From positions 4,691 through 68,690 of the forward strand of contig CAYRUF010000018.1 of NCBI GenBank assembly GCA_964427375.1: a stretch of 64,000 nt of DNA. The letters run 5' to 3'. A model generated the notes under the pieces. That model saw only the letters and a program-made list of their open reading frames with translations, was not told where the DNA came from and searched no databases. This stretch comes from an uncultured Desulfatibacillum sp. Lineage in GTDB: Bacteria > Desulfobacterota > Desulfobacteria > Desulfobacterales > SpSt-501. The position numbers and the translations under genes were made by a program. Below, piece by piece: positions 1 to 64,000 of this stretch; the stretch's first letter is position 1; each line of letters begins with the position of its first letter.

Positions 1-891
1 ATGGGCACGGAGATCCGCGAGACCATCCTGGAAGAGCTGGCAGCGGAAGTCCAGGCAATCAAGGCCAAACACGGGGTGGTTCCCGGCCTGGTGACCATCC
101 TGGTGGGGGAAAATCCGGCATCGGTGTCCTACGTGACGCTCAAAATCAAGACGGCCCACCGGCTGGGGTTCAAGGAAATTCAGGACAACCAGCCGGCCAC
201 GCTGTCCGAAAGCGATCTGCTGGCCCTGATCGATAAATACAACAGGGACGACTCGATCCACGGCATTTTGGTGCAGCTGCCGCTGCCCAAACAGGTCAAC
301 GAGAAGAAGGTGCTCAACGCGATCGATCCGGACAAGGACGTGGACGGCTTTCACCCCGTGAATGTCGGACGCCTGATGATCGGGGGCTCGGAGGTGAAAT
401 TCCCGCCCTGCACCCCGGCCGGCATCCAGGAGCTCATCGTGCGCTCCGGGGTTCCCACCAGCGGCGCCGAAGTGGTCGTGGTGGGGCGCTCCAACATCGT
501 CGGCAAGCCGATCGCCAACATGATGCTCCAGAAGGCCAAGGGCGCCAACGCGACGGTGACGGTGATTCATACCGGCACCAAGGACATGGCTTCGCACTGC
601 CAGCGGGCCGACATCCTGATCGTGGCCGCCGGCGTACCCGGCCTGGTGAAGCCGGAGTGGATCAAGCCGGGGGCCTGTGTGATCGACGTGGGCGTCAACC
701 GCGTCGGCGAGAAAGTCAGCGAAAAGACCGGCCAGAAGGTGGCCATCCTGAAAGGGGATGTCGACTTCGACGCCGCCAAGCAGGTTGCGGGCTGGATTAC
801 GCCGGTGCCGGGCGGGGTGGGGCCGATGACCATCACGATGCTGATGCAGAACACCCTGAAATCCTTGAAGTTCAAGCTCGGCATCGCTTGA
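1..891 (+). CDS. folD: Bifunctional 5,10-methylenetetrahydrofolate dehydrogenase / methenyl-THF cyclohydrolase FolD (5-prime end probably cut by window edge)
   Basis: ORF 1..891. It carries FolD-like motifs: VPGLVTILVGENPASVSYV, HGILVQLPLP, CTPAGIQELI, VVVVGRSNIVGKP, TPVPGGVGPMT. The usual ~10 N-terminal residues before this point are missing, so the true start may lie upstream of the window. Confidence 0.9.
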   Translation: MGTEIRETILEELAAEVQAIKAKHGVVPGLVTILVGENPASVSYVTLKIKTAHRLGFKEIQDNQPATLSESDLLALIDKYNRDDSIHGILVQLPLPKQVNEKKVLNAIDPDKDVDGFHPVNVGRLMIGGSEVKFPPCTPAGIQELIVRSGVPTSGAEVVVVGRSNIVGKPIANMMLQKAKGANATVTVIHTGTKDMASHCQRADILIVAAGVPGLVKPEWIKPGACVIDVGVNRVGEKVSEKTGQKVAILKGDVDFDAAKQVAGWITPVPGGVGPMTITMLMQNTLKSLKFKLGIA

Positions 892-939
892 TCCCGGAGG
901 TGCCGCGGGCCGTCGGATGGGCCTCCCAAGAATAAGGGG

Positions 940-969
940 TTGACAAGACCAGGCCCGGGTTTTTATAAG
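940..969 (+). promoter_or_regulatory. Sigma-70-type promoter candidate for the riboswitch/M23 peptidase transcript
   Basis: TTGACA at 940-945, a 17-18 nt spacer, then TTATAA/TATAAG at 963-969. It sits directly upstream of the riboswitch aptamer. Confidence 0.45.
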
Positions 970-980
970 AGCTCTGCTTT

Positions 981-1075
981 ACGTTGCGAAAAGGCAAAGT
1001 CACCGAAAGATGGCGGCGCAAAGCCACGGGTCTAAAGCCGTAATGGCCAGGATAGCCGGGCTGCCGATGTGCCGT
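981..1075 (+). promoter_or_regulatory. c-di-GMP-I (GEMM-I) riboswitch aptamer
   Basis: The sequence AAGGCAAAGUCACCGAAAGAUGGCGGCGCAAAGCCACGGGUCUAAAGCC...AGGAUAGCCGGGCUGCCGAUG matches the conserved GEMM-I blocks almost position by position, as remembered from the Vibrio Vc2 aptamer (GGCAAA, GAAA tetraloop, CGCAAAGCC, CGG-CUAAA, UAGC-GGG-U-CCGAUG). A P1 pairing is possible between 981-987 and 1071-1075. Confidence 0.8.
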
Positions 1076-1078
1076 GAC

Positions 1079-1112
1079 AGACCTTCGGGCGGCCGCGCCC
1101 GAAGGTCTTTTG
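1079..1112 (+). terminator. Intrinsic terminator / riboswitch expression platform
   Basis: An 11-bp stem pairs AGACCTTCGGG (1079-1089) with CCCGAAGGTCT (1098-1108), followed by TTTT. It lies between the aptamer and the M23 peptidase start codon. Confidence 0.6.
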
Positions 1113-1192
1113 GTTGGTGAAGCCAAGCAGCCCGAAATCGCGAAGCCGGGCGGCCGGACTCCGCGGGCCCCGGCGCCGAGAGGAACCGCATC

Positions 1193-2143
1193 ATGCGCAA
1201 AACGATTTCGCTGGTCGTCTTGACGAACTCCGGCGCGGCGGCGAAGCAGTTCCGTATTTCGCGGGGGACGCTGCGCGGGCTGGCCGTTCTCACGGCGGTT
1301 CTCTTCGGGATGAGCGGCTGGCTGATGTACGATTATCTCCGGTTGAAAAGCGCTGAGCGCCGCCTCGAGCAGCGCGACCAGGCGCTTTCCGGAACGCTCG
1401 CCAGCCAGCGCGACGAACTTCAGCTCCAGCGCCGGCAGATCAGCGACTTTTCATGCGAGATCAATGCGCTCAAGGAAAGGCTGCTGGCGCTCAACGAGTT
1501 CGAAAAAAAAATCCGGGTCATGGCCGACCTCGACAAGCGGCCGGACAGCGCCAACCTTTTCGGCGTGGGTGGGCCCATCCCCCGGGCGCTGGATCCCAAG
1601 ACGGCGCTCGGCGACCAGCGCGGCAGCCTGGTGCGCGAGATGCATTCCCAGGTGGATCAGTTGGCGTTGGCTGCCGTGAACCAGGAAGACCATTTCAAGG
1701 CCCTGGTCGCCCACATCGAAAAGCAGCGGGGCCTGTTGGCATCCACCCCCACCATCCGGCCGATCGACCCGGACGTGGAGCATCTGGTGACCTCCCGTTT
1801 CGAATATCGCCCGTCGCCCTTCACCAACGTGCGTGAGTTCCACAAGGGCTACGACATCTCCGCGCGGGAAGGCACCCCCATTTACGCCACCGCCGCCGGG
1901 ACGGTCACCTTCGCCGGCGACAAGGGGCTGCTCGGCAAGACCATCATCATCGACCACGGTTATGGCCTCACCACGACGTACGGACACTGCAGCCGGCTTC
2001 TGAAACTTCCAGGGGAGAAGGTGCGGCGCTGGGAAACCATCGCGCTGCTGGGCAATACCGGCCGCAGCACCGGGCCTCATGTGCATTACGAGGTGGCCCT
2101 CCACGGCGTCCAGGTCAACCCCGAAAAATACTTCCTGAACTGA
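1193..2143 (+). CDS. M23/LytM-family metallopeptidase with N-terminal membrane anchor and coiled-coil (EnvC/NlpD-like architecture)
   Basis: LytM catalytic motifs are present: HKGYDI (HxxxD) and GPHVHYEV (HxH). There is an N-terminal hydrophobic segment (LAVLTAVLFGMSGWLMY), a coiled-coil region, and a GAGAGGAA RBS before the ATG. Confidence 0.85.
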   Translation: MRKTISLVVLTNSGAAAKQFRISRGTLRGLAVLTAVLFGMSGWLMYDYLRLKSAERRLEQRDQALSGTLASQRDELQLQRRQISDFSCEINALKERLLALNEFEKKIRVMADLDKRPDSANLFGVGGPIPRALDPKTALGDQRGSLVREMHSQVDQLALAAVNQEDHFKALVAHIEKQRGLLASTPTIRPIDPDVEHLVTSRFEYRPSPFTNVREFHKGYDISAREGTPIYATAAGTVTFAGDKGLLGKTIIIDHGYGLTTTYGHCSRLLKLPGEKVRRWETIALLGNTGRSTGPHVHYEVALHGVQVNPEKYFLN

Positions 2144-2276
2144 AAACGGCTTTGCCGGACGGCGGAAGGTGCGACCGGCCGCGTCCACCGGGCACCGGCC
2201 CGGCGGACGGCGCCGTTTTCCGTGCGTGGCCGGCGGTCCGCACGGACGGCCGTGCCGGCCGCCGGAGATGAAACGG

Positions 2277-2304
2277 TTGAGCCCCGTTCAGGATCTGCTA
2301 TAAT
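2277..2304 (+). promoter_or_regulatory. Sigma-70-type promoter candidate upstream of secA
   Basis: TTGAGC at 2277-2282, a 16-nt spacer, then a perfect TATAAT at 2299-2304. It is about 45 nt upstream of the secA ATG. Confidence 0.4.
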
Positions 2305-2350
2305 TGAAACGGTTCGGACCCAATTTTTTTAGAGAGGATATCCGGTTTCC

Positions 2351-4876
<2,526 letters not shown>

Positions 4877-4901
4877 GCCCGGCGCGAACCCCTGGCGTCT
4901 C

Positions 4902-4931
4902 TTTACAAAAACTCGCCGCAGTGATTATAAT
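4902..4931 (+). promoter_or_regulatory. Sigma-70-type promoter candidate upstream of clpS
   Basis: TTTACA at 4902-4907, an 18-nt spacer, then a perfect TATAAT at 4926-4931. Confidence 0.35.
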
Positions 4932-5003
4932 GAACCATTCTCGGAGAGCGGCCGCAGTCGGCATCGCCGCCGATTGACGGACGCGCCGCGCGTCGGGGAA
5001 TCC

Positions 5004-5318
5004 ATGAGCGAAGAGCGTCCGCAGCTTGAGGAAGATGTTCGTTCGGGGGAGGAGACCCAGCTGGATGAGCCGCCCCTGTTCAAAGTGCTCCTGCTCAACG
5101 ACGATTACACCACCATGGATTTCGTGGTGGAGGTGCTCAAACATGTTTTTCACAAGTCCGATGGGGACGCCCACCGGATCATGATGAACGTGCATCGCAA
5201 CGGATTCGGCGTCTGCGGGCTCTATCCGCGCGACATCGCCGAAACCAAGATCGACATGGTGGACAGCCTCGCCCGGGAAAAGGGCTTCCCGCTCAAATGC
5301 ACCATGGAAAGAGACTAA
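5004..5318 (+). CDS. clpS: ATP-dependent Clp protease adaptor ClpS
   Basis: The ClpS core is PLFKVLLLNDDYTTMDFVVEVL...AHRIMMNVHRNGFGVCG. I placed the start at ATG 5004 (MSEERPQ), inside the longer TTG-initiated ORF 4974..5318. Confidence 0.9.
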   Translation: MSEERPQLEEDVRSGEETQLDEPPLFKVLLLNDDYTTMDFVVEVLKHVFHKSDGDAHRIMMNVHRNGFGVCGLYPRDIAETKIDMVDSLAREKGFPLKCTMERD

Positions 5319-5322
5319 GCGT

Positions 5323-7560
<2,238 letters not shown>

Positions 7561-7566
7561 TGGCCC

Positions 7567-8316
7567 ATGCCGGTTTTCGTCCTCTCGGAGGCCCTCCAAT
7601 TTCCTCCGCCCCGCCTGGCCACGCCGGAGGGGCTGCTCGCCGTCGGCGGGGACCTGAGCCGGGAGCGCCTGCTGCTGGCCTACCGCCAGGGCATCTTCCC
7701 CTGGTACTCCGACGATGAGCCCATCTTGTGGTGGTCTCCGGATCCCCGGCTGGTGCTCTACCCCCGGGAGTTCCACCGTTCACGGTCGCTTGAGAAAGTG
7801 ATCCGGCGCGGTGCGTTCCGGGTCACGGCCGACCAGGCCTTCGAAACGGTGATCCGCGAATGCGCCGCCGTGCGCGCGGCGGGCGGAGAGGGCACCTGGA
7901 TCGTGCCGGAGATGATTCAGGCTTACTGCGATCTGCACCGCATGGGGGTGGCCCACTCGGTCGAGGCTTGGAGCGGGACGCGCCTGGCCGGCGGGTTGTA
8001 CGGCGTCTCGCTCGGCGCGGGCTTCTTCGGCGAATCCATGTTTACGCGGGAGGCGAACGCCTCGAAGGTGGCCCTGGCGGCCCTGGCGGCCTACTTGGCG
8101 GTCGAGGGCTTCGAGCTCATCGACTGCCAGGTGACCACCGGCCATCTCCAGCGCCTGGGGGCGCGCGAGATTCCGCGGAAGCGTTATCTCGAGCAGTTAA
8201 AGCGCTGCCTTGAAGCTCCCACGCGCAGCGGCAGCTGGACCATCCCCGAGTCGATTCTATCCGATTCTCCGGCCAAACGGCGGGGCGCGGTGCCTGCCAT
8301 TGGAACCCCCTGTTGA
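7567..8316 (+). CDS. aat: Leucyl/phenylalanyl-tRNA--protein transferase
   Basis: The N-terminal signature is GLLAVGGDLSRERLLLAYRQGIFPWYSDDEPILWWSPDPR, with a GESMF motif. It lies 6 nt after clpA, the classical N-degron gene context. Confidence 0.9.
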   Translation: MPVFVLSEALQFPPPRLATPEGLLAVGGDLSRERLLLAYRQGIFPWYSDDEPILWWSPDPRLVLYPREFHRSRSLEKVIRRGAFRVTADQAFETVIRECAAVRAAGGEGTWIVPEMIQAYCDLHRMGVAHSVEAWSGTRLAGGLYGVSLGAGFFGESMFTREANASKVALAALAAYLAVEGFELIDCQVTTGHLQRLGAREIPRKRYLEQLKRCLEAPTRSGSWTIPESILSDSPAKRRGAVPAIGTPC

Positions 8317-8322
8317 AACCGA

Positions 8323-8685
8323 ATGAAGGAATGCGCCATGAGCCAGCCATCCATGGATCCAGACTGCGTTTTCTGCCGGATCGCGCGAGGCGAGACGCCC
8401 ACCGAAATCCTGCAGGCCACCGACCAGTTCATTGTTTTCAGGGACATCCGGCCCCAGGCCCCGGTCCACCTGCTGATCGTGCCGCGCAAGCACATTCGCA
8501 GCGTCAACGACCTGGAGCCCGGCGACGCGCCGATCGTGGGCGAGCTCTTCCAGGCGGCCCGGGAAATGGCCCGGCGGCTCGACATCGCCCGCGACGGCTA
8601 CCGGCTGTTCGTGAACGTGGAGCGCGGCGGCGGGCAGGTCATCTTCCACCTGCACATGCACCTGATCGGCGGCTGGCGGCGATAG
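8323..8685 (+). CDS. HIT (histidine triad) family protein
   Basis: CVFCRI, HLLIVPRKH and the histidine triad HLHMHLIGG are present. The start could alternatively be the ATG at 8338. Confidence 0.85.
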   Translation: MKECAMSQPSMDPDCVFCRIARGETPTEILQATDQFIVFRDIRPQAPVHLLIVPRKHIRSVNDLEPGDAPIVGELFQAAREMARRLDIARDGYRLFVNVERGGGQVIFHLHMHLIGGWRR

Positions 8686-8842
8686 AGGCGGATGCGCAGG
8701 GTTCCGGAATACCGGCGGTGCCCAGCGTCCCGCCAATAAGCGATTTTTTAACGAGCATCGAGCATCCGGCATCGAGTATCGGGTCGTTTGGCGCTGGGAT
8801 CGTGCTGAAACTCATCCCGGAGCGGCGTCATCAGATGTTCGC

Positions 8843-10015
8843 ATGAGCAACCCCCTCGGCGGCCTTTACATCCACATTCCGTTCTGCGTGCGCAAGTGCG
8901 CGTATTGCGACTTCTATTCGGTCTCCGACCTGAACCTGATGCCCACGTTTCTGAAAGCGCTTTCGGCGGAGATCGCCGGGGCCGACGCCGGGCCGCTCGA
9001 TTTCGACACGATTTACTTCGGCGGCGGCACGCCCTCGATCCTCGCCCCGGCGGAAATCGAAGGGATCCTTGATCGGTTGAATTCCAAATTCCGGCTGGCC
9101 GGACCGCTGGAAGTGACGCTCGAGGCCAATCCGGGGACTGTGGATGCCGAGCGGCTGAAAGGGTTCCGCTCGGCCGGCGTCAACCGCATCAATCTCGGGG
9201 TTCAGTCCTTTCGGGAGGAGAACCTGAGGCTGCTCGGCCGGATCCACTCGGCCGGACAGGCGCACGACGCCGTCGCGGCGGCGCGCCGGGCCGGGTTCGA
9301 AGACCTCGGGCTGGATCTCATCTACGGCCTGCCGGGCCAGAGCCTGGGCGCCTGGATGGCGGACCTCGAAAGCGCCCTTGCCTGCGACCCGGAGCACCTG
9401 GCCTGCTACATGCTCAGCGTCGAGCCCGGTACCCCGCTGGCCGCCGACGAGCTCGCCGGCCGCTTTCGGCCGGCGCCGGAGAAGGACACGGCCGAGCTGT
9501 TCCTGGCGACGTCCGAGCGCCTGGCCGGGTGCGGCTATCTCCACTACGAAATCTCCAACTTCGCGCGCGGCAAGGCCGCCGGCAGGGCCGCGCGGGTCTC
9601 ACGGCACAACTCCAAGTACTGGGCCTACGCGCCCTACCTGGGGTTCGGCCCGGCGGCGCATTCCTTCCGGCCCCCCCGCCGGTTCTGGAACCACCGCGAT
9701 GTCCGGCGCTACATCGCCGCGCTGCAGGCCGGCCGCCGGCCGCCCGGCGGCGAGGAGGTTCTGAGCGCGGACCAGCAGATGCTGGAGGTGGTCATGCTGG
9801 GGCTGCGGACGTCGGCGGGGATCGACCGGGCGGATTTTAAGGCGCGCTTCGGCCGGGATTTCAATGAGATCTGCGGGGCCGCGGCGGAGGAGCTGGCGGC
9901 CCGCGGGCTGCTCACGCTCGAAAATGGACGCTGCGCGCCGACGCGGCAGGGCATGCTCTTCCTGAACACGGTCGTCGCCGCTTTGACCGGAAACGACCCG
10001 TTGATGGGCTCATGA
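8843..10015 (+). CDS. hemW: Radical SAM heme chaperone HemW (coproporphyrinogen III oxidase-like)
   Basis: LYIHIPFCVRKCAYCDF contains the CxxxCxxC radical SAM motif. It also has GGGTPS and the C-terminal HemN_C-like region, 390 aa in total. Confidence 0.9.
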   Translation: MSNPLGGLYIHIPFCVRKCAYCDFYSVSDLNLMPTFLKALSAEIAGADAGPLDFDTIYFGGGTPSILAPAEIEGILDRLNSKFRLAGPLEVTLEANPGTVDAERLKGFRSAGVNRINLGVQSFREENLRLLGRIHSAGQAHDAVAAARRAGFEDLGLDLIYGLPGQSLGAWMADLESALACDPEHLACYMLSVEPGTPLAADELAGRFRPAPEKDTAELFLATSERLAGCGYLHYEISNFARGKAAGRAARVSRHNSKYWAYAPYLGFGPAAHSFRPPRRFWNHRDVRRYIAALQAGRRPPGGEEVLSADQQMLEVVMLGLRTSAGIDRADFKARFGRDFNEICGAAAEELAARGLLTLENGRCAPTRQGMLFLNTVVAALTGNDPLMGS

Positions 10016-10030
10016 AACCTCGCGCCCGTC

Positions 10031-10153
10031 GACGACTTCGCGGGAAGGCCCAGATCCAGGCGCGCAAATCTTGCGGCGCGAGGCGTACTGACCGTGCGCC
10101 GCAGCGACCGCGAGATGGAGCGCAACGCCGAGATTGGACTTCTCGGGGAGTCG
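10031..10153. repeat. Long imperfect palindromic intergenic repeat, copy A
   Basis: The 91-nt core at 10047-10137 matches the reverse complement of 40586-40676 at 78 of 91 positions without gaps (hand alignment). Outer arms 10031-10056 and 10128-10153 are largely complementary. The element fills the gap between the convergent hemW and selB stops. Confidence 0.6.
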
Positions 10154-12067
<1,914 letters not shown>

Positions 12068-12181
12068 TGCGTCACGCTCCTGAAGATGCCCGGCCGAACG
12101 GTGGATGCCGTTCGCTCCCGCCCGCCGGAAAAGCGACGGGCGCATGCGCGGTTTTCGGCCGCCGACGGCGCCGGGCGGAGG

Positions 12182-12355
12182 TCAGCGGGTCTTCCGCTTC
12201 CTGAAATATTCGAAACCATACGCGAGCCCCACCAGAACGGCGGCCAGCCCCGCGACATAGGCCGCGCTGACCGCGCCGCGGAACATGCGGGTGATGAGGG
12301 TGGCGATGGCTACTCCCAGAACGGCCCGGATAAAAAAAAGGATGAACGGATGCAT
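12182..12355 (-). CDS. Small hydrophobic protein (57 aa, two predicted TM segments), hypothetical
   Basis: Hand translation gives MHPFILFFIRAVLGVAIATLITRMFRGAVSAAYVAGLAAVLVGLAYGFEYFRKRKTR. A GAGGA RBS lies 8 nt upstream of the ATG. It is below the 60-aa cut-off of the ORF track. Confidence 0.4.
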   Translation of the reverse strand: MHPFILFFIRAVLGVAIATLITRMFRGAVSAAYVAGLAAVLVGLAYGFEYFRKRKTR

Positions 12356-12438
12356 GCGCTTTTCCTCTTAGAAGTCGGTTGGGGCGCACGGCGCCGTCCG
12401 CTCGATGAGGGAGTCGGCCGGCTCCAATTCCGCCATTT

Positions 12439-12476
12439 CCCCCTTTGCCAAAGAAAGGCAGGGGGATTTTGAAATC
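12439..12476 (+). repeat. Short hairpin + GGATTTTGAAA motif, copy 1
   Basis: The hairpin is CCCCCTTTGCC / loop AAAGAAA / GGCAGGGGG, followed by ATTTTGAAATC. It matches 12573-12610 at 27 of 38 positions (hand count). Confidence 0.4.
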
Positions 12477-12572
12477 GACGGGTTCCGGCTTTTACTTGTA
12501 TTCAACTTTGAGGGCGCTTTCAACAGCTGTTTCCACCCGGATGCCTCCCCCTCCTTGCGCCGCGCTTGGCTT

Positions 12573-12610
12573 TCTCCTTCGCCGAAGAGGGACAACCGGA
12601 TTTTGAAACC
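12573..12610 (+). repeat. Short hairpin + GGATTTTGAAA motif, copy 2
   Basis: The hairpin core is CCTTCG-C-CGAAGAGG, followed by GACAACCGGATTTTGAAACC. It is a direct repeat of copy 1, 134 nt downstream. Confidence 0.4.
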
Positions 12611-12657
12611 TGCGTCACGATAAAAATAAACACGATACAGCGAGGCTCAATTTTTTC

Positions 12658-12686
12658 TTGATCTAACCATTTCGATTTGTTAACTT
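12658..12686 (+). promoter_or_regulatory. Sigma-70-type promoter candidate for the tRNA-His/tRNA-Arg pair
   Basis: TTGATC at 12658-12663, a 17-nt spacer, then TAACTT at 12681-12686. It is about 40 nt upstream of tRNA-His, in an AT-rich patch. Confidence 0.35.
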
Positions 12687-12724
12687 GCGAAATTCTTGGA
12701 GGAATCATCCGAACAGCCGTTTGC

Positions 12725-12801
12725 GGTGGGTGTAGCTCAGTTGGCAGAGCACCGGGTTGTGGCCCCGGTTGTCGTGGGTTCAAATCCCATCACTCACCCC
12801 A
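12725..12801 (+). tRNA. tRNA-His (anticodon GTG), CCA encoded
   Basis: A cloverleaf was folded by hand. It has the extra G-1 paired to C73 typical of tRNA-His, a 7-bp acceptor stem GTGGGTG/CACTCAC, the anticodon loop TTGTGGC, a T-loop TTCAAAT and a terminal CCA. Confidence 0.9.
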
Positions 12802-12803
12802 CT

Positions 12804-12884
<81 letters not shown>

Positions 12885-12981
12885 GAAATATCAAGGGGTT
12901 GCAGATCGAATTCTGTGGCCCCTTGCGCTTTGCTCGGCACCGGTGGTCGGGCTGAAACATCAACGATCGGAACCGTTTCCG

Positions 12982-13728
12982 GTGGATGATCGATCTCGGT
13001 TAAAGCACCTATCCCTGCTCCTCATTGGAGGCGTTTTTCTGGCCTCCGGGTTGGTTGTCCTGCTGATGCTGAAAATCGGCTGGTGGGCCTGGCTGGTCGG
13101 CTGCTACGACTTGTTCTGCGACCGCGAGTGGGTGCGGCAGATGATGCAGACCAGCGGGTGGACCGCCTCCGCCGTATTTGTCGCCCTGCAGGTGGGGCAG
13201 GTCGTTTTCGCGCCCATTCCAGGTGACGTGACCGGAATCCTGGGAGGCTACCTGTTCGGGCCCCTCGGGGGCAGCTTGTTGTCCACGTTCGGTCTGACGA
13301 TCGGTTCCATGCTCAATTTCTTCATCGGGCGTTTTCTGGGCGAACGGGTGGTGCGGCGGATGGTGAGCTGCGAGACCTATGAGAAGTACAACGAGCTGGT
13401 GCAGTACAAGGGAATTCTGGTCATCTTCATCTTTTTCCTGGTTCCCGGCTTTCCCAAGGATTACCTCTGCCTGTTTCTGGGCCTGACGACGCTGCCCGCC
13501 GGCGTGTTTTTCGTGGTGTCGACGGTCGGCCGGATCCCCGGCACCGTCGCCCTGAGCCTGCAGGGTGCCTCGATCTTCGATAAAAACTACATGTTTTTCG
13601 TGGTCGTCACCGCGCTGTGCCTGCTCTTCGCTATCGGCGCCTACCTGCTGCGCGACCCGCTTTACCGCTGGATGGCCCGTAAAAGCCAAGAGCGGGTTTG
13701 CGGATCGGTCCTGGAGATCCGGTCGTAG
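12982..13728 (+). CDS. TVP38/TMEM64 (DedA-related, SNARE-associated) family membrane protein
   Basis: Family-like motifs are [30 protein letters not shown] and [17 protein letters not shown], in a multi-TM protein. The ORF track start (12757) overlaps both tRNAs, so I moved the start to in-frame GTG 12982. ATG 13066 is an alternative. Confidence 0.75.
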
Positions 13729-13884
13729 GACTTCCCGACCCGTAACCGCATTTGGAGGCGGCCCGGCGGCCGCTGGATAAGTCCCGCTAACAATTTTCTT
13801 GACAAAAATCTCATGGTAACAGTAAGTTGCGTACGAAATTATCCGGAGAGCTTGCATCCACCCTTTCAACGGAATTGCCGAGCG

Positions 13885-14193
13885 ATGACCCTCACAAAAG
13901 AGCACCTGATTAACTCTCTGGCCGAAGAAAACGGATACAGCCGTATCCAGGCCGCCGAGCTGATTGAAACCCTCATCGAAATCATCAAGTCCCGGCTCAC
14001 GTCGGGAGAGGATGTCCTGGTTAGCGGATTCGGGAAGTTCTGTGTCAGGCAGAAGCGGGAGCGCCGGGGCCGGAACCCGGCCACCGGGGAGAGCATGGTG
14101 CTCGCGCCCAGGCGGGTGGTGACGTTCAAGTGGTCGGGCCGGTTGCGGGACAAGATCAACGGCAGCCCCGCCACCGAAAGGGACGACTCGTAA
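13885..14193 (+). CDS. ihfA: Integration host factor / HU-family DNA-binding protein (IhfA-like)
   Basis: MTLTKEHL...GFGKFCVRQKRERRGRNPATGESMVLAPRRVVTFK resembles IHF alpha (GFGxF...GRNPxTGE...ARRVVTF). The start is at ATG 13885, inside the longer ORF 13813..14193. Confidence 0.8.
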   Translation: MTLTKEHLINSLAEENGYSRIQAAELIETLIEIIKSRLTSGEDVLVSGFGKFCVRQKRERRGRNPATGESMVLAPRRVVTFKWSGRLRDKINGSPATERDDS

Positions 14194-14227
14194 GAGAACG
14201 CCGTCCCGAGATTCATCGTTTCCACCG

Positions 14228-14256
14228 GGCAGACCTGGAAGGGGCCTGCCTTTTTC
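14228..14256 (+). terminator. Intrinsic terminator after the IHF-like gene
   Basis: The hairpin is GGCAGACC / loop / GGGGCCTGCC, followed by TTTTT at 14251-14255. Confidence 0.55.
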
Positions 14257-14309
14257 ATTTCTGGGGCCGGCTGCGCGCCAATGGCCGAACCCTTTGAGGA
14301 GACTCCGAA

Positions 14310-14585
14310 GTGAAACTGCTAGACATCCTGCGAACGGCCGCGCTGTTCCTGGTTGCGGCCGGACTTTTTGCGATGTCCTACGTGATCCATGACGCCATGG
14401 CCAAACACGGCCGATACGCTCCGGTCAGCTATGACGACGAGACGGTCGTCGTCATGGACACCCATACCGGACGCGTGTTCAGCGTGGAAAGCGAGGAGAC
14501 GGAAACGACCAGCCCGCGCAACGTCGTCTCCGCTGCCGACCACCGCCGGAGCCTCCTCCAAAGAAAGGCTGCTACGGCCCAATAA
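14310..14585 (+). CDS. Hypothetical small membrane-anchored protein (91 aa)
   Basis: It starts at a GTG preceded by GAGGAG and has one N-terminal TM segment (AALFLVAAGLFAMSYVI). I recognise no other motif. Confidence 0.45.
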   Translation: MKLLDILRTAALFLVAAGLFAMSYVIHDAMAKHGRYAPVSYDDETVVVMDTHTGRVFSVESEETETTSPRNVVSAADHRRSLLQRKAATAQ

Positions 14586-14782
14586 TGGAAACGGTCTCAA
14601 GTCCGGCAGCAACCATCTGAGGCGACGACTCCCCGCTGCCGGAATGCCCGGCAATCCCTCCGCCGCATTTTTTCGCATCAAGAAATTGCCGATTCGGTCG
14701 ATATATTCCTCGCCAAGATGCCTCTGTCGGAAGAGGACCAGGGCGCCATATATATCATACAACGCTCAAACAGAGGGTTTCG

Positions 14783-15781
14783 ATGCAAGTTGAATGCTCC
14801 GCCTGCAAAACCCGCTATCGGGTGAAGGAAAACTCCCTCCCGGCCGGCAGGGCTGTGCGATTGACGTGCAAGACCTGCCGGTTACCGATTCTGCTCGATG
14901 GAAAGCCGCTCCAGCAGGCAGAGGATCCGCCCCGCAGGGACGAATCGACGGCGCTGAAAGCCGAAATCACCCAGAGCATCAAGGATCTTCCGCCGATGCC
15001 GCAGGTGGTGGTGGAGATCCAGAATCAGCTGTCTCAGATGGACGTCAATATGCAGCAGGTGGCCAAGATGATCGAAACCGATCCGGGGATCACCTCCAAA
15101 GTCCTGCGGATCGCCAACTCCGCCTATTACGGGGCCAGCGGCAAAACCGCCACGATCACCCAGGCCTGCGTGATGCTGGGTCTCCGAGGACTGTCCGAAG
15201 TGGTGATGCTGGCCGGAAGCGAAAAAGTCCTCTCCGGCAAACTGCCCGGCTACGGATACGACGCCGGCGACCTCTGGAAGCATTCGCTCGCGGTGGCCTA
15301 CGGGTCAAAGATTCTGGCCAGCATGCGGGACCCTGGAATCAGCAGCGCGGCGCACACCGCCGGGCTGCTTCATGACATCGGCCGGATCATTCTGGACCCC
15401 TACGTCGTTGAGCGGAAAAGCCAATTCTTGGCGTACATGGAGGCTCAACAGAAGACATTCCTGGATGCTGAAATCGAGCATTTCGGTTTCAGCCACGCCG
15501 AGGTGGCCGCCGAAGTCTGCCAAGCCTGGAAATTTCCGGAATTCATGTCGAAGGCGATCCACTGGCATCACAACCCCGGGGGATCGAACGGCGATCTGCT
15601 CTCCTACATTCTGCACCTGGCGGACCACATCGCCCTGATGGGAGGCGTCGGATACGACGACGACGACATCCTGAACGAAGTCCAGAAAGACGCGATGTCC
15701 CTCCTGCGGTTGAAGCAGTCCGATCTGAGCGAAATTCTTTTTAAGGTCATGGAGTCGGTCAGCCAAGTCGGCGTGAGCTGA
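14783..15781 (+). CDS. HDOD domain protein with N-terminal MJ0042-type zinc ribbon
   Basis: The N-terminus has CSACKTRYRV...LTCKTCR (a CxxC...CxxC zinc ribbon). The HDOD region reads LPPMPQVVVEIQNQL...DPGITSKVLRIANSAYYG...GLLHDIGRIIL. Confidence 0.8.
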   Translation: MQVECSACKTRYRVKENSLPAGRAVRLTCKTCRLPILLDGKPLQQAEDPPRRDESTALKAEITQSIKDLPPMPQVVVEIQNQLSQMDVNMQQVAKMIETDPGITSKVLRIANSAYYGASGKTATITQACVMLGLRGLSEVVMLAGSEKVLSGKLPGYGYDAGDLWKHSLAVAYGSKILASMRDPGISSAAHTAGLLHDIGRIILDPYVVERKSQFLAYMEAQQKTFLDAEIEHFGFSHAEVAAEVCQAWKFPEFMSKAIHWHHNPGGSNGDLLSYILHLADHIALMGGVGYDDDDILNEVQKDAMSLLRLKQSDLSEILFKVMESVSQVGVS

Positions 15782-15858
15782 AGGCCGTCCCCGGACCGGC
15801 CCACCACGCCCGGGGAAAAAGCTTTGAGTTGCCGGCGCAATCGTGGTATGATAACATC

Positions 15859-16092
15859 ATGGAATTGGCGCTGAAACTCGTTTACTATCTTCTGGGATTC
15901 AACGCGGTCATCGTTGTCATGGCGCTCTCTTTCTACCTCCTGATCGGGCGTCGCCAGAAAATCAGGGTCGATTTCGAAGAATACCTGGCCAGCCTGCCCA
16001 GGGACACCGTCATCCGCGACCCGTATGTCCTGGTCGACGGCAAGTGGGTCCAATCGAACCCCTGCCCACCGAACCGCTCGCCCAACCCTTAG
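15859..16092 (+). CDS. Hypothetical small membrane protein (77 aa)
   Basis: It starts at ATG 15859 inside ORF 15829..16092 and has one TM segment (LVYYLLGFNAVIVVMALSFYLLI). There is no recognisable motif and the coding call is weak. Confidence 0.3.
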   Translation: MELALKLVYYLLGFNAVIVVMALSFYLLIGRRQKIRVDFEEYLASLPRDTVIRDPYVLVDGKWVQSNPCPPNRSPNP

Positions 16093-16220
16093 CCCGCCCG
16101 ACGCTTTCGACGCGATAATCAACGCTCCGCCTGCTTTCCGTGCCGGTTGAAAATCTCCGAACAATCCAGGATAATGCGAATCCATGCCGTTGCGATAAGG
16201 GAACGGCTTCACAGGTCGTC

Positions 16221-16808
16221 ATGGATTCGTCGAGACTGTTGAATGAAATAATTGCGGACCACGTCCGGCTGATCGACCGGATGGCACGGATCGACGGCAT
16301 CGAGCGGTCGGCCGAGCAGCTGGTGGAGACCTTGCGCCAGGGCCGTAAAATCCTAGTCTGCGGCAACGGCGGCAGCGCTGCGGACGCACAGCATTTTGCT
16401 GCCGAGTTGATCGGCGGTTTCGAAAGGCGGCGCGACCCGTTGCCGGCTTTGGCGCTGGCGGCCGACCCATCCGTTCTCACGGCGCTGGGGAACGACGACG
16501 GGTTCGAAAGGGTGTTCGCCAAGCAGGTCAGAGGATTAGGCGGCCCGGGCGATGCGCTGGTGGCTATCTCGACTTCCGGCCATTCCGGCAACGTGGTGGC
16601 CGCCGTTGAAGCCGCGAGAGCGCGTCACATGACGAGCATCGGGCTGCTGGGACATGATGGCGGACGGGTCGGCGCCCTTGTCGACATCGCCGTGGTGGTG
16701 CCGCACGCGGTGACGGCCAGGATCCAGGAGGTGCATCTCGTCATCCTGCACTTCTGGGCCGCCGTCATCGAGCGGCGGCTTTTTCCAGGAGGATGCGATG
16801 GCCGCTGA
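16221..16808 (+). CDS. gmhA: D-sedoheptulose-7-phosphate isomerase GmhA (SIS domain)
   Basis: ILVCGNGGSAADAQHFAAEL, LVAISTSGHSGNV and the IQEVHLVILH region are present. The start is at ATG 16221 and the protein is 195 aa. Confidence 0.88.
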   Translation: MDSSRLLNEIIADHVRLIDRMARIDGIERSAEQLVETLRQGRKILVCGNGGSAADAQHFAAELIGGFERRRDPLPALALAADPSVLTALGNDDGFERVFAKQVRGLGGPGDALVAISTSGHSGNVVAAVEAARARHMTSIGLLGHDGGRVGALVDIAVVVPHAVTARIQEVHLVILHFWAAVIERRLFPGGCDGR

Positions 16809-18336
16809 CTCCGAAATCGACGATCGAGGAGCCGGCGTGGCGATCCACGTCGACTGGAATGAATTCAACCGCCGGCACATCCTGGTCGTCGGCGACCTGA
16901 TGCTGGACCGCTACCTGTGGGGGGACGTCGAGCGGATCTCGCCGGAAGCGCCCGTGCCGGTGGTCCGCGTCGACCGTCGATCCGAATCCGCCGGGGGCGC
17001 CGGCAACGTGGCGTTCAACCTGGTCGGCCTGGGGGCGCGCGTGACATTGGTAGGCGTCCGCGGCGCCGATGAGGCCGGTCTCCGGCTGCGCGAGCTGATG
17101 CGCCGGCCGGGCATCCGGGATCTCAGCATCGAGTGCTCCGATCGGCCGACGATCACCAAGACCCGGATCGTCTCCGGCGGCCAGCAGCTCCTGCGGCTGG
17201 ACGAGGAGCAGATCCGACCCGTCGGCCCGGAGGTCGTGCAGGCGGCCGTCCGGCGCATCGGCGCGGCCGTTGAAGCGGCCGACGCCATCGTGCTCTCCGA
17301 CTACGGCAAGGGCATGCTTCAGTCGTCCGATCTCTGCGGCGCCGCCGTCCGGGTCGCCCAAGCGCGCAGCATCCCGATCCTGGCGGACCCGAAGGGCCGG
17401 GACTGGGAGCGCTACCGGGGCGCTACCTGCCTGACGCCCAACCGCCGCGAGATCGAAGTCTTCGACGGGGCGCCGATCGAGAGCGACGATCGGCTGGCGG
17501 CCGTCATGCAGCGGACCATCGGCCGACTCGGGCTCTCCCGGCTGCTGGTGACGCAGGGTGCCTCCGGCATGTGCCTGATGGGCGCGGACGGCGTGCCGCT
17601 GTTCATCCCGACCCGCGCGCGGCAGGTCTATGACGTTTCCGGCGCCGGCGACACCGTCGTTGCGACCTTGACCCTGGCCGTCGCCGCCGGGGTCGGCTTC
17701 GCGGATGCGGCCCGGCTGGCGAACCTGGCGGCCGGGGTCGTGGTCGCCAAGGTGGGGACCCAGCCGATCAACCGGATCGAACTCGAGGCTGCGCTGCGCG
17801 CCCACGGAGCGGCAACGGGCTCCGGTTCCCGCGCCAAAGTGGCCGCTTGGGATGCCGCTCTCGTCCAAGTCGATGCCTGGCGGGCGAAGAGCGAAACGAT
17901 CGTGTTCACGAACGGCTGCTTCGACCTGCTGCACCCGGGCCATATCCACCTGCTGCGCCGGGCTCGGGAGCTCGGCCGGCGCTTGGTGGTGGGACTCAAT
18001 GCGGACGCCTCGGTGAAGCGGTTGAAGGGGCCCGGCCGGCCGATTCTCAACGAGCGCGACCGCGCTGCGATACTGGGGGCGCTCGACTGTGTCGACCTGG
18101 TGGTACTCTTCGACGAGGACACGCCCGAGCGCTTGATTGCGCGGTTGAGGCCCGACGTCCTCGTCAAAGGCGCCGACTACCGGCCGGATCAGGTGGTCGG
18201 GCGCGGGATCGTCGAATCCTATGGCGGAAGCGTGCAGTTGATCGAGTTGCTCGACGGATACAGCACCACCGGAATCGCCCGCAAGCTGCGGCAGGCCGCA
18301 TCCGGCGGATCGGCGGAGCCACCGCAGCGGAGCTGA
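16798..18336 (+). CDS. hldE: Bifunctional D-beta-D-heptose 7-phosphate kinase / heptose 1-phosphate adenylyltransferase HldE (RfaE)
   Basis: An N-terminal PfkB-type kinase (GGAGNVAFNL, DVSGAGDTVVA) is fused to a C-terminal cytidylyltransferase (FTNGCFDLLHPGHIHLL). It overlaps the gmhA stop by 11 nt. Confidence 0.92.
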   Translation: MAADSEIDDRGAGVAIHVDWNEFNRRHILVVGDLMLDRYLWGDVERISPEAPVPVVRVDRRSESAGGAGNVAFNLVGLGARVTLVGVRGADEAGLRLRELMRRPGIRDLSIECSDRPTITKTRIVSGGQQLLRLDEEQIRPVGPEVVQAAVRRIGAAVEAADAIVLSDYGKGMLQSSDLCGAAVRVAQARSIPILADPKGRDWERYRGATCLTPNRREIEVFDGAPIESDDRLAAVMQRTIGRLGLSRLLVTQGASGMCLMGADGVPLFIPTRARQVYDVSGAGDTVVATLTLAVAAGVGFADAARLANLAAGVVVAKVGTQPINRIELEAALRAHGAATGSGSRAKVAAWDAALVQVDAWRAKSETIVFTNGCFDLLHPGHIHLLRRARELGRRLVVGLNADASVKRLKGPGRPILNERDRAAILGALDCVDLVVLFDEDTPERLIARLRPDVLVKGADYRPDQVVGRGIVESYGGSVQLIELLDGYSTTGIARKLRQAASGGSAEPPQRS

Positions 18337-18462
18337 GGGTTTCCGGCGGCCAAGCGGCATCGCGGATGTCCGGCCGCGTTGCCATGCCTGGTACCGGCCG
18401 AACCGTCAGCTCGGATGGGTTCCTGGCGCGCACTGGCCTGGGCGGCGTCAGCCCCGCCCGGG

Positions 18463-18486
18463 CAGCGGGCCGGGCCGCTGATTTTT
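18463..18486 (+). terminator. Candidate intrinsic terminator downstream of hldE
   Basis: The hairpin is CAGCGG / loop GCCGGG / CCGCTG, followed by ATTTTT. Confidence 0.4.
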
Positions 18487-18713
18487 GCCGTTCCACCAGC
18501 GTGCCGCCCGGGGCAGCGCCCGGCAATAGCTGCCGGGCCGTCGATTATCCATCAGCTCATGCCCGGATGACATGCATTCAGGTTGCGGCTGAATTCTTCT
18601 CTTCACGCCTTGATCGGCCTAGCGAATTGACATATCCTGCCTGTGCATCCAGAAGGGATTGCAACCATACCCCGTCCCGGCGGCCGATTCCCCGGCCGTG
18701 AAAGGAGGAGCAA

Positions 18714-19277
18714 ATGCATCAACTGGGATTGGTCCTGTTTTGCTGGCTTGCGGTGGGCTGTATCCAGAACACTTACAACATCACGCCTGAATTTCACAGC
18801 AGCGGATCGGTGAATATCGACAGCCGCGTCGATGCCGACGACCCGCGGGTCACCGTGACCGTCGACGACGTCACCATGGATTGGAAGGAACTAAAGGAGA
18901 TGGTCGAAAAGAAGATGGCGGCCATGCCCAAAGAGGCTCCGGAGAAGACTCTGCTCGGCGCCGCCTCTGCGCCTGCGACCGCAGCACCGCCGGATCCCAA
19001 GGTTGTGCCGCCGCCTTCACCAGAGCCGGCCCGGATGACCCATTCGGTTCAGGTCGGGGCCTATCGCCAGCTCGAAAACGCCGAGCAGCAGGTTTCGAAA
19101 CTCGCATCCAAGGGCTACCCCGCCCGGATGGTCCGGTTCGAGGACTCCCGGAAGCGGACCTGGTACACGGTGCGCATCGGGGACTTCCCCGATGCGACAG
19201 CGGCGCGGAGCGCGGCGGACGAGTTCACCTACCGCGAACGGATGCCGAGCGCGGTGCGGCCGATCGGAAGCCTTTGA
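18714..19277 (+). CDS. SPOR-domain lipoprotein
   Basis: The signal peptide has a lipobox (LAVGC). A Pro/Ala-rich linker follows, then a C-terminal SPOR-like domain (HSVQVGAYRQLENAEQQVSKLASKGYPARMV...WYTVRIGDF). A GGAGGAG RBS is present. Confidence 0.8.
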   Translation: MHQLGLVLFCWLAVGCIQNTYNITPEFHSSGSVNIDSRVDADDPRVTVTVDDVTMDWKELKEMVEKKMAAMPKEAPEKTLLGAASAPATAAPPDPKVVPPPSPEPARMTHSVQVGAYRQLENAEQQVSKLASKGYPARMVRFEDSRKRTWYTVRIGDFPDATAARSAADEFTYRERMPSAVRPIGSL

Positions 19278-19301
19278 ACCCGGTCTTGTTTTGAATGACC
19301 T

Positions 19302-19341
19302 GCCGCTTGTGCTTGTCCGCATGCGCAAGCGGCTTTTTTTT
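19302..19341 (+). terminator. Intrinsic terminator after the SPOR gene
   Basis: The hairpin pairs GCCGCTTG with CAAGCGGC and is followed by a run of 8 T (19334-19341). Confidence 0.7.
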
Positions 19342-19361
19342 GATACAAAACGATCCATTTA

Positions 19362-19378
19362 TGAAACTCATTGTTTCA
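19362..19378. promoter_or_regulatory. Palindromic operator/UAS candidate TGAAAC-N5-GTTTCA upstream of tcuA
   Basis: This is a perfect 6+6 inverted repeat in an AT-rich patch, about 85 nt upstream of the -24 element candidate. The same GAAAC-N5-GTTTC core recurs at 26548-26562. Confidence 0.4.
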
Positions 19379-19452
19379 ATGACATCATCATGTCGAACCG
19401 GCCTAAAACTATTCAAATTGATATTTCAATTAGTTAGCAGGCTGGAGCGCCC

Positions 19453-19468
19453 TGGTACGATGTTGGCA
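19453..19468 (+). promoter_or_regulatory. Sigma-54 (-24/-12) promoter candidate for tcuAB
   Basis: TGGTAC-GATGT-TGGC keeps the invariant GG-N10-GC spacing, with two deviations from TGGCAC-N5-TTGC. It is about 57 nt upstream of the tcuA ATG. Confidence 0.45.
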
Positions 19469-19524
19469 GAGCCTTGGTTCTATCGAACTCCAGTTGGTCA
19501 TGCCAATCCATCAAGGTGACTGCG

Positions 19525-20958
19525 ATGAAACCTGAAGATTCTGCGGTGCCGAACCTCTCCCGGGTATACGACGTGCTCGTCGTCGGCGGCGGCAACGCGG
19601 CGTTGTGTGCGGCCATGACCGCCCGGGAAGCGGGCGCGAGCGTGCTGCTGCTCGAAAGCTCGCCCCGGGAATTCCGGGGCGGCAACAGCCGCCACACGCG
19701 CAACCTGCGCTATTTCCACGACAGCGGCAACCGGCACTTGACCGGGCCTTACCTCGAGGACGAGTTCTGGAACGACCTGCTGCTGGTGACCAAAGGCCGG
19801 ACCAACGAGGATCTGGCCCGCTTCGCCATCCGCGAGTCCAAGAACATCGGGATGTGGATGGAACAGCACGGCTGCCGGTTCCAACCCGCCATGCGCGGAA
19901 CCCTGCATCTGGCCCGCACGAACGCCTTCTTCCTGGGGGGCGGCAAGGCCCTCATGAACGCCTACTACGCGACCGCCGAGCGCCTGGGGGTGGCGATCCT
20001 CTACGAGGCCACCGTCGAGGATCTCGAGATCCGCGAGGGTCTCTTCGCCTCGGCGGCGTTCGATCACCGCGGGGTCCGGCGCACGGCCCGGGCCCGGGCC
20101 GTGGTGCTCGCCTCCGGCGGCTACCAGGCCAACCTGGAGTGGCTGAAGCAGTCCTGGGGGCCGCCGGCCGAGAATTTCATCATTCGGGGCACCCCGTACG
20201 ACAAGGGCCGTATGCTGCGGGTGATGCTGGACCAGGGCGCGCAGCCGGTCGGCGACCCGCGGCAGGGCCATGCGGTCGCGATCGACGCCCGGGCGCCCAA
20301 GTTCGACGGGGGCATCGTCACGCGTCTGGACTGCGTGCCGTTCGGGATCGTCGTCAACCGCGACGCCCGGCGGTTCTACGACGAGGGCGAGGAGTTCTGG
20401 CCCAAGCGCTACGCCATCTGGGGGCGGCTCGTCGCGCAGCAGCCGGATCAGATCGCCTACTGTCTCATCGACGCCAAATCGATCGACCTGTTCATGCCCT
20501 CGGTGTTTCCGCCGATCGAGGCCGGCTCCATCGGCGAGATGGCGCTCCGGCTGAAGCTCGATCCGGCCGCACTGGTCGACACCGTGCAGGCCTTCAACGC
20601 CGCCACCCGGCCGGGCGCCTTCGACCCGGCCGCGCTGGACGGTTGCAGGACGGAGGGGATCGAGCCGGCCAAAAGCCACTGGGCGCGGCCCCTGGACACC
20701 CCGCCGTTCTACGCCTATCCCCTGCGTCCCGGGATCACGTTCACCTACCTGAGTCTGACCGTGAACCGGCGGGCCCAGGTGATCCTGCAGGGCGGTGCGC
20801 CGGCGGAGAATATTTTCGCGGCGGGCGAGATCATGTCCGGCAACATTCTGGGCCAGGGCTACATGGCCGGCTTCGGGATGACCATCGGCACGGTGTTCGG
20901 CCGGATCGCCGGAAAGGAGTCGGTGCGCTATGTCGTCGAGCGTCTTAAAAGAAGCTGA
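19525..20958 (+). CDS. tcuA: FAD-dependent tricarballylate dehydrogenase TcuA
   Basis: YDVLVVGGGNAALCAAMTAREAGASVLLLESSPREFRGGNSRHTRNLR and HLARTNAFFLGGGKALMNAYY closely resemble Salmonella TcuA as I remember it. The start is at ATG 19525. Confidence 0.88.
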   Translation: MKPEDSAVPNLSRVYDVLVVGGGNAALCAAMTAREAGASVLLLESSPREFRGGNSRHTRNLRYFHDSGNRHLTGPYLEDEFWNDLLLVTKGRTNEDLARFAIRESKNIGMWMEQHGCRFQPAMRGTLHLARTNAFFLGGGKALMNAYYATAERLGVAILYEATVEDLEIREGLFASAAFDHRGVRRTARARAVVLASGGYQANLEWLKQSWGPPAENFIIRGTPYDKGRMLRVMLDQGAQPVGDPRQGHAVAIDARAPKFDGGIVTRLDCVPFGIVVNRDARRFYDEGEEFWPKRYAIWGRLVAQQPDQIAYCLIDAKSIDLFMPSVFPPIEAGSIGEMALRLKLDPAALVDTVQAFNAATRPGAFDPAALDGCRTEGIEPAKSHWARPLDTPPFYAYPLRPGITFTYLSLTVNRRAQVILQGGAPAENIFAAGEIMSGNILGQGYMAGFGMTIGTVFGRIAGKESVRYVVERLKRS

Positions 20959-22030
20959 TCGGGTGATGACCATCTGCAACGCCTGCCGCTACTGCGAGGG
21001 GTTCTGTGCGGTGTTTCCGGCCATGGAGCTGCGCCGGACCTTCACGGCGGCCGATCTCAACTACTTCGCCCATCTCTGCCACAACTGCCGCGGCTGCTAC
21101 TATGCCTGCCAGTACGCACCGCCGCACGAGTTCGACCTGAACGTGCCGAGGGCGCTGGGCGAGCTCCGGCTCGCGACCTACGCGCAGTTCAGCTGGCCCT
21201 CGGCGCTGAAGGGGATGTTCCCGAACAACGGCTGGGTGGTGGGGCTGGCGGCCGCGCTGAGCGTGGCGCTCGTCATGCTGCTGACCCTGCTTTTCAAGGG
21301 CCATGCGGCTTTTTTCGGGGTTCATACGGGCGCCGGCGCCTTCTACCGGGTGGTGCCCTACGCGGCCATCCTGCTGCCGTTCACGGCCCTGGGGGTCTTC
21401 ATTCTCTTCAGCCTCTGGAAAGGGGCCGCCAACCTCTGGCGCGCAACCGGCGGGCAGCCGTTGGAGCTGCGCGATCTGAAAGCGCACCGCCAGGCGGTCT
21501 GGGACGTGCTGCGGCTGCGCTACCTCGAGGGCGGGGGCGACGGGTGCAACTATCCGGGCGAGCGCTTCAGCATGACCCGGCGTTATTTCCACCACGCCGT
21601 CTTCTACGGATTCATGCTGTGCCTGGCGTCCACGACCATCGCCTTCTTCTACGACCATTTCCTGGGCCGGCCGGCGCCGTACCCCTTCTGGAGCTGGCCG
21701 GTGGTCCTGGGGACCGTGGGCGGTCTGGCGCTGCTCGCCGGCAGCGGCGGGATGCTCTATCTGAAGAAGCGCATGGACCGGGCGCCGGCCTCGCCGGAGG
21801 GCTTCGGCATGGACATCGCCTTTACGGCGCTGCTCTTTCTGACCAGCCTCACGGGGATGCTGGTGCTCATGTTCCGGGAGACGGCCGCCATGGGCACCCT
21901 CCTGACGATCCACCTCGGCTTCGTGCTGGGGCTCTTCGTGAGCATGCCCTACGGCAAGTTCCTGCACGCCGTCTACCGGTATGCGGCCCTGGTCCGCAAT
22001 GCGCTGGAGCAGAAGCGCGGAGGGGTTTAG
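20930..22030 (+). CDS. tcuB: Tricarballylate utilization 4Fe-4S membrane protein TcuB
   Basis: Two Cys clusters are present (CNACRYCEGFCAVFP and CHNCRGCYYACQYAPPHEF), followed by multiple TM helices. The start is either 20930 (29-nt overlap with tcuA) or ATG 20966. Confidence 0.85.
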   Translation: MSSSVLKEADRVMTICNACRYCEGFCAVFPAMELRRTFTAADLNYFAHLCHNCRGCYYACQYAPPHEFDLNVPRALGELRLATYAQFSWPSALKGMFPNNGWVVGLAAALSVALVMLLTLLFKGHAAFFGVHTGAGAFYRVVPYAAILLPFTALGVFILFSLWKGAANLWRATGGQPLELRDLKAHRQAVWDVLRLRYLEGGGDGCNYPGERFSMTRRYFHHAVFYGFMLCLASTTIAFFYDHFLGRPAPYPFWSWPVVLGTVGGLALLAGSGGMLYLKKRMDRAPASPEGFGMDIAFTALLFLTSLTGMLVLMFRETAAMGTLLTIHLGFVLGLFVSMPYGKFLHAVYRYAALVRNALEQKRGGV

Positions 22031-22178
22031 CGGGTCCCTGCGGCCATTGGCGAGGTGCCCGCCGATGGAGTGTTTCCCCTGTGGGAGCGGCTTCCAGCCA
22101 CGATCGCATCGCGGCAAGATGCCGCTCCCCCAAATAAGCGCCGTTCCGACCTGCTGCCCCCAAAAACCACCGAGACCC

Positions 22179-23261
22179 TTACCGCCCCCGCAGGGCCTCC
22201 TTCACGGCCTTGGCGACGAGCGGCGGGCCGCCGGTCACCGCGCCACCGGGCCGGAAGGAGAGGCGGCCCTGGGCATAGACCCGCCAGAGAGCAGCGGCGA
22301 TCATTTCGGCGGCCCCCGCTTCACCGAGGTGCGAGAGCATCATGGCCGCGGACAGGATCTGGGAGACGGGGTTCGCCAGGCGGCGGCCGGCGATGTCCGG
22401 CGCCGACCCGTGGATCGGCTCAAAGTAGGCGAGGCGCCCGCCGATATTGGCCGACGGGCACATCCCCAGGCCGCCGATGGTGGCGCCGCCGAGATCGCTC
22501 AGGATGTCGCCGAACAGGTTTTCGGTCACGATCACCTGGAAGTGATGGGGGCGGCTGACCAGCGCGGCCGCGGCGGCATCGACGTACAGGCATTCGGCCG
22601 CCACCTCCGGAAATTCTCCGGCCACTTTAAGGAAAATGCGGCGGAAGAAGGCAAAGGAGCGCAGCACGTTGCTCTTGTCGACGAGCGTGACCCGCCGGCG
22701 GCCGTCTTCCGGGGCGCCGCGCTTTTTCTCCAGGGCCGCTTTGAACGCAAACCGGGCGATGCGCTCGCAGCCGCGGGCGGTCAGGAGCAGGCTGTCCGTG
22801 GCTGCCTGGGGCGTCACCAGGCCCGCGCCCCGCGAGAGGTAGAGCCCCTCGGTGTTTTCGCGCACGATCACGTAGTCGATGTCGTCCGGCCCACGGCCGG
22901 ACAGCGGCGTGCCGGCATTCGGGTATAGTCGGATCGGCCTCACGTTGGCGTACAGATCGAACCCCACCCGCAGAATGCCGCCCAGGAGGCCGGCCTCGGT
23001 GCCGTCCGGTTGGCGCACGTCCGGCAGCCCCACCGGCCCCTTCAGAGTGGCGTCGGCCGTGCGAAAGGCCTCCAGGGCCTGCGCCGAGATGGCCTCGCCG
23101 GTGTCCCGGTAGCAGCCGGCGCCGGCCGGGTGATATTCGTAAGTCAGCGAAAACCCGCCGGAGAGCTCCTGAACCGCCTCGAGGACGTCTACGGCGGCGT
23201 CCACGATTTCAGGGCCGATCCCGTCGCCGGGCAGGACCAGGATGCGATAGGTCTTTTTCAT
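22179..23261 (-). CDS. Isocitrate/isopropylmalate dehydrogenase family oxidative decarboxylase (tartrate/IPM/homoisocitrate dehydrogenase-like)
   Basis: Family motifs are ILVLPGDGIGPEI, VRENTEGLY, NLFGDILSDLGG and HGSAPDIAG. Its start codon overlaps the stop of the upstream PrpF-family gene (ATGA). Confidence 0.85.
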   Translation of the reverse strand: MKKTYRILVLPGDGIGPEIVDAAVDVLEAVQELSGGFSLTYEYHPAGAGCYRDTGEAISAQALEAFRTADATLKGPVGLPDVRQPDGTEAGLLGGILRVGFDLYANVRPIRLYPNAGTPLSGRGPDDIDYVIVRENTEGLYLSRGAGLVTPQAATDSLLLTARGCERIARFAFKAALEKKRGAPEDGRRRVTLVDKSNVLRSFAFFRRIFLKVAGEFPEVAAECLYVDAAAAALVSRPHHFQVIVTENLFGDILSDLGGATIGGLGMCPSANIGGRLAYFEPIHGSAPDIAGRRLANPVSQILSAAMMLSHLGEAGAAEMIAAALWRVYAQGRLSFRPGGAVTGGPPLVAKAVKEALRGR

Positions 23262-24415
23262 TCTTCGAAACAGCGCTCGGGCACCAGCACGCTGCCCTCC
23301 ATCAGGCGCCGGGCGGTGCGCCCCAGCACCGCTTCCCGGTAATCGAGTCCGCCCCCGCAGGTTTCGATCACGGCGCCGACCTCGATGACGCCGCCGGGAT
23401 GCCCGATGCGCAGGAGGTCCCGGCCGCGCGCGCTCTCGGAGAGCAGATCGCTGACGACCGTACCCGGGATCATGGCCGCGCCGGCGGTGGCGACCGCGCC
23501 GCTGACGGCATAGGTGCGGTGCAGGGTCCCCATGGACATCATGCGGGCCAGCAGATCCACGTCGCCGGATTCGATCAGGCGCCCGTTCAGCGCGGGGTAG
23601 GATCGGGGCGCCGCGACCATGGCTACTTTGGGAACGGCCTGGCTGCGCCGGGTGGCTTCTTCCTCGGTGGCGGTGATTCCCAGCACGACCGCGGCGCGGC
23701 AGCGCACGGCCTCCAGCTTGGATTTGATCTCGGCGCTGTGCTCGATCGGCTCGGTCTCGTTCCCCTGCAGACCTAAAGACTCGGCGCGGACGAACACGAA
23801 GGGGTTGGCGGCGTCGACGCAGGAGACCTCCACGGCGCCCAGCCCGGCGATGGCGAAGCGGTCCCGGCGGTTTCCCGTCGGAAAAAGCCTGCCCGTGACG
23901 GCGCCGGCGGGATCCACGAAGCGCAACAGGATGCGCGATCCCGTTCCAGGCACGCCGTCAATGGCGTACGCCCCATTGGGGTCGAAGGCGCCATCCCGGA
24001 CCGGGACCTCGGCGATGATGAGCTTGTCCGTGTTCTTCTGGTGGATGCGCACACGGGTCAGGGGCTCGACAGCCGCCACCAGGCCTTCGTCCACCGCAAA
24101 GGGTCCCACAGCGGAAGACATGTTGCCGCAGTTGCCTTGGTAGTCCACGATCGGCCGGTCGATGGACACCTGGCCGAACTGATAGACCACATCGTAATCG
24201 GGGGAGGGCGAGGGGCTGATGACGGCGACCTTGCTGGTGACGCTCTGAGCGCCGCCGACGCCGTCGATCTGGCGGCGAAAGGGATCCGGGCTGCCGTAGG
24301 CGGCCAGGATCACCCGCTCGCGGGCCGCCGGGTCCGCCGGCAGATCCCTCTCATGGAAGAACAAGCCCTTGCTGGTGCCGCCGCGCATTAATACGGCCGG
24401 AATGCGCTTCTGCAT
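23258..24415 (-). CDS. PrpF-family isomerase (2-methylaconitate / aconitate cis-trans isomerase family)
   Basis: IPAVLMRGGTSKGLFFHERDLP, GSPDPFRRQIDGVGGAQSVTSKVAVI and the GNCGN motif are present. The start is at ATG 24415, preceded by AGGAGGA; the ORF track extends to 24493. Confidence 0.85.
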   Translation of the reverse strand: MQKRIPAVLMRGGTSKGLFFHERDLPADPAARERVILAAYGSPDPFRRQIDGVGGAQSVTSKVAVISPSPSPDYDVVYQFGQVSIDRPIVDYQGNCGNMSSAVGPFAVDEGLVAAVEPLTRVRIHQKNTDKLIIAEVPVRDGAFDPNGAYAIDGVPGTGSRILLRFVDPAGAVTGRLFPTGNRRDRFAIAGLGAVEVSCVDAANPFVFVRAESLGLQGNETEPIEHSAEIKSKLEAVRCRAAVVLGITATEEEATRRSQAVPKVAMVAAPRSYPALNGRLIESGDVDLLARMMSMGTLHRTYAVSGAVATAGAAMIPGTVVSDLLSESARGRDLLRIGHPGGVIEVGAVIETCGGGLDYREAVLGRTARRLMEGSVLVPERCFEE

Positions 24416-24510
24416 GTCGTCCTCCTGCTCATGGCATTTCCCGATCGGATCGAAACGGCGGGTTGAAGCCGTCTGCCGTTTGCCTGGCCGCAAACCGCCA
24501 AACTCAACCG

Positions 24511-24527
24511 AGCAAGAAAAGTGCCAC
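24511..24527 (-). promoter_or_regulatory. Sigma-54 promoter (consensus -24/-12) for the PrpF-family/dehydrogenase operon
   Basis: The minus strand reads TGGCAC-TTTTC-TTGCT, an exact match to TGGCAC-N5-TTGC. It lies about 95 nt upstream of ATG 24415 and next to a sigma-54 activator gene. Confidence 0.8.
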
Positions 24528-24588
24528 CGGCCGGCACGCTCTCCTGTCCGCGCACTCGAGGCCCCCCCGGGCTTTCTTTCGATCCGGG

Positions 24589-26526
24589 CTAGCCATCCAG
24601 CCCCAGAGCCTTCATCTTGCGCCAGAGGGTCGTTCGGCTGATTCCGAGTTGTTCAGCCGTCTGGCTCAAGCGGTAGCGGGAATTTCGGAGGGCCTCCTGG
24701 ATGATGGCTTTTTCGTTCTGGAGGATCTTCTCACGCACGTGAGACTTGAAGGCCGCCGGCGCCTGAGGGGCAGCGGCCGGGGCCGTGCCGCCCGCAACGC
24801 CGCTGAACTGGATCAACTCGTGGTAGAGAATTTCCAACATGTCCGGGCTGCACCTCAAACTGCAATTCAGCACCAGCCGTTCGGCGAAATTCTTGAGCTG
24901 GCGGACGTTCCCCGGCCAGGCGTATCGCTGCAAGCGGTTGATGTATCCCGGGGGGAGGCGGATCGGCTCGATCTGCTGGCGGTCCGAGAACGATCGGATG
25001 AAGAAATCGAGCAGCACCGGAATGTCTTCCTGGCGCTGCCGCAGGGCCGGGATCTGGATGCGCAGGACGTTGAGCCGGAAGAAGAGGTCGGGCCGGAACT
25101 GGCCCTCCTGGAGCGCGGCGTTCAGGTCGCGGCTGGCCGCGGCGATGACGCGCACGTCGACCGGTATGATGCGGTCGCCGCCGACGCGCATGACCTCCCG
25201 CTCCTGCAGCACGCGCAGCAGGCGGATCTGCATGGCTTCGGGTGTCGAGTCGATTTCGTCCAGGAAGATCGTGCCCTGATGGGCGAGTTCGAAGCGCCCC
25301 GGCTTGCCGCCGCGCTTGGACCCCGTGAAGGCGCCTTCCTCGTGCCCGAAGAGCTCGCTCTCCAGCAGCTGCTCGGGCAGCGCCGCGCAGTTGATGGAGA
25401 CGAAGGGGAAGCGGCTGCGGCGGCTCAAGTCGTGGATGCCCTGGGCGAAGATCTCTTTGCCCGTGCCGGTCTCGCCCATCACGAGAATCGTGGAATCCGT
25501 GCGGGCATATTGCTTGCCGAGTTCCACGACCTCGCGCATGGCCGGGCTGACGTGGACCAGTTCCTTGAGCTTGTATTTTGCCACCAAGCCGGCCGACAGG
25601 GAGCGGCGCACCACGTTTTCCGTGCGCATCACGTTGCCGATGTCCCGAAAGGTGGATACCGCGCCGATGGCCTCGCCGTCCAGCAGGATGGGCAGGTGGT
25701 TGAAAATGAACCGGCCGTCCCGGATTTGGCCGAGGCGGTCCTGGATCGACGTCCGGCTGTTCAAGATCTGCGGAATGGGGCTTTCCGGCAGAAGGTTGTG
25801 GACGGGCTGTCCGAGGGCTTCGGACTCCCCGATTTGGAGGGCCTTGAGGGCGGCGGCATTGGCGGCGGTGATGCGGCCGCGGGCATCGACCGCGACGATG
25901 CCGTCGGAGGCCGCATCGATGATGGCCCGGTAGCGCCGCGCCATGGCCTTCTGCTCGCGCCCGGCCAGCGCCACCGAGACGGCGTTGTCCAGAGTGGCGG
26001 AGATGTCCTCGTCCGAGGTGCGGATTTCGACGAACGTCAGGCCGATCGCTTCAGCGATCCGCTGCGTGACGCCCCCGCCGACGACGGCATCGCAGCCCTG
26101 GCGCCGGGCTCGGATGATGGCCTTCTCCAGGCTGGGCATGTCCCGATAGACTTTCTGGACGAGCTCGATGTTCAGGAGCTCCTCTACGATCGCGATGCCG
26201 CCCATCTCCTGGCGGAACACCGGGAACAGAACGCGCCGGGCGGCCCGGGCGGCGGCCTTGAGGCTGATGAGGATATCCAGGGAGCGGTGCGGAAAAGAGA
26301 TCACCGGAATGCGCAGGTTTTCCCGGAGCAGGTGGGCCGTGCCGCGGCGGCCGACAGCCACTTCGATCCCCTCGCGCTCCATTTCGGATGCAATCGCGAC
26401 CGCCTCTTCCAATCCATGGGTGTCGACCCGGATTTCGATTTGGCGATGAGTGCTGAGGGCCTGGATACGGCCCATCAGGGAAGGGCTGGAAGCAAAAACG
26501 CCGATACTGACTTTTTTGGGCTGCAT
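24589..26526 (-). CDS. Sigma-54-dependent transcriptional activator with PrpR-type N-terminal domain, PAS, AAA+ and Fis-type HTH
   Basis: The PrpR_N-like start is IGVFASSPSLMGRIQAL...VAVGRRGTAHLLRENLRIPVISF. The AAA+ core has GETGTGKE, GAFTG and ESELFGHE. The C-terminal HTH is LSQTAEQLGISRTTLWRKMK. Confidence 0.9.
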   Translation of the reverse strand: MQPKKVSIGVFASSPSLMGRIQALSTHRQIEIRVDTHGLEEAVAIASEMEREGIEVAVGRRGTAHLLRENLRIPVISFPHRSLDILISLKAAARAARRVLFPVFRQEMGGIAIVEELLNIELVQKVYRDMPSLEKAIIRARRQGCDAVVGGGVTQRIAEAIGLTFVEIRTSDEDISATLDNAVSVALAGREQKAMARRYRAIIDAASDGIVAVDARGRITAANAAALKALQIGESEALGQPVHNLLPESPIPQILNSRTSIQDRLGQIRDGRFIFNHLPILLDGEAIGAVSTFRDIGNVMRTENVVRRSLSAGLVAKYKLKELVHVSPAMREVVELGKQYARTDSTILVMGETGTGKEIFAQGIHDLSRRSRFPFVSINCAALPEQLLESELFGHEEGAFTGSKRGGKPGRFELAHQGTIFLDEIDSTPEAMQIRLLRVLQEREVMRVGGDRIIPVDVRVIAAASRDLNAALQEGQFRPDLFFRLNVLRIQIPALRQRQEDIPVLLDFFIRSFSDRQQIEPIRLPPGYINRLQRYAWPGNVRQLKNFAERLVLNCSLRCSPDMLEILYHELIQFSGVAGGTAPAAAPQAPAAFKSHVREKILQNEKAIIQEALRNSRYRLSQTAEQLGISRTTLWRKMKALGLDG

Positions 26527-26547
26527 CGCAGGCTCCTGGTCGGATGC

Positions 26548-26562
26548 GAAACATTGTGTTTC
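26548..26562. promoter_or_regulatory. Palindromic operator/UAS candidate GAAAC-N5-GTTTC in the regulator/tctC divergent region
   Basis: GAAACATTGTGTTTC has the same half-sites and spacing as 19363-19377. It is 22 nt from the regulator ATG and followed by a second palindrome, CATAAA-N6-TTTATG, at 26562-26579. Confidence 0.4.
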
Positions 26563-26667
26563 ATAAACTGAACTTTATGTCAATCCGCTTGAACATCGCC
26601 CAGCGCGGATCCGGCTCGCAGCCCGGCCAATCGGGCCGGGCGCGGGCGGCGACGGTTCAGCTGGCTT

Positions 26668-26683
26668 TGGCATGAATCCTGAA
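26668..26683 (+). promoter_or_regulatory. Weak sigma-54 promoter candidate upstream of tctC
   Basis: TGGCAT-GAATC-CTGA has a good -24 element, but the -12 element reads TGA instead of TGC. Confidence 0.25.
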
Positions 26684-26696
26684 ACAGCGCTCGATG

Positions 26697-26725
26697 TTGA
26701 CAAACTTAAGTGCTTCCAACATACT
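26697..26725 (+). promoter_or_regulatory. Sigma-70-type promoter candidate upstream of tctC
   Basis: TTGACA at 26697-26702, a 17-nt spacer, then CATACT at 26720-26725. Confidence 0.35.
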
Positions 26726-26822
26726 CACGCCCAACAACGATTTCCTTGAAAACGGCCTCGTCGAAAGCCATATGGGCGGCCGTTTCACCCGGCACGCTCA
26801 ACTCAAACAGGGAGGGGGCAAC

Positions 26823-27794
26823 ATGAAAAAGATCATCTGCTTCATCGCATCGGTAGTTTTCCTTCTGGGGGCTCTTCCGGGGCTTAACGCCGCGGCGGCC
26901 GAGTATCCGGAAAGGGCCATCGAAATCCTCGTCCCCTTCGGGGCCGGCGGCGGCAGCGACACGGCTGCGCGGGCGGTGGCGGAGGGGCTGAAGCCCCAGC
27001 TCAAAAACGGACTGGTGGTGAACAACATGCCGGGCGGCGGCGCGACCAAAGGCATGCTCTATGCCTCTCAGCAGCCGGCCGACGGCTACACGGTGCTCGC
27101 CATCACCACCTCGCACCTCATCGACGCGGCCAAGCCCAAGACGCGCGCGCACATCCTGCGGGACTTCGACCCGCTGTGCCGGATCCAGTGGGACACCTCG
27201 GCGGTGACCATCTCCGCCGATTCCCCGCACCAGACGTTTGCCGAGCTCGTGGAGTTCGGGAAGAAAAACCCCAAGGCCCTGAAATTCGCGGGCACGTCGC
27301 CGGGCGGCTGGTCGGAGATCCAGACCGTGGCGTTTTTCAAGAAGTCCGGTGTGGAGGTGACGTTCGTTCCATTTGACTCGGGTGCGGAGATCAAGGCGGC
27401 CATTCTGGGCGGCCACATCACCGGAGCCGTAGAAGAACTGGCCGAGACGCTGCCGCTGATCGAAGCCGGCAAGCTGAAGTCGCTCTGCGTCATCATGGAC
27501 AAACGCCATCCGGCCCTGCCGAACGTGCCCTGCTCCAAGGAACTGGGCATCGACTACACCCATGGGCTGATGCGCGCCTGGGGCGTCAAGAAAGGCACCC
27601 CGCCGGAGCGTCAGAAATTCCTGGTGGACGCCATCCGGAAGTCGCTGGACCATCCGATGTATGTGAAATTCATCAAGGACAACCATCTGGATGCGCGGCC
27701 GGGCTACCTGGGGCCGGAGGAAACCCGCAAGTACATGGAAGAGCAGGTGGAGTTCTTCACGTCGGTCCTCAAGGAACTGGGGTACCTGAAGTAA
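26823..27794 (+). CDS. tctC: Tripartite tricarboxylate transporter substrate-binding protein TctC (Bug family)
   Basis: The signal peptide is MKKIICFIASVVFLLGALPGLNAAAA, followed by YPERAIEILVPFGAGGGSDTAAR, typical of Bug/TctC. The start is at ATG 26823 after GGGAGGGGG. Confidence 0.9.
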   Translation: MKKIICFIASVVFLLGALPGLNAAAAEYPERAIEILVPFGAGGGSDTAARAVAEGLKPQLKNGLVVNNMPGGGATKGMLYASQQPADGYTVLAITTSHLIDAAKPKTRAHILRDFDPLCRIQWDTSAVTISADSPHQTFAELVEFGKKNPKALKFAGTSPGGWSEIQTVAFFKKSGVEVTFVPFDSGAEIKAAILGGHITGAVEELAETLPLIEAGKLKSLCVIMDKRHPALPNVPCSKELGIDYTHGLMRAWGVKKGTPPERQKFLVDAIRKSLDHPMYVKFIKDNHLDARPGYLGPEETRKYMEEQVEFFTSVLKELGYLK

Positions 27795-27870
27795 ACGGGC
27801 AGGGGGTTGGCCCCATCCGAGGATGCGGGGAGGCGACTTTCCCGCATCCGCCACCAAAGGCAGGCCGCCA

Positions 27871-28377
27871 ATGAAAACGGGTGAGATGGTCTTTTTCGCC
27901 GTATGCGTCGCCTTTTTCGGCTTCATGTTTTACGAGGGATTGGACCTGGCGACTCATGGCCGGGCAGGGGAAATCGGCAGCGGCCTCTGGCCGCTGATTT
28001 CTCTCGGAGCCTCCTTTCTTTTTAGCCTTGCGCTTCTGACCGCCAGCCTCCGAAAGGCCCGGCGGGAACTTGGCGCCGGCATCGACGATACGCCGGAGGC
28101 CATGGTTGAGAAGAAGCGGCAGCGGCTCACCGTCACGCTGAGCGTGGTCTGTTTTCTCGTTTACATGGCGGTGATTCCCTGGATCGGGTTCATTCTCTCC
28201 ACTCTGCTCTACATTCCGGCCTTCGCCCTCGCACTGGGCGAACGACGGAAGTGGGTGCTCTTCGTCGCACCCTTCTTGCTCACCGCCGTCATCGTCGCCG
28301 TGTTCGCGAAGTTCATCACGATCCCCTTTCCGAAGGGGGTCGGGTTCTTCGCCGAGTTCAGCCGCCTGTTCTACTAG
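27871..28377 (+). CDS. tctB: Tripartite tricarboxylate transporter small membrane subunit TctB
   Basis: It is a 168-aa, four-TM protein located between tctC and tctA. The start is at ATG 27871. Confidence 0.75.
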   Translation: MKTGEMVFFAVCVAFFGFMFYEGLDLATHGRAGEIGSGLWPLISLGASFLFSLALLTASLRKARRELGAGIDDTPEAMVEKKRQRLTVTLSVVCFLVYMAVIPWIGFILSTLLYIPAFALALGERRKWVLFVAPFLLTAVIVAVFAKFITIPFPKGVGFFAEFSRLFY

Positions 28378-28396
28378 GTCGAGGAGGGATGCCGAC

Positions 28397-29890
28397 ATGG
28401 TTGACATTTACCTGCAGGCCTTTGCAACGGTCCTGATGCCGCAGAACCTGATCGCGATGGTGCTGGGCGCCCTCTGGGGCTTGCTGGCCGGCGCGCTTCC
28501 GGGCATCAGCACCTCCATGGGCGTGGTCCTTCTGCTTTCGTTTACGTACACGCTCTCGCCGATGACGGCCTTCGTCCTGCTGATCGGAGCCTATCTGGGA
28601 GGCATCACCGGCGGCTCCATCACTTCGATCCTCTTCGGCATTCCGGGCGAACCCTCCTCGGTGCCCACGGTGATCGAGGGGCATTCGCTCGCCAAACAAG
28701 GCCGCGCCGCCTACGCCATGTGGGTGTACCTGCTCTGCTCGATCTTCGGAGGCCTTTTCAGCGTCTTCGTCATGATCCTGGCCACGCCGCTGATCGCCAA
28801 TTTCGCCCTGCGCTTCGGCCCGGCGGAGTATTTCGCGCTGACCGTGCTCGGCTTGAGCGTGGTGTCGGGCCTGTCGGGCGGGTCGATGCAGAAAGGCTTC
28901 CTGTCCTGTTTCTTCGGCTTGTTTTTAGCCACCGTCGGCACCGACGGGATTACGGGCGAAGAGCGCTTTACGTTCGAAACCGTCACGCTGCTGGGCGGAA
29001 TCAACTTCGTGGTGGCCATGGTGGGCCTGCTGGCCGTCTCCGAGATCTTCATCGAGGCGGAGGAGCCCTTCAAGGAATACAAGGGGGGGGTGCAATACCG
29101 GGGGCTGCTCAAGGAAATGCCGCCGCTCTCCTTATTCAAGAAATACCTGCTGACGATGGTGCGCTCCCCGATCATCGGGACCATCGTCGGCGCGCTGCCG
29201 GGCGCCGGGGCTACCATCGCCGCTTTTCTGGCCTACGGCGAGGCCGCCCGCACCGCCAAGCACGAACCGGAGAAGTTCGGCAAGGGCGCGGTGGAGGGGC
29301 TGATGGCCGCCGAATGCGCCAACAACGCCTCCACCGGCGGATCCATGACCGTTCTGCTCTCCCTGGGGCTGCCCGGCAGCAACACCACGGCCATGCTGGT
29401 GGCGGCCTTCATGATCCACGGCATGCAGCCGGGACCCCTGCTGCTGACTCAGCGGCCGGACGTCGTCTACGGGATCTTCGCGGCCATGCTGCTCACGAAC
29501 CTGCTGCTGCTCGTGCTGACGGGCACGGCGATCCGGCTCTTCTTGGAGCTGAACCGGCTGCCCTACTCGGTCTTCTCGGCGGCGATCATGATACTCTGCG
29601 TCATCGGCGCCTTCGGGCTCAACAACAGCGTAGACGATCTTTTCCTGATGTTCGCTTTCTCCGTGATCGGCTACTTCATGCGCAAGTTCGGAGTGCCGGT
29701 GGCGCCGTGCATCCTGGCCTTGGTTCTGGGAGATCTGGCGGAGCTCTCCCTCCGCCGGGCGCTGCTGCTCTCGGGCGGGAGCCCCCTCGGCCTGGTCAGC
29801 AGCCCGATCAGCGTGGTCCTGCTCGCGGGCGCGCTGTTCTCGATCGTCTATCCGATGTTCAAGAAGCCCAAAATGCTCGAGGGGGCGTGA
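28397..29890 (+). CDS. tctA: Tripartite tricarboxylate transporter large permease TctA
   Basis: It is a 497-aa polytopic protein with LPGISTSMGVVLL, GALPGAGATIAAFLAYGEA and ECANNASTGGSM motifs. A GAGGAGGGA RBS is present. Confidence 0.92.
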   Translation: MVDIYLQAFATVLMPQNLIAMVLGALWGLLAGALPGISTSMGVVLLLSFTYTLSPMTAFVLLIGAYLGGITGGSITSILFGIPGEPSSVPTVIEGHSLAKQGRAAYAMWVYLLCSIFGGLFSVFVMILATPLIANFALRFGPAEYFALTVLGLSVVSGLSGGSMQKGFLSCFFGLFLATVGTDGITGEERFTFETVTLLGGINFVVAMVGLLAVSEIFIEAEEPFKEYKGGVQYRGLLKEMPPLSLFKKYLLTMVRSPIIGTIVGALPGAGATIAAFLAYGEAARTAKHEPEKFGKGAVEGLMAAECANNASTGGSMTVLLSLGLPGSNTTAMLVAAFMIHGMQPGPLLLTQRPDVVYGIFAAMLLTNLLLLVLTGTAIRLFLELNRLPYSVFSAAIMILCVIGAFGLNNSVDDLFLMFAFSVIGYFMRKFGVPVAPCILALVLGDLAELSLRRALLLSGGSPLGLVSSPISVVLLAGALFSIVYPMFKKPKMLEGA

Positions 29891-29892
29891 TC

Positions 29893-31827
29893 ATGGGGAG
29901 GACCATCGTCGAAAAAATACTGCAGGCCCATTTGCGTGAAGGCGACTACGTGCCCGGCCGCGAGATCGCCGTCGGAATCGACCAGACGCTCGTGCACGAC
30001 GCCACCGGCACCATGGCGTTCCTGCAGTTCGAAGCCCTCGGCGTCGACGCCATCCGGACGGAGCGGTCGGTGACCTACATCGACCACAACACCCAGCAGA
30101 TCGGCTTCGAGAACAGCGACGACCACCTCTACCTGCAGAGTGTCTCCGCCAAATTCGGCGCCGTGTATTCGCGCGCCGGCAACGGGATCTGCCACCAGGT
30201 GCATCTCGAGCGGTTCGGGCGGCCCGGAACGACCCTGCTCGGCGCCGACAGCCATACCCCCACCGGCGGCGGCATCGGCCAGATCGCGATCGGCGCCGGC
30301 GGTCTGGACGTGGCCGTGGCCATGGGGGGCGGTTCGTTCCGCCTCGCCTGCCCCCGGGTCTACCTGGTCCAGCTAGCGGGAAAGCTCTCGCCCTGGGTGT
30401 CGGCCAAGGACGTCGTGCTGCACCTCTTGTCCCTGCTCACCACCAAGGGCAACGTGGGGGTGGTGCTCGAGTACGGCGGGGAGGGGGTCCAAAGCCTCGG
30501 CGTTCCCGCCCGGGCCACGATCGCCAACATGGGCGCGGAAATGGGGGTGACCACCTCGATTTTCCCGTCGGACGAGACCACCCGGACGTTTCTGAAGGCC
30601 CAGGGGCGTGAGAAGGATTGGGTGGAGCTGAGGGCGGACCCCGGTGCGCGTTACGACCGGGTCATCGAGGTCGACCTGGCGGCGCTCGTGCCCCTGGTGG
30701 CGGCCCCGCACAGCCCGGGCAACGTCATGAAGCTGGCGGAGGTCGAAGGCCTGAAGGTCGACCAGGTGTGCATCGGCTCCTGCACCAACTCTTCCTACCG
30801 GGACATGATGACGGCGGCCGCAATGCTGCGCGGGCGGACCATCGCCCGGGGCATCAGTCTGGGCGTTGCCCCCGGCTCGCGCCAGATCCTGCGGACGCTC
30901 GCCGGCAACGGAGCGCTCGACGACCTCATCGGCGCGGGCGCGCGCATCCTGGAGAGCGCCTGCGGGTTCTGCGTGGGCGTGCACTTCTCGCCGAAGAGCG
31001 GCGGGGTCTCCGTGCGGACCTCGAACCGCAATTTCGAGGGCCGCTCCGGCACCCGGGACGCGCAGGTCTATCTGTGCAGCCCGGAGGCGGCCGCCGCCGC
31101 CGCGATCACGGGCCGGCTCACGCTGCCGGAGCGCCTGGAAATGGCCTGCCCGCAGATTCAGGAGCCGGACGTCTATCGGATCGACGACAGCATGTTCCTT
31201 TTCCCCGGCGCGGATGCCAAAAATGTCCAGGTCCTGCGGGGACCCAACATCGGCGAGCCGCCGCGCAGCGAAAAGATGGCCCCGGCGCTCGCCGGCCGCG
31301 TCATGATCAAGCTCGGCGACCACATCACGACCGACCACATCACGCCCGCCGGCGCGCGGCTGAAATACCGCTCGAACGTGCCCAAATACGCCGAGTTCGT
31401 CTTCGAGCACATCGATCCGTCGTTTGCCCGGCGCTGCCTGGAGAACAAGGCCCAGGGGGTGCACAACGTCATCGTGGCGGGGGAATCCTACGGCCAGGGC
31501 TCCAGCCGCGAGCACGCTTCGATGTGCCCGATGTACCTGGGCGTCAAGGCGGTGGTCGCCAAATCGTTCGAGCGGATCCACTCCGCCAATTTGGTCAATT
31601 TCGGTATCTTGCCGCTGGTGCTGCGGAACCCGGCCGACTTCGACGGAATCCGGCCGGACGACGGCCTGAGCGCAGCGAACTGGCGCGAGGCCGTCGCCAA
31701 GGGCGAAGCGATCGTCCTGCGCAACGAGCGCTGCGGGGCCGCGATCGAGTGCGCCTGTGCGCTGTCCGCCCGGCAGATCGACGTGGTTTTGGCCGGCGGG
31801 CTGTTGAACTACATCACGTCCGCCTGA
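29893..31827 (+). CDS. Aconitase-family hydratase (644 aa, fused large + swivel domains)
   Basis: [22 protein letters not shown] and CGFCVG are the three 4Fe-4S Cys-ligand regions, and [13 protein letters not shown] marks the C-terminal swivel domain. The start is at ATG 29893, 2 nt after the tctA stop. The ORF track N-terminal extension (from 28720) overlaps tctA out of frame. Confidence 0.9.
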
Positions 31828-31856
31828 CGAGACCGCGCGGACCAGGAGAACCCACC

Positions 31857-33059
31857 ATGGCCAAGATCAAAGTGACCACCCCCATCGTCGAGCTGGACGG
31901 CGACGAGATGACCCGCATCATCTGGGCGATGATCAAGGAAAAACTGATCCTGCCCTTCCTCGAGGTGGACCTGAAATACTTCGACCTCGGCGTGCGGAAG
32001 CGCGACGAAACCGACGACCACATCACCACCGAGGCCGGGCAGGCCATCCAGCACTACGGGGTCGGGGTCAAGTGCGCCACCATCACCCCCGATGCCGAAC
32101 GCGTCAGCGAATACCGCCTCAAGAAGGAATGGCCGTCGCCCAACGGCCAGATCCGCTCGATTCTGGACGGGACGGTTTTCCGCAAACCCATCATCGTGCG
32201 CAACATCACTCCGGCCGTGCGCAGCTGGAAAAAACCCATCATCATCGGCCGGCACGCCTACGGCGACATCTACCGGGGAGTCGAACTGAAGGTGGGCCGG
32301 CCCGGCAAGGTGGAGTTGGTCTACACGCCGACGGACGGGCCGGAGAGCCGGGTGCTGGTGCATGATTTCAAGGGCCCCGGCGTGGTCATGGGCATCCACA
32401 ACCTGGAGAAGTCCATCCGCTCCTTTGCCCGATCCTGCATCACTTACGCCCTGAGCGAACGCATCGACCTGTGGTTCTCGATGAAGGACACCATCAGCAA
32501 GACATACCACGCCTTCTTCAAGGCTGTTTTCGCCGAGGAGGCGGCTGCGCGCCAGGCCGATTTCGACCGGGCCGGGATTCGGTACCGCTACATGCTCATC
32601 GACGACGCCGCCGCCCAGATGATGAAAAGCGAAGGCAACATGCTCTGGGCGGTGAGCAACTACGACGGCGACGTTTTTTCGGATGTGGTGGCTTCGGGCT
32701 TCGGCAGCCTGGGAATGATGACTTCGGTGCTGGTGTCCCCGGACGGCAGGTTCGAGTTCGAGGCCGCGCACGGCACGGTGCGGCGGCACTACTACGAACA
32801 CCTCAAGGGCCGTCCCACGAGCACCAATTCGGTGGCCTCGATCTTCGCCTGGACGGGCGGCATCAAGAAGCGCGGGGAGCTGGACGGCACGCCGGCGGTG
32901 GCCGCCTTTGCGGAGAGGATCGAACAGGCCGTCATCGGCTGCATCGAGGCGGGCATCGTCACCAAAGACCTCGTGCCGCTCATGGACCCCCGGCCCGCCG
33001 GCTATCAGAGCACGGAGGGGTTCATCGACGCCGTGGCGGAGCGGTTGGCGGCTTCGTAA
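31857..33059 (+). CDS. icd: NADP-dependent isocitrate dehydrogenase (eukaryote-like ~400-aa type)
   Basis: [35 protein letters not shown] and [11 protein letters not shown] are typical of type II homodimeric IDH. The start is at ATG 31857. Confidence 0.93.
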
Positions 33060-33216
33060 TCCGGCTGAACTCGGCCAGGTGCGTCATCCGGTCGCCACCG
33101 CGGCGCAGGGAAATCACGCCTCGGCAGGCGGGATGCCCGCGCCGGCAAACCGGCCGTCATAGAACGCCGGGGTCGAACCGGCTCTTCGGCGGCCGTCCGC
33201 GAGCCGGATCCGCGCA

Positions 33217-34605
33217 TCAGGAACGCGGCGGCGGCGGAACCTGGGTGTGCAGGATGCCGGAAGGCTCCTGGAAGTATTCCTTCATGGCCATGACGGCATA
33301 GGCCGCGGCGCGGGTTCCGATGAAACCCTCGTGGGCGACGACCACGGCCACCACCAGTTGCTTGCTGCGCTGCGGCTCGCGCGCGTAGCCCACAAACCAG
33401 TCGAAGCGCGTCGCTCCGGTTCCATCCCCCATAGACCCGGTTTTCCCGCCGATCTCCAGCCGCGACAGGACCTTGTCTCCGTGGTGCTTCTGAAATTCCT
33501 TGTGGGCGGTTCCGGACTGAACGGTAGCCTGCATCAGCTGGCGCAGCACCTTGGCCGTGTCTCTGTCGATGGTTTGGTCGCGGTAGACCGTCTGGCTCTG
33601 GTAGACCGTCTGGCCCGCATCGTTGCAGATCCAGTCGACGATCGTCGGCTCCACCCAACGGCCCTGGTTGAGGATGGCGGCCGCCATGGCCGCTCCGTGC
33701 AGCGGTGAAATCCGCGTCGTGCGGTTGAAGCCGCTGGCCACCTCCGCCAGCTCGAACGCCCCGTCGGCCAGTTCGATCCGGCTGGGCCGCAGCGGCAGCT
33801 CGAACTCGATCTCGCGGTTGAACCCGAAGGCTTCGGCGTAAGCTTCGATCACGTCCCGGCCGAGCAGGTTGGCGCCGATGCGGCCGAAGACCGGGTTGAC
33901 GGACTGGGCGAAGGAATCCCTGAGGGAGAGCTGGTTGGCGTTTCTGGGCGGCCGGGCGTTGATCTGGGATTTGTAGAGCGTGTACCGGTCGCCCGAGAAG
34001 CGCAGCATGTCGCTGGGGCTCAGGTCATGGGTTTCGACGGCCGCCGCGGCCGTGATGATCTTGAAGATGCTGGCGGCCGGAAAGCGGCTGTCCAGGCAGG
34101 GATTGCCGTCCGGGTTGGATTTGTCATAGCCTGCCATGGCCAGCACTCGACCGTCGGCCGGCTCCATGGCCACGATCCCGATGTAGCGCGAGTTCCGGCG
34201 GTCCAGCCGCGGAACGAGGGCCTGCTGCAGGTTGGAGTCCAGCGTGGTCTGCAGCGTGAAGCAGGTCGGACCATGCCGGAATTCGACCCGGCTGTCGGTC
34301 CGGTTCAAGACTTGCACCCCGGCGATGAGCCCCTGCACGTCATGTTTGGCCAGGGGGCGAGGCACGGCGCGGGGTTTTGACGCAACCGGCTGGGAACGCA
34401 GCTCCTCGCGGCCAGGGGACCGGAACCCGGCCATGGCGGCGACGATCCCCGTTGCCAAGACCAGCCCGACCGCAGCCCCTGCCAGGGCTTTCCAGCCGCC
34501 GCGAGCCGCCGGGGGTCGGCGCCGGGGGGTCGGCTGTTGGGTTGCGGCCGGCCGGTGGGGGCCGATGGGCGCGGCCGAAGCTGGTTGGCATCTCAGATGG
34601 TACAT
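33217..34605 (-). CDS. Penicillin-binding protein transpeptidase-domain protein (membrane anchored)
   Basis: It has an SxxK motif (ASIFK), an SGFN-type SxN motif and KTGS (GGKTGSMG). An N-terminal TM segment (LAGAAVGLVLATGIVAAMAG) follows a Pro/Arg-rich tail. Confidence 0.8.
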   Translation of the reverse strand: MYHLRCQPASAAPIGPHRPAATQQPTPRRRPPAARGGWKALAGAAVGLVLATGIVAAMAGFRSPGREELRSQPVASKPRAVPRPLAKHDVQGLIAGVQVLNRTDSRVEFRHGPTCFTLQTTLDSNLQQALVPRLDRRNSRYIGIVAMEPADGRVLAMAGYDKSNPDGNPCLDSRFPAASIFKIITAAAAVETHDLSPSDMLRFSGDRYTLYKSQINARPPRNANQLSLRDSFAQSVNPVFGRIGANLLGRDVIEAYAEAFGFNREIEFELPLRPSRIELADGAFELAEVASGFNRTTRISPLHGAAMAAAILNQGRWVEPTIVDWICNDAGQTVYQSQTVYRDQTIDRDTAKVLRQLMQATVQSGTAHKEFQKHHGDKVLSRLEIGGKTGSMGDGTGATRFDWFVGYAREPQRSKQLVVAVVVAHEGFIGTRAAAYAVMAMKEYFQEPSGILHTQVPPPPRS

Positions 34606-34614
34606 AGGCTCTCC

Positions 34615-35640
34615 TTATCGAAAGGGCGGCGCCGGAACGCGGATCCGTTCGAGGAGCGTGTCGACCTCCGGCCGGCTGCCCGTCGCCACGGATCGGGTGA
34701 TGCAGGAATTGCTGACGCCGAGATGGCGCGCCACTTCCGCTCCCGAATAGCCGACCTCCCGAACGGCAATCCAGGCCACCGTGTAGCGCGCCATGACCAC
34801 CGGCCGGCGCCGGCTTCCGGAGCACAGCTCGCCGAGTGAGACCCCGTGGCCGTCGCAGATTTGGCGGCAGATGCGGTCCAGATCCGGCCGCGCCGTGGAC
34901 AGCCTCAGATTTTGGCGCTGGCGGTCGCTCAGCCGATCGATGACGGCGCGAACGAAGTCGTCGTCGCCGAGAATTCTCTGATCGCCGGCCGGCGCTGCGC
35001 TGCGCCGCCGCAGCGCCCGGACGGCCGACCATTCTCCCTGGGCACGAACCAGCCCGCCGCCGACCAGTTCCGGTTTTCGCCCGATCCCGACGCCGGCGCG
35101 CATGAAACGACCATAGGCGCGCCGGCCCTGATAACGGTTTCCCCCGAATCTGGCGAGCACGTAATCGATGTCCTGCCAGGGTCGCTCAACCCGGCCGATG
35201 ATGGCGCTGTGCCCGCAGTAGGGGTAATTCGCGAGCGCCTCCAGACTATTGACCAGGCCGGCGCGCAAGGGGTTGAGATGAATGTAGCGGACAAGCTCCT
35301 TGAGATAGGGATCCTCCTGGCAGACCATCGATTTGAACCGGTTTTGGAACAAGTGGCCGTGGCGGCGGCGGCGCCTGTTGAAGTTGACGGCGTAGCCGGT
35401 CAGCAGCCGGTGCATGCTGATGGACAGCGGCTGGAGGCGGGTCTTGCAGAGCAGGTGAAAATGGTTCGGCATCAACGCCCAGGCGAAGATATCCACCGCC
35501 CCGCCGAGGGCTAAACCGGCGAGCCGGTCGATAAAATCGGCGCGGTCCGCATCGTTCCGGAAGATCATGCGCCGCTCGATGCCGCGGCCGATTACATGAT
35601 GCAGCACGCCTGAAGCGTCTATCCGCGAGGATCTGGGCAT
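34615..35640 (-). CDS. HUH/Y1 (IS200-RayT-like) transposase-family protein fused to a DnaA-C-type helix-turn-helix domain
   Basis: The HUH motif is PNHFHLL and the catalytic-Tyr helix is VRYIHLNPLRAGLV. The C-terminus (RRPVVMARYTVAWIAVREVGYSGAEVARHLGVSNSCITRSV) resembles DnaA domain IV. I saw no IS ends, so it is called as a CDS rather than a mobile element. Confidence 0.75.
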   Translation of the reverse strand: MPRSSRIDASGVLHHVIGRGIERRMIFRNDADRADFIDRLAGLALGGAVDIFAWALMPNHFHLLCKTRLQPLSISMHRLLTGYAVNFNRRRRRHGHLFQNRFKSMVCQEDPYLKELVRYIHLNPLRAGLVNSLEALANYPYCGHSAIIGRVERPWQDIDYVLARFGGNRYQGRRAYGRFMRAGVGIGRKPELVGGGLVRAQGEWSAVRALRRRSAAPAGDQRILGDDDFVRAVIDRLSDRQRQNLRLSTARPDLDRICRQICDGHGVSLGELCSGSRRRPVVMARYTVAWIAVREVGYSGAEVARHLGVSNSCITRSVATGSRPEVDTLLERIRVPAPPFR

Positions 35641-35802
35641 ACCGCCAGTATATCAAAAACGGTGGTCCAAATAAATCATTTTCTGCATGAACGTCCCTAA
35701 CTGAATTGTTGGTAAAGGCCTGGCAAGGCCGCAGGTTCAGGGTCATCAACCGCCACGATCCCGCCTACCGCCCGCCGCCGCCGCCGCGGGCGTTCGGATG
35801 GG

Positions 35803-35832
35803 TTGACAAGTCCGCTGGAAACCGCGTATGGT
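35803..35832 (+). promoter_or_regulatory. Sigma-70-type promoter candidate upstream of gdhA
   Basis: TTGACA at 35803-35808, an 18-nt spacer, then TATGGT at 35827-35832. Confidence 0.3.
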
Positions 35833-35901
35833 TTGCGCCCGTGCAGCGCCGCGCCGTCCGCGGTCCATCCTGCCGAATCCTGCTTGCCAGCGGAGGAAAC
35901 G

Positions 35902-37251
35902 ATGTCCGACATTCTCGATGCCATCCGGGCCCGGGACCCCTGGGAAAAGGAATTCTACCAGGCGGTCAAGGAAGTGGCCGAAAGCGTGCGGCCGGTCCTC
36001 AAACGGCACCCGCACTACGCTTCCGCCGCCATCATGGAACGCATCACGGAGCCGGAGCGGATCGTGACGTTCCGGGTGCCCTGGATCGACGACCAGGGCC
36101 GCATCCGGGTCAACCGCGGATATGCGATCGAGATGAACAGCGCCATCGGCCCCTACCAGGGCGGGATGCGCTTCCACCCGTCCGTGAACCAGAGCATCCT
36201 CAAGTTCCTGGCCTTCGAGCAGGTGTTCAAGAACGCCCTGACCACCCTGCCGCTCGGCGGGGGAGCGGCCGGCTGCGATTTCGAGCCCAAGGGCAAATCC
36301 GACGAGGAGGTCATGCGCTTCTGCCAGAGCTTCATGGCGGAGATGGTTCGGCACGTGGGGGCGCACACCGACATCCCGGGGGGCGACATCGGCGTCGGCG
36401 GCCGGGAGATCGGCTATCTCTTCGGGGCCTACAAAAAGCTCACCAACCAGTTCACCGGAGCGCTGACGGGCAAGGGGCTTCAGTGGGGCGGCAGCCGCTT
36501 CCGCGCGGAGGCGGCCGGCTACGGGTGCGTCTATTTCGCGGCGGAGATGCTGGCCACCCGCGGCATGGCCATCGAGGAGCAGACCTGCCTGGTGTCTGGT
36601 TCCGGCAATGTCGCCCAGCACACGGCCGAAAAGCTCATCCAGCTGGGGGCCCGGGTGGTGACGCTCTCGGATTCCAGCGGCCATGTCTTCGACCCGGACG
36701 GCATCGACGCCGAGAAACTGGCCTTCGTCAAGCGGCTCAAGAACGTCCGCCGCGGCCGGATCCGGGAATATGCCGACCAGTACCCCCACGCCGTCTATAC
36801 ACCGGCCGACCCCTCGCTCGACCACAATCCCCTGTGGACCCACCGGGCGGACTGCGTCTTCCCCTGCGCGACTCAGAACGAGATCGGCGAAAAGGACGCT
36901 TACGCGCTGATCAACAACAGCGTCAAACTGGTCTGCGAAGGCGCCAACATGCCCTGCCGCTCGGAGGCCATCGCGGTTCTGCTCGGCAAGAAGATTCTCT
37001 ATGCGCCGGGCAAGGCCGCCAACGCCGGCGGCGTCGCCGTGAGCGGGCTGGAGCTGGTGCAAAACAGCATGCGCTTGAGCTGGTCGGGCGAGGAAGTGGA
37101 CGAACGCCTGCGGATCATCATTCGGGAGATCCACCGCACCTGCCTGGAAGCGGCCGAGGAATACGGCACGCCGGGGAACTACCTCAACGGCGCCAACATT
37201 GCCGGCTTTGTCAAGGTGGTCAATGCCATGGTCGATCAGGGCGTGGTCTGA
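35902..37251 (+). CDS. gdhA: NADP-specific glutamate dehydrogenase
   Basis: The GDH core is FRVPWIDDQGRIRVNRGYAIEMNSAIGPYQGGMRFHP plus the KGKSD region, with GSGNVAQH as the Rossmann motif. The start is at ATG 35902 after GGAGGAAAC. Confidence 0.93.
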   Translation: MSDILDAIRARDPWEKEFYQAVKEVAESVRPVLKRHPHYASAAIMERITEPERIVTFRVPWIDDQGRIRVNRGYAIEMNSAIGPYQGGMRFHPSVNQSILKFLAFEQVFKNALTTLPLGGGAAGCDFEPKGKSDEEVMRFCQSFMAEMVRHVGAHTDIPGGDIGVGGREIGYLFGAYKKLTNQFTGALTGKGLQWGGSRFRAEAAGYGCVYFAAEMLATRGMAIEEQTCLVSGSGNVAQHTAEKLIQLGARVVTLSDSSGHVFDPDGIDAEKLAFVKRLKNVRRGRIREYADQYPHAVYTPADPSLDHNPLWTHRADCVFPCATQNEIGEKDAYALINNSVKLVCEGANMPCRSEAIAVLLGKKILYAPGKAANAGGVAVSGLELVQNSMRLSWSGEEVDERLRIIIREIHRTCLEAAEEYGTPGNYLNGANIAGFVKVVNAMVDQGVV

Positions 37252-37331
37252 TTGACACCGTTCGCATGCGGACCCATGGTGTCGAATCACCCATCGGCAC
37301 CGGATATGACCCGCCAGTGAAGGCCCGACGG

Positions 37332-38441
37332 ATGCCTGCCCCCAATCACCTCGTTCAGCAAATCCAACGCAACTGCGATGTCTCCGATGCCCAGCACAGC
37401 GGGATCTTCTCGATCTGCGGGCTGGCGCTGCGGCTGCGGGACCTTTTCAAGTGGGAGCGGGGCCTGGCGCCCTGGGAAGAGGGCGACCCCGCGGCGGTGC
37501 TGGAGTGGATCGGCGCCCGCGAGGCCTACTGGGAAACGCTCGCCGGGTTCGAGCCGGCGGAGCTGGCCATCGACGGCTCGCCGCTGGATCCGTTCGACAC
37601 TGCGGCCGTCAACGCGGTCCTGGCCCCCCGCCGGCTTTACTACGGTGCGGGGTATGCCCGCGGGCTCAAGCCCACCTTTTTTCTGGCGGCGATTGAAGAC
37701 GAGCAGGTCATCGAAGGCTGCCGCGTCTATCGACTTGGTCAGGAACTCTGCCGGGACCTGCTGACGCTCCCGGCCCTCTCCCAGAACGGCACCATCCTGC
37801 TGCGGCGCCAATCGGCGCGCAGCCTCCTGTGGGACCAGATCGCCTATGCTCCGCCCTCGGCCCGGCAACCGCTGGATGCGGCCCTGCGAGCCTGCGGCAT
37901 CGCCGGCCGCCGTCCGGCCGAGCTGCTTCGGAAGTGGGACGACCTGCTGCGGGTGCAGGAGGAGATCCATCTGCACCACGAGCTGGGCGAGGTTCAGGAG
38001 AAGGGGTTCCCGAGCGAGTGCTGGCGGGAGATCATCGCGGCCTTTCCGCTCTCGCGCCTCGAGCTCCTCGCGCGCCACGTCAAAGACCTCCTGGCCGACA
38101 CCCATCCCAGCGGGCCGCTCCACCATCTCCTCCGCACGCGTCATGCCGGCGGCCTCAACCTCTACCTCGCTGGTGCGGACCGCTTGACGCGGAACCTGTT
38201 CCCGGAGCTGGCGCCGGCAGCCGAGGAATTCCGGCGAAGCGGGGACTGGAGCGTTTGGGAAGGTGCCGTCGCCGCGGGCCGGGCCGCGGCCGAGCGCTGC
38301 GCCGACGCGATCGTCTCCGTTTTCGAGGCCGCCCGAGCGCATCAGGATCTCTCCCGGGTGCCGTTCGAGGTCGACCGCCGGCTGGGGCGCTACCTGGACG
38401 GCGAACCGGGGGGGCCGACCGGCCCGCCGCACCACTCTTGA
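37332..38441 (+). CDS. Conserved-looking hypothetical protein (369 aa), no recognised domain
   Basis: This is the in-frame 3-prime part of the 911-aa ORF 35706..38441, whose 5-prime part is out-of-frame overlap with gdhA. Start candidates are ATG 37332 or ATG 37266. The amino-acid composition is protein-like (W, F, Y, H, E and D all present). Confidence 0.6.
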   Translation: MPAPNHLVQQIQRNCDVSDAQHSGIFSICGLALRLRDLFKWERGLAPWEEGDPAAVLEWIGAREAYWETLAGFEPAELAIDGSPLDPFDTAAVNAVLAPRRLYYGAGYARGLKPTFFLAAIEDEQVIEGCRVYRLGQELCRDLLTLPALSQNGTILLRRQSARSLLWDQIAYAPPSARQPLDAALRACGIAGRRPAELLRKWDDLLRVQEEIHLHHELGEVQEKGFPSECWREIIAAFPLSRLELLARHVKDLLADTHPSGPLHHLLRTRHAGGLNLYLAGADRLTRNLFPELAPAAEEFRRSGDWSVWEGAVAAGRAAAERCADAIVSVFEAARAHQDLSRVPFEVDRRLGRYLDGEPGGPTGPPHHS

Positions 38442-38465
38442 CAAGTTTTCTTCTGTGCTTATCAT
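38438..38465 (+). promoter_or_regulatory. Sigma-70-type promoter candidate upstream of groES
   Basis: TTGACA at 38438-38443 (overlapping the upstream stop codon), a 16-nt spacer, then TATCAT at 38460-38465. Confidence 0.4.
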
Positions 38466-38633
38466 TCAGCCAACTCCGAACCAAAACCCCATGTAATAAT
38501 CTGAAATAAATACGAAAAATGAGTTCGGATTTTTTTTGAACCCCCGGAACCGTGCATAGGGCGAACCTGGTTTGCCTCATTTAACCTGCGGCGCTATTGC
38601 GCTCAAACCCACTACCGAAGGAGGTAAGCAACC

Positions 38634-40567
<1,934 letters not shown>

Positions 40568-40575
40568 TGCAGCTT

Positions 40576-40685
40576 CATAAAACGGCCAATCTCCGCGTTC
40601 CGCTTCATCTCGCGGGTGCTGCGGCGCACGCAAAGTACGCCTCGCGCCGCGGGATTCGCGCGCCTTGATCTTGGCCGTTTTTATG
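40576..40685. repeat. Long imperfect palindromic intergenic repeat, copy B (inverted relative to copy A)
   Basis: The reverse complement of core 40586-40676 matches 10047-10137 at 78 of 91 positions. The outer stem CATAAAACGGCCAA / TTGGCCGTTTTTATG closes the element. It starts 9 nt after the groEL stop. Confidence 0.6.
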
Positions 40686-40717
40686 AACCGGTCAAATTAT
40701 TTTCGAAATTTACTGGT

Positions 40718-40755
40718 AAAAACCAGAAGGCGGCGGCAGCCGCCTTCTGGTTTTT
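40718..40755. terminator. Bidirectional intrinsic terminator between groEL and the ABC-2 permease gene
   Basis: A 17-bp perfect stem pairs AAAAACCAGAAGGCGGC with GCCGCCTTCTGGTTTTT around a GGCA loop. A/T runs on both sides allow it to work in either direction. Confidence 0.75.
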
Positions 40756-41704
40756 AGAGGGAGCGGATTTCCTGGCGCATGAAGACGGTGTAGGATAGGG
40801 CAAAGCAGACCACGGTGATCGCGACCAGCGAAACGATGTAGGGCATCACCACCAGGAGGCTTTGGGCGAGCGGCAGGGGGCCGGAGAAACGCGTCATGGA
40901 AATGGCCTCCAGCGGTCCCACGGGCAGGGTGCTGCGGGTGGATTTGCGCAGGGGGTCGATCACGGTGGCCGTGGCGTCGGAGTAAAGCTCCATGGGCGAT
41001 GCGAGCACCACGTATTTGACCAGGTCGGCCTTGCGCGCGGCGGACTGCGGGTTCAGCTCGGCGTCGCTCGCCAACGTGTTGGCGAGGATGCTGGCGCCGA
41101 TGGTGATAAAGAAGGAGAAGAAGATCCAAACCGCCAGACTGGCCAGTGCGGAGGTGGCGGTGCTCCGGAACACGATGGAAAACAGGATGGCGACCCCCAG
41201 CCAGAAGGAGATGTACACGGCGCTGATCACCAGGTAGGCGACGATGCGCCAGATCTCCTCGATCCCGGGGACGATCCCGACCAGCATCAGCCCCAGGCCG
41301 GTGATCACCAGCACGATGGACAGCAGCATGACCCCGATCAGGATGACGCCGGCCAGGAACTTGGCGTTGATGACCACGTCGCGGTAGATCGGCTGGGCCA
41401 GAAGCTTGCTCAAGGTTCCTTCGTTGCGTTCGCGGTTGATCGAATCGAACCCCAGGATGAGCCCGACCAGCGGTCCGAAGAACGCCACGAACTGCACCAG
41501 CGAAAACATGGCCGCCGGTTCGGTGAACAGCAAGAGAAAGACGAACCGAGGTTTGAGCTGGCCTTCCACCTCCCGGATCTGGAGGCCCACCATGTAGGCC
41601 GTGATCAGGCTCACCATGGCGATCAGGGCGAAGAGAATGATGAATCGGTGGCTGGCGAAATGATCCGCCAGCTCTTTCTTCAGAATGGCGGCAAAGCCCT
41701 TCAT
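40754..41704 (-). CDS. ABC-2 type transporter permease
   Basis: It is 316 aa with six predicted TM segments. The N-terminus KKELADHFASHRFIILF is typical of the ABC-2/NosY-like family, and the gene lies 2 nt after the ATPase gene. Confidence 0.85.
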   Translation of the reverse strand: MKGFAAILKKELADHFASHRFIILFALIAMVSLITAYMVGLQIREVEGQLKPRFVFLLLFTEPAAMFSLVQFVAFFGPLVGLILGFDSINRERNEGTLSKLLAQPIYRDVVINAKFLAGVILIGVMLLSIVLVITGLGLMLVGIVPGIEEIWRIVAYLVISAVYISFWLGVAILFSIVFRSTATSALASLAVWIFFSFFITIGASILANTLASDAELNPQSAARKADLVKYVVLASPMELYSDATATVIDPLRKSTRSTLPVGPLEAISMTRFSGPLPLAQSLLVVMPYIVSLVAITVVCFALSYTVFMRQEIRSL

Positions 41705-41706
41705 GT

Positions 41707-42465
41707 CTATCCCTCCAGGAAGTACTTCATGTAGATTTCTTCGAGGGTGAACTCCTCCCGATCCACGCCGAATTTTTCACGGGCGAGCTGGTCGATCGGG
41801 CCGTTGGCGACCATGCGGCCCTTGATCATGATTCCCACGCGGTTGCAGATCTTCTGCACCTGGTGCAGCTGGTGGCTGCAGAGCAGAATGGTCATGCGCT
41901 GTTCGCGGGCCAGGCGCTGGATCAGTCCGCTGATCCGCTGGGTGGCGTCCGGATCCAGCCCCAGGGTGGGCTCGTCCAGAAAGGCCACCCGCGTGTCCCG
42001 GATGAGCAGTTCGGCGATTCCCAAGCGCTGGCGCATCCCGCGGGAAAAAGCGGCGATCTTTTTGGGAGGGCCATCGTCCTCCGCCAGGCCCACTTCCGCC
42101 AGGGCGCGGTCGATGCGGCGCTCGGCCTCGCGGCGGCCGATACCGTTCAGATCCGCCACGAACCGCAGCATCTGCCGCGCGGTCAGGTCGGAGTAAAACC
42201 CCATGTTCTCCTGCAGGTAGCCGACCCGCGCCTTGACCTTGATCGGCTCGCGGGCCGGGTCGATTCCCAAGATTCGCGCTTGTCCGCTGGTGGGCTGGGT
42301 CAGACCGAGCAGCATGAGCAGCGTGGTGGTCTTGCCGGCGCCGTTGGGCCCCAAAAAGCCGAAGATCTCGCCTTCGTTCACCGCAAGGGTCAAATGATCC
42401 ACGGCCACCTGGTGCCGGTAGATTTTGGTCAGCTCGTCCGTGGCAACGACCGGTTGGGGTGTCAT
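41707..42465 (-). CDS. ABC transporter ATP-binding protein
   Basis: Walker A is GPNGAGKTT, the signature is FSRGMRQRL, and Walker B is VAFLDEPTLGLD. It is 252 aa. Confidence 0.92.
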   Translation of the reverse strand: MTPQPVVATDELTKIYRHQVAVDHLTLAVNEGEIFGFLGPNGAGKTTTLLMLLGLTQPTSGQARILGIDPAREPIKVKARVGYLQENMGFYSDLTARQMLRFVADLNGIGRREAERRIDRALAEVGLAEDDGPPKKIAAFSRGMRQRLGIAELLIRDTRVAFLDEPTLGLDPDATQRISGLIQRLAREQRMTILLCSHQLHQVQKICNRVGIMIKGRMVANGPIDQLAREKFGVDREEFTLEEIYMKYFLEG

Positions 42466-42468
42466 GGG

Positions 42469-43677
42469 TCAGCGCCTTCCCAGCATGCGGAACAACCCGA
42501 ACAGGCCGGCGATCACCGCCACGATGATGGCGATGCCGATCCAGCCCCAGGCGCCGCTCGCCTTGACGCTCGTTCGGAACTCGAGCGTCTTGGAGGCTTT
42601 CTCGCCTTCGACCTTGACGCCGACCGAATAATCCCCCACCAACGCTTCCTCGTAGGGTGTGATGATCATCTCCACCTGTTTGAGGCCGTTGGGCTCGATC
42701 TGGTCGATGCGCTCCGGCTTGAACTCGACTTTCCAGTTCTCGGGCTTGAAGGTCATGAACTTGACGTCGTGGTTGACGGCGCTGCCGGTGTTCTTGACGA
42801 AAAAGGACACGTTCGCCGGCATTCCCTGCCGGGCCTCCAGCGACAGCAGGCCGGACGACGTCCCGGCATCCAGGGCATAGGTCCCGGTCAATATGACCGT
42901 CAGGTTGGCCTCGGCCTTGGCGTCGCCCGAACCGACCCGCAGGCTGATGGGGTATTCGCCCGCCGGAGCGTTGAGCGGCGGCTTGACCTCGACGGCGATG
43001 GTCTGGCTCTGGTTGGCCTTGAGCCGGATGCTCGAGATGAATTTGGTTTCATAGGCCGGCTTGAAGTTGATGTCCCAGCCCTTGGGGCCCTGTCCGAACA
43101 GATCGAAGACCGCCTCCTTGTCCAGCCGGCTGTCCACTTCCACCGAGAACTCGAAGGCCGCATCCGACGGGCCGCGGATCACGGGGTAGGAGGTGGTGAG
43201 CCTCACGCCTTGGTCCTTTTCCAGAGCCTCTTGTTCGCGGACCAGGGTCACGTTGATCTTTTGGGCCATTTGGAACCGTCCATCGCGGGTCTGGGCCTCC
43301 ACGGCAAACGCGTAGTCTCCCGGCGGGAGCTCCTTGTCCGGCACGGCCTCGAAGGTCAGGCTTTTCTTCTCGTTCGCCGGCACATGGAGGCTCGTCACGG
43401 CATAACGGTAGGTCTTGATACGGGTTTTCCACCCCTCGGGGGATTGCGCCACCCGGACATCCAGGGTTTCATCGGTGCGGCCCTTGTTGATGAAGGTGAG
43501 GTCCATGCTGACCTCTTTGCCCTGGGCGCTGATGATGCCCGGGTATTCCGGGGCCATGAGGATAAGCCGTTCGGGCTTGGGCGTGGTGTCCGCTTTTTCG
43601 ACGGCCGGTGCCGGGGAAGCGAACAGTACGAAAATGCCGAATGCGATGAAGCCAACGGTGGGGTGGATCCGGTGCAT
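42469..43677 (-). CDS. Exported, C-terminally membrane-anchored protein with three tandem beta-sandwich (NEW3/CARDB-like) modules
   Basis: The start is at ATG 43677 after AAGGAGG, with signal peptide MHRIHPTVGFIAFGIFVLFASPAPA. Three ~100-aa modules each end in P.GW...(F/I)KP....L.....Q/K......P...P(A/V)G(D/E)Y. A C-terminal TM (WGWIGIAIIVAVIAGLFGLF) follows. The ORF track extension to 44313 is Arg/Ser/Pro-rich and was rejected. Confidence 0.7.
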   Translation of the reverse strand: MHRIHPTVGFIAFGIFVLFASPAPAVEKADTTPKPERLILMAPEYPGIISAQGKEVSMDLTFINKGRTDETLDVRVAQSPEGWKTRIKTYRYAVTSLHVPANEKKSLTFEAVPDKELPPGDYAFAVEAQTRDGRFQMAQKINVTLVREQEALEKDQGVRLTTSYPVIRGPSDAAFEFSVEVDSRLDKEAVFDLFGQGPKGWDINFKPAYETKFISSIRLKANQSQTIAVEVKPPLNAPAGEYPISLRVGSGDAKAEANLTVILTGTYALDAGTSSGLLSLEARQGMPANVSFFVKNTGSAVNHDVKFMTFKPENWKVEFKPERIDQIEPNGLKQVEMIITPYEEALVGDYSVGVKVEGEKASKTLEFRTSVKASGAWGWIGIAIIVAVIAGLFGLFRMLGRR

Positions 43678-44029
43678 CGTGCCTTGACCTCCTTGATCTT
43701 CCGGCCGACGGGTTTGCCGGGAGCGTGCATTCCTCTGATTGCGGTTGTGCGACGGAACGGTTGGACGGCGTTGACCGTCTCGGCGCGATCCGGCCTGACG
43801 AGAATCGAAGCAGCGGTGGCCGAGCGGCGATGAAATTTTAATCACCGGGCCTCGGCTGTCAAGGCGCTGCGAGCGTTTGGATGCAGATGGGGCCGCACGG
43901 ATCGGTTGCAGGAAGGGGAGAGAACTGGTATCCGGTTTCACCAGGACGGTCGTCGGCCTTCTGACGGCGGTCGAGTCTGAGATTGCGTTGGCCGCGCTGG
44001 TCAAAACGGGGCCATCGCCCGCGGCGCTC

Positions 44030-44890
44030 ATGCTTTCACCCGACCTTGAAACGTTGATCTCCGATCCGGTTCGGCTCACGGCGCGCGTCACGGATGCGCT
44101 GGATCGGCATGCATCCGGAACGCCGCTGTACGATGCGGCCGCCGGGGACCTGGCGGCGACCTCCGCCGTCTTGTTGCTGCTGGGCCGCGGCGGGGAGGAT
44201 GTCGAGCGGCCTGGCGACATCTGCCTGATCCTGAACCAGCGCTCTGCGCGGGTGCGCCAGGCGGGAGACCTCTGCTGTCCGGGCGGCAGCGTGTCCCCGC
44301 GGTTCGATTTCATGGCCGCCCGGCTGCTGGGGCTGCCGTTCGGCCCCTTGGGCCGTTGGCCGCGCTGGAAAAACTGGCGCCGCGAGCGACTGCCGGAGTC
44401 GCGCTGGCTCGCACTCTACCTGGCGACCGCCCTCCGGGAGGCCTTTGAGGAGATGCGGCTCAACCCCCTGCGGGTGCGGTTTCTGGGGCCGCTGCCGGCG
44501 CATCGCCTGGTGCTGTTCCGGCGGTTGATCTTTCCGCTGGTGGTCTGGATCCCGGACCCGCAGCACTATCGACCCAACTGGGAAGTGGCCCGCATTGTCA
44601 GGATTCCGCTGCGCCAGCTGCTGGACCCGCAGCATTACATCTGCTACCGGTTGACCATGGCGCTGCCACCGCCGGCGACGGACCCGGTCCGCGAGGTGCC
44701 GGCGTTTCGATTCCGATCGCCGTCCGGCCATGACATCCTGTGGGGGGCGACGTTCCGGATCACCATGGCCTTCCTGCAGCGGGTATTCGGTTTTGCGCCG
44801 CCGGAACTGGAGAGCCTGCCGCGGCAGGACGGGCGCCTGGGAGAAAGTTACCTGACGGGCGGGCGCGCGGTGTCGCTCCGGGCCGACTGA
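44030..44890 (+). CDS. Nudix hydrolase, CoA pyrophosphatase-like, with insertion in the Nudix box
   Basis: LILNQRSARVRQAGDLCCPGG matches the CoA-pyrophosphatase upstream motif (LLTxRS...G...FPGG). The Nudix helix is ALREAFEEMRL. The start is uncertain: ATG 44030 is preferred and TTG 43877 is possible. Confidence 0.6.
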   Translation: MLSPDLETLISDPVRLTARVTDALDRHASGTPLYDAAAGDLAATSAVLLLLGRGGEDVERPGDICLILNQRSARVRQAGDLCCPGGSVSPRFDFMAARLLGLPFGPLGRWPRWKNWRRERLPESRWLALYLATALREAFEEMRLNPLRVRFLGPLPAHRLVLFRRLIFPLVVWIPDPQHYRPNWEVARIVRIPLRQLLDPQHYICYRLTMALPPPATDPVREVPAFRFRSPSGHDILWGATFRITMAFLQRVFGFAPPELESLPRQDGRLGESYLTGGRAVSLRAD

Positions 44891-44920
44891 TGTCTTCCTC
44901 GGCAGCCCCTCCAGGACCGG

Positions 44921-44950
44921 TTGACGGCCGGCCGCAGCTGTGTCTATATG
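44921..44950 (+). promoter_or_regulatory. Sigma-70-type promoter candidate upstream of the SET-domain gene
   Basis: TTGACG at 44921-44926, an 18-nt spacer, then TATATG at 44945-44950. Confidence 0.3.
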
Positions 44951-45023
44951 ACCAAGCTCATCTCATGGCCGGTGATCGGCCGCGGGTGCCGCCGTCGGCC
45001 GATGGGCCGGTGGAGGAGATCGA

Positions 45024-45452
45024 ATGATGCCGAACCAGAAACCGTGCGCCCTGGTGGTCAAGGAGTCCGCCATTCACGGCAAGGGATGCTACGCGGGGGA
45101 ATTCATTCCGGCCGGCGCTTTTATCATCGAATATGTCGGCGATCTCGTTCCGGCCGAGGAGGCCTACCGGCTGGAACAGGATCCGAGCCGAAGCGGCATC
45201 TACACGTTCTGGACCGGCGACGAGTGGGCGATCGACGGTTATCGGGAAGACAACATCGCCCGTTTCATCAACCACTCGTGCGCGCCGAACTGCGATTACC
45301 GAATCGAGGGCCAGCGCGTGCTGATCTTTGCCGGCCGCGACATCGCCGCGGGCGAAGAGCTCAGCATCGACTACAGCTACGGCGCGGACGGCGAGATCGT
45401 TCCCTGCGGGTGCGGCGCGCCGGGATGCCGGGGTCGGATCAACGCTACCTAA
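45024..45452 (+). CDS. SET-domain protein (putative protein-lysine N-methyltransferase)
   Basis: GKGCYAGEFIPAGAFIIEYVG, RFINHSCAPNC, the GEELSIDY motif and a post-SET-like CGCGAPGCRG are present. It is 142 aa with a GGAGGAG RBS. Confidence 0.85.
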   Translation: MMPNQKPCALVVKESAIHGKGCYAGEFIPAGAFIIEYVGDLVPAEEAYRLEQDPSRSGIYTFWTGDEWAIDGYREDNIARFINHSCAPNCDYRIEGQRVLIFAGRDIAAGEELSIDYSYGADGEIVPCGCGAPGCRGRINAT

Positions 45453-45566
45453 TTGGGGTCATCGCATGAGCGGGACCGCTTTCATCGGCGGCGTTTTTCA
45501 GTGAGACCCGCATGGGGACCCCCCCCATCCGGCCGCTATGGATCCATCCCCGTTGAAGGAGGCTGC

Positions 45567-46031
45567 ATGGAACGCAAAATTCGTCGAACCGACCGAGCCA
45601 TTTCGGAAAGCGAGGCCCGGCGCATACTGGAAAAGGGGGAATTCGGCGTCCTTTCGACGGTCTCGCCGGATGGGCAACCCTATGGGGTGCCGATCAACTA
45701 TGCCTGCCATGGCGACGTCGTTTATTTCCATTGCGCCCGGGAAGGGCACAAACTGGAGAACCTGACCGCGAACAACCGGGTCTCCTTCTGCGTGGTCGGG
45801 CAGACCGAGGTATTGCCTGATCAGTTTGCAACCAAATATGAGAGTGTCATTGCGTTTGGGAAGGCGTCTGAGCTGGCCGATGATGAAAAACACACGGGGC
45901 TGATGGAACTCGTAAAAAAATACTCTCCCGGTTTTATCCAGGAAGGCCGGACGTACATCAACAAAGCCGCTCACAAGACCAGGGTTTACAAAATCGTGAT
46001 CGAATCGATTACGGGAAAATCAAGGAAGTGA
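45567..46031 (+). CDS. Pyridoxamine 5-prime-phosphate oxidase family (FMN-binding split-barrel, NimA-like) protein
   Basis: MERKIRRTDRAISESEARRILEKGEFGVLSTVSPDGQPYGVPINYA...VYFHCAREGHKLENL. The start is at ATG 45567 after GAAGGAGG. Confidence 0.85.
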   Translation: MERKIRRTDRAISESEARRILEKGEFGVLSTVSPDGQPYGVPINYACHGDVVYFHCAREGHKLENLTANNRVSFCVVGQTEVLPDQFATKYESVIAFGKASELADDEKHTGLMELVKKYSPGFIQEGRTYINKAAHKTRVYKIVIESITGKSRK

Positions 46032-46041
46032 TCGCGGGTCG

Positions 46042-46096
46042 CCACCCACCAAAGGGGCCGGAGAAGGCGTTCATCTCCGGCCCCTTTGGTGGGTGG
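46042..46096. terminator. 23-bp perfect hairpin between the PNPOx-family gene and tRNA-Val (bidirectional terminator candidate)
   Basis: CCACCCACCAAAGGGGCCGGAGA (46042-46064) pairs with TCTCCGGCCCCTTTGGTGGGTGG (46074-46096) around a 9-nt loop. There is no U-run on either side. Confidence 0.55.
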
Positions 46097-46097
46097 T

Positions 46098-46172
46098 TGG
46101 TAGGCGCTGCTGGATTTGAACCAGCGACTTCTACCGTGTGAGGGTAGCGCTCTCCCGCTGAGCTAAGCGCCC
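46098..46172 (-). tRNA. tRNA-Val (anticodon CAC), CCA encoded
   Basis: A hand-folded cloverleaf on the minus strand has the acceptor stem GGGCGCT/AGCGCCT (G1-U72 wobble), D-arm GCTCAGCGGGAGAGC, anticodon loop CTCACAC, T-loop TTCAAAT and ACCA at the end. Confidence 0.85.
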
Positions 46173-46195
46173 GGAATCGGCTGTTGGATGTCTTC

Positions 46196-46942
46196 TTACG
46201 CGGTTCCCTCTTCGAAATCAAGGTTTTTTTCGGGTGGTTCGCCTCCCGAGGCGGGCGGCGCCGGCGTGGCGGTTTCCGCGATGGCATCGGCGGCGGAGGG
46301 CGCTGCATCCGCGGCCGTCGGCGCTTCGTCCGTAGGCTCATCCGATGCCGCGGCGCCGGCTTCCGGCGCGGCCGGTTCCTCGTCCGGCTCGATCGCGATG
46401 TTGCCGCGCATCTCCAGGGGCGCCTTGCCGAATTCCTCGATCTCCTTCGGCGTGGGCAAATCCTTCAGGTCCTTCAGATCGAAGGTTTCCAGAAATTTCC
46501 GGGTGGTGGCGTAGATCAGCGGCCGTCCGGCGATCTCCTTGCGCCCCAGCACGCGCACCAGCTTGCGCTCCAAGAGCTGCCGCAGCACCCCGCCGCAGTC
46601 CACCCCGCGGATATGCTCCACATCGGAGCGGATGATCGGCTGTTTGTAGGCGATGATGGCGAGGGTCTCCAGCGCCGCGCGGCTCAGGCGCACCGGCTTG
46701 GGATCGACCAGCCGCCGGATCCAGGCGGTGTACTCCGGGCGGGTGCGGAACTGGTAGCCGCCGGCCACCTCCGCCAAATAGAAGCCGCCCTGGCGGGCGT
46801 CGTAGTCGGCCTTCAGCGCCGCTAAGGCTTCGGCGATCGCTCCGGCCTCGGCCGGCTCCAGGATCTTCTTGAACCGCTCCGTGCTGAGCGGCTCCTCCGC
46901 CACGAACAGCAGACTTTCAACGATGTGTTTGAGGTCCTGCAT
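46196..46942 (-). CDS. scpB: Segregation and condensation protein B (ScpB) with acidic Ala/Pro-rich C-terminal tail
   Basis: IVESLLFVAEEPLS, LAEVAGGYQFRTRPEY, LSRAALETLAIIAYKQPI and GRKEIAGRPLIYATT are present. The start overlaps the scpA stop by 1 nt. Confidence 0.9.
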   Translation of the reverse strand: MQDLKHIVESLLFVAEEPLSTERFKKILEPAEAGAIAEALAALKADYDARQGGFYLAEVAGGYQFRTRPEYTAWIRRLVDPKPVRLSRAALETLAIIAYKQPIIRSDVEHIRGVDCGGVLRQLLERKLVRVLGRKEIAGRPLIYATTRKFLETFDLKDLKDLPTPKEIEEFGKAPLEMRGNIAIEPDEEPAAPEAGAAASDEPTDEAPTAADAAPSAADAIAETATPAPPASGGEPPEKNLDFEEGTA

Positions 46943-47682
46943 TATTGGTAGAATATCCTGATGATGCCCGAGTTCACATGCTGGACCAGGCGAATGAGGG
47001 CGAGTTTGACCATTTCCAAAATCGCCAGAAAGGTGACGACGATCTCGCCCCGGGTCGGCTGCTCCGGAAACATTTCAAAAAACGTCAGCGATCCGCGCGC
47101 TTCCAGCATGTCGGCAATCTGTGAAATTCGTTCCTTGACCGAGATCGTGTCGGCGGTGAACTCGATGCGCGCTTCGTCCGGCAGCCCGGAGAGGATCCGC
47201 TGGAAGGCGTCGATCAATTCGAACAGCCCGATCTTGATCACCTCGTCATCCGTCGGGGCTGCAGCCAGGGCGGCGACGCTCGCCGGCCGGGTGAACGTGT
47301 CCTCCCCCAGCAAGGGCCGTTCGGCCAGCTGCTCGGCGGCGGACTTGAGCTGCAGGTATTCGATCAGGGGCCGGACGATCGCCTGCCGCGGATCCTCCTC
47401 CTCCCCCTCCTCCTCGGCATGCAGCGGCAGAAGCATGCGGGACTTGATCTGAGCCAATGTGGAGGCCATCACGACGAATTCCGCGGCATATTCGACGCTC
47501 ATGGCCTTGAGCCATTCCAGGTACTGAAGGTACTGCTCGGTGATGAGTGCGATCGGGATGTCGTAAATGTTGATTTCGTTTTTCTTGATCAGATGGACCA
47601 ATAGATCCATCGGGCCCTCGAAGATGTCCGAGAGCTTCACCCGATACGGTTCGTCCGCCGCTGCCGCCTGCTGTTCGGTCAC
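46942..47682 (-). CDS. scpA: Segregation and condensation protein A (ScpA)
   Basis: FEGPMDLLVHLIKKNEINIYDIPIALITEQYLQYL and VVTFLAILEMVK are present. It is 246 aa. Confidence 0.9.
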   Translation of the reverse strand: MTEQQAAAADEPYRVKLSDIFEGPMDLLVHLIKKNEINIYDIPIALITEQYLQYLEWLKAMSVEYAAEFVVMASTLAQIKSRMLLPLHAEEEGEEEDPRQAIVRPLIEYLQLKSAAEQLAERPLLGEDTFTRPASVAALAAAPTDDEVIKIGLFELIDAFQRILSGLPDEARIEFTADTISVKERISQIADMLEARGSLTFFEMFPEQPTRGEIVVTFLAILEMVKLALIRLVQHVNSGIIRIFYQ

Positions 47683-47695
47683 CGGGATCCCGTCC

Positions 47696-48676
47696 TTAAA
47701 GCTGGATGGCCGTGCGCACGTCGTCCATGGTCCGCCGGGCCGCCTGACGGGCCCGTTCGTTGCCGGCCGTGATGATCTCCTCCACGAGCTGCGGCCGCTC
47801 CTGGTAGTAGCGCCGGCGCTCGCGGATGGGATCCAGGAACGCGTTCAGATACCGGGCCATGAGCTGCTTGCACTGCACGCAGCCGATGTCGGCGCTGCGG
47901 CAACGCCGGTTGACATCCTGCACCACCTCCGGCGGGGAGTAGAGCTTGTGAAAATCGTACACGTTGCAGACCTCGGGGTCTCCGGGGTCGCTCTTGCGCA
48001 TGCGCTGGGGGTCGGTGATCATGCCGGCCACCTTGCCCGCCACCGTCTCGGGCGAGTCCGACAGAAAGATGGCGTTGCCGTAACTCTTGCTCATCTTGCG
48101 GCGGTCGGTGCCCAGCAGCTTCGGGGTTTCGGTCAGAATGACCTCGGGCTCCGGGAAGACCGGGCCGTAGAGATAATTGAAGCGCCGGGCGATCTCGCGC
48201 GTGATTTCCACGTGCGGAGCCTGATCCACGCCGACCGGCACGCCGTAGGGCTTGTACATGATGATGTCGGCGGCCTGCAGCACGGGATACCCCAAAAACC
48301 CGAACGTGGAGAGGTCCTTGCTGGCGAGCTGCTCGATCTGATCCTTGTAGGTCGGGTTGCGCTCCAGCCAGGGCACCGGCGTGATCATCGACAGGATCAG
48401 GAACAGCTCGGCGTGCTCCTTGATCCGGGACTGGACGAAGAGCGTGCTCTTCTCCGGCGTGAGGCCGGCGCTCAGCCAGTCGAGCAGAATATCGTCGGTG
48501 AAGCCCCGAATGCCGCCGGGGCTCTCGTAGTCGCTGGTCAAGGCGTGCCAGTCCGCGACGAAAAAGAAGCACTCGTATTCATCCTGCAGGCGCACCCAGT
48601 TGGCGAGCGCGCCGTGGTAGTTTCCCAAATGCAGCGGCCCGGTGGGCCGCATGCCGCTCAACAGCCGTTTTTTCAT
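47696..48676 (-). CDS. trpS: Tryptophan--tRNA ligase
   Basis: LSGMRPTGPLHLGNYHG carries the HIGH-type motif and KMSKSYGN carries KMSKS. The start is at ATG 48676; the ORF track extends to 48754. Confidence 0.93.
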   Translation of the reverse strand: MKKRLLSGMRPTGPLHLGNYHGALANWVRLQDEYECFFFVADWHALTSDYESPGGIRGFTDDILLDWLSAGLTPEKSTLFVQSRIKEHAELFLILSMITPVPWLERNPTYKDQIEQLASKDLSTFGFLGYPVLQAADIIMYKPYGVPVGVDQAPHVEITREIARRFNYLYGPVFPEPEVILTETPKLLGTDRRKMSKSYGNAIFLSDSPETVAGKVAGMITDPQRMRKSDPGDPEVCNVYDFHKLYSPPEVVQDVNRRCRSADIGCVQCKQLMARYLNAFLDPIRERRRYYQERPQLVEEIITAGNERARQAARRTMDDVRTAIQL

Positions 48677-48722
48677 GAGAACGCATGCACTCCTGTCGTA
48701 TGATTCGATTCTGCGGACGGCC

Positions 48723-51512
48723 TTAGGCATTCCGGCCGCACCCGCGCGCATCAAGGTGGGCGCGGGCGAACGCCAATTCGTCCTCGTAGGACTCGACGCG
48801 ACCGTTCAGCTTGGCATTGAAGACGGCCTGGAACACTTCTCGGAAGATCGGACCGGGGCTGACTCCGAGGCGCTTTAAATCCGCTCCCCGCAGGGCAATC
48901 GACATTCGGCGCAGGTTCGTGAAATACAGCGAGATCGCCTTCTTGACCTTTTCATGCTCGGTGGCCGCCATCATGAACAGAATCAGCTCCGTGCGCAGGC
49001 CGGCCAGCCGGTGGTGGAGCGTGCTGTTGTCGACCGGCAGATGGCGGACCAGCCAGTGCAGGGACTCCAGCGCTTTCGCGCGGCCGGCTACGCACAGCGC
49101 TTCCTGCCGCGGCGTCAACTCGAGGCGCCGGCAGATCTCCTGGGCCTGCGGCCGCGGGCAGCGGTGGATCAGGGCCAGAAAATAAACGGCCCACTTCATA
49201 TAGGATTCATCCAGAAAAAGCAAATCATGCCAGGCCACGACCTGGCGGACCGCATGGAGCAGGGCGATCACCGCCTTGTCGCAGCTCAGGGCGGGGTGGA
49301 CCACTTTGAGCAGGCCGAAGTCGTTCAACCGGGCGACGGCCGCGGCCGGGTTCTCCTCCTGCAGGATCAGCTGCAGTTCGTTGAACATCCGCCGGCCGGA
49401 CAGCTCGCGGAAAAAATCCATGCCCACGGCATTCTGGATCAGGCCGTGGGTCAGGCGGCTGATCGTGAAGCCGAAGCGCTGCTCGAAGCGGATGGCCCGG
49501 AACACCCGCGTGGGGTCCTCAACGAAGCTCAGGTTGTGCAGGACGCGGATGGATTTTTCCTTGATGTCCTTCTGCGCGTTGAAGAAGTCGATCAGCAGGC
49601 CGAAGCGGTCCGGGTTGAGCTGGATGGCCAGGGTGTTGATGGTGAAGTCCCGGCGGTAGAGATCCAGCTTGATCGAACTCATTTCCACCACCGGCAGGGC
49701 CGCCGGAAACTTGTAGTATTCCATGCGGGCCGAGGCCACGTCGATTTTGAAGCCGTCCGGAAAAATGATGACGGCCGTGCCGAATTTCTCGTGAGTGTGG
49801 ATGCGTGCGCCGGAAATCCGGGCGTATTTCTTGGCAAACGCAATCCCGTCGCCCTCGATCACGATGTCGATGTCTTCGTCGCCGCGATATAAAAAAAGGT
49901 CGCGAACGAACCCGCCCACGACGTAGGCGCCATATCCCAGCGTGGCGGCGACTTCGCCGACGGATCGGAGCAAATCCAGCAGGCGCGGCGCCAAGCGTTC
50001 GTGCATGAAGCGGGTCACGTTGCGCGTGCGGGGGTTGAAGGACTCACGCAGCGGCTCGGTGGACGCCTCGCCATCGGGATGCCGCTGGCCCACGAGCACG
50101 TTCAGCAGGTCGGTGCGCGTGATCACTCCGGCGATGTGCCCGTCCGCCATCACCGGCAGGATGCGCTGTTTGTTTTCGATGATCTTCTTTTGGATTTCGG
50201 ACAGGTCGGCATCCGGCCCGACGCTGGCCACTTCCGTATTCATATAGGTGCGCACCGAGGCCGCGCCCAGCTTGTGGAAGAGCGCCTTCTCGATCACCTG
50301 CCGGGTGATGTAGCCGCGCAGCTCGGCATGGCCGTCGGTTTTTTCGACGACCAGCAGCGCGTTGATGTTGTAACGGGTCAGCAGATGGTTGGCGCGCTCG
50401 CAGGAAATCTCGGGCTCCACCGAAATCGCCGGCGAGGACATCAGGTGCCGGGCGAGCCGACGGCCCTTGATTTTCTCGAACAAGATCTCCAGCAGCCGGT
50501 TTTCGGCCTGGGTCAGGGTCTGGCCCTTGACGGTGGCGGCCGCGGCGAAGGGATGCCCGCCGCCGCCCATCCGGCTCAGGATGGCCGCCACATCCACCTC
50601 GTCGATCCGGCTGCGGGCCACGATGTAGATTTTGGACTCCATCAGGGCCAGCGCAAAGATGACATCGAGGTTCTCCATCTTGGCCATTTTCTGGACCAGG
50701 AAAGCGAAATCCGGCACGTAGGTCTCGAGGGCGATGCTGGTCATGACCACTTCGATGCCGTTGACGTTCGAACGAACCGCCGCCTGGATCATGTCGTGGA
50801 GCAGGGCCACTTGATCGGGGTTGAGCTCGCGGGCGATCAGGTCGGAGACGACGTTCAAGTTGGCGCCCTTGGACAGCAGGAACGCGGCGGCCAGAAAATC
50901 GCGGTCGGTCGTGGAGGCATAGGTGAACGAGCCGGTGTCCTCGTACAATCCCAGGCACATGATCGTGGCTTCGTCGGACGAGATCGGCACGCCGCGGGCA
51001 CGGATCGCCTCGATCAGGATGGTCACATTGGCGCCGGTCGCCTCACAGACCTCCAGGCTGCCGCGGATATCATGGTCGGAGGCGGGATGGTGGTCATAGA
51101 TGTGAATCTCGACGTCGGGCCGGCCGACCAGTTCGGCGAGCTTGCCGATGCGGCCGATGTGGCGGGTATCCACCAGCACGAGCCTTCGAACCTGGTCCAG
51201 ATCGATCGAATGGATGTCGGCCATGTTGAAGAGATACACCATCGTGCTGATAAAAAAATTCCTCAGGTTTTTTTCCTGGGCGCCCGGAAACACGACGCGC
51301 GCCTCGGGGTAGAGCTTCTGGGCTGCCAGGAGCGAGGCCAGGGCGTCGAAATCCGCATTGATATGGGTCGTGATGACCGTCTGCGCGGAAGCGGGATCGA
51401 GTCGGGTCTCGGTGTTGTTCAATGCCCGGTTTCTCCGTTTCAGGGCGATGACTGCGCGCGGACAGGGCCGCTGCGGAGCCATCAGCCTACCATATTCGCT
51501 GATGAAATCCAA
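48723..51512 (-). CDS. Multidomain DHH/DHHA1 phosphoesterase - CBS pair - class II nucleotidyltransferase (poly(A) polymerase / CCA-adding family) fusion protein
   Basis: DHH motifs are HINADFDALAS and IYDHHP, and DHHA1 is GGGGHPFAAAA. A CBS pair spans SSPAISVEP...ALLVVEK and PVMADGHIAGVITRTD. The NTase head is GAYVVGGFVRDLFL...DIDIVIEGD, with RRDFTINTLA and EDPTRVFRAIRF also present. The start may be 51512 or ATG 51482. Confidence 0.85.
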   Translation of the reverse strand: MDFISEYGRLMAPQRPCPRAVIALKRRNRALNNTETRLDPASAQTVITTHINADFDALASLLAAQKLYPEARVVFPGAQEKNLRNFFISTMVYLFNMADIHSIDLDQVRRLVLVDTRHIGRIGKLAELVGRPDVEIHIYDHHPASDHDIRGSLEVCEATGANVTILIEAIRARGVPISSDEATIMCLGLYEDTGSFTYASTTDRDFLAAAFLLSKGANLNVVSDLIARELNPDQVALLHDMIQAAVRSNVNGIEVVMTSIALETYVPDFAFLVQKMAKMENLDVIFALALMESKIYIVARSRIDEVDVAAILSRMGGGGHPFAAAATVKGQTLTQAENRLLEILFEKIKGRRLARHLMSSPAISVEPEISCERANHLLTRYNINALLVVEKTDGHAELRGYITRQVIEKALFHKLGAASVRTYMNTEVASVGPDADLSEIQKKIIENKQRILPVMADGHIAGVITRTDLLNVLVGQRHPDGEASTEPLRESFNPRTRNVTRFMHERLAPRLLDLLRSVGEVAATLGYGAYVVGGFVRDLFLYRGDEDIDIVIEGDGIAFAKKYARISGARIHTHEKFGTAVIIFPDGFKIDVASARMEYYKFPAALPVVEMSSIKLDLYRRDFTINTLAIQLNPDRFGLLIDFFNAQKDIKEKSIRVLHNLSFVEDPTRVFRAIRFEQRFGFTISRLTHGLIQNAVGMDFFRELSGRRMFNELQLILQEENPAAAVARLNDFGLLKVVHPALSCDKAVIALLHAVRQVVAWHDLLFLDESYMKWAVYFLALIHRCPRPQAQEICRRLELTPRQEALCVAGRAKALESLHWLVRHLPVDNSTLHHRLAGLRTELILFMMAATEHEKVKKAISLYFTNLRRMSIALRGADLKRLGVSPGPIFREVFQAVFNAKLNGRVESYEDELAFARAHLDARGCGRNA

Positions 51513-51786
51513 ATCGGCCCCGGCCGGCGGGGAGCGGCCGCAGCATAGACTTTAACCAATTGAAATAGCAATAAATAAATACGATTTTGGATAGCCCCGC
51601 CACCGGGCCACCCCGGCCAGGGCGCCGGCGCCCCGCCGTTTTCGTCGCATTCCGCCTCAAAATGCTCAAGTTTTTTAAGGCCCAGCCGATAAACCATCAA
51701 ACACCCCACTTATTCGATAGCCGGATCTCGCTTCGATCGAACTATTATTGGGCCGTTGCGTATGGTCGACTAGGGAGGATGTGCGC

Positions 51787-52995
51787 ATGCCAGTCTATCA
51801 ATGGATAGGTAAAAACCGATCAAACAAGGTTCAAAAAGGCGAGATGGAGGCCCAGAGCGAAGACGCCGTCCGCGCCAGCCTGGTCCGCCAAAAGATCACC
51901 CCCAGCCGGATCAAGCAAAAGCCCAAGGATCTGTTTGAAAACATCCAGTTTCTGCAGCCGAAGGTCAAAGAAGCCGACATCATTCTGTTCGCCAGGCAGT
52001 TTTCCACCATGATCGATGCCGGTTTGCCGATCATCCAATGCCTGGACATATTGTACAACCAGCAGAAGAACACCACCTTCAAAAAAATGCTGAAGCAGAT
52101 CAAGGAGTCCGTTGAAGGGGGCGCCACCCTTGCCGAAGCACTCAAGAAGTTCCCCAAACACTTCGATGACTTGTTTGTCAACATGATCGCCGCCGGCGAA
52201 GCGGGCGGTATTCTGGATGCCATCCTGAGGCGACTGGCCGCCTATATGGAAAAGGCGGCCCGACTGAAGGCGAAGGTCAAGGGCGCCATGACCTACCCAT
52301 TGGTGACCCTGGCCATTGCGATCATCGTGCTGGCGGTCATTCTGGTTTTCGTCATCCCGGTCTTCGAAGAGATGTTCGCCGACTTCGGCAGCGAACTGCC
52401 GGCGCCCACCCAATTCGTCGTTGCCATGAGCGACCTGGTGAAGTCCAAAATCCTGTACCTCATCGGCGCCGGCATCCTGTTCATGATCGCCTACAAGAAA
52501 TATTATGCCACCGAAAAGGGGCGCGATATGATCGACGCCCTCGTGCTGAAGCTGCCGGTTTTCGGCATGCTGCTGCGCAAGGTGGCGGTGGCGAAGTTCA
52601 CGCGCACCATGGGCACCATGCTGGGCAGCGGCGTGGCCATTCTAGAGGCGCTGGACATCGTCGCCAAAACCTCCGGAAACCGCACCATCGAGAAAGCCAT
52701 CTACAACGTGCGTTCCGGGATCGCCGAAGGCCGGACGATGGCCGATCCGCTGAACGAAAGCGGGGTGTTCCCGCCCATGGTCTGCCAGATGATATCGGTG
52801 GGGGAGTCCACCGGCGCGCTGGATGCGATGCTGGAAAAAATAGCCGATTTCTACGATGAGGAAGTGGACCAGGCGGTGGACAACATGACCGCCCTGATCG
52901 AACCGATCATGCTGGTGTTCCTCGGCGTGACGATCGGCGGGTTGGTCATCGCCATGTACCTGCCGATTTTCAAGATGGCCGGCGCCATCCAGTAG
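51787..52995 (+). CDS. pilC: Type IV pilus assembly platform protein PilC (GspF family)
   Basis: Two GspF repeats are present (FARQFSTMIDAGLPIIQCL and FTRTMGTMLGSGVAILEAL), with C-terminal LVIAMYLPIFKMAGAI. The start is at ATG 51787 after GGGAGGA. Confidence 0.9.
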   Translation: MPVYQWIGKNRSNKVQKGEMEAQSEDAVRASLVRQKITPSRIKQKPKDLFENIQFLQPKVKEADIILFARQFSTMIDAGLPIIQCLDILYNQQKNTTFKKMLKQIKESVEGGATLAEALKKFPKHFDDLFVNMIAAGEAGGILDAILRRLAAYMEKAARLKAKVKGAMTYPLVTLAIAIIVLAVILVFVIPVFEEMFADFGSELPAPTQFVVAMSDLVKSKILYLIGAGILFMIAYKKYYATEKGRDMIDALVLKLPVFGMLLRKVAVAKFTRTMGTMLGSGVAILEALDIVAKTSGNRTIEKAIYNVRSGIAEGRTMADPLNESGVFPPMVCQMISVGESTGALDAMLEKIADFYDEEVDQAVDNMTALIEPIMLVFLGVTIGGLVIAMYLPIFKMAGAIQ

Positions 52996-53039
52996 CGGAT
53001 TCGGAGAACGGCGTCCCCAACGCCCCCAAACGGATTGGG

Positions 53040-53079
53040 CTTAAAGGCCGTCTGATGGCGGACGGCCTTTAAGCCTTTT
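53040..53079 (+). terminator. Intrinsic terminator after pilC
   Basis: A 13-bp perfect stem pairs CTTAAAGGCCGTC with GACGGCCTTTAAG around an 8-nt loop, followed by CCTTTTG. Confidence 0.75.
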
Positions 53080-53103
53080 GTGCCGAATCCGCGGGAAGCG
53101 CGC

Positions 53104-54447
53104 ATGAATTTCGAATACGACCTCAGAAGCTGGCTCCAGAAGCTGATGGGCGCCCGGCTCCTGTTTTCGTGCCTGCTGCTCGGGTCCACGGCTTTTCTGG
53201 AGTTCCACCGGCCGCGCCCTCCGGAAGCGGATCCGCTGTCTATCCTCTACGGGCTGATCGGGGTTATTTTCTTTCTGTCCCTGGCATACGCCATCGCCTT
53301 GAAGCAGGTTCAAAACCTGCGAGCGTTCGCGCATCTCCAAACCGTCGTCGACAGCCTGCTCGTTACGGCCATTCTGCATGTGACCGGCGGCTTTTCGAGC
53401 CTCTTTTCATTCCTATACCTGGTGGTGGTCGTTTACTCCAGTCTGCTGCTGCCGCGCCGCAGCACGGTGCTGATCGCCGCACTCTGCGGCTTTCAGTACG
53501 GCCTGCTGGTGGATCTCGAATACTACGGCTTATTGAAGCCGTTCGACAACCAGGGCCATGCGCTGGCGGGGGTCATCGGCGCGGATCAGGCCCTTTACAA
53601 GATGGCGATCATCATGACCGCTTGCGTCGTCGTGGCGCTGCTGAGCAGCTTCCTATCCGAGCAGGCCTTGAATACCCGGAGGGAGCTGCGAATCATGGCG
53701 CAGCAGGTCAAGCGGGTCGAGAAACTGGCGGCCGTGGGGGAGATGGCGGCCGGCCTGGCCCACGAGATCAAGAACCCGCTCGCATCCATTACGGGTGCGA
53801 TCGAACTGCTGCGCGATGAAATCCGGCCCGACCCCGATCACGACCGCTTGATGCAGATCATTCTGCGCGAGGCCGACCGGCTGAGCGCATTGGTCGGCAA
53901 TTTTCTGATGTATGCCCGGCCGCCCTCCGGGAAACCCGAACCCATCGACCTGGAGAGGGCCGTGCGCGAGACCGCCGAGCTTTTCGGCAAGAAAGGCGGC
54001 GTGGACGGCCGGGTCGCGTTGCGCATCCAGACCCAGCCGGGAATTTGGATCGACATGGACGCCGCCCACCTGCGGCAAGTGCTGTGGAATCTGCTGATCA
54101 ATGCCGCGGAAGCCATTGAATCGCGCGGGGAGATCCGTATCGAGCTGTCCGTCGCCAAAGACCGCCAGGTCTGTCTGCGGATCGGCGATACCGGCTCGGG
54201 GATGCCTCCGGAAACGCTCCAGTCGATTTTCAATCCTTTTTTCACCACCAAACCCAATGGCACCGGACTGGGACTGTCCATCGTCCACCGCATTCTCGAT
54301 GCATACGGCTGCCGGGTGGATGTCGACAGCGCCCCGGGCCGCGGAACCCGGTTCAGTCTCTATTTCCGGCCGATTGAAAGGCCCGCTTCAACCGCAACGG
54401 CGCATCGGCCCGGCATAATTCTTGACAGCCCTTCCCAAATAAGCTAG
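53104..54447 (+). CDS. PilS-like membrane sensor histidine kinase
   Basis: About 6 N-terminal TM helices are followed by HisKA (AAGLAHEIKNPLASI) and HATPase_c (NLLINAAEA, DTGSGMP, GTGLGLSIVHRIL). There is no cognate response regulator gene adjacent. Confidence 0.8.
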   Translation: MNFEYDLRSWLQKLMGARLLFSCLLLGSTAFLEFHRPRPPEADPLSILYGLIGVIFFLSLAYAIALKQVQNLRAFAHLQTVVDSLLVTAILHVTGGFSSLFSFLYLVVVVYSSLLLPRRSTVLIAALCGFQYGLLVDLEYYGLLKPFDNQGHALAGVIGADQALYKMAIIMTACVVVALLSSFLSEQALNTRRELRIMAQQVKRVEKLAAVGEMAAGLAHEIKNPLASITGAIELLRDEIRPDPDHDRLMQIILREADRLSALVGNFLMYARPPSGKPEPIDLERAVRETAELFGKKGGVDGRVALRIQTQPGIWIDMDAAHLRQVLWNLLINAAEAIESRGEIRIELSVAKDRQVCLRIGDTGSGMPPETLQSIFNPFFTTKPNGTGLGLSIVHRILDAYGCRVDVDSAPGRGTRFSLYFRPIERPASTATAHRPGIILDSPSQIS

Positions 54448-54691
54448 TTGAAAAAATTAAACTGGTATCGGCGTTCGTGCCGGAACGCTGCAACCCGCGG
54501 CTTTCCGGCGCCGCATGATCTTTCGCTGGAGCGGCTGCAGGCGCGGCCTGATGGTTCGGGAAGGCGACCGGTGCCCGCAAACGGGCGGGGCGTCCAGGTC
54601 GGTGGACGACGGCCAGCCTGAAGCGGCCCCATCCCCCGCGCGCCTTCCGATTCGCCCAGCTCGTCCCATCGCGGCTCAACTATCGGAGACT

Positions 54692-56170
54692 ATGGATACC
54701 ATCAGCGACGTTGTTCAGAAACGTTACGAAAAAGTCGAGGCGCTGAAGCGCAACGGAGTCAGTCTGTATCCGAACGATTTCCACGTGTCTCATGCCATCG
54801 GCGAGATTCTGGCGGTCGTCCAGGCCGCCCCGGACACCCTCACCGAGCAGGGCCCCTTCTTCGACATCGCCGGACGGCTGATGGCCGTCAATCACTTCGG
54901 AAAGGCCGCTTTCGTCCGGGTGCGGGATCGTTCGGGGCAGCTGCAGGCCTATATCCGCCGGGACCGCATCGGGGAGGAGGCCTTTGCGCTCTTCAAACAG
55001 CTGGACATCGGCGATTTCGTGGGGCTCCGAGGCACGCTGTTTCAAACCCGGACCGGGGAATGGACCCTGCTGGGCGTTTCGCTGCGGCTGCTGTCCAAAG
55101 CGCTGCGCCCGCTGCCGGAGAAGTTCCACGGGCTCAAGGATCCGGAGAAGCGTTATCGCCAGCGGTACGTCGATCTGGTCATGAACGCCGAGGTGCGGGA
55201 ATTGTTCAGCCGGCGCAGCCGGATGATTCAGGAGATCCGGTCGTTCTTTCTGGAGCGGGAGTTTCTGGAAGTGGAAACGCCCATGATGCAGCCGATTCCC
55301 GGCGGGGCCGAGGCCACGCCTTTCAAGACCCACCACCAGGCCCTGGGGATGGACCTTTATCTGCGCATCGCTCCCGAGCTCTATTTGAAACGTCTGGTGG
55401 TGGGCGGGTTTGAGCGGGTTTTCGAAATCAACCGCAACTTCCGGAACGAGGGCATTTCGACGCAGCACAACCCGGAGTTCACCATGCTTGAATTCTACCA
55501 GGCCTACGCCACGTATTCCGACCTGATGGAACTGACGGAAGAGTTGTTGGCGCGCGTGGCCACGGCCGTCACCGGCGCCGCAACCGTGGTCTACCAGGGC
55601 CAGCCGATCGTTTTCAACGGGCGGTGGCGGCGCCTCTCGCTCTATGACGCGCTGGTGGAGATCGGAGACATTCCGCGCGGCATCCTTCACGATCGCGAAC
55701 AGCTGCTTGCGCTGGCGGCGCAGCGCCAGGTGACGGTCACCAAGACGGGCAAGCTGGGCAAGGTGATCACCAAGCTTTTCGACGCGCTGGTGCAGCCGCA
55801 TCTGATTCAGCCCACCTTCATCACCGGATACCCGGCCGAGGTCTCGCCGCTGTCGCGGCGCAGCGACCAAACGCCCGATCTGACCGAGCGCTTTGAGCTG
55901 TTCATCGGGGGCCGGGAGATCGCCAACGGGTTCTCCGAACTGAACGATCCGATCGACCAACGGGCGCGGTTCCTGCAGCAGGTCAGCGAGCGAGCGGCCG
56001 GAGACGCCGAGGCTCACTGGATGGACGAGGATTACATTGAAGCCCTGGAATACGGCATGCCGCCGACCGCCGGGGAAGGGGTCGGCATCGACCGCCTCGC
56101 CATGCTGCTGACCGATGCGCCGTCGATTCGGGAGGTGATCCTCTTTCCGCACATGAAGCCGCGCGAGTGA
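54692..56170 (+). CDS. lysS: Lysine--tRNA ligase (class II)
   Basis: RYRQRYVDLVMN, FLEVETPMMQ, FRNEGIS..HNPEFTMLEFY and GIGIDRLAMLL are present. The start is at ATG 54692; the ORF track extension from 54515 was rejected. Confidence 0.95.
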   Translation: MDTISDVVQKRYEKVEALKRNGVSLYPNDFHVSHAIGEILAVVQAAPDTLTEQGPFFDIAGRLMAVNHFGKAAFVRVRDRSGQLQAYIRRDRIGEEAFALFKQLDIGDFVGLRGTLFQTRTGEWTLLGVSLRLLSKALRPLPEKFHGLKDPEKRYRQRYVDLVMNAEVRELFSRRSRMIQEIRSFFLEREFLEVETPMMQPIPGGAEATPFKTHHQALGMDLYLRIAPELYLKRLVVGGFERVFEINRNFRNEGISTQHNPEFTMLEFYQAYATYSDLMELTEELLARVATAVTGAATVVYQGQPIVFNGRWRRLSLYDALVEIGDIPRGILHDREQLLALAAQRQVTVTKTGKLGKVITKLFDALVQPHLIQPTFITGYPAEVSPLSRRSDQTPDLTERFELFIGGREIANGFSELNDPIDQRARFLQQVSERAAGDAEAHWMDEDYIEALEYGMPPTAGEGVGIDRLAMLLTDAPSIREVILFPHMKPRE

Positions 56171-56212
56171 CGGCTTTGCCGCAAGCTCAATAGGATGGGT
56201 TGAATAGAGATC

Positions 56213-57451
56213 ATGTCTTTTGAATATTTCATCGGCGGCCGCTATCTGAGGGCCAAGCAGAAGCAGGCGTTCATTTCGCTGATCACCTACCTGTCCATTG
56301 CGGGCGTGGCGGTCGGGGTCATGGCCCTGATCGTGGTCATCGCGGTGATGGCCGGATTTGAGGCCGACCTCAAGGCGCGGATTCTCGGCGGCCAGGCCAA
56401 CGTGATCCTGCTGAGATACAGCGGCCCCTTCGAAGAGTACCGGGAGGTGATGCGCCGGGTCGATGCGATGCCGGGGGTGGCGGCCTCTACGCCGTTCATA
56501 TACAGCCAGGTCATGCTGCGGACGGCGGCCAACACCACCGGCGCCGTGCTGCGGGGGATCGATCCGGCCTCCATCGGCGGCGTCCTGAAAACGCTCGAGC
56601 ACGTGAAGCTGCCGGCAACCGCACCGATCGGCGGCTCGGAACAGCCCGGCGGCGCGCTGCCCGGAATCGTCCTCGGACGGGAGTTGGCCAAGAACCTCGG
56701 CGTCGTCCCGGGGGACGTGGTTCACCTGATCTCCCCGCGCGGCATGCTGGCGCCCACCGGCCATGTGCCGGCCATGAAACCCTTCCGGGTCAGCAGCTAC
56801 TTCGAGTCCGGGATGTACGAGTTCGACCAGACCTTCGCCTACATCCAACTCGCCGACGCCCAGCGCCTGCTGCGCATGGGGGACGCGGTGACGGGGGTGG
56901 AAGTGCGCGTCGACGACATTTACCAGGCCCGCGAGGTGGCCGATGCGATCGTTGCCCAGCTGGGCAGTGCGTACTACGCTCGGGACTGGATGCAGATGAA
57001 CCGCAACCTCTTCAAGGCCCTCAAACTGGAACGGCGCGTGATGTTCATCATCTTGACGCTGATCGTTCTCGTGGCCGCATTCAACATCGCCAGCTCGCTG
57101 ATCATGATGGTGATGGGCAAAACCAGGGACATCGCGATTCTCAAGGCCATGGGCGCCACCAACCGCAGCATCCGTAAAATCTTCGTTTTCAACGGGATGG
57201 TGATCGGCGCGATCGGCACCAGCCTGGGGTTGGTTTTGGGCGTGGTTCTGTGCAGCCTGCTCAAGCAATACAACATCCATGAGCTGACCGGCGACATCTA
57301 TTACTTTACGACTCAGTTGCCGGTCAAGATGGAGGCGGTAGACGTGGTCTGCATCGTGGCGGCCGCGCTGGCGATCTGTTTTTTGGCGACGATCTACCCC
57401 GCCCGCCAGGCGGCCCGGTTGAACCCGGTGGAGGCGATCCGCTATGGTTGA
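56213..57451 (+). CDS. Lipoprotein-releasing ABC transporter permease (LolC/LolE family)
   Basis: MSFEYFIGGRYLRAKQKQAFISLITYLSIAGVAVGV is followed by a MacB-like periplasmic domain and a FtsX C-terminal domain (AFNIASSLIMMVMGKTRDIAILKAMGA). Confidence 0.88.
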   Translation: MSFEYFIGGRYLRAKQKQAFISLITYLSIAGVAVGVMALIVVIAVMAGFEADLKARILGGQANVILLRYSGPFEEYREVMRRVDAMPGVAASTPFIYSQVMLRTAANTTGAVLRGIDPASIGGVLKTLEHVKLPATAPIGGSEQPGGALPGIVLGRELAKNLGVVPGDVVHLISPRGMLAPTGHVPAMKPFRVSSYFESGMYEFDQTFAYIQLADAQRLLRMGDAVTGVEVRVDDIYQAREVADAIVAQLGSAYYARDWMQMNRNLFKALKLERRVMFIILTLIVLVAAFNIASSLIMMVMGKTRDIAILKAMGATNRSIRKIFVFNGMVIGAIGTSLGLVLGVVLCSLLKQYNIHELTGDIYYFTTQLPVKMEAVDVVCIVAAALAICFLATIYPARQAARLNPVEAIRYG

Positions 57452-58175
57452 GGGCCGGCCGTTTCAGGAAGAGGACCGCCGCCCGCCGCGGCGACGCCCC
57501 GATCTCATCACCGCGCGCGGTCTGTGCAAGCGGTTCCGGAACGGCGGAACCGAGGTGGACGTGCTCCAGGGCCTGGACCTGGACCTGCATCCGGGGGAAA
57601 CCCTTGCCATCATCGGGGCCTCCGGGATCGGAAAGTCCACCCTGCTGCACATTCTCGGCACGCTGGACCGGCCGGACAGCGGCAGCCTGCGCTTCAACCA
57701 GGACAGCCTTTTCGATTACCCCGAAGAGCGGCTGGCGAAATTCCGCAATGAATGCATCGGGTTCGTGTTCCAGTTCCATCACCTTCTGCCCGAGTTCAGC
57801 GCACTGGAAAACACCATGCTGCCCGGCCTCATCCAGGGCTGGAGCAAATCGAGGGCGGCAGCGGCCGCCCGGGAGATTCTGGTGCGGGTCGGATTGAAGG
57901 ACCGCCTCGGATACCGGGTCGGCAAGCTCTCGGGCGGCGAGCAGCAGCGGGTGGCCCTGGCGCGCGCCCTGCTGCTCAAGCCCCCCGTCCTGCTCGCCGA
58001 CGAGCCCACCGGCAACTTGGACCGGGTCAACAGCGAACAGGTTCATCGGCTGTTGATCGAACTCAACGAAGAATTCGGAATGACCCTGGTCGTGGTCACC
58101 CACAACCTGGATCTGGCCGCCCGGATGTCCCGGCGGGTGACGCTGGCGGACGGACGGCTGGCGCCGGTGCCATGA
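57444..58175 (+). CDS. lolD: Lipoprotein-releasing ABC transporter ATP-binding protein LolD
   Basis: Walker A is GASGIGKST, the signature is LSGGEQQRVALARAL, and Walker B is LLADEPTGNLD. It overlaps the lolC/E stop by 8 nt. Confidence 0.9.
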   Translation: MVEGRPFQEEDRRPPRRRPDLITARGLCKRFRNGGTEVDVLQGLDLDLHPGETLAIIGASGIGKSTLLHILGTLDRPDSGSLRFNQDSLFDYPEERLAKFRNECIGFVFQFHHLLPEFSALENTMLPGLIQGWSKSRAAAAAREILVRVGLKDRLGYRVGKLSGGEQQRVALARALLLKPPVLLADEPTGNLDRVNSEQVHRLLIELNEEFGMTLVVVTHNLDLAARMSRRVTLADGRLAPVP

Positions 58176-60910
58176 CCGCGTCGCCAACCCGGGGGCCTGC
58201 GCCGTCCGATCTTCGGCGGATGCCCCCCATGGCCCGACAGGAGCCTATGCGCATGATGTTCTGCAGTCGAACCGGTCATCTGGCAGTTTGTCTGACGTGG
58301 ATTCTCGTGGCCGCTTCGCTCGGGTGCGTTCCGCCGGCCGCGGCCCAGCCGTCGGCGGGGGTCATCGTCATGCCGTTTGCCGTGCATGCCCCGGCGGAGC
58401 TGGCTTATCTGCGGGAGGAGATCCCCGAGGCGATGCGCCAGCAATTCGAGGAAGAGGGCGCCAACGCGCGCGTCCTGGAGCCGGAAACGGCCGAGGCCTG
58501 GGCCAAGACCGGAGATACGGATGCGGACGTGGCGCGGCTGGCGATCCAGACCGGCGCCGATTATGTGGTTCGCGGGAGCCTCACCTGGATCGGGCAGAAT
58601 TTCAGCCTGGACGCCCGGCTGCTGGCCTCCGCCGGGGACCGGCCGGCCAAAGTTTTTTCAGCCGTCGGCCAGGGGGTCGAAAACCTGCCCGGCGTCGTGA
58701 AAAAGGTGGCGCGCGACATGGGGCTGACGATCTTCAAGCGGCAGCGGGTCGCCGATGTCGAGATCCAGGGCAACCAGCGCATTGAAACCGACGCCATCCG
58801 TCGGGTGATCAAGACTCGGCCCGGAGACGTTTTTCTCGCCAAGAACGCGGCCGAAGACCTCAAGGCGGTGTTCGGAATGGGCTATTTCGACGACGTCCAG
58901 ATTCAGGCGGAGCCGCGGACCGACGGGCTGGCGCTGGTGTTCACGGTCACCGAAAAGCCGACGGTCCGGTCGATCCAGCTGGCCGGCAACGTGGTCTTCG
59001 ATGAAGAGGATATCCGCAAGAGCCTGACGTTGAAGAAGGGCTCCATCCTGAACATCTACACGGTGCGCAACGACATGCGCCGGATCGAGGAGATGTACAA
59101 GGAGAAAAACTATCACAACGTCAGCGTCAGCTACCAGATTCAGCCTCAAAAGAACAACCAGGCCGACGTGGAATACAAAATCGACGAGGGCAGCAAGATC
59201 CTCATCAAGAAAATCCTTTTCACCGGCAACACGGCCTTTACCGACCGCCAGCTGAAAAAAGAGATCACCACCTCCGAAAAAAGCATTTTGTCCTGGTTCA
59301 CGTCCGCCGGCGATTTAAACCAGGAAATTTTAAACCAGGACTCCGGCCGGCTGACGGCGTTCTACCACAACAACGGGTACATCCGGGCGCGTGTCGGCGA
59401 TCCGCAGGTCGAATTCGAGGAGGACGGCATCGTCGTCACCTTCAAGGTCAGCGAGGGGCCGCGGTTCAAGGTGGGCAAGGTGGACTTCAGCGGGGATCTC
59501 ATCCTGCCCAAGGAAGAGCTGATGAAGAAGATCAAGATCACCCAGGAGCCTTTTTACAACCGTGAAACCCTGCGCAGCGACGTGCTCGGTCTGACCGACA
59601 TCTACACCGGCGAAGGCTATGCCTACGCCGATGTCTCGCCCAAGGTGGATCAGGACAACGAGAACCTGGTGGCCAACATCACCTTTCAGATCGATCGGGG
59701 CAAGCAGGTGTATTTCGAACGCATTCAGATCAGCGGCAACACCAAGACCCGCGACCATGTGATCCGCCGCGAGCTGCGCGTCTACGAAGAGGAACTCTAC
59801 GGCGGCCAGCGCCTCAAGCGCGGGATCCGCAACCTGAACCGGCTCGACTACTTCCAGAACGTCAAAGTCGACACGGCCAAGGGCAGCGCCGACGACCGCA
59901 TGAAGATGAACGTCGAGGTGACCGAGAAGAGCACGGGCTCCTTCAGCTTCGGCGCGGGCTACGGCAGCGAAGAAAACGGCTTCGTCACGGCTCAGATCGC
60001 CGAGCGCAACCTGTTCGGCCGCGGCCAGACGCTTTCGCTGCGGGGCATGTTGGGATCGAAGACCCAGAAATACGTGCTGAGCTTTACGGAGCCCTGGCTA
60101 TTTGATATACCGCTTTCGGCCGGTGTGGAGGCCTACAAGTGGGATTACGATTACGACGAATACAACAAGGACAGCATCGGGGGGAAGCTCAAGTTTGGCT
60201 ACCCGCTCTACGACTACCTCCGCGGGAATTTAACGTACACCTATGATCTCACCGACATCCGCAACGTGGACGAGGATGCGGCCGAATCCATTCAGCGGGA
60301 CGAGGGCCGGCACACCAAGAGCAGCATCACGCTGATGCCGCGCTACGATTCGCGCGACAGCCTGTTCAACGCCAAAGAGGGCTCTGTTCACAGCATCGAA
60401 TACGAATTCGCCGGAATCGGTGGGGATGTCGGCTTCAACAAAATCATCGGCGACACCGGCTGGTACTTCCCCCTGGTCTGGAAGCTGGTGGGGGTGGTCC
60501 ACGGGCGGGCGGGGTATGTGAACAAGCTGCCGAACTGGGATCTGCCGGACTACGAGAAATTTTATCTCGGGGGCATCAACACCCTGCGGGGCTTCGACCG
60601 GGACGACCTGGCGCCGAAGGACAACGGCTCGCCGGTCGGCGGGGAGAAGTTCGTCCAGGGCAACTTCGAGGTCAAGTTCCCGCTGGTCGAGGAAGCCGGC
60701 GTCTACGGCATCCTTTTTCTTGACACGGGCGCCGTCTACAGCCAGGATGAATCCTGGGACTTCAACAAATTGAGGGAAAGCGCCGGGCCGGAGATCCGGT
60801 GGCTATCGCCGATCGGCCCGATCCGCCTGGCCTACGGCTGGGTGCTCGATCCCAAAAAGAGCGATTCCGGCAGCGGGAGCTTCGAGTTTTCGATGGCCTC
60901 GGCATTTTGA
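58172..60910 (+). CDS. bamA: Outer membrane protein assembly factor BamA with an extra N-terminal domain
   Basis: POTRA repeats start at VADVEIQGNQRIE. The C-terminal Omp85 barrel (GGINTLRGFD...) ends in FEFSMASAF. The ATG at 58172 overlaps the lolD stop (ATGA); later in-frame ATGs (MRMMF) are alternative starts. The ORF track extension from 57752 overlaps lolD. Confidence 0.9.
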   Translation: MTASPTRGPAPSDLRRMPPMARQEPMRMMFCSRTGHLAVCLTWILVAASLGCVPPAAAQPSAGVIVMPFAVHAPAELAYLREEIPEAMRQQFEEEGANARVLEPETAEAWAKTGDTDADVARLAIQTGADYVVRGSLTWIGQNFSLDARLLASAGDRPAKVFSAVGQGVENLPGVVKKVARDMGLTIFKRQRVADVEIQGNQRIETDAIRRVIKTRPGDVFLAKNAAEDLKAVFGMGYFDDVQIQAEPRTDGLALVFTVTEKPTVRSIQLAGNVVFDEEDIRKSLTLKKGSILNIYTVRNDMRRIEEMYKEKNYHNVSVSYQIQPQKNNQADVEYKIDEGSKILIKKILFTGNTAFTDRQLKKEITTSEKSILSWFTSAGDLNQEILNQDSGRLTAFYHNNGYIRARVGDPQVEFEEDGIVVTFKVSEGPRFKVGKVDFSGDLILPKEELMKKIKITQEPFYNRETLRSDVLGLTDIYTGEGYAYADVSPKVDQDNENLVANITFQIDRGKQVYFERIQISGNTKTRDHVIRRELRVYEEELYGGQRLKRGIRNLNRLDYFQNVKVDTAKGSADDRMKMNVEVTEKSTGSFSFGAGYGSEENGFVTAQIAERNLFGRGQTLSLRGMLGSKTQKYVLSFTEPWLFDIPLSAGVEAYKWDYDYDEYNKDSIGGKLKFGYPLYDYLRGNLTYTYDLTDIRNVDEDAAESIQRDEGRHTKSSITLMPRYDSRDSLFNAKEGSVHSIEYEFAGIGGDVGFNKIIGDTGWYFPLVWKLVGVVHGRAGYVNKLPNWDLPDYEKFYLGGINTLRGFDRDDLAPKDNGSPVGGEKFVQGNFEVKFPLVEEAGVYGILFLDTGAVYSQDESWDFNKLRESAGPEIRWLSPIGPIRLAYGWVLDPKKSDSGSGSFEFSMASAF

Positions 60911-61005
60911 GCCGAATGGGCGGCCGCCGGATCGCACGGACCGGCGCCCCCGGATGGTTCGGGAAGCGGTCAAAACCAAACGGGAAACTAGAAAGGGGAT
61001 TCGGA

Positions 61006-61545
61006 ATGCGGTTATTCAGAGCCTTTATCGGGATGGCGGTCGCCATCCTATTGCTTGCTGGCGGCGGGCCGGCGATCGGCGCCGACGCGCCCAAAATCGC
61101 CGTCGTCAACCTGCAGACCGTGCTGGAAACCTCCGTGGCCGGCAAGGCCGCCCAAAACGAGCTCAAGACCCAGAAGGACAAGCTCGAGGCGGACTTGAAG
61201 CAAAAGGGAACCGATCTCCAGGAACTCGAAAAGCGCCTGCAGCGCGAAGCCATGGTGATGAGCAAGGAGACGCGCGAGGAAAAAGAGCGGGAGCTTCGGA
61301 TCAAGGCCAGCGATCTTCAGGCGATGCAGAAAAAATACCGCAGCGACCTTCAGGATCTCGAGCGCCGGTTGATGGGGCAGCTGCAGAAGGACATCAGCGA
61401 CCTGGTTGGCGACATCGGCAAGAAAGAGGGCTACCAACTGATCATCAGCAACATCGGCGTGCTGTACTCCCAGCCGGCCATGGACATCACCAACCGGCTG
61501 ATCCAGGATCTGAACGCCAAGTCCGGCAAGAAGAGCAGCCCCTAG
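61006..61545 (+). CDS. skp: Periplasmic chaperone Skp (OmpH family)
   Basis: The signal peptide is MRLFRAFIGMAVAILLLAGGGPAIGA. IAVVNLQTVLETSVAGKAAQ and a long coiled coil follow. It is 179 aa. Confidence 0.85.
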   Translation: MRLFRAFIGMAVAILLLAGGGPAIGADAPKIAVVNLQTVLETSVAGKAAQNELKTQKDKLEADLKQKGTDLQELEKRLQREAMVMSKETREEKERELRIKASDLQAMQKKYRSDLQDLERRLMGQLQKDISDLVGDIGKKEGYQLIISNIGVLYSQPAMDITNRLIQDLNAKSGKKSSP

Positions 61546-61599
61546 CGCTCGGCGCGGCGGATGAGATGACCCGGCCTCTGCCGGTTAAGGAGGACCTTG

Positions 61600-62055
61600 A
61601 TGGATACCCAGCTGGACATCCTGGCGATCATGCGGCGGCTGCCGCACCGCTATCCGTTTCTCCTGATCGACCGAATCATCCGCATGGTTCCGGGCGAGTC
61701 CATCGTCGCGTTAAAGAACGTGACCATGAACGAGCCGTTTTTCCAGGGCCACTTCCCCAGCCAGCCCGTCATGCCGGGAGTTCTGATCGTCGAGGCCATG
61801 GCCCAGGCCGGGGGCGTCCTGGCCAGCGAGAGCCGGGGGCCGGAGCAGGCGGGCGCCATCATTTATTTCATGGGGATGGATCACGTGCGGTTCCGACAAC
61901 CGGTCGTGCCGGGCGACCAATTGATCCTGGAGGCGCAGGTACTAAAAATGCGGTCGAAGGTCGCTAAGATGGCGGGACGGGCGCTGGTGGACGGCAAGCT
62001 GGTGGCCGAGGCCGAGTTGATGGCCTCCTTTGGCGAAAGCGGAGGCAGCGTCTGA
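61600..62055 (+). CDS. fabZ: 3-hydroxyacyl-ACP dehydratase FabZ
   Basis: [38 protein letters not shown] and an AAGGAGGA RBS are present. Confidence 0.93.
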
Positions 62056-62129
62056 ACGAATGCGCGCGGGTAGCGCCGCCCGCGGATCGCGGCCGGCCGG
62101 CCCGCTGCGTGCGTAGGAGGGAGGCGTCG

Positions 62130-62306
62130 ATGGCCATTCACCCCGATCTTTTGGAAATTCTCGCGTGCCCCAAATGCAAGGGCGAGATCCGATTGGCACC
62201 GGCCCAAGACGGCTTGATCTGCGATCGCTGCCGGCTGGTTTACGAAATCCGTGACGACATTCCCATCATGCTGATCGAAGAAGCCAAACCGTTCATCGAG
62301 ACCTGA
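62130..62306 (+). CDS. Trm112/UPF0434 family small zinc-ribbon protein
   Basis: LLEILACPKCKGEI...LICDRCRLVYEIRDDIPIMLIEEA. The start is at ATG 62130 after GGAGGGAGG. Confidence 0.75.
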   Translation: MAIHPDLLEILACPKCKGEIRLAPAQDGLICDRCRLVYEIRDDIPIMLIEEAKPFIET

Positions 62307-62330
62307 TCACCGGTTATCGCCGACCGCCGC

Positions 62331-62900
62331 ATGAGCGTCCCCCATCCGCCCCAGCCCGCCAAACTGGTCATCGGCCTGCTGTTGGCCCGTCCAGACCTTT
62401 TCCCGGCCCTGGCGGCCGAACTGGAGGGGGCCTTCGGCCGTGTGGACCTCGTGAGCGCTTGGATGCCGTTTGATTACACGACCTACTATGCGAGGGAGAT
62501 GGGAGCCGGCCTGTCGCGGCGCGTGCTGGCGTTCCGGCCGCTGCTGGCCCAGGAGCGGCTGCCGGAAATCAAGTCGGCCACCAACGCCATCGAATGCGCC
62601 CATGCGCCGGACGGCCGGCGGGAGGTCAACATCGATCCCGGCTACCTGCTGCTCGAACGGTTCGTGCTGGCCACCGGTAAAAATTACAGCCACCGGATCT
62701 ATCTGGGGCAGGGCATTTATGCCGACCTGACGCTGATCTTTCGCCGGGGAACGTTTCACCCGCTGCCCTGGACCTATCCCGACTACGCCGGGCCGGCGCT
62801 GAGGCGCTTTCTGCTCGCCGTGCGCGCCAAATACGCGCTGGATCTCAAAGCGGCGGTTTCCGAGGGCGGCGGCCGGGAAGGAGCATTCGGCGATGATTAG
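62331..62900 (+). CDS. DUF4416 family protein
   Basis: PAKLVIGLL...FDYTTYYAREMG...NIDPGYLLLERFVLATGKNYSHRIYL matches my memory of the DUF4416 family pattern. It is 189 aa. Confidence 0.65.
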   Translation: MSVPHPPQPAKLVIGLLLARPDLFPALAAELEGAFGRVDLVSAWMPFDYTTYYAREMGAGLSRRVLAFRPLLAQERLPEIKSATNAIECAHAPDGRREVNIDPGYLLLERFVLATGKNYSHRIYLGQGIYADLTLIFRRGTFHPLPWTYPDYAGPALRRFLLAVRAKYALDLKAAVSEGGGREGAFGDD

Positions 62901-63774
62901 GAGCATGACCGGCTTTGCCTCCGCGTCGGCCTGCTCCGGCAGCTGGTCGCTGTCGGTGGAGATCCGAACCTACAACAGCCGTCACCTGGATCTGGCGCTG
63001 CGGTTGCCGCCGGGCTACGGCGATTTGGAAGAGCGGGCCCGAACCCTGATCGCCGCCCGGCTGACCCGGGGGCGGGTGGAAGCCAAAATCCAAATCGAAG
63101 ACCTGGCCGGGTCCGGCGGTTGCGTGGAGGCGGACCTGGCCCGGGCTCAGGCGGTGCGGGCCGCGCTGGAGCAGGTCCGGGCCGCCTTGAGCCTGCCGGA
63201 TCCCATCACGCTGGATATGCTTCTGGGGGCCGGCGGCATTCTCCGGACGGTTCAACCGGAGGTCGATTTGGCGGCGGCGGGCGCGCTGCTCGAAGAGGTC
63301 CTGAATCAGGCGCTGGATCATCTCGACGCCATGCGCACGGCCGAAGGTCATGCCCTGTCGGCCGATCTCAACCTGAGGCTGGATGCCGTTGAGGCGGCGC
63401 TTTCCGAAATCGCCCGGCATGCCGAAGGACTGCCGGCGGTCTATCAGGACCGTCTGAAGGACCGACTGGCGGTGTTGACGCAGGGGCGGGTCGAGATCGA
63501 CCCGCTCCGGATCGCCCAGGAGGCGGCTCTGCTGGCGGACCGCTGCGATATTTCGGAAGAAATCGTGCGGTCCCGCAGCCATCTGGAGCAGTTCCGGCGG
63601 ATCATGGGCGCTCCGGAGGCCGGGGGGCGCCAGCTGAACTTCCTGCTGCAGGAGCTCAATCGGGAGTTCAATACCATGGGCTCCAAGATCGGGAATGCGG
63701 CCGCCGCACACGAGATCGTTGCGGTGAAAACCGAACTGGAAAAAATCCGGGAACAGATTCAAAATATCGAATGA
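62893..63774 (+). CDS. YicC/YloC family endoribonuclease
   Basis: The N-terminus is MIRSMTGFA and the C-terminus is [21 protein letters not shown]...[18 protein letters not shown]. Confidence 0.88.
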
Positions 63775-63821
63775 AGCGGTTCGTCCGCGGAGCGAACCCT
63801 GAGCGTGAGGTTGGAGGAAAG

Positions 63822-64000
63822 ATGGATCAAGCGCTGCTCAACATCGGATTCGGCAGTACGGTGGTTTCGGACCGGGTGGTGGCGATCGTTTCCCCGAATT
63901 CTTCGCCGATGAAACGGCTGAAGGACGAGGCGCGTGAAGACCGACGATTGATCGATGCCACCTATGGCCGCCGGACCCGGTCCATCATTATCCTGGACAG
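63822..64000 (+). CDS. RemA/DUF370 (UPF0296) family protein, 3-prime end cut by window edge
   Basis: [72 protein letters not shown] is present, and it has the classical position after yicC. Confidence 0.75.

Follow-up and report, generated by a model that had tools for sequence, protein, structure and literature searches.

Riboswitches of the GEMM-I (c-di-GMP-I) class, exemplified by Vc2 of Vibrio cholerae (RF01051 type), lie in the sense orientation within 5′ leaders and fold into a two-hairpin architecture with a GAAA tetraloop. In Vc2, recognition of the two guanines of c-di-GMP falls to G20 and C92, and the base at position 20 sets the ligand, G20 specifying c-di-GMP and A20, as in the GEMM-Ib RNAs, specifying cGAMP; wild-type Vc2, which carries G20, has picomolar affinity for c-di-GMP but needs ~10 µM cGAMP for binding (PMC6140456). 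Among switches that act through termination, the OFF switch Cd1, located before the flgB operon of Clostridioides difficile, has aptamer and terminator folds that coexist and that both compete with a transient antiterminator made of an aptamer strand and the terminator 5′ strand, whereas in the ON switch pilM formation of either fold excludes the other (PMC9262584). The pilM switch, together with Gs1761, represents the Geobacter GEMM-Ib RNAs, which come from a related phylum, share fold and clan with GEMM-I, and also use a terminator-based expression platform. Cyclic-dinucleotide RNAs are found upstream of genes for peptidoglycan-cleaving enzymes in the case of the ydaO/kimA-type c-di-AMP riboswitches, where the hydrolases belong to the NlpC/P60 and Rpf families; in Corynebacterium glutamicum, a c-di-AMP riboswitch precedes a cell-wall-related peptidase gene (PMC9960051).

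Here, we analysed a 64,000-nucleotide stretch of DNA (hereafter, the window) from an uncultured Desulfobacterales lineage, whose genome assembly comprises 4.63 Mb in 124 contigs. We read positions 940–1192, with a probability of roughly 0.62, as comprising the promoter of a monocistronic M23 peptidase gene and, behind it, a 5′ leader that contains a canonical GEMM-I riboswitch, a predicted c-di-GMP sensor with a predicted OFF direction (Table 1). The RNA has the two-hairpin architecture and tetraloop of Vc2, along with equivalents of its G20, A47 and C92, and departs from Vc2 and the GEMM-I class in an invariant C·A mismatch in the first hairpin and in a P1 helix that is weak in its own clade. 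Like Cd1, it has a non-overlapping, coexisting aptamer and terminator, in contrast to the Geobacter GEMM-Ib switches, which carry A20, are ON switches and have an overlapping aptamer and terminator; from the ydaO/kimA-type RNAs it differs in RNA class, in ligand and in the family of the hydrolase.

Table 1. Features of the locus, in window coordinates.
Feature	Position	Strand	Remarks
folD	1–891		Flanks the M23 gene
Sigma-70-type promoter	940–969	+	−35 TTGACA 940–945, 18-nt spacer, −10 TATAAG 964–969; seen in the sequence
P1 5′ strand	981–988	+	Weak pairing with 1065–1075
GEMM-I (c-di-GMP-I) aptamer	983–1068	+	RF01051 match and comparative pairing
GGCAAA block	993–998	+
Junction pairs	G994–C1019, C995–G1018	+
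First aptamer hairpin	999–1004/1009–1014	+	GAAA loop 1005–1008
Aptamer switching segment	999–1020	+	Predicted antiterminator (helices A and B), computed folds
Helix A	999–1007 with 1084–1093	+	Predicted; GUC.CCGAA with UUCGG..GGC
Helix B	1011–1020 with 1068–1079	+	Predicted
Conserved block CGCAAAGCC	1017–1025	+
Second aptamer hairpin	1022–1062	+
Conserved block CGGGUCUAAA	1027–1036	+
Conserved block UAGCCGGGCUGCCGAUG	1053–1069	+
P1 3′ strand and linker	1065–1078	+	Doubles as 3′ strand of alternative helix B
Intrinsic terminator	1079–1112	+	13-bp stem 1079–1091/1096–1108, loop GCCG, U-run
Shine-Dalgarno-like GAGAGGAA	1178–1185	+	7 nt before the ATG; kept in close relatives
M23/LytM peptidase gene	1193–2143	+	316 aa; PF01551, probable bitopic membrane protein
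Terminator-like site	2201–2215		Between M23 gene and secA
Promoter-like site	2277–2304		Between M23 gene and secA
secA	2351–4876		Flanks the M23 gene

Aptamer architecture and predicted ligand

The whole window was scanned against Rfam 15, and positions 880–1260 were rescanned with permissive settings. The c-di-GMP-I family gave the sole riboswitch match of the window, on the plus strand, with a score of 77.7 bits, where the gathering score is 35, an E value of 1.5e-13 over all 64 kb, and an alignment that runs untruncated over model positions 1–87 of 87; the permissive rescan of 880–1260 returned no further significant match. The preliminary description of this DNA had placed an aptamer at about 981–1075 on the strength of quoted GEMM-I sequence blocks, and every one of these blocks lies where it was said to be, the covariance model passing the element by a wide margin. 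The GEMM-I class is well characterised, and any Rfam-based annotation would flag the switch at 983–1068.

Within the alignment to RF01051, the GAAA loop and the receptor-region consensus (GUCUAAAGCC...CAGGAU), a candidate tetraloop-receptor pair, are placed with high posterior probability. To score the structure comparatively, we built an alignment of 14 leaders (A1), spanning the inferred transcription start to the end of the U-run. RNAalifold, applied to these leaders, gave a non-native GGC/GCC helix as the closing stem of the aptamer, and the Rfam-defined aptamer pairs together with the terminator were therefore scored instead. Paired cells made up 90.5% of this structure, compared with 26–45% when the partners were slid by 1–3 columns, and nine pairs showed compensatory, two-sided changes, four in the aptamer, whose second hairpin is among the places affected, and five in the terminator; the observed covariation score was reached by none of 500 shuffles. 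All 14 aligned leaders share, without change, the non-canonical C·A pair of the first hairpin (GUCACC/GAUGGC).

Two adjacent hairpins closed by a junction are thus supported by covariation. The P1 helix, named earlier among the helices to be checked, turned out to be weak in the window's own clade, where the duplex amounts to −5.8 kcal/mol and is not better than shuffles. In most other lineages P1 is strong and covarying, for example as UGCGGAUCG/CGAU..CGCA and UGCAAUUCG/CGAAAAUUUGCA. Within the window's clade (loci L003–L006), the P1 5′ strand is variable (ACGUUGCG, AAGUUUCG, AACAUACA) and its 3′ strand fixed, with the entire segment of P1 3′ strand and linker invariant; the aptamer core is likewise almost unchanged among these loci, within a flanking leader that varies.

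We take G993, A1020 and C1064, which align with RF01051 model positions 11, 38 and 83, to be the equivalents of the ligand-contacting G20, A47 and C92 of Vc2. A1020 is thereby the counterpart of the intercalating A47. The mapping used the Rfam consensus alignment and the Vc2 numbering of PMC6140456. At the position equivalent to 20, where a GEMM-Ib RNA has adenine, the window has G, and we accordingly predict that the ligand is c-di-GMP and not cGAMP. The same G is found in 17 of the 19 orthologous switches described below, including all same-genus copies, and only two (L037 and L039) carry A. GEMM-Ib RNAs are common in Desulfobacterota, and these two A-bearing orthologues lend some weight to a ligand other than c-di-GMP alone, be it 3′,3′-cGAMP or both molecules in a bispecific aptamer. 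Such a specificity is very improbable for the window, given G993, the G in every same-genus copy and the strong preference of G20 Vc2 for c-di-GMP, picomolar as against ~10 µM for cGAMP (PMC6140456).

Promoter, distribution and loss of the unit

Upstream of the aptamer, the promoter that had been described as TTGACA-N17/18-TATAAG is present, with a spacer of 18 nt. Neither its TTGACA nor the 18-nt spacing changes across 13–14 orthologous leaders, in which the −10 element varies between TATAAA, TATAGT and TATGAT. Perfect TTGACA-N16-19-TA combinations occur seven times in the window, against 0.8 expected. The consensus promoter scanner made no call at 940–969 because it demands a T at the final −10 position, where this hexamer has G in place of the usual T. 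Transcription is inferred to start near position 976.

Orthologues of the M23 gene were found in 38 of 41 related genomes. In 12 of 24 other genomes of the same genus, the orthologue is directly preceded by a GEMM-I element on its own strand, and the pairing recurs in one genome of a different family (G034) and in five further Desulfobacterales metagenome-assembled genomes, whose M23 proteins are 52–55% identical. The complete block of promoter, aptamer, terminator and M23 gene thus stands at 19 loci, that of the window and those of 18 other Desulfobacterales genomes, and at each of them the riboswitch unit adjoins, and points toward, the same orthologous gene. No GEMM-I element was present near 20 distant M23 loci from Nitrospinota, Deferribacterales, Desulfuromonadales, NC10, Bacteriovoracaceae and others, so that among the loci sampled the association is limited to Desulfobacterales. 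The source genome holds two GEMM-I elements and seven ORFs with a GGDEF domain, showing that c-di-GMP signalling is present in this organism, on a small scale.

Eleven orthologous loci within the genus gave no Rfam match, even with permissive filters. At one of these, L007, the promoter is kept, but a deletion of about 190 nt, which starts within the first hairpin and stops just short of the ribosome-binding site, fuses it directly to the ribosome-binding site of the gene; at another, L013, only the 5′ half of the aptamer is left. The promoter also persists in further relatives that have no riboswitch (L021 and L023–L026, in addition to L007). The fusion in L007 shows this promoter to be the one driving the M23 gene and places the switch in the leader of that gene, and the natural loss variants L007 and L013 show that some lineages can dispense with the riboswitch.

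These losses, along with the weak P1 of the window's clade, would fit a window element that is itself a decaying, non-functional relic. We consider this extremely improbable, since the RF01051 score is high and full-length, the aptamer core is near-invariant in L003–L006 against a varying flanking leader, and the terminator is intact. The riboswitch at 983–1068 is almost certainly genuine.

Terminator, predicted antiterminator and predicted direction of switching

The terminator hairpin, with a computed energy of −26.9 kcal/mol, has 13 pairs, nine of them G-C, closed by a 4-nt loop and followed by UUUUGGUUGGU; the hairpin and U-run had been noted earlier at this place, with a stem given as 11 bp that in fact has 13. 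A terminator was found at all 19 loci, although its stem diverges widely among lineages, as illustrated by AGACCUUCGGGCG, GCUCCGGGUG and AACGCCUUGAGGU. We consider regulation by termination very probable.

The stability of this hairpin could also suit an autonomous short RNA, made of aptamer and terminator and serving as a c-di-GMP-binding orphan or a constitutive attenuator, with M23 expression driven mainly from elsewhere. Orphan GEMM-I elements have been recorded for C. difficile (PMC11477304), and a conserved TTGACA block between terminator and M23 gene at L035–L037 and L039 suggests a second promoter in those lineages. The scanner made no promoter call on that block, however, and found no promoter-like site in 1109–1192 of the window; moreover, the unit is oriented toward and adjoins the same gene at 19 loci, and L007 has the same promoter fused straight to the ribosome-binding site, all of which makes an autonomous RNA improbable.

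Turning to the coupling between aptamer and terminator, we found that the aptamer with P1 ends by 1075 and the terminator begins at 1079, leaving 3 nt between them, with no overlap, and therefore both folds can coexist. The possibility, raised earlier for checking, that the P1 3′ strand competes with the terminator was therefore rejected. We then folded the leader by nearest-neighbour thermodynamics, which treats secondary structure only. For nascent RNAs with 3′ ends at 1075–1100, the minimum-free-energy structure contains helices A and B, in which strands of the aptamer pair with the linker and with the terminator 5′ arm; the 5′ part of helix B takes in the 3′ strand of the first hairpin, the junction G-C pairs and A1020. 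At these RNA ends, the 5′ arm of the terminator is exposed and the 3′ arm is not yet made. The alternative fold beats the aptamer fold by 8.2 kcal/mol here, and by 3–14 across loci, on secondary structure alone, a gap that could plausibly be overcome by high-affinity ligand binding together with tertiary contacts.

Helix B reaches −14.6 kcal/mol, compared with −8.1 ± 2.7 for shuffled linkers (p ~0.02), and would account for the linker being invariant in the window's clade even though P1 is not maintained there. Helix A is better than composition-matched shuffles (p ≤ 0.05) at 11 of the 19 loci; it is marginal in the window's own clade (p = 0.05–0.06 in L003 and L004), whose terminator has diverged from GGUGA to GGGCGGC. 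This GGUGA, the exact Watson-Crick complement of the UCACC of the aptamer, is found where the 5′ arm meets the loop, in 12 of 19 terminators that are otherwise divergent in their stems, against an expectation of ~2.6% per locus, the loci being related by descent and such motif counts therefore not independent. The complementarity often reaches over the GAAA loop, for example as CUUUC-A-GGUGAU. Because of the invariant C·A mismatch, UCACC should pair less well within the aptamer's own hairpin than with the terminator arm, and a first hairpin weakened in this manner is what a switching strand would need.

Across loci, the alternative fold is the minimum-free-energy structure of the nascent RNA in 10 of 14, and for nine of those ten the same register was reached in only 0–11 of 200 shuffles. 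Stepwise folding places the events in the correct order for an OFF switch. Against this, shuffled terminator arms give the nascent RNA an equally good total pairing energy (z ~0), GC-rich arms usually finding some partner. In full-length folds the terminator is always dominant (−60.0 kcal/mol, compared with −39.9 for the best terminator-free structure), and antitermination would thus have to be purely kinetic.

Two other pairings were set aside: that of GGGUCU (1028–1033, in the second hairpin) with AGACCU (1079–1084), considered as an antiterminator, is unconserved at other loci, and pairing of the A-rich junction with the U-run is trivial and non-regulatory.

The non-overlapping aptamer and terminator, combined with the conserved complementarity of a predicted antiterminator, correspond to the layout of Cd1 and lead us to predict an OFF switch, in which c-di-GMP would promote termination and so repress the peptidase; on these computed folds and sequence comparisons, we hold this direction to be probable. 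The proposed sequence of events is as follows. RNA polymerase would start near 976, and c-di-GMP binding to the nascent aptamer would lock the first hairpin and junction (999–1020), leaving the terminator 5′ arm free, so that the 13-bp terminator could form and transcription would stop before the gene. In ligand-free RNA, 1011–1020 would instead pair with the linker in helix B and release 999–1007, which would in turn take 1084–1093 of the terminator 5′ arm in helix A; together the two helices would transiently delay the terminator, allowing the polymerase to enter the peptidase gene. High c-di-GMP, as in the sessile or biofilm state, would then mean less of the cell-wall-cleaving enzyme. The predicted switching strand consists of the first hairpin and the junction, in a short platform with only 3 nt from P1 to terminator. 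In Cd1, the switching strand is chiefly the P1 3′ strand.

The reverse direction, in which c-di-GMP would prevent termination and induce the M23 gene in the manner of the Geobacter pilM/pgcA-type GEMM switches, seems unlikely to us. It is true that ON switches are numerous among the deltaproteobacterial GEMM-I elements that have an intrinsic terminator (in part PMC9262584). The terminator also appears in every full-length minimum-free-energy structure, even when the aptamer is left unconstrained, and termination could hence be the default. An ON switch nevertheless requires that aptamer and terminator be mutually exclusive (PMC9262584), whereas here they coexist, and P1 was not found to extend into the terminator arm anywhere within the transcript. 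Such an extension, which would give an ON switch, can be drawn through 970–976, but these positions precede the inferred transcription start, and we rejected it on that ground.

The downstream M23 peptidase gene

The gene begins with an ATG 80 nt beyond the terminator. Its product matches PF01551 (Peptidase_M23) over residues 216–310, at 104.9 bits against a cut-off of 28.7 (E = 2.6e-30), and the zinc and catalytic residues H217xxxD221, H265 and H296xH298 do not vary among 29 orthologues, confirming that a peptidase with intact HxxxD and HxH motifs lies about 80 nt downstream, as had been described. The most hydrophobic 19-residue segment of the protein spans residues 27–45. In the AlphaFold model (mean pLDDT 77.7), this segment starts a helix of residues 24–115, which follows a short N-terminal β-hairpin and is joined by a disordered linker to a second helix (135–183), with the LytM domain at 198–310.

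No specific NCBIfam model reached its cut-off for the protein. The best NCBIfam matches of the LytM domain are Pgp3, MepM, ShyA and DipM, and the best PDB sequence matches are NMB0315/NGO1686, ShyA and Csd, the same set being returned by Foldseek. Intact HxxxD and HxH motifs are shared with MepM of Escherichia coli, ShyA of V. cholerae, NMB0315/NGO1686 of Neisseria and Pgp3/Csd of Helicobacter/Campylobacter; the membrane anchor and two-helix region set the protein apart from MepM and ShyA. EnvC has similar long helices before its LytM domain, and full-length EnvC structures can be aligned with the whole protein, for more than 330 columns in the case of 8tzl_E and 6tpi_A, although with high rmsd; the general layout is thus EnvC-like. 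Unlike EnvC, the protein encoded here retains its catalytic residues, and the EnvC and NlpD models score only 42–45 bits against cut-offs of 270–311; in place of the degenerate LytM domain without metal ligands that marks these activators, the ligands are intact. Where the preliminary description had spoken of a hydrolase or a hydrolase activator, the resemblance is consequently closer to the DD-endopeptidases MepM, ShyA, NMB0315 and Pgp3 than to the catalytically dead EnvC and NlpD. The most likely reading of the protein is that of a catalytically active peptidoglycan endopeptidase, tethered to the membrane and acting in the periplasm.

Between the M23 gene and secA lie a terminator-like and a promoter-like site, on account of which the riboswitch appears to govern the M23 gene alone.

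A search of the full-text literature found no description of a c-di-GMP riboswitch or GEMM-I element upstream of an M23 peptidase gene; the C. difficile matches concern PPEP-1 and an unrelated sRNA. The M23 target is therefore new to the searchable literature for c-di-GMP riboswitches, in agreement with the earlier view that the RNA class is known and that the regulated target is among the new features. The nearest conceptual precedent is provided by the c-di-AMP riboswitches before cell-wall hydrolase genes (PMC9960051), which act on other hydrolase families and to which an OFF switch at this locus would form a parallel.

The value of the locus lies in an intact endopeptidase apparently under direct c-di-GMP control in several uncultured lineages related to sulfate reducers. 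That c-di-GMP directly shuts off a conserved, membrane-anchored DD-endopeptidase in a Desulfobacterales clade by means of a Cd1-like OFF riboswitch, with the two A20-bearing sister lineages perhaps responding to cGAMP, is a tentative reading that we consider rather doubtful. The clade offers natural controls in the form of a clean deletion, a half-decayed aptamer and the A20 variants, and the compact platform with its conserved UCACC/GGUGA motif could serve as a model of antiterminator design. An OFF logic, if correct, would give a simple and testable path from second-messenger level to cell-wall cleavage. The locus would then tie c-di-GMP to peptidoglycan remodelling directly at the RNA level, in a clade where relatives that have naturally lost the switch can be compared, and would couple a sessile lifestyle to reduced cell-wall cleavage, with altered cell separation, chaining or shape as the consequence.

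GEMM-I elements beyond the M23 gene

In the genome to which the window belongs, the only GEMM-I besides the window's own lies on contig C55, upstream of a gene for a large secreted FN3-like repeat protein, and it is conserved across many genomes of the genus. Because this element was found to have no terminator, and because a CCUUCC segment at the same locus is able to pair with the AGGAAGG Shine-Dalgarno sequence, its sequence suggests a translational expression platform. In the related genome G036, we observed an array of six GEMM-I-like aptamers within ~520 nt, each scoring 55–63 bits, in all of which the same junction pair is flipped (GCCAAAC...GACGGAAAG) and the first loop is not of the GNRA type. 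The gene directly downstream, with an ATG near position 1242 of the locus, encodes a small secreted-looking protein. To our knowledge, the largest tandem GEMM-I array otherwise known is a triple in Bacillus thuringiensis.

Positions of additional GEMM-I elements and variants
Feature	Location	Strand	Context
Second GEMM-I	own genome, contig C55 24217–24307 (locus L001 1501–1591)	-	87.7 bits
Tandem array of six GEMM-I-like aptamers	locus L113 (G036 contig C114) 690–1206	+	six consecutive RF01051 matches
Riboswitch with A at G20-equivalent	locus L037 1156–1241		before M23 orthologue; Desulfobacterales MAG JASFGZ01
Riboswitch with A at G20-equivalent	locus L039 1078–1163		before M23 orthologue; Desulfobacterales MAG JASFIU01

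Loss, decay and replacement of the leader

Upstream of the M23 gene in 'Desulfatibacillum sp.' MAG G015 (locus L007, contig CAZNAX010000049), a clean deletion has removed ~190 nt, starting within the first aptamer hairpin (...TCACCGAA) and ending just short of the ribosome-binding site. The deletion leaves the TTGACA-N18-TATAAA promoter intact and fused to the M23 gene, making this locus a natural riboswitch-less allele. The corresponding leader in genome G018 (locus L013) is a decayed switch that keeps the aptamer's 5' half; a long hairpin (GTTGAAAAACAAG...CTTGTTTTTCAAC) has been inserted in place of the 3' half, and neither a terminator nor an Rfam match was detected. In four further loci (L021, L023, L024 and L025, from G019, G009, G020 and G016, respectively), the same conserved promoter lies ~200 nt ahead of the M23 gene, followed by a different, mutually conserved, GC-rich leader that contains CCGGAGTCATCCCCCGGGATGATTCCATGTGCTGGCGCGGCCGTGAGCGGCCGCCGGCGG and has no Rfam match; this leader could represent an additional regulatory element or, alternatively, a small upstream ORF.

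Possible additional transcription inputs and ligand variants

No terminator was found at 889–940 of the window, between the folD stop codon (889–891) and the riboswitch promoter, and transcription from folD possibly runs on into the leader. In loci L035–L037 and L039, a conserved block, CTTGACAC(G/A)GATATT...TGTGATAC, lies downstream of the riboswitch terminator and ahead of the M23 start codon. From its sequence it looks like a candidate second promoter; it was not called by our consensus scanner and is absent from the window.

In the riboswitches of L037 and L039, A replaces G at the ligand-contact position equivalent to G20 (AGAGCAAAG). This substitution is a sequence signature of cGAMP-sensing or bispecific GEMM-Ib riboswitches, and therefore, in these lineages, the same M23 gene may respond to another cyclic dinucleotide.

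Follow-up and report, generated by a model that had tools for sequence, protein, structure and literature searches.

In Salmonella, the product of TcuA is cis-aconitate, and TcuB acts as an FADH2:quinone oxidoreductase (PMC10468695; PMC5630845). In the rumen, anaerobic bacteria form tricarballylate by reducing trans-aconitate (Russell 1985, as cited in PMC5630845), and the PrpF family includes two aconitate isomerases, TarA and TbrA (PMC11495376). Gene sets resembling the one analyzed here are carried by a Paracoccus plasmid, which also has TcuAB, PrpF-family, Iso_dh-family, and TTT transporter genes, and by Arthrobacter and Glutamicibacter, in which the last three are present, the TcuA-like flavoprotein is distant (33-37%), and TcuB is absent; the combination is not unique to anaerobes. 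The regulators of these sets are of the GntR and LysR types, whereas the present locus encodes a PrpR-like activator.

The locus lies in a window of 64 kb, the whole stretch analyzed, from an uncultured Desulfatibacillum sp. of the Desulfobacterales, a relative of sulfate reducers. An earlier note had read three adjacent units as a single tricarboxylate pathway and a candidate undescribed system. We found no published description of this arrangement of known enzyme families, and to that extent the proposal stands; it must be tempered by the similar gene sets in Alphaproteobacteria and Actinobacteria, which are under other regulators. On balance, the probable, if far from assured, identity of the locus is a chromosomal regulon by which C6 tricarboxylates are taken up and oxidized; tricarballylate and cis/trans-aconitate would be the chief substrates, and citrate or isocitrate may be used as well.

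Gene content and setting

Upon rereading of the sequence, all 10 genes were found where the earlier note had placed them, and the same holds for an ATGA overlap, for gaps of 2 nt and 29 nt, and for a perfect -24/-12 promoter, all discussed below; gene identities were checked by Pfam and NCBIfam profile searches. The first unit encodes a predicted FAD-dependent tricarballylate dehydrogenase, TcuA (19525-20958, plus strand), which scores far above the cut-offs of two NCBIfam TcuA equivalogs (NF006130, 688 bits versus 369; the second, 596 versus 373) and is 64-66% identical to Paracoccus TcuA. Because the equivalog cut-off is passed and identity to the Salmonella plasmid TcuA reaches 59%, we regard the protein as a true TcuA orthologue, as the note had assumed. 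The tcuB gene (20930-22030, plus strand; TIGR02484, 415 bits versus 246.6) overlaps tcuA by 29 nt and encodes the membrane Fe-S protein predicted to reoxidize TcuA, with a CxxCxxCxxxC motif near its N terminus.

The transporter unit, on the plus strand, begins with tctC, encoding a periplasmic tricarboxylate-binding protein (26823-27794; PF03401, 128 bits), whose start agrees with a 323-aa gene call in a related locus, L001. It continues with the small membrane subunit gene tctB (27823-28377; PF07331), whose true start may be at 27871, giving 168 aa as in the L001 gene call, and the large membrane subunit gene tctA (28397-29890; PF01970, 478 bits). Two nucleotides further on lies the gene for a 644-aa aconitate hydratase (29893-31827; PRK07229 equivalog, 888 bits versus 612) and, after 29 nt and with a GGAG ribosome-binding site, that for an NADP-dependent isocitrate dehydrogenase (IDH) of the eukaryote-like type (31857-33059; PRK08299 equivalog, 620 bits versus 335).

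The third unit, on the minus strand, encodes a PrpF-family isomerase (23258-24415; PF04303, 423 bits) and an NAD-type beta-decarboxylating dehydrogenase of the isocitrate/isopropylmalate family (22179-23261; PF00180, 307 bits), two genes that an ATGA overlap at 23258-23261 couples translationally. The PrpF-like protein falls under both the PrpF and the OMA-tautomerase equivalog cut-offs and retains the Lys62/Cys96 pair; it is only 33% identical to TbrA and not orthologous to it, and we consider it a candidate aconitate isomerase. The dehydrogenase likewise scores under every NCBIfam equivalog cut-off. Its substrate loop, TEAGLLGGILR, aligns to the Glu/Leu/Leu loop of isopropylmalate dehydrogenase (IPMDH) and not to the S-x-N motif of IDH, so that isocitrate is probably not its substrate, and its SAPDIAG motif points to NAD as the cofactor. 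The earlier route offered no step for this enzyme, nor does it take part in the route that we propose below, which counts against that route.

These two proteins could also point to a different substrate, such as itaconate, citraconate, methylsuccinate, a C7 tricarboxylate, or another substituted succinate or unsaturated acid, which would undergo flavoprotein dehydrogenation, a Mii-like double-bond shift, hydration by the aconitase-family enzyme, and oxidative decarboxylation by the IPMDH-like enzyme. The nearest solved structure to the PrpF-like protein is 3-methylitaconate isomerase (3g7k, 357 bits), an enzyme that also converts itaconate into citraconate. The IPMDH-type loop is invariant across Desulfobacterota and Actinobacteria, and the Arthrobacter cluster pairs PrpF-like and IPMDH-like genes with a TTT transporter and the distant TcuA-like flavoprotein, with no aconitase. 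We nevertheless judge this route quite improbable: TcuA and TcuB lie far over tricarballylate-specific cut-offs, IDH enzymes with the isocitrate S-x-N motif sit inside the cluster, and the IPMDH-like gene is present in just 16 of 51 related loci and hence is not the core terminal step but an accessory enzyme.

A Pfam scan of 34 of the flanking ORFs turned up neither an MFS nor a LysR gene, in line with the claim that the canonical tcu partners are missing. The flanking genes are housekeeping ones (secA, clpA/B-like, selB, hldE, groEL, scpAB, tRNA synthetases, bamA). The GC content of the cluster is similar to that of its flanks and so lends no support to the term "island" if this is taken to mean mobile or foreign DNA; the region is core chromosome.

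Co-occurrence in Desulfobacterota

The comparison covered 51 species loci from Desulfobacterota in which a PrpF-like orthologue shares 55% identity or more; the relatives are all metagenome-assembled genomes, and many contigs are short. At least one partner gene accompanies the PrpF-like gene in 44 of them: the TTT transporter in 34, TcuAB in 24, and aconitase, IDH, and the PrpR-like activator in 19, 18, and 19, respectively. The Tcu, TTT, aconitase, and IDH genes all lie inside 10 kb in eight species loci. Of 29 loci whose PrpF-family genes are more distant, not one has TcuAB. An aconitase-anchored search again yielded tctCBA-acn-icd, and a second PrpF subfamily (45% identity) adjoins acn-icd in three further loci (L098, L099, L102). 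Gene orders are shuffled among loci (e.g., L034, L042/L044, and L030), and in one clade (L004/L012/L015/L018/L019) non-orthologous types stand in for three components: an AcnA-type aconitase of 911 aa, a prokaryotic-type IDH with S-x-N, and a binding protein with no more than a distant relationship to that of the window. The association of PrpF-like orthologues with TcuAB, TTT, aconitase, IDH, and activator genes in about 50 species supports the view that the three units form one functional module.

The most constant partner of TcuAB is the PrpF-like isomerase, a pairing that would also suit a reversed TcuAB. In such a scheme, TcuAB would be a fumarate reductase-like menaquinol:aconitate reductase, and imported trans-aconitate would be isomerized by the PrpF-like enzyme, part then being reduced to tricarballylate as an electron sink and part oxidized via aconitase and IDH. 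Direction cannot be read from sequence; TcuA (FAD_binding_2) has the succinate dehydrogenase/fumarate reductase flavoprotein fold, TcuB resembles QmoC in the NCBIfam search, and the rumen conversion offers a precedent. By our own estimate, from analogy with fumarate/succinate, aconitate reduction by menaquinol should be downhill, and menaquinone-linked tricarballylate oxidation is probably uphill for a sulfate reducer. However, the sole characterized TcuAB, to which the window protein is orthologous, runs oxidatively (PMC5630845, PMC10468695), and a transporter operon that includes aconitase and IDH is easier to reconcile with assimilation than with a pure electron sink. We therefore hold aconitate respiration or dismutation to be unlikely.

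Promoters and operators

Ahead of tcuA, a stem-loop followed by a T-run (19310-19340, plus strand) forms the intrinsic terminator of the preceding SPOR-domain gene and marks tcuAB as a separate transcription unit. Sigma-54-type promoters lie before all three units; that of the PrpF-like unit is canonical, and the other two are non-canonical. The canonical promoter, TGGCACttttcTTGCT (24511-24526, minus strand), lies downstream of the activator gene, 62 nt from its stop codon, and 96 nt ahead of the ATG of the PrpF-like gene; it contains the sole zero-mismatch -24/-12 match in 64 kb (TGGCACttttcTTGC, 24526-24512). A canonical element precedes the PrpF-like gene in 19 of 19 distinct loci with the activator upstream of that gene and is missing in eight activator-less full-cluster loci, which strongly supports sigma-54 control of this unit. 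The tcuAB candidate, TGGTACgatgtTGGCA (19453-19468, plus strand), keeps the GG-N10-GC spacing but has two mismatches, its -12 element, TGGCA, departing from consensus; a related locus, L008, retains TGGTACgatgtTTGAT there, and near-consensus sites precede the tcuA unit in L004/L012 and L019.

The activator (24589-26526, minus strand), a predicted sigma-54 enhancer-binding protein, combines PrpR_N, PAS, Sigma54_activat, and HTH_8 domains; its translation contains the AAA+ motifs GETGTGKE and GAFTGS and a Fis-type HTH, and it scores under the PrpR equivalog cut-off (389 bits versus 499). A palindrome, GAAAC-N5-GTTTC, has two exact matches in 64 kb. One, GAAACtcattGTTTC (19363-19377), lies upstream of tcuA, 76 nt from its -24/-12-like element, scores 18.4 against a position weight matrix versus 12.1 for the best unrelated site in the window, and recurs at the matching relative position in L008, L015, and L018. 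The other, GAAACattgtGTTTC (26548-26562), followed by a half-conserved site, TGAACtttatGTCAAT (26569-26584), forms a putative operator at 26548-26584 between the activator gene and tctC; its score, 20.8, is the highest in the window, and most loci that carry the activator, in both main clades, keep it 35-50 nt ahead of the activator start. This common operator supports a link between tcuA and the activator/tctC intergenic region. The matrix scan of the window found no operator near the canonical PrpF-like promoter, and so we infer the assignment of the operator to the activator.

The element upstream of tctC, TGGCATgaatcCTGAA (26668-26683, plus strand), has a perfect -24 and, at -12, TGA in place of TGC; it matches once in the window, against 0.2 expected. 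Its general form, TGGCAY-N5-MTGAW, recurs at the matching spot between the activator and transporter genes in 17 other loci; of 24 matches in 140 loci, 18 are at the conserved place, counting L038, where it faces tcuA. Downstream lies a sigma-70-like promoter, TTGACA-N17-CATACT (26697-26725, plus strand), the sole sigma-70-type match in 19200-33400, with both hexamers invariant in the window, L007, L008, and L010; no counterpart is apparent in the type-B intergenic sequences examined. Given this clade-conserved promoter and the TGA at -12, tctCBA-acn-icd may be partly constitutive, and the sigma-54 wiring proposed earlier, while strongly supported for the PrpF-like/IPMDH-like unit, is only probable for the transporter operon.

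Taken further, these features could mean that tctCBA-acn-icd is a housekeeping operon with largely constitutive expression, in which a citrate/isocitrate importer is joined to the only aconitase and IDH that the cell has for making glutamate, and that only tcuAB and the PrpF-like/IPMDH-like pair are inducible. The cell may have no aconitase and IDH other than those in the window, close relatives (L009, L091, L095) retain the order IDH, PBP gene, gdhA, and in some Desulfovibrio species the housekeeping aconitase is presumably of this 644-aa type. Yet aconitase and IDH remain with the PrpF-like, TcuAB, and TTT genes despite rearrangement and a swap to other enzyme types; in L030 and L034 they follow, in the same direction, the sigma-54 promoter that precedes the PrpF-like gene; and the operator and TGGCAY-N5-MTGAW element are kept in both main clades. 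A division into two neighboring systems thus seems doubtful.

A proposed route

For the preferred reading, a single regulon for tricarboxylate uptake and oxidation, we infer the substrates, flux direction, activator ligand, and operator-promoter pairing. The PrpR_N-PAS activator would sense a tricarboxylate, bind the GAAAC-N5-GTTTC operators, and switch on the sigma-54 promoters of the PrpF-like/dehydrogenase pair, tcuAB, and probably tctCBA-acn-icd, for which the sigma-70-like promoter may supply basal expression. Acids imported by TctCBA would follow one of two entries: TcuA would oxidize tricarballylate to cis-aconitate, passing electrons via TcuB to the quinone pool, and the PrpF-family isomerase would interconvert trans- and cis-aconitate, opening trans-aconitate to use and clearing an aconitase inhibitor. 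The co-transcribed aconitase and NADP-IDH would then pull cis-aconitate through isocitrate to 2-oxoglutarate. Most likely, the cluster allows its host to import plant-derived tricarboxylic acids, tricarballylate and aconitate, and convert them into 2-oxoglutarate.

Gene content, setting and conserved linkage

Genes were called by third-position GC (the window is ~64% G+C) and checked with profile searches, which found all the genes listed by the earlier note where it had placed them. On the plus strand, tcuA (19525-20958; NF006130 TcuA equivalog, 688 bits against a cut-off of 369; TIGR02485, 596 against 373) overlaps tcuB (20930-22030; TIGR02484, 415 bits against 246.6) by 29 nt. The minus strand carries genes for an Iso_dh-family, IPMDH-like dehydrogenase (22179-23261, from the profile search), a PrpF-family protein (23258-24415; PF04303) and a sigma-54 activator with the Pfam architecture PrpR_N-PAS-AAA+-HTH_8 (24589-26526). 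The plus strand resumes with tctC (26823-27794; PF03401), tctB (PF07331) and tctA (PF01970), which encode a tripartite tricarboxylate transporter (TTT) and are separated by gaps of 28 and 19 nt; an aconitase of 644 residues (from 29893; PRK07229 equivalog, 888 bits against 612) and an NADP-IDH (up to 33059; PRK08299 equivalog, 620 bits against 335) follow. The sequence confirms the ATGA overlap of the PrpF-like and IPMDH-like genes as well as the spacings of 2 nt between tctA and acn and of 29 nt between acn and icd. Among 44 Pfam-scanned window ORFs (10 in the cluster and 34 flanking, with several smaller ORFs outside the scan), there are no MFS or LysR domains, in agreement with the claimed absence of TcuC and TcuR, and no members of the prpB, prpC, prpD or acnD families.

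The genes on either side are housekeeping ones (secA, selB, hldE, groEL, scpAB, aminoacyl-tRNA synthetases and bamA), and the GC content and composition of the cluster are like those of its flanks; the region is therefore core chromosome, and a mobile or foreign island is ruled out. Of the "catabolic island" proposed earlier, the coupled module survives, and "island" in the sense of an insertion does not. Proteins identical to the PrpF-like protein occur only on metagenome contigs, and its close homologues are annotated as belonging to Desulfobacterales MAGs, which makes "anaerobic lineage" a reasonable description.

Elsewhere, the window holds a c-di-GMP-I riboswitch (983-1068, +; 77.7 bits) directly 5' of an M23 peptidase gene (1193-2143), a gene for a small bacterial SET-domain protein (45024-45452, +; 142 residues, 82 bits), and selB (10154-12145, −) followed by tRNA-His and tRNA-Arg (12726-12884, +), a combination that indicates selenoprotein use by the host organism. 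A gene with an IS200-like Y1 transposase domain (34615-35640, −; a weak match of 37 bits) adjoins the cluster and may encode a REP-associated tyrosine transposase; a similar 329-residue gene lies on the opposite side of the cluster in one relative (L006, 12445-13434).

Linkage was assessed by scanning 185,579 species genomes with an alignment of PrpF-like orthologues as anchor, and every fetched locus (numbered L001-L140) was then queried with proteins of the window and additional ones taken from relatives. The resulting linkage set comprises 51 species loci whose PrpF-like gene reaches at least 55% identity, nearly all in Desulfobacterota/Deltaproteobacteria MAGs. At least one partner is present in 44 of the 51, many of the contigs being short: a TTT transporter in 34, TcuAB in 24, an aconitase and a PrpR-like activator in 19 each, an IDH in 18 and an IPMDH-like gene in 16. 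TcuAB genes are found at none of 29 loci carrying more distant PrpF-family genes. The gene sets are also co-localised outside the window, with Tcu, TTT, aconitase and IDH genes together within 10 kb at eight of the 51 loci.

When co-occurrence is followed across related genomes, as the earlier note had proposed, the shared gene set holds up and fixed synteny does not, gene orders being variable. In L034, a single strand carries the activator, PrpF-like gene, tctCBA, a PrpD-like gene, acn, icd and tcuAB, and in two Desulfarculaceae loci (L042 and L044) the order is tctABC-icd-acn-tcuBA-IPMDH-like, opposite to the PrpF-like gene. The clade of L004, L012, L015, L018 and L019 has an aconitase of the 911-residue AcnA type, an IDH of the prokaryotic type and a transporter binding protein so diverged that Pfam does not detect it; a TTT binding protein in the PDB, matched weakly, is the sole basis for its identification. 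Retention of these functions through rearrangement and non-orthologous replacement constitutes strong evidence that the cluster genes are functionally coupled.

In a rival reading, acn and icd are merely housekeeping neighbours. An independent scan anchored on the aconitase gives the same linkage picture: for aconitase orthologues of at least 72% identity, icd comes next wherever downstream sequence exists, and tctCBA lies alongside, usually directly upstream. At L098, L099 and L102, acn-icd adjoins a member of another PrpF subfamily (45% identity). One further architecture places an MmgE/PrpD-family protein between tctA and icd (L035, 14684-16141; also L030, L034, L036, L037 and L102); it apparently replaces the aconitase in L035-L037, and citrate or methylcitrate dehydratase and aconitate decarboxylase are candidates for its activity.

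Sigma-54 elements and a candidate operator

The activator combines a PrpR_N sensor, an AAA+ sigma-54 module and a Fis-type HTH, and its translation contains the Walker A motif GETGTGKE and a GAFTGS loop. It shares these domains with PrpR, along with an adjoining consensus −24/−12 promoter, as in the PrpR/prpBCDE propionate regulon, whose activator senses 2-methylcitrate, and a presumed citrate-like tricarboxylate ligand. It nonetheless scores below the PrpR equivalog cut-offs (TIGR02329, 389 bits versus 499; PRK15424, 343 versus 703) and differs from PrpR in its extra PAS domain, in the absence of prpBCDE and acnD genes from the window cluster, and in gene position: rather than being divergent, the gene is co-directional with its target promoter and lies just upstream of it.

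This promoter, TGGCACttttcTTGC at 24526-24512 (−), is the sole zero-mismatch match in the window and is conserved in relatives, which bears out the consensus element reported before the PrpF-like gene. Located just past the activator stop codon and 30-195 nt from the PrpF-like start across loci, it reads TGGCA(C/T)-N5-TTGC(T/A) in all but two of them. All 19 distinct loci in which an activator lies upstream of the PrpF-like gene have it, and 8 full-cluster loci that lack an activator do not. Between the promoter and the PrpF-like start codon, an inverted repeat, GGTTTGC-ggccag-GCAAACG (24478-24498, −), may be either a hairpin in the leader or an additional binding site for a protein.

The other two units depart from this canonical form. 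The candidate promoter of tcuA is TGGTAC-N5-TGGCA in the window and near-consensus in L004/L012 and L019. The element before tctC, TGGCAT-N5-CTGAA, has a perfect −24 and lacks the −12 GC (TGA for TGC), and it is conserved. The general pattern TGGCAY-N5-(A/C)TGA(A/T) matches once in the window against 0.2 expected and 24 times among the 140 fetched loci; 18 of these matches occupy the activator/transporter intergenic position and face away from the activator gene. The family spans diverged clades (window, 26668-26683; L004, 7748-7763; L015, 7696-7711; L026, 2540-2555; L038, 2915-2930; and others). We regard the element before tctC as a probable non-canonical sigma-54 promoter, and the TGA-type −12 element may alter the degree of activator dependence. 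A sigma-70-like promoter downstream of it (TTGACA-N17-CATACT, 26697-26725), invariant and confined to the window clade, could provide activator-independent expression of tctCBA-acn-icd. The label "sigma-54-wired", given to all three units by the earlier note, thus applies in canonical form to the PrpF-like unit; the elements of tcuAB and tctCBA-acn-icd are off-consensus, and the latter unit has the sigma-70-like promoter as well.

The palindrome GAAAC-N5-GTTTC has exactly two matches in the window, one at 19363, 76 nt upstream of the −24/−12-like element preceding tcuA, and one at 26548, between the divergent activator gene and tctC and 22 nt ahead of the activator start codon. A weight matrix derived from related sites scores them at 18.4 and 20.8, respectively, the next best site in 64 kb scoring 12.1. 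Most activator-bearing loci have the palindrome 35-50 nt ahead of the activator gene, and in L008, L015 and L018 it also precedes tcuA, by ~150-220 nt. Alignments show that the layout of the activator/transporter intergenic region is fixed in both main clades: the palindrome is followed ~22 nt on by a second, half-conserved site and, ~85-130 nt beyond that, by the TGGCAY-N5-(A/C)TGA(A/T) element. The activator is the presumed binding protein of the palindrome. Neither the exact pattern, nor variants with 1-2 mismatches, nor the position weight matrix finds an operator near the canonical PrpF-like promoter. A palindrome-type site also occurs 67-158 nt upstream of the PrpF-like gene at loci lacking an activator gene within 10 kb (L029, 9934; L058, 6179; L033, 9843); the regulator is therefore encoded elsewhere in those genomes, or another protein reads the site.

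The isomerase/dehydrogenase pair

The PrpF-like protein ranks closest to 3-methylitaconate isomerase (Mii; 357 bits), followed by PA0793 and Shewanella PrpF, is ~45% identical to annotated PrpFs, and aligns with Mii and PrpF at the catalytic residues Lys62 and Cys96, which are invariant among its orthologues. It falls below the equivalog cut-off for PrpF (TIGR02334, 354 bits against 440.55) and misses that for OMA-tautomerase, and none of the 51 orthologous loci contains acnD or prp genes. Mii of Eubacterium barkeri (PDB 3g7k) is its closest solved relative, with about half of the residues identical and Lys62/Cys96 in the same positions; in contrast to the setting of Mii, however, neither the cluster nor the scanned neighbours contain other nicotinate-fermentation gene families, and the isomerase gene has enzymes of tricarboxylate metabolism as its partners. 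That the PrpF superfamily includes aconitate isomerases is established (PMC11495376). The TarR-TarAB system of Bacillus velezensis and TbrAB of B. thuringiensis likewise join a PrpF-superfamily isomerase to a dedicated transporter, with the TCA-cycle intermediate cis-aconitate as product or substrate. They differ from the window cluster in transporter families and regulator, in sequence (33% identity to a TbrA-like B. thuringiensis plasmid PrpF-domain protein, which adjoins a DMT transporter) and in that the window isomerase comes together with TcuAB, an aconitase and an IDH. This linkage makes the PrpF-like protein a candidate cis/trans-aconitate isomerase. A published methylsuccinate isomerase belongs to a different protein family.

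The IPMDH-like protein lies below every NCBIfam equivalog cut-off, its best LeuB tests giving 290 bits against 393 and 263 against 353; these scores and its context (a transcript shared with the PrpF-like gene under a sigma-54 promoter) rule out LeuB. Its substrate loop, TEAGLLGGILR, aligns with the Glu/Leu/Leu loop of IPMDH, and orthologues from Desulfobacterota and Actinobacteria keep it with almost no variation as PDGTEAGLLGGxLR. The S-x-N motif that binds the isocitrate gamma-carboxylate is missing from this loop and present in the IDHs embedded in related clusters (IRSVNVQLR), which rules out a second IDH. A SAPDIAG motif suggests use of NAD. Its orthologues bear only generic database names, and with a presence in 16 of the 51 loci the enzyme is accessory.

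The pair extends to Arthrobacter and Glutamicibacter (53-58% identity), in clusters with a diverged TTT binding protein of the L004-clade type (39% identity), a TctAB fusion, AbrB-family membrane proteins and a LysR regulator; that of Arthrobacter sp. 260 further encodes a D-2-hydroxyacid dehydrogenase and a flavoprotein distantly resembling TcuA. The annotated, uncharacterised Paracoccus alcaliphilus plasmid p305818 resembles the window cluster in carrying TcuA (64% identity), TcuB, PrpF-family, Iso_dh-family and TTT genes within 15 kb, and resembles the L004-type Desulfobacterota clusters in its Ldh_2 and AbrB genes; the same 15 kb holds a D-2-hydroxyacid dehydrogenase gene. It differs in having GntR-type regulators in place of the sigma-54 activator and in the lack of aconitase and IDH from its cluster, and its PrpF-family and Iso_dh-family proteins are only 41% and 39% identical to those of the window and may therefore be paralogues. 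Genes for AbrB-family (PF05145), Ldh_2, RraA-like and D-2-hydroxyacid dehydrogenase proteins, not found in the window, are repeatedly seen in other lineages alongside TcuAB and the PrpF-like gene (L004, 12392-12889 and 15525-17471; L054, 15931-18042; L140). Given the Arthrobacter/Glutamicibacter and Paracoccus clusters, the enzyme set is broader than Desulfobacterota; what sets window-type clusters apart is a sigma-54 activator with associated operators, together with a transporter operon that has aconitase and IDH fused to it.

A proposed tricarboxylate route

Grasses are rich in trans-aconitate. Anaerobes reduce it to tricarballylate, as described for the rumen (PMC10468695; PMC5630845); tricarballylate is a magnesium chelator and is described in this literature as poorly degraded by the rumen flora. 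The roles of TcuA, TcuB and TcuC, with cis-aconitate as the product, come from the same sources (PMC10468695; PMC5630845). The refutation that the earlier note named, a TcuA-like protein from a different flavoprotein clade, is not borne out: the window protein passes the equivalog cut-off and is 59% identical to a Salmonella plasmid TcuA (64-66% to Paracoccus TcuA). Like tcuRABC of Salmonella enterica, the cluster has orthologous TcuA and TcuB, encoded by adjacent, overlapping genes, and a cis-aconitate product that would feed aconitase. Unlike tcuRABC, it resides in an anaerobic lineage, has neither a TcuC transporter nor a LysR-type TcuR, uptake presumably falling to TctCBA and control to the sigma-54 activator, and adds a PrpF-family isomerase, an IPMDH-like dehydrogenase, aconitase and IDH. 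The transporter, in turn, has the three subunits of Salmonella TctCBA (TctI) in the same order, tctC-tctB-tctA, but no adjoining TctDE two-component system; the gene divergent from it encodes a sigma-54 activator that has no receiver domain. Upstream of the operon lie an activator-type operator and a −24/−12-like element, and the operon runs straight on into aconitase and IDH.

We posit that TctCBA would take up a C6 tricarboxylate, which would be brought to cis-aconitate either by oxidation of tricarballylate (TcuAB) or by isomerization of trans-aconitate (the PrpF-like enzyme); aconitase would then hydrate cis-aconitate to isocitrate, NADP-IDH would decarboxylate isocitrate to 2-oxoglutarate, and the PrpR-like activator, sensing a tricarboxylate, would control the whole route. 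There are two other readings. TcuAB could act in reverse, as an aconitate reductase, a reading to be weighed with the rumen reduction on one side and the close relationship to TcuA on the other; aconitate would then be a respiratory electron acceptor. Alternatively, the substrate could be another substituted acid, and the IPMDH-like enzyme would then catalyse the last step. The PrpF-like and IPMDH-like genes are kept together in Desulfobacterota and Actinobacteria, more distant members of both families stand beside TcuAB on the Paracoccus plasmid, and in all three groups the pair comes with a TTT transporter and a flavoprotein of the TcuA type, in some also with AbrB, Ldh_2 or D-2-hydroxyacid dehydrogenase genes; the accessory standing of the dehydrogenase is to be set beside this. 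We consider it unlikely, both options taken jointly, that either this gene set is an undescribed branch of CoA-independent organic-acid catabolism with a substrate outside the tricarballylate-to-isocitrate line (dehydrogenation of a substituted succinate, double-bond shift, hydration and oxidative decarboxylation) or TcuAB is an aconitate reductase in these anaerobes.

Full-text literature searches found no description of the cluster arrangement, and to this extent the "undescribed system" of the earlier note stands; the qualification is that every part belongs to a known family, that similar enzyme sets occur in other phyla, and that nothing here overturns current understanding. The cluster is the Salmonella TcuAB core rebuilt with another transporter, another regulator, and aconitase and IDH fused to the transporter operon. 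It brings a new candidate operator and a sigma-54-type promoter family with an unusual TGA at −12, and it flags a widely conserved isomerase/dehydrogenase pair as a candidate for function assignment. The cluster names uncultured Desulfobacterales as candidate consumers of tricarballylate in anoxic sediments, with a testable route to 2-oxoglutarate, and offers a concrete candidate for anaerobic tricarballylate/aconitate turnover.
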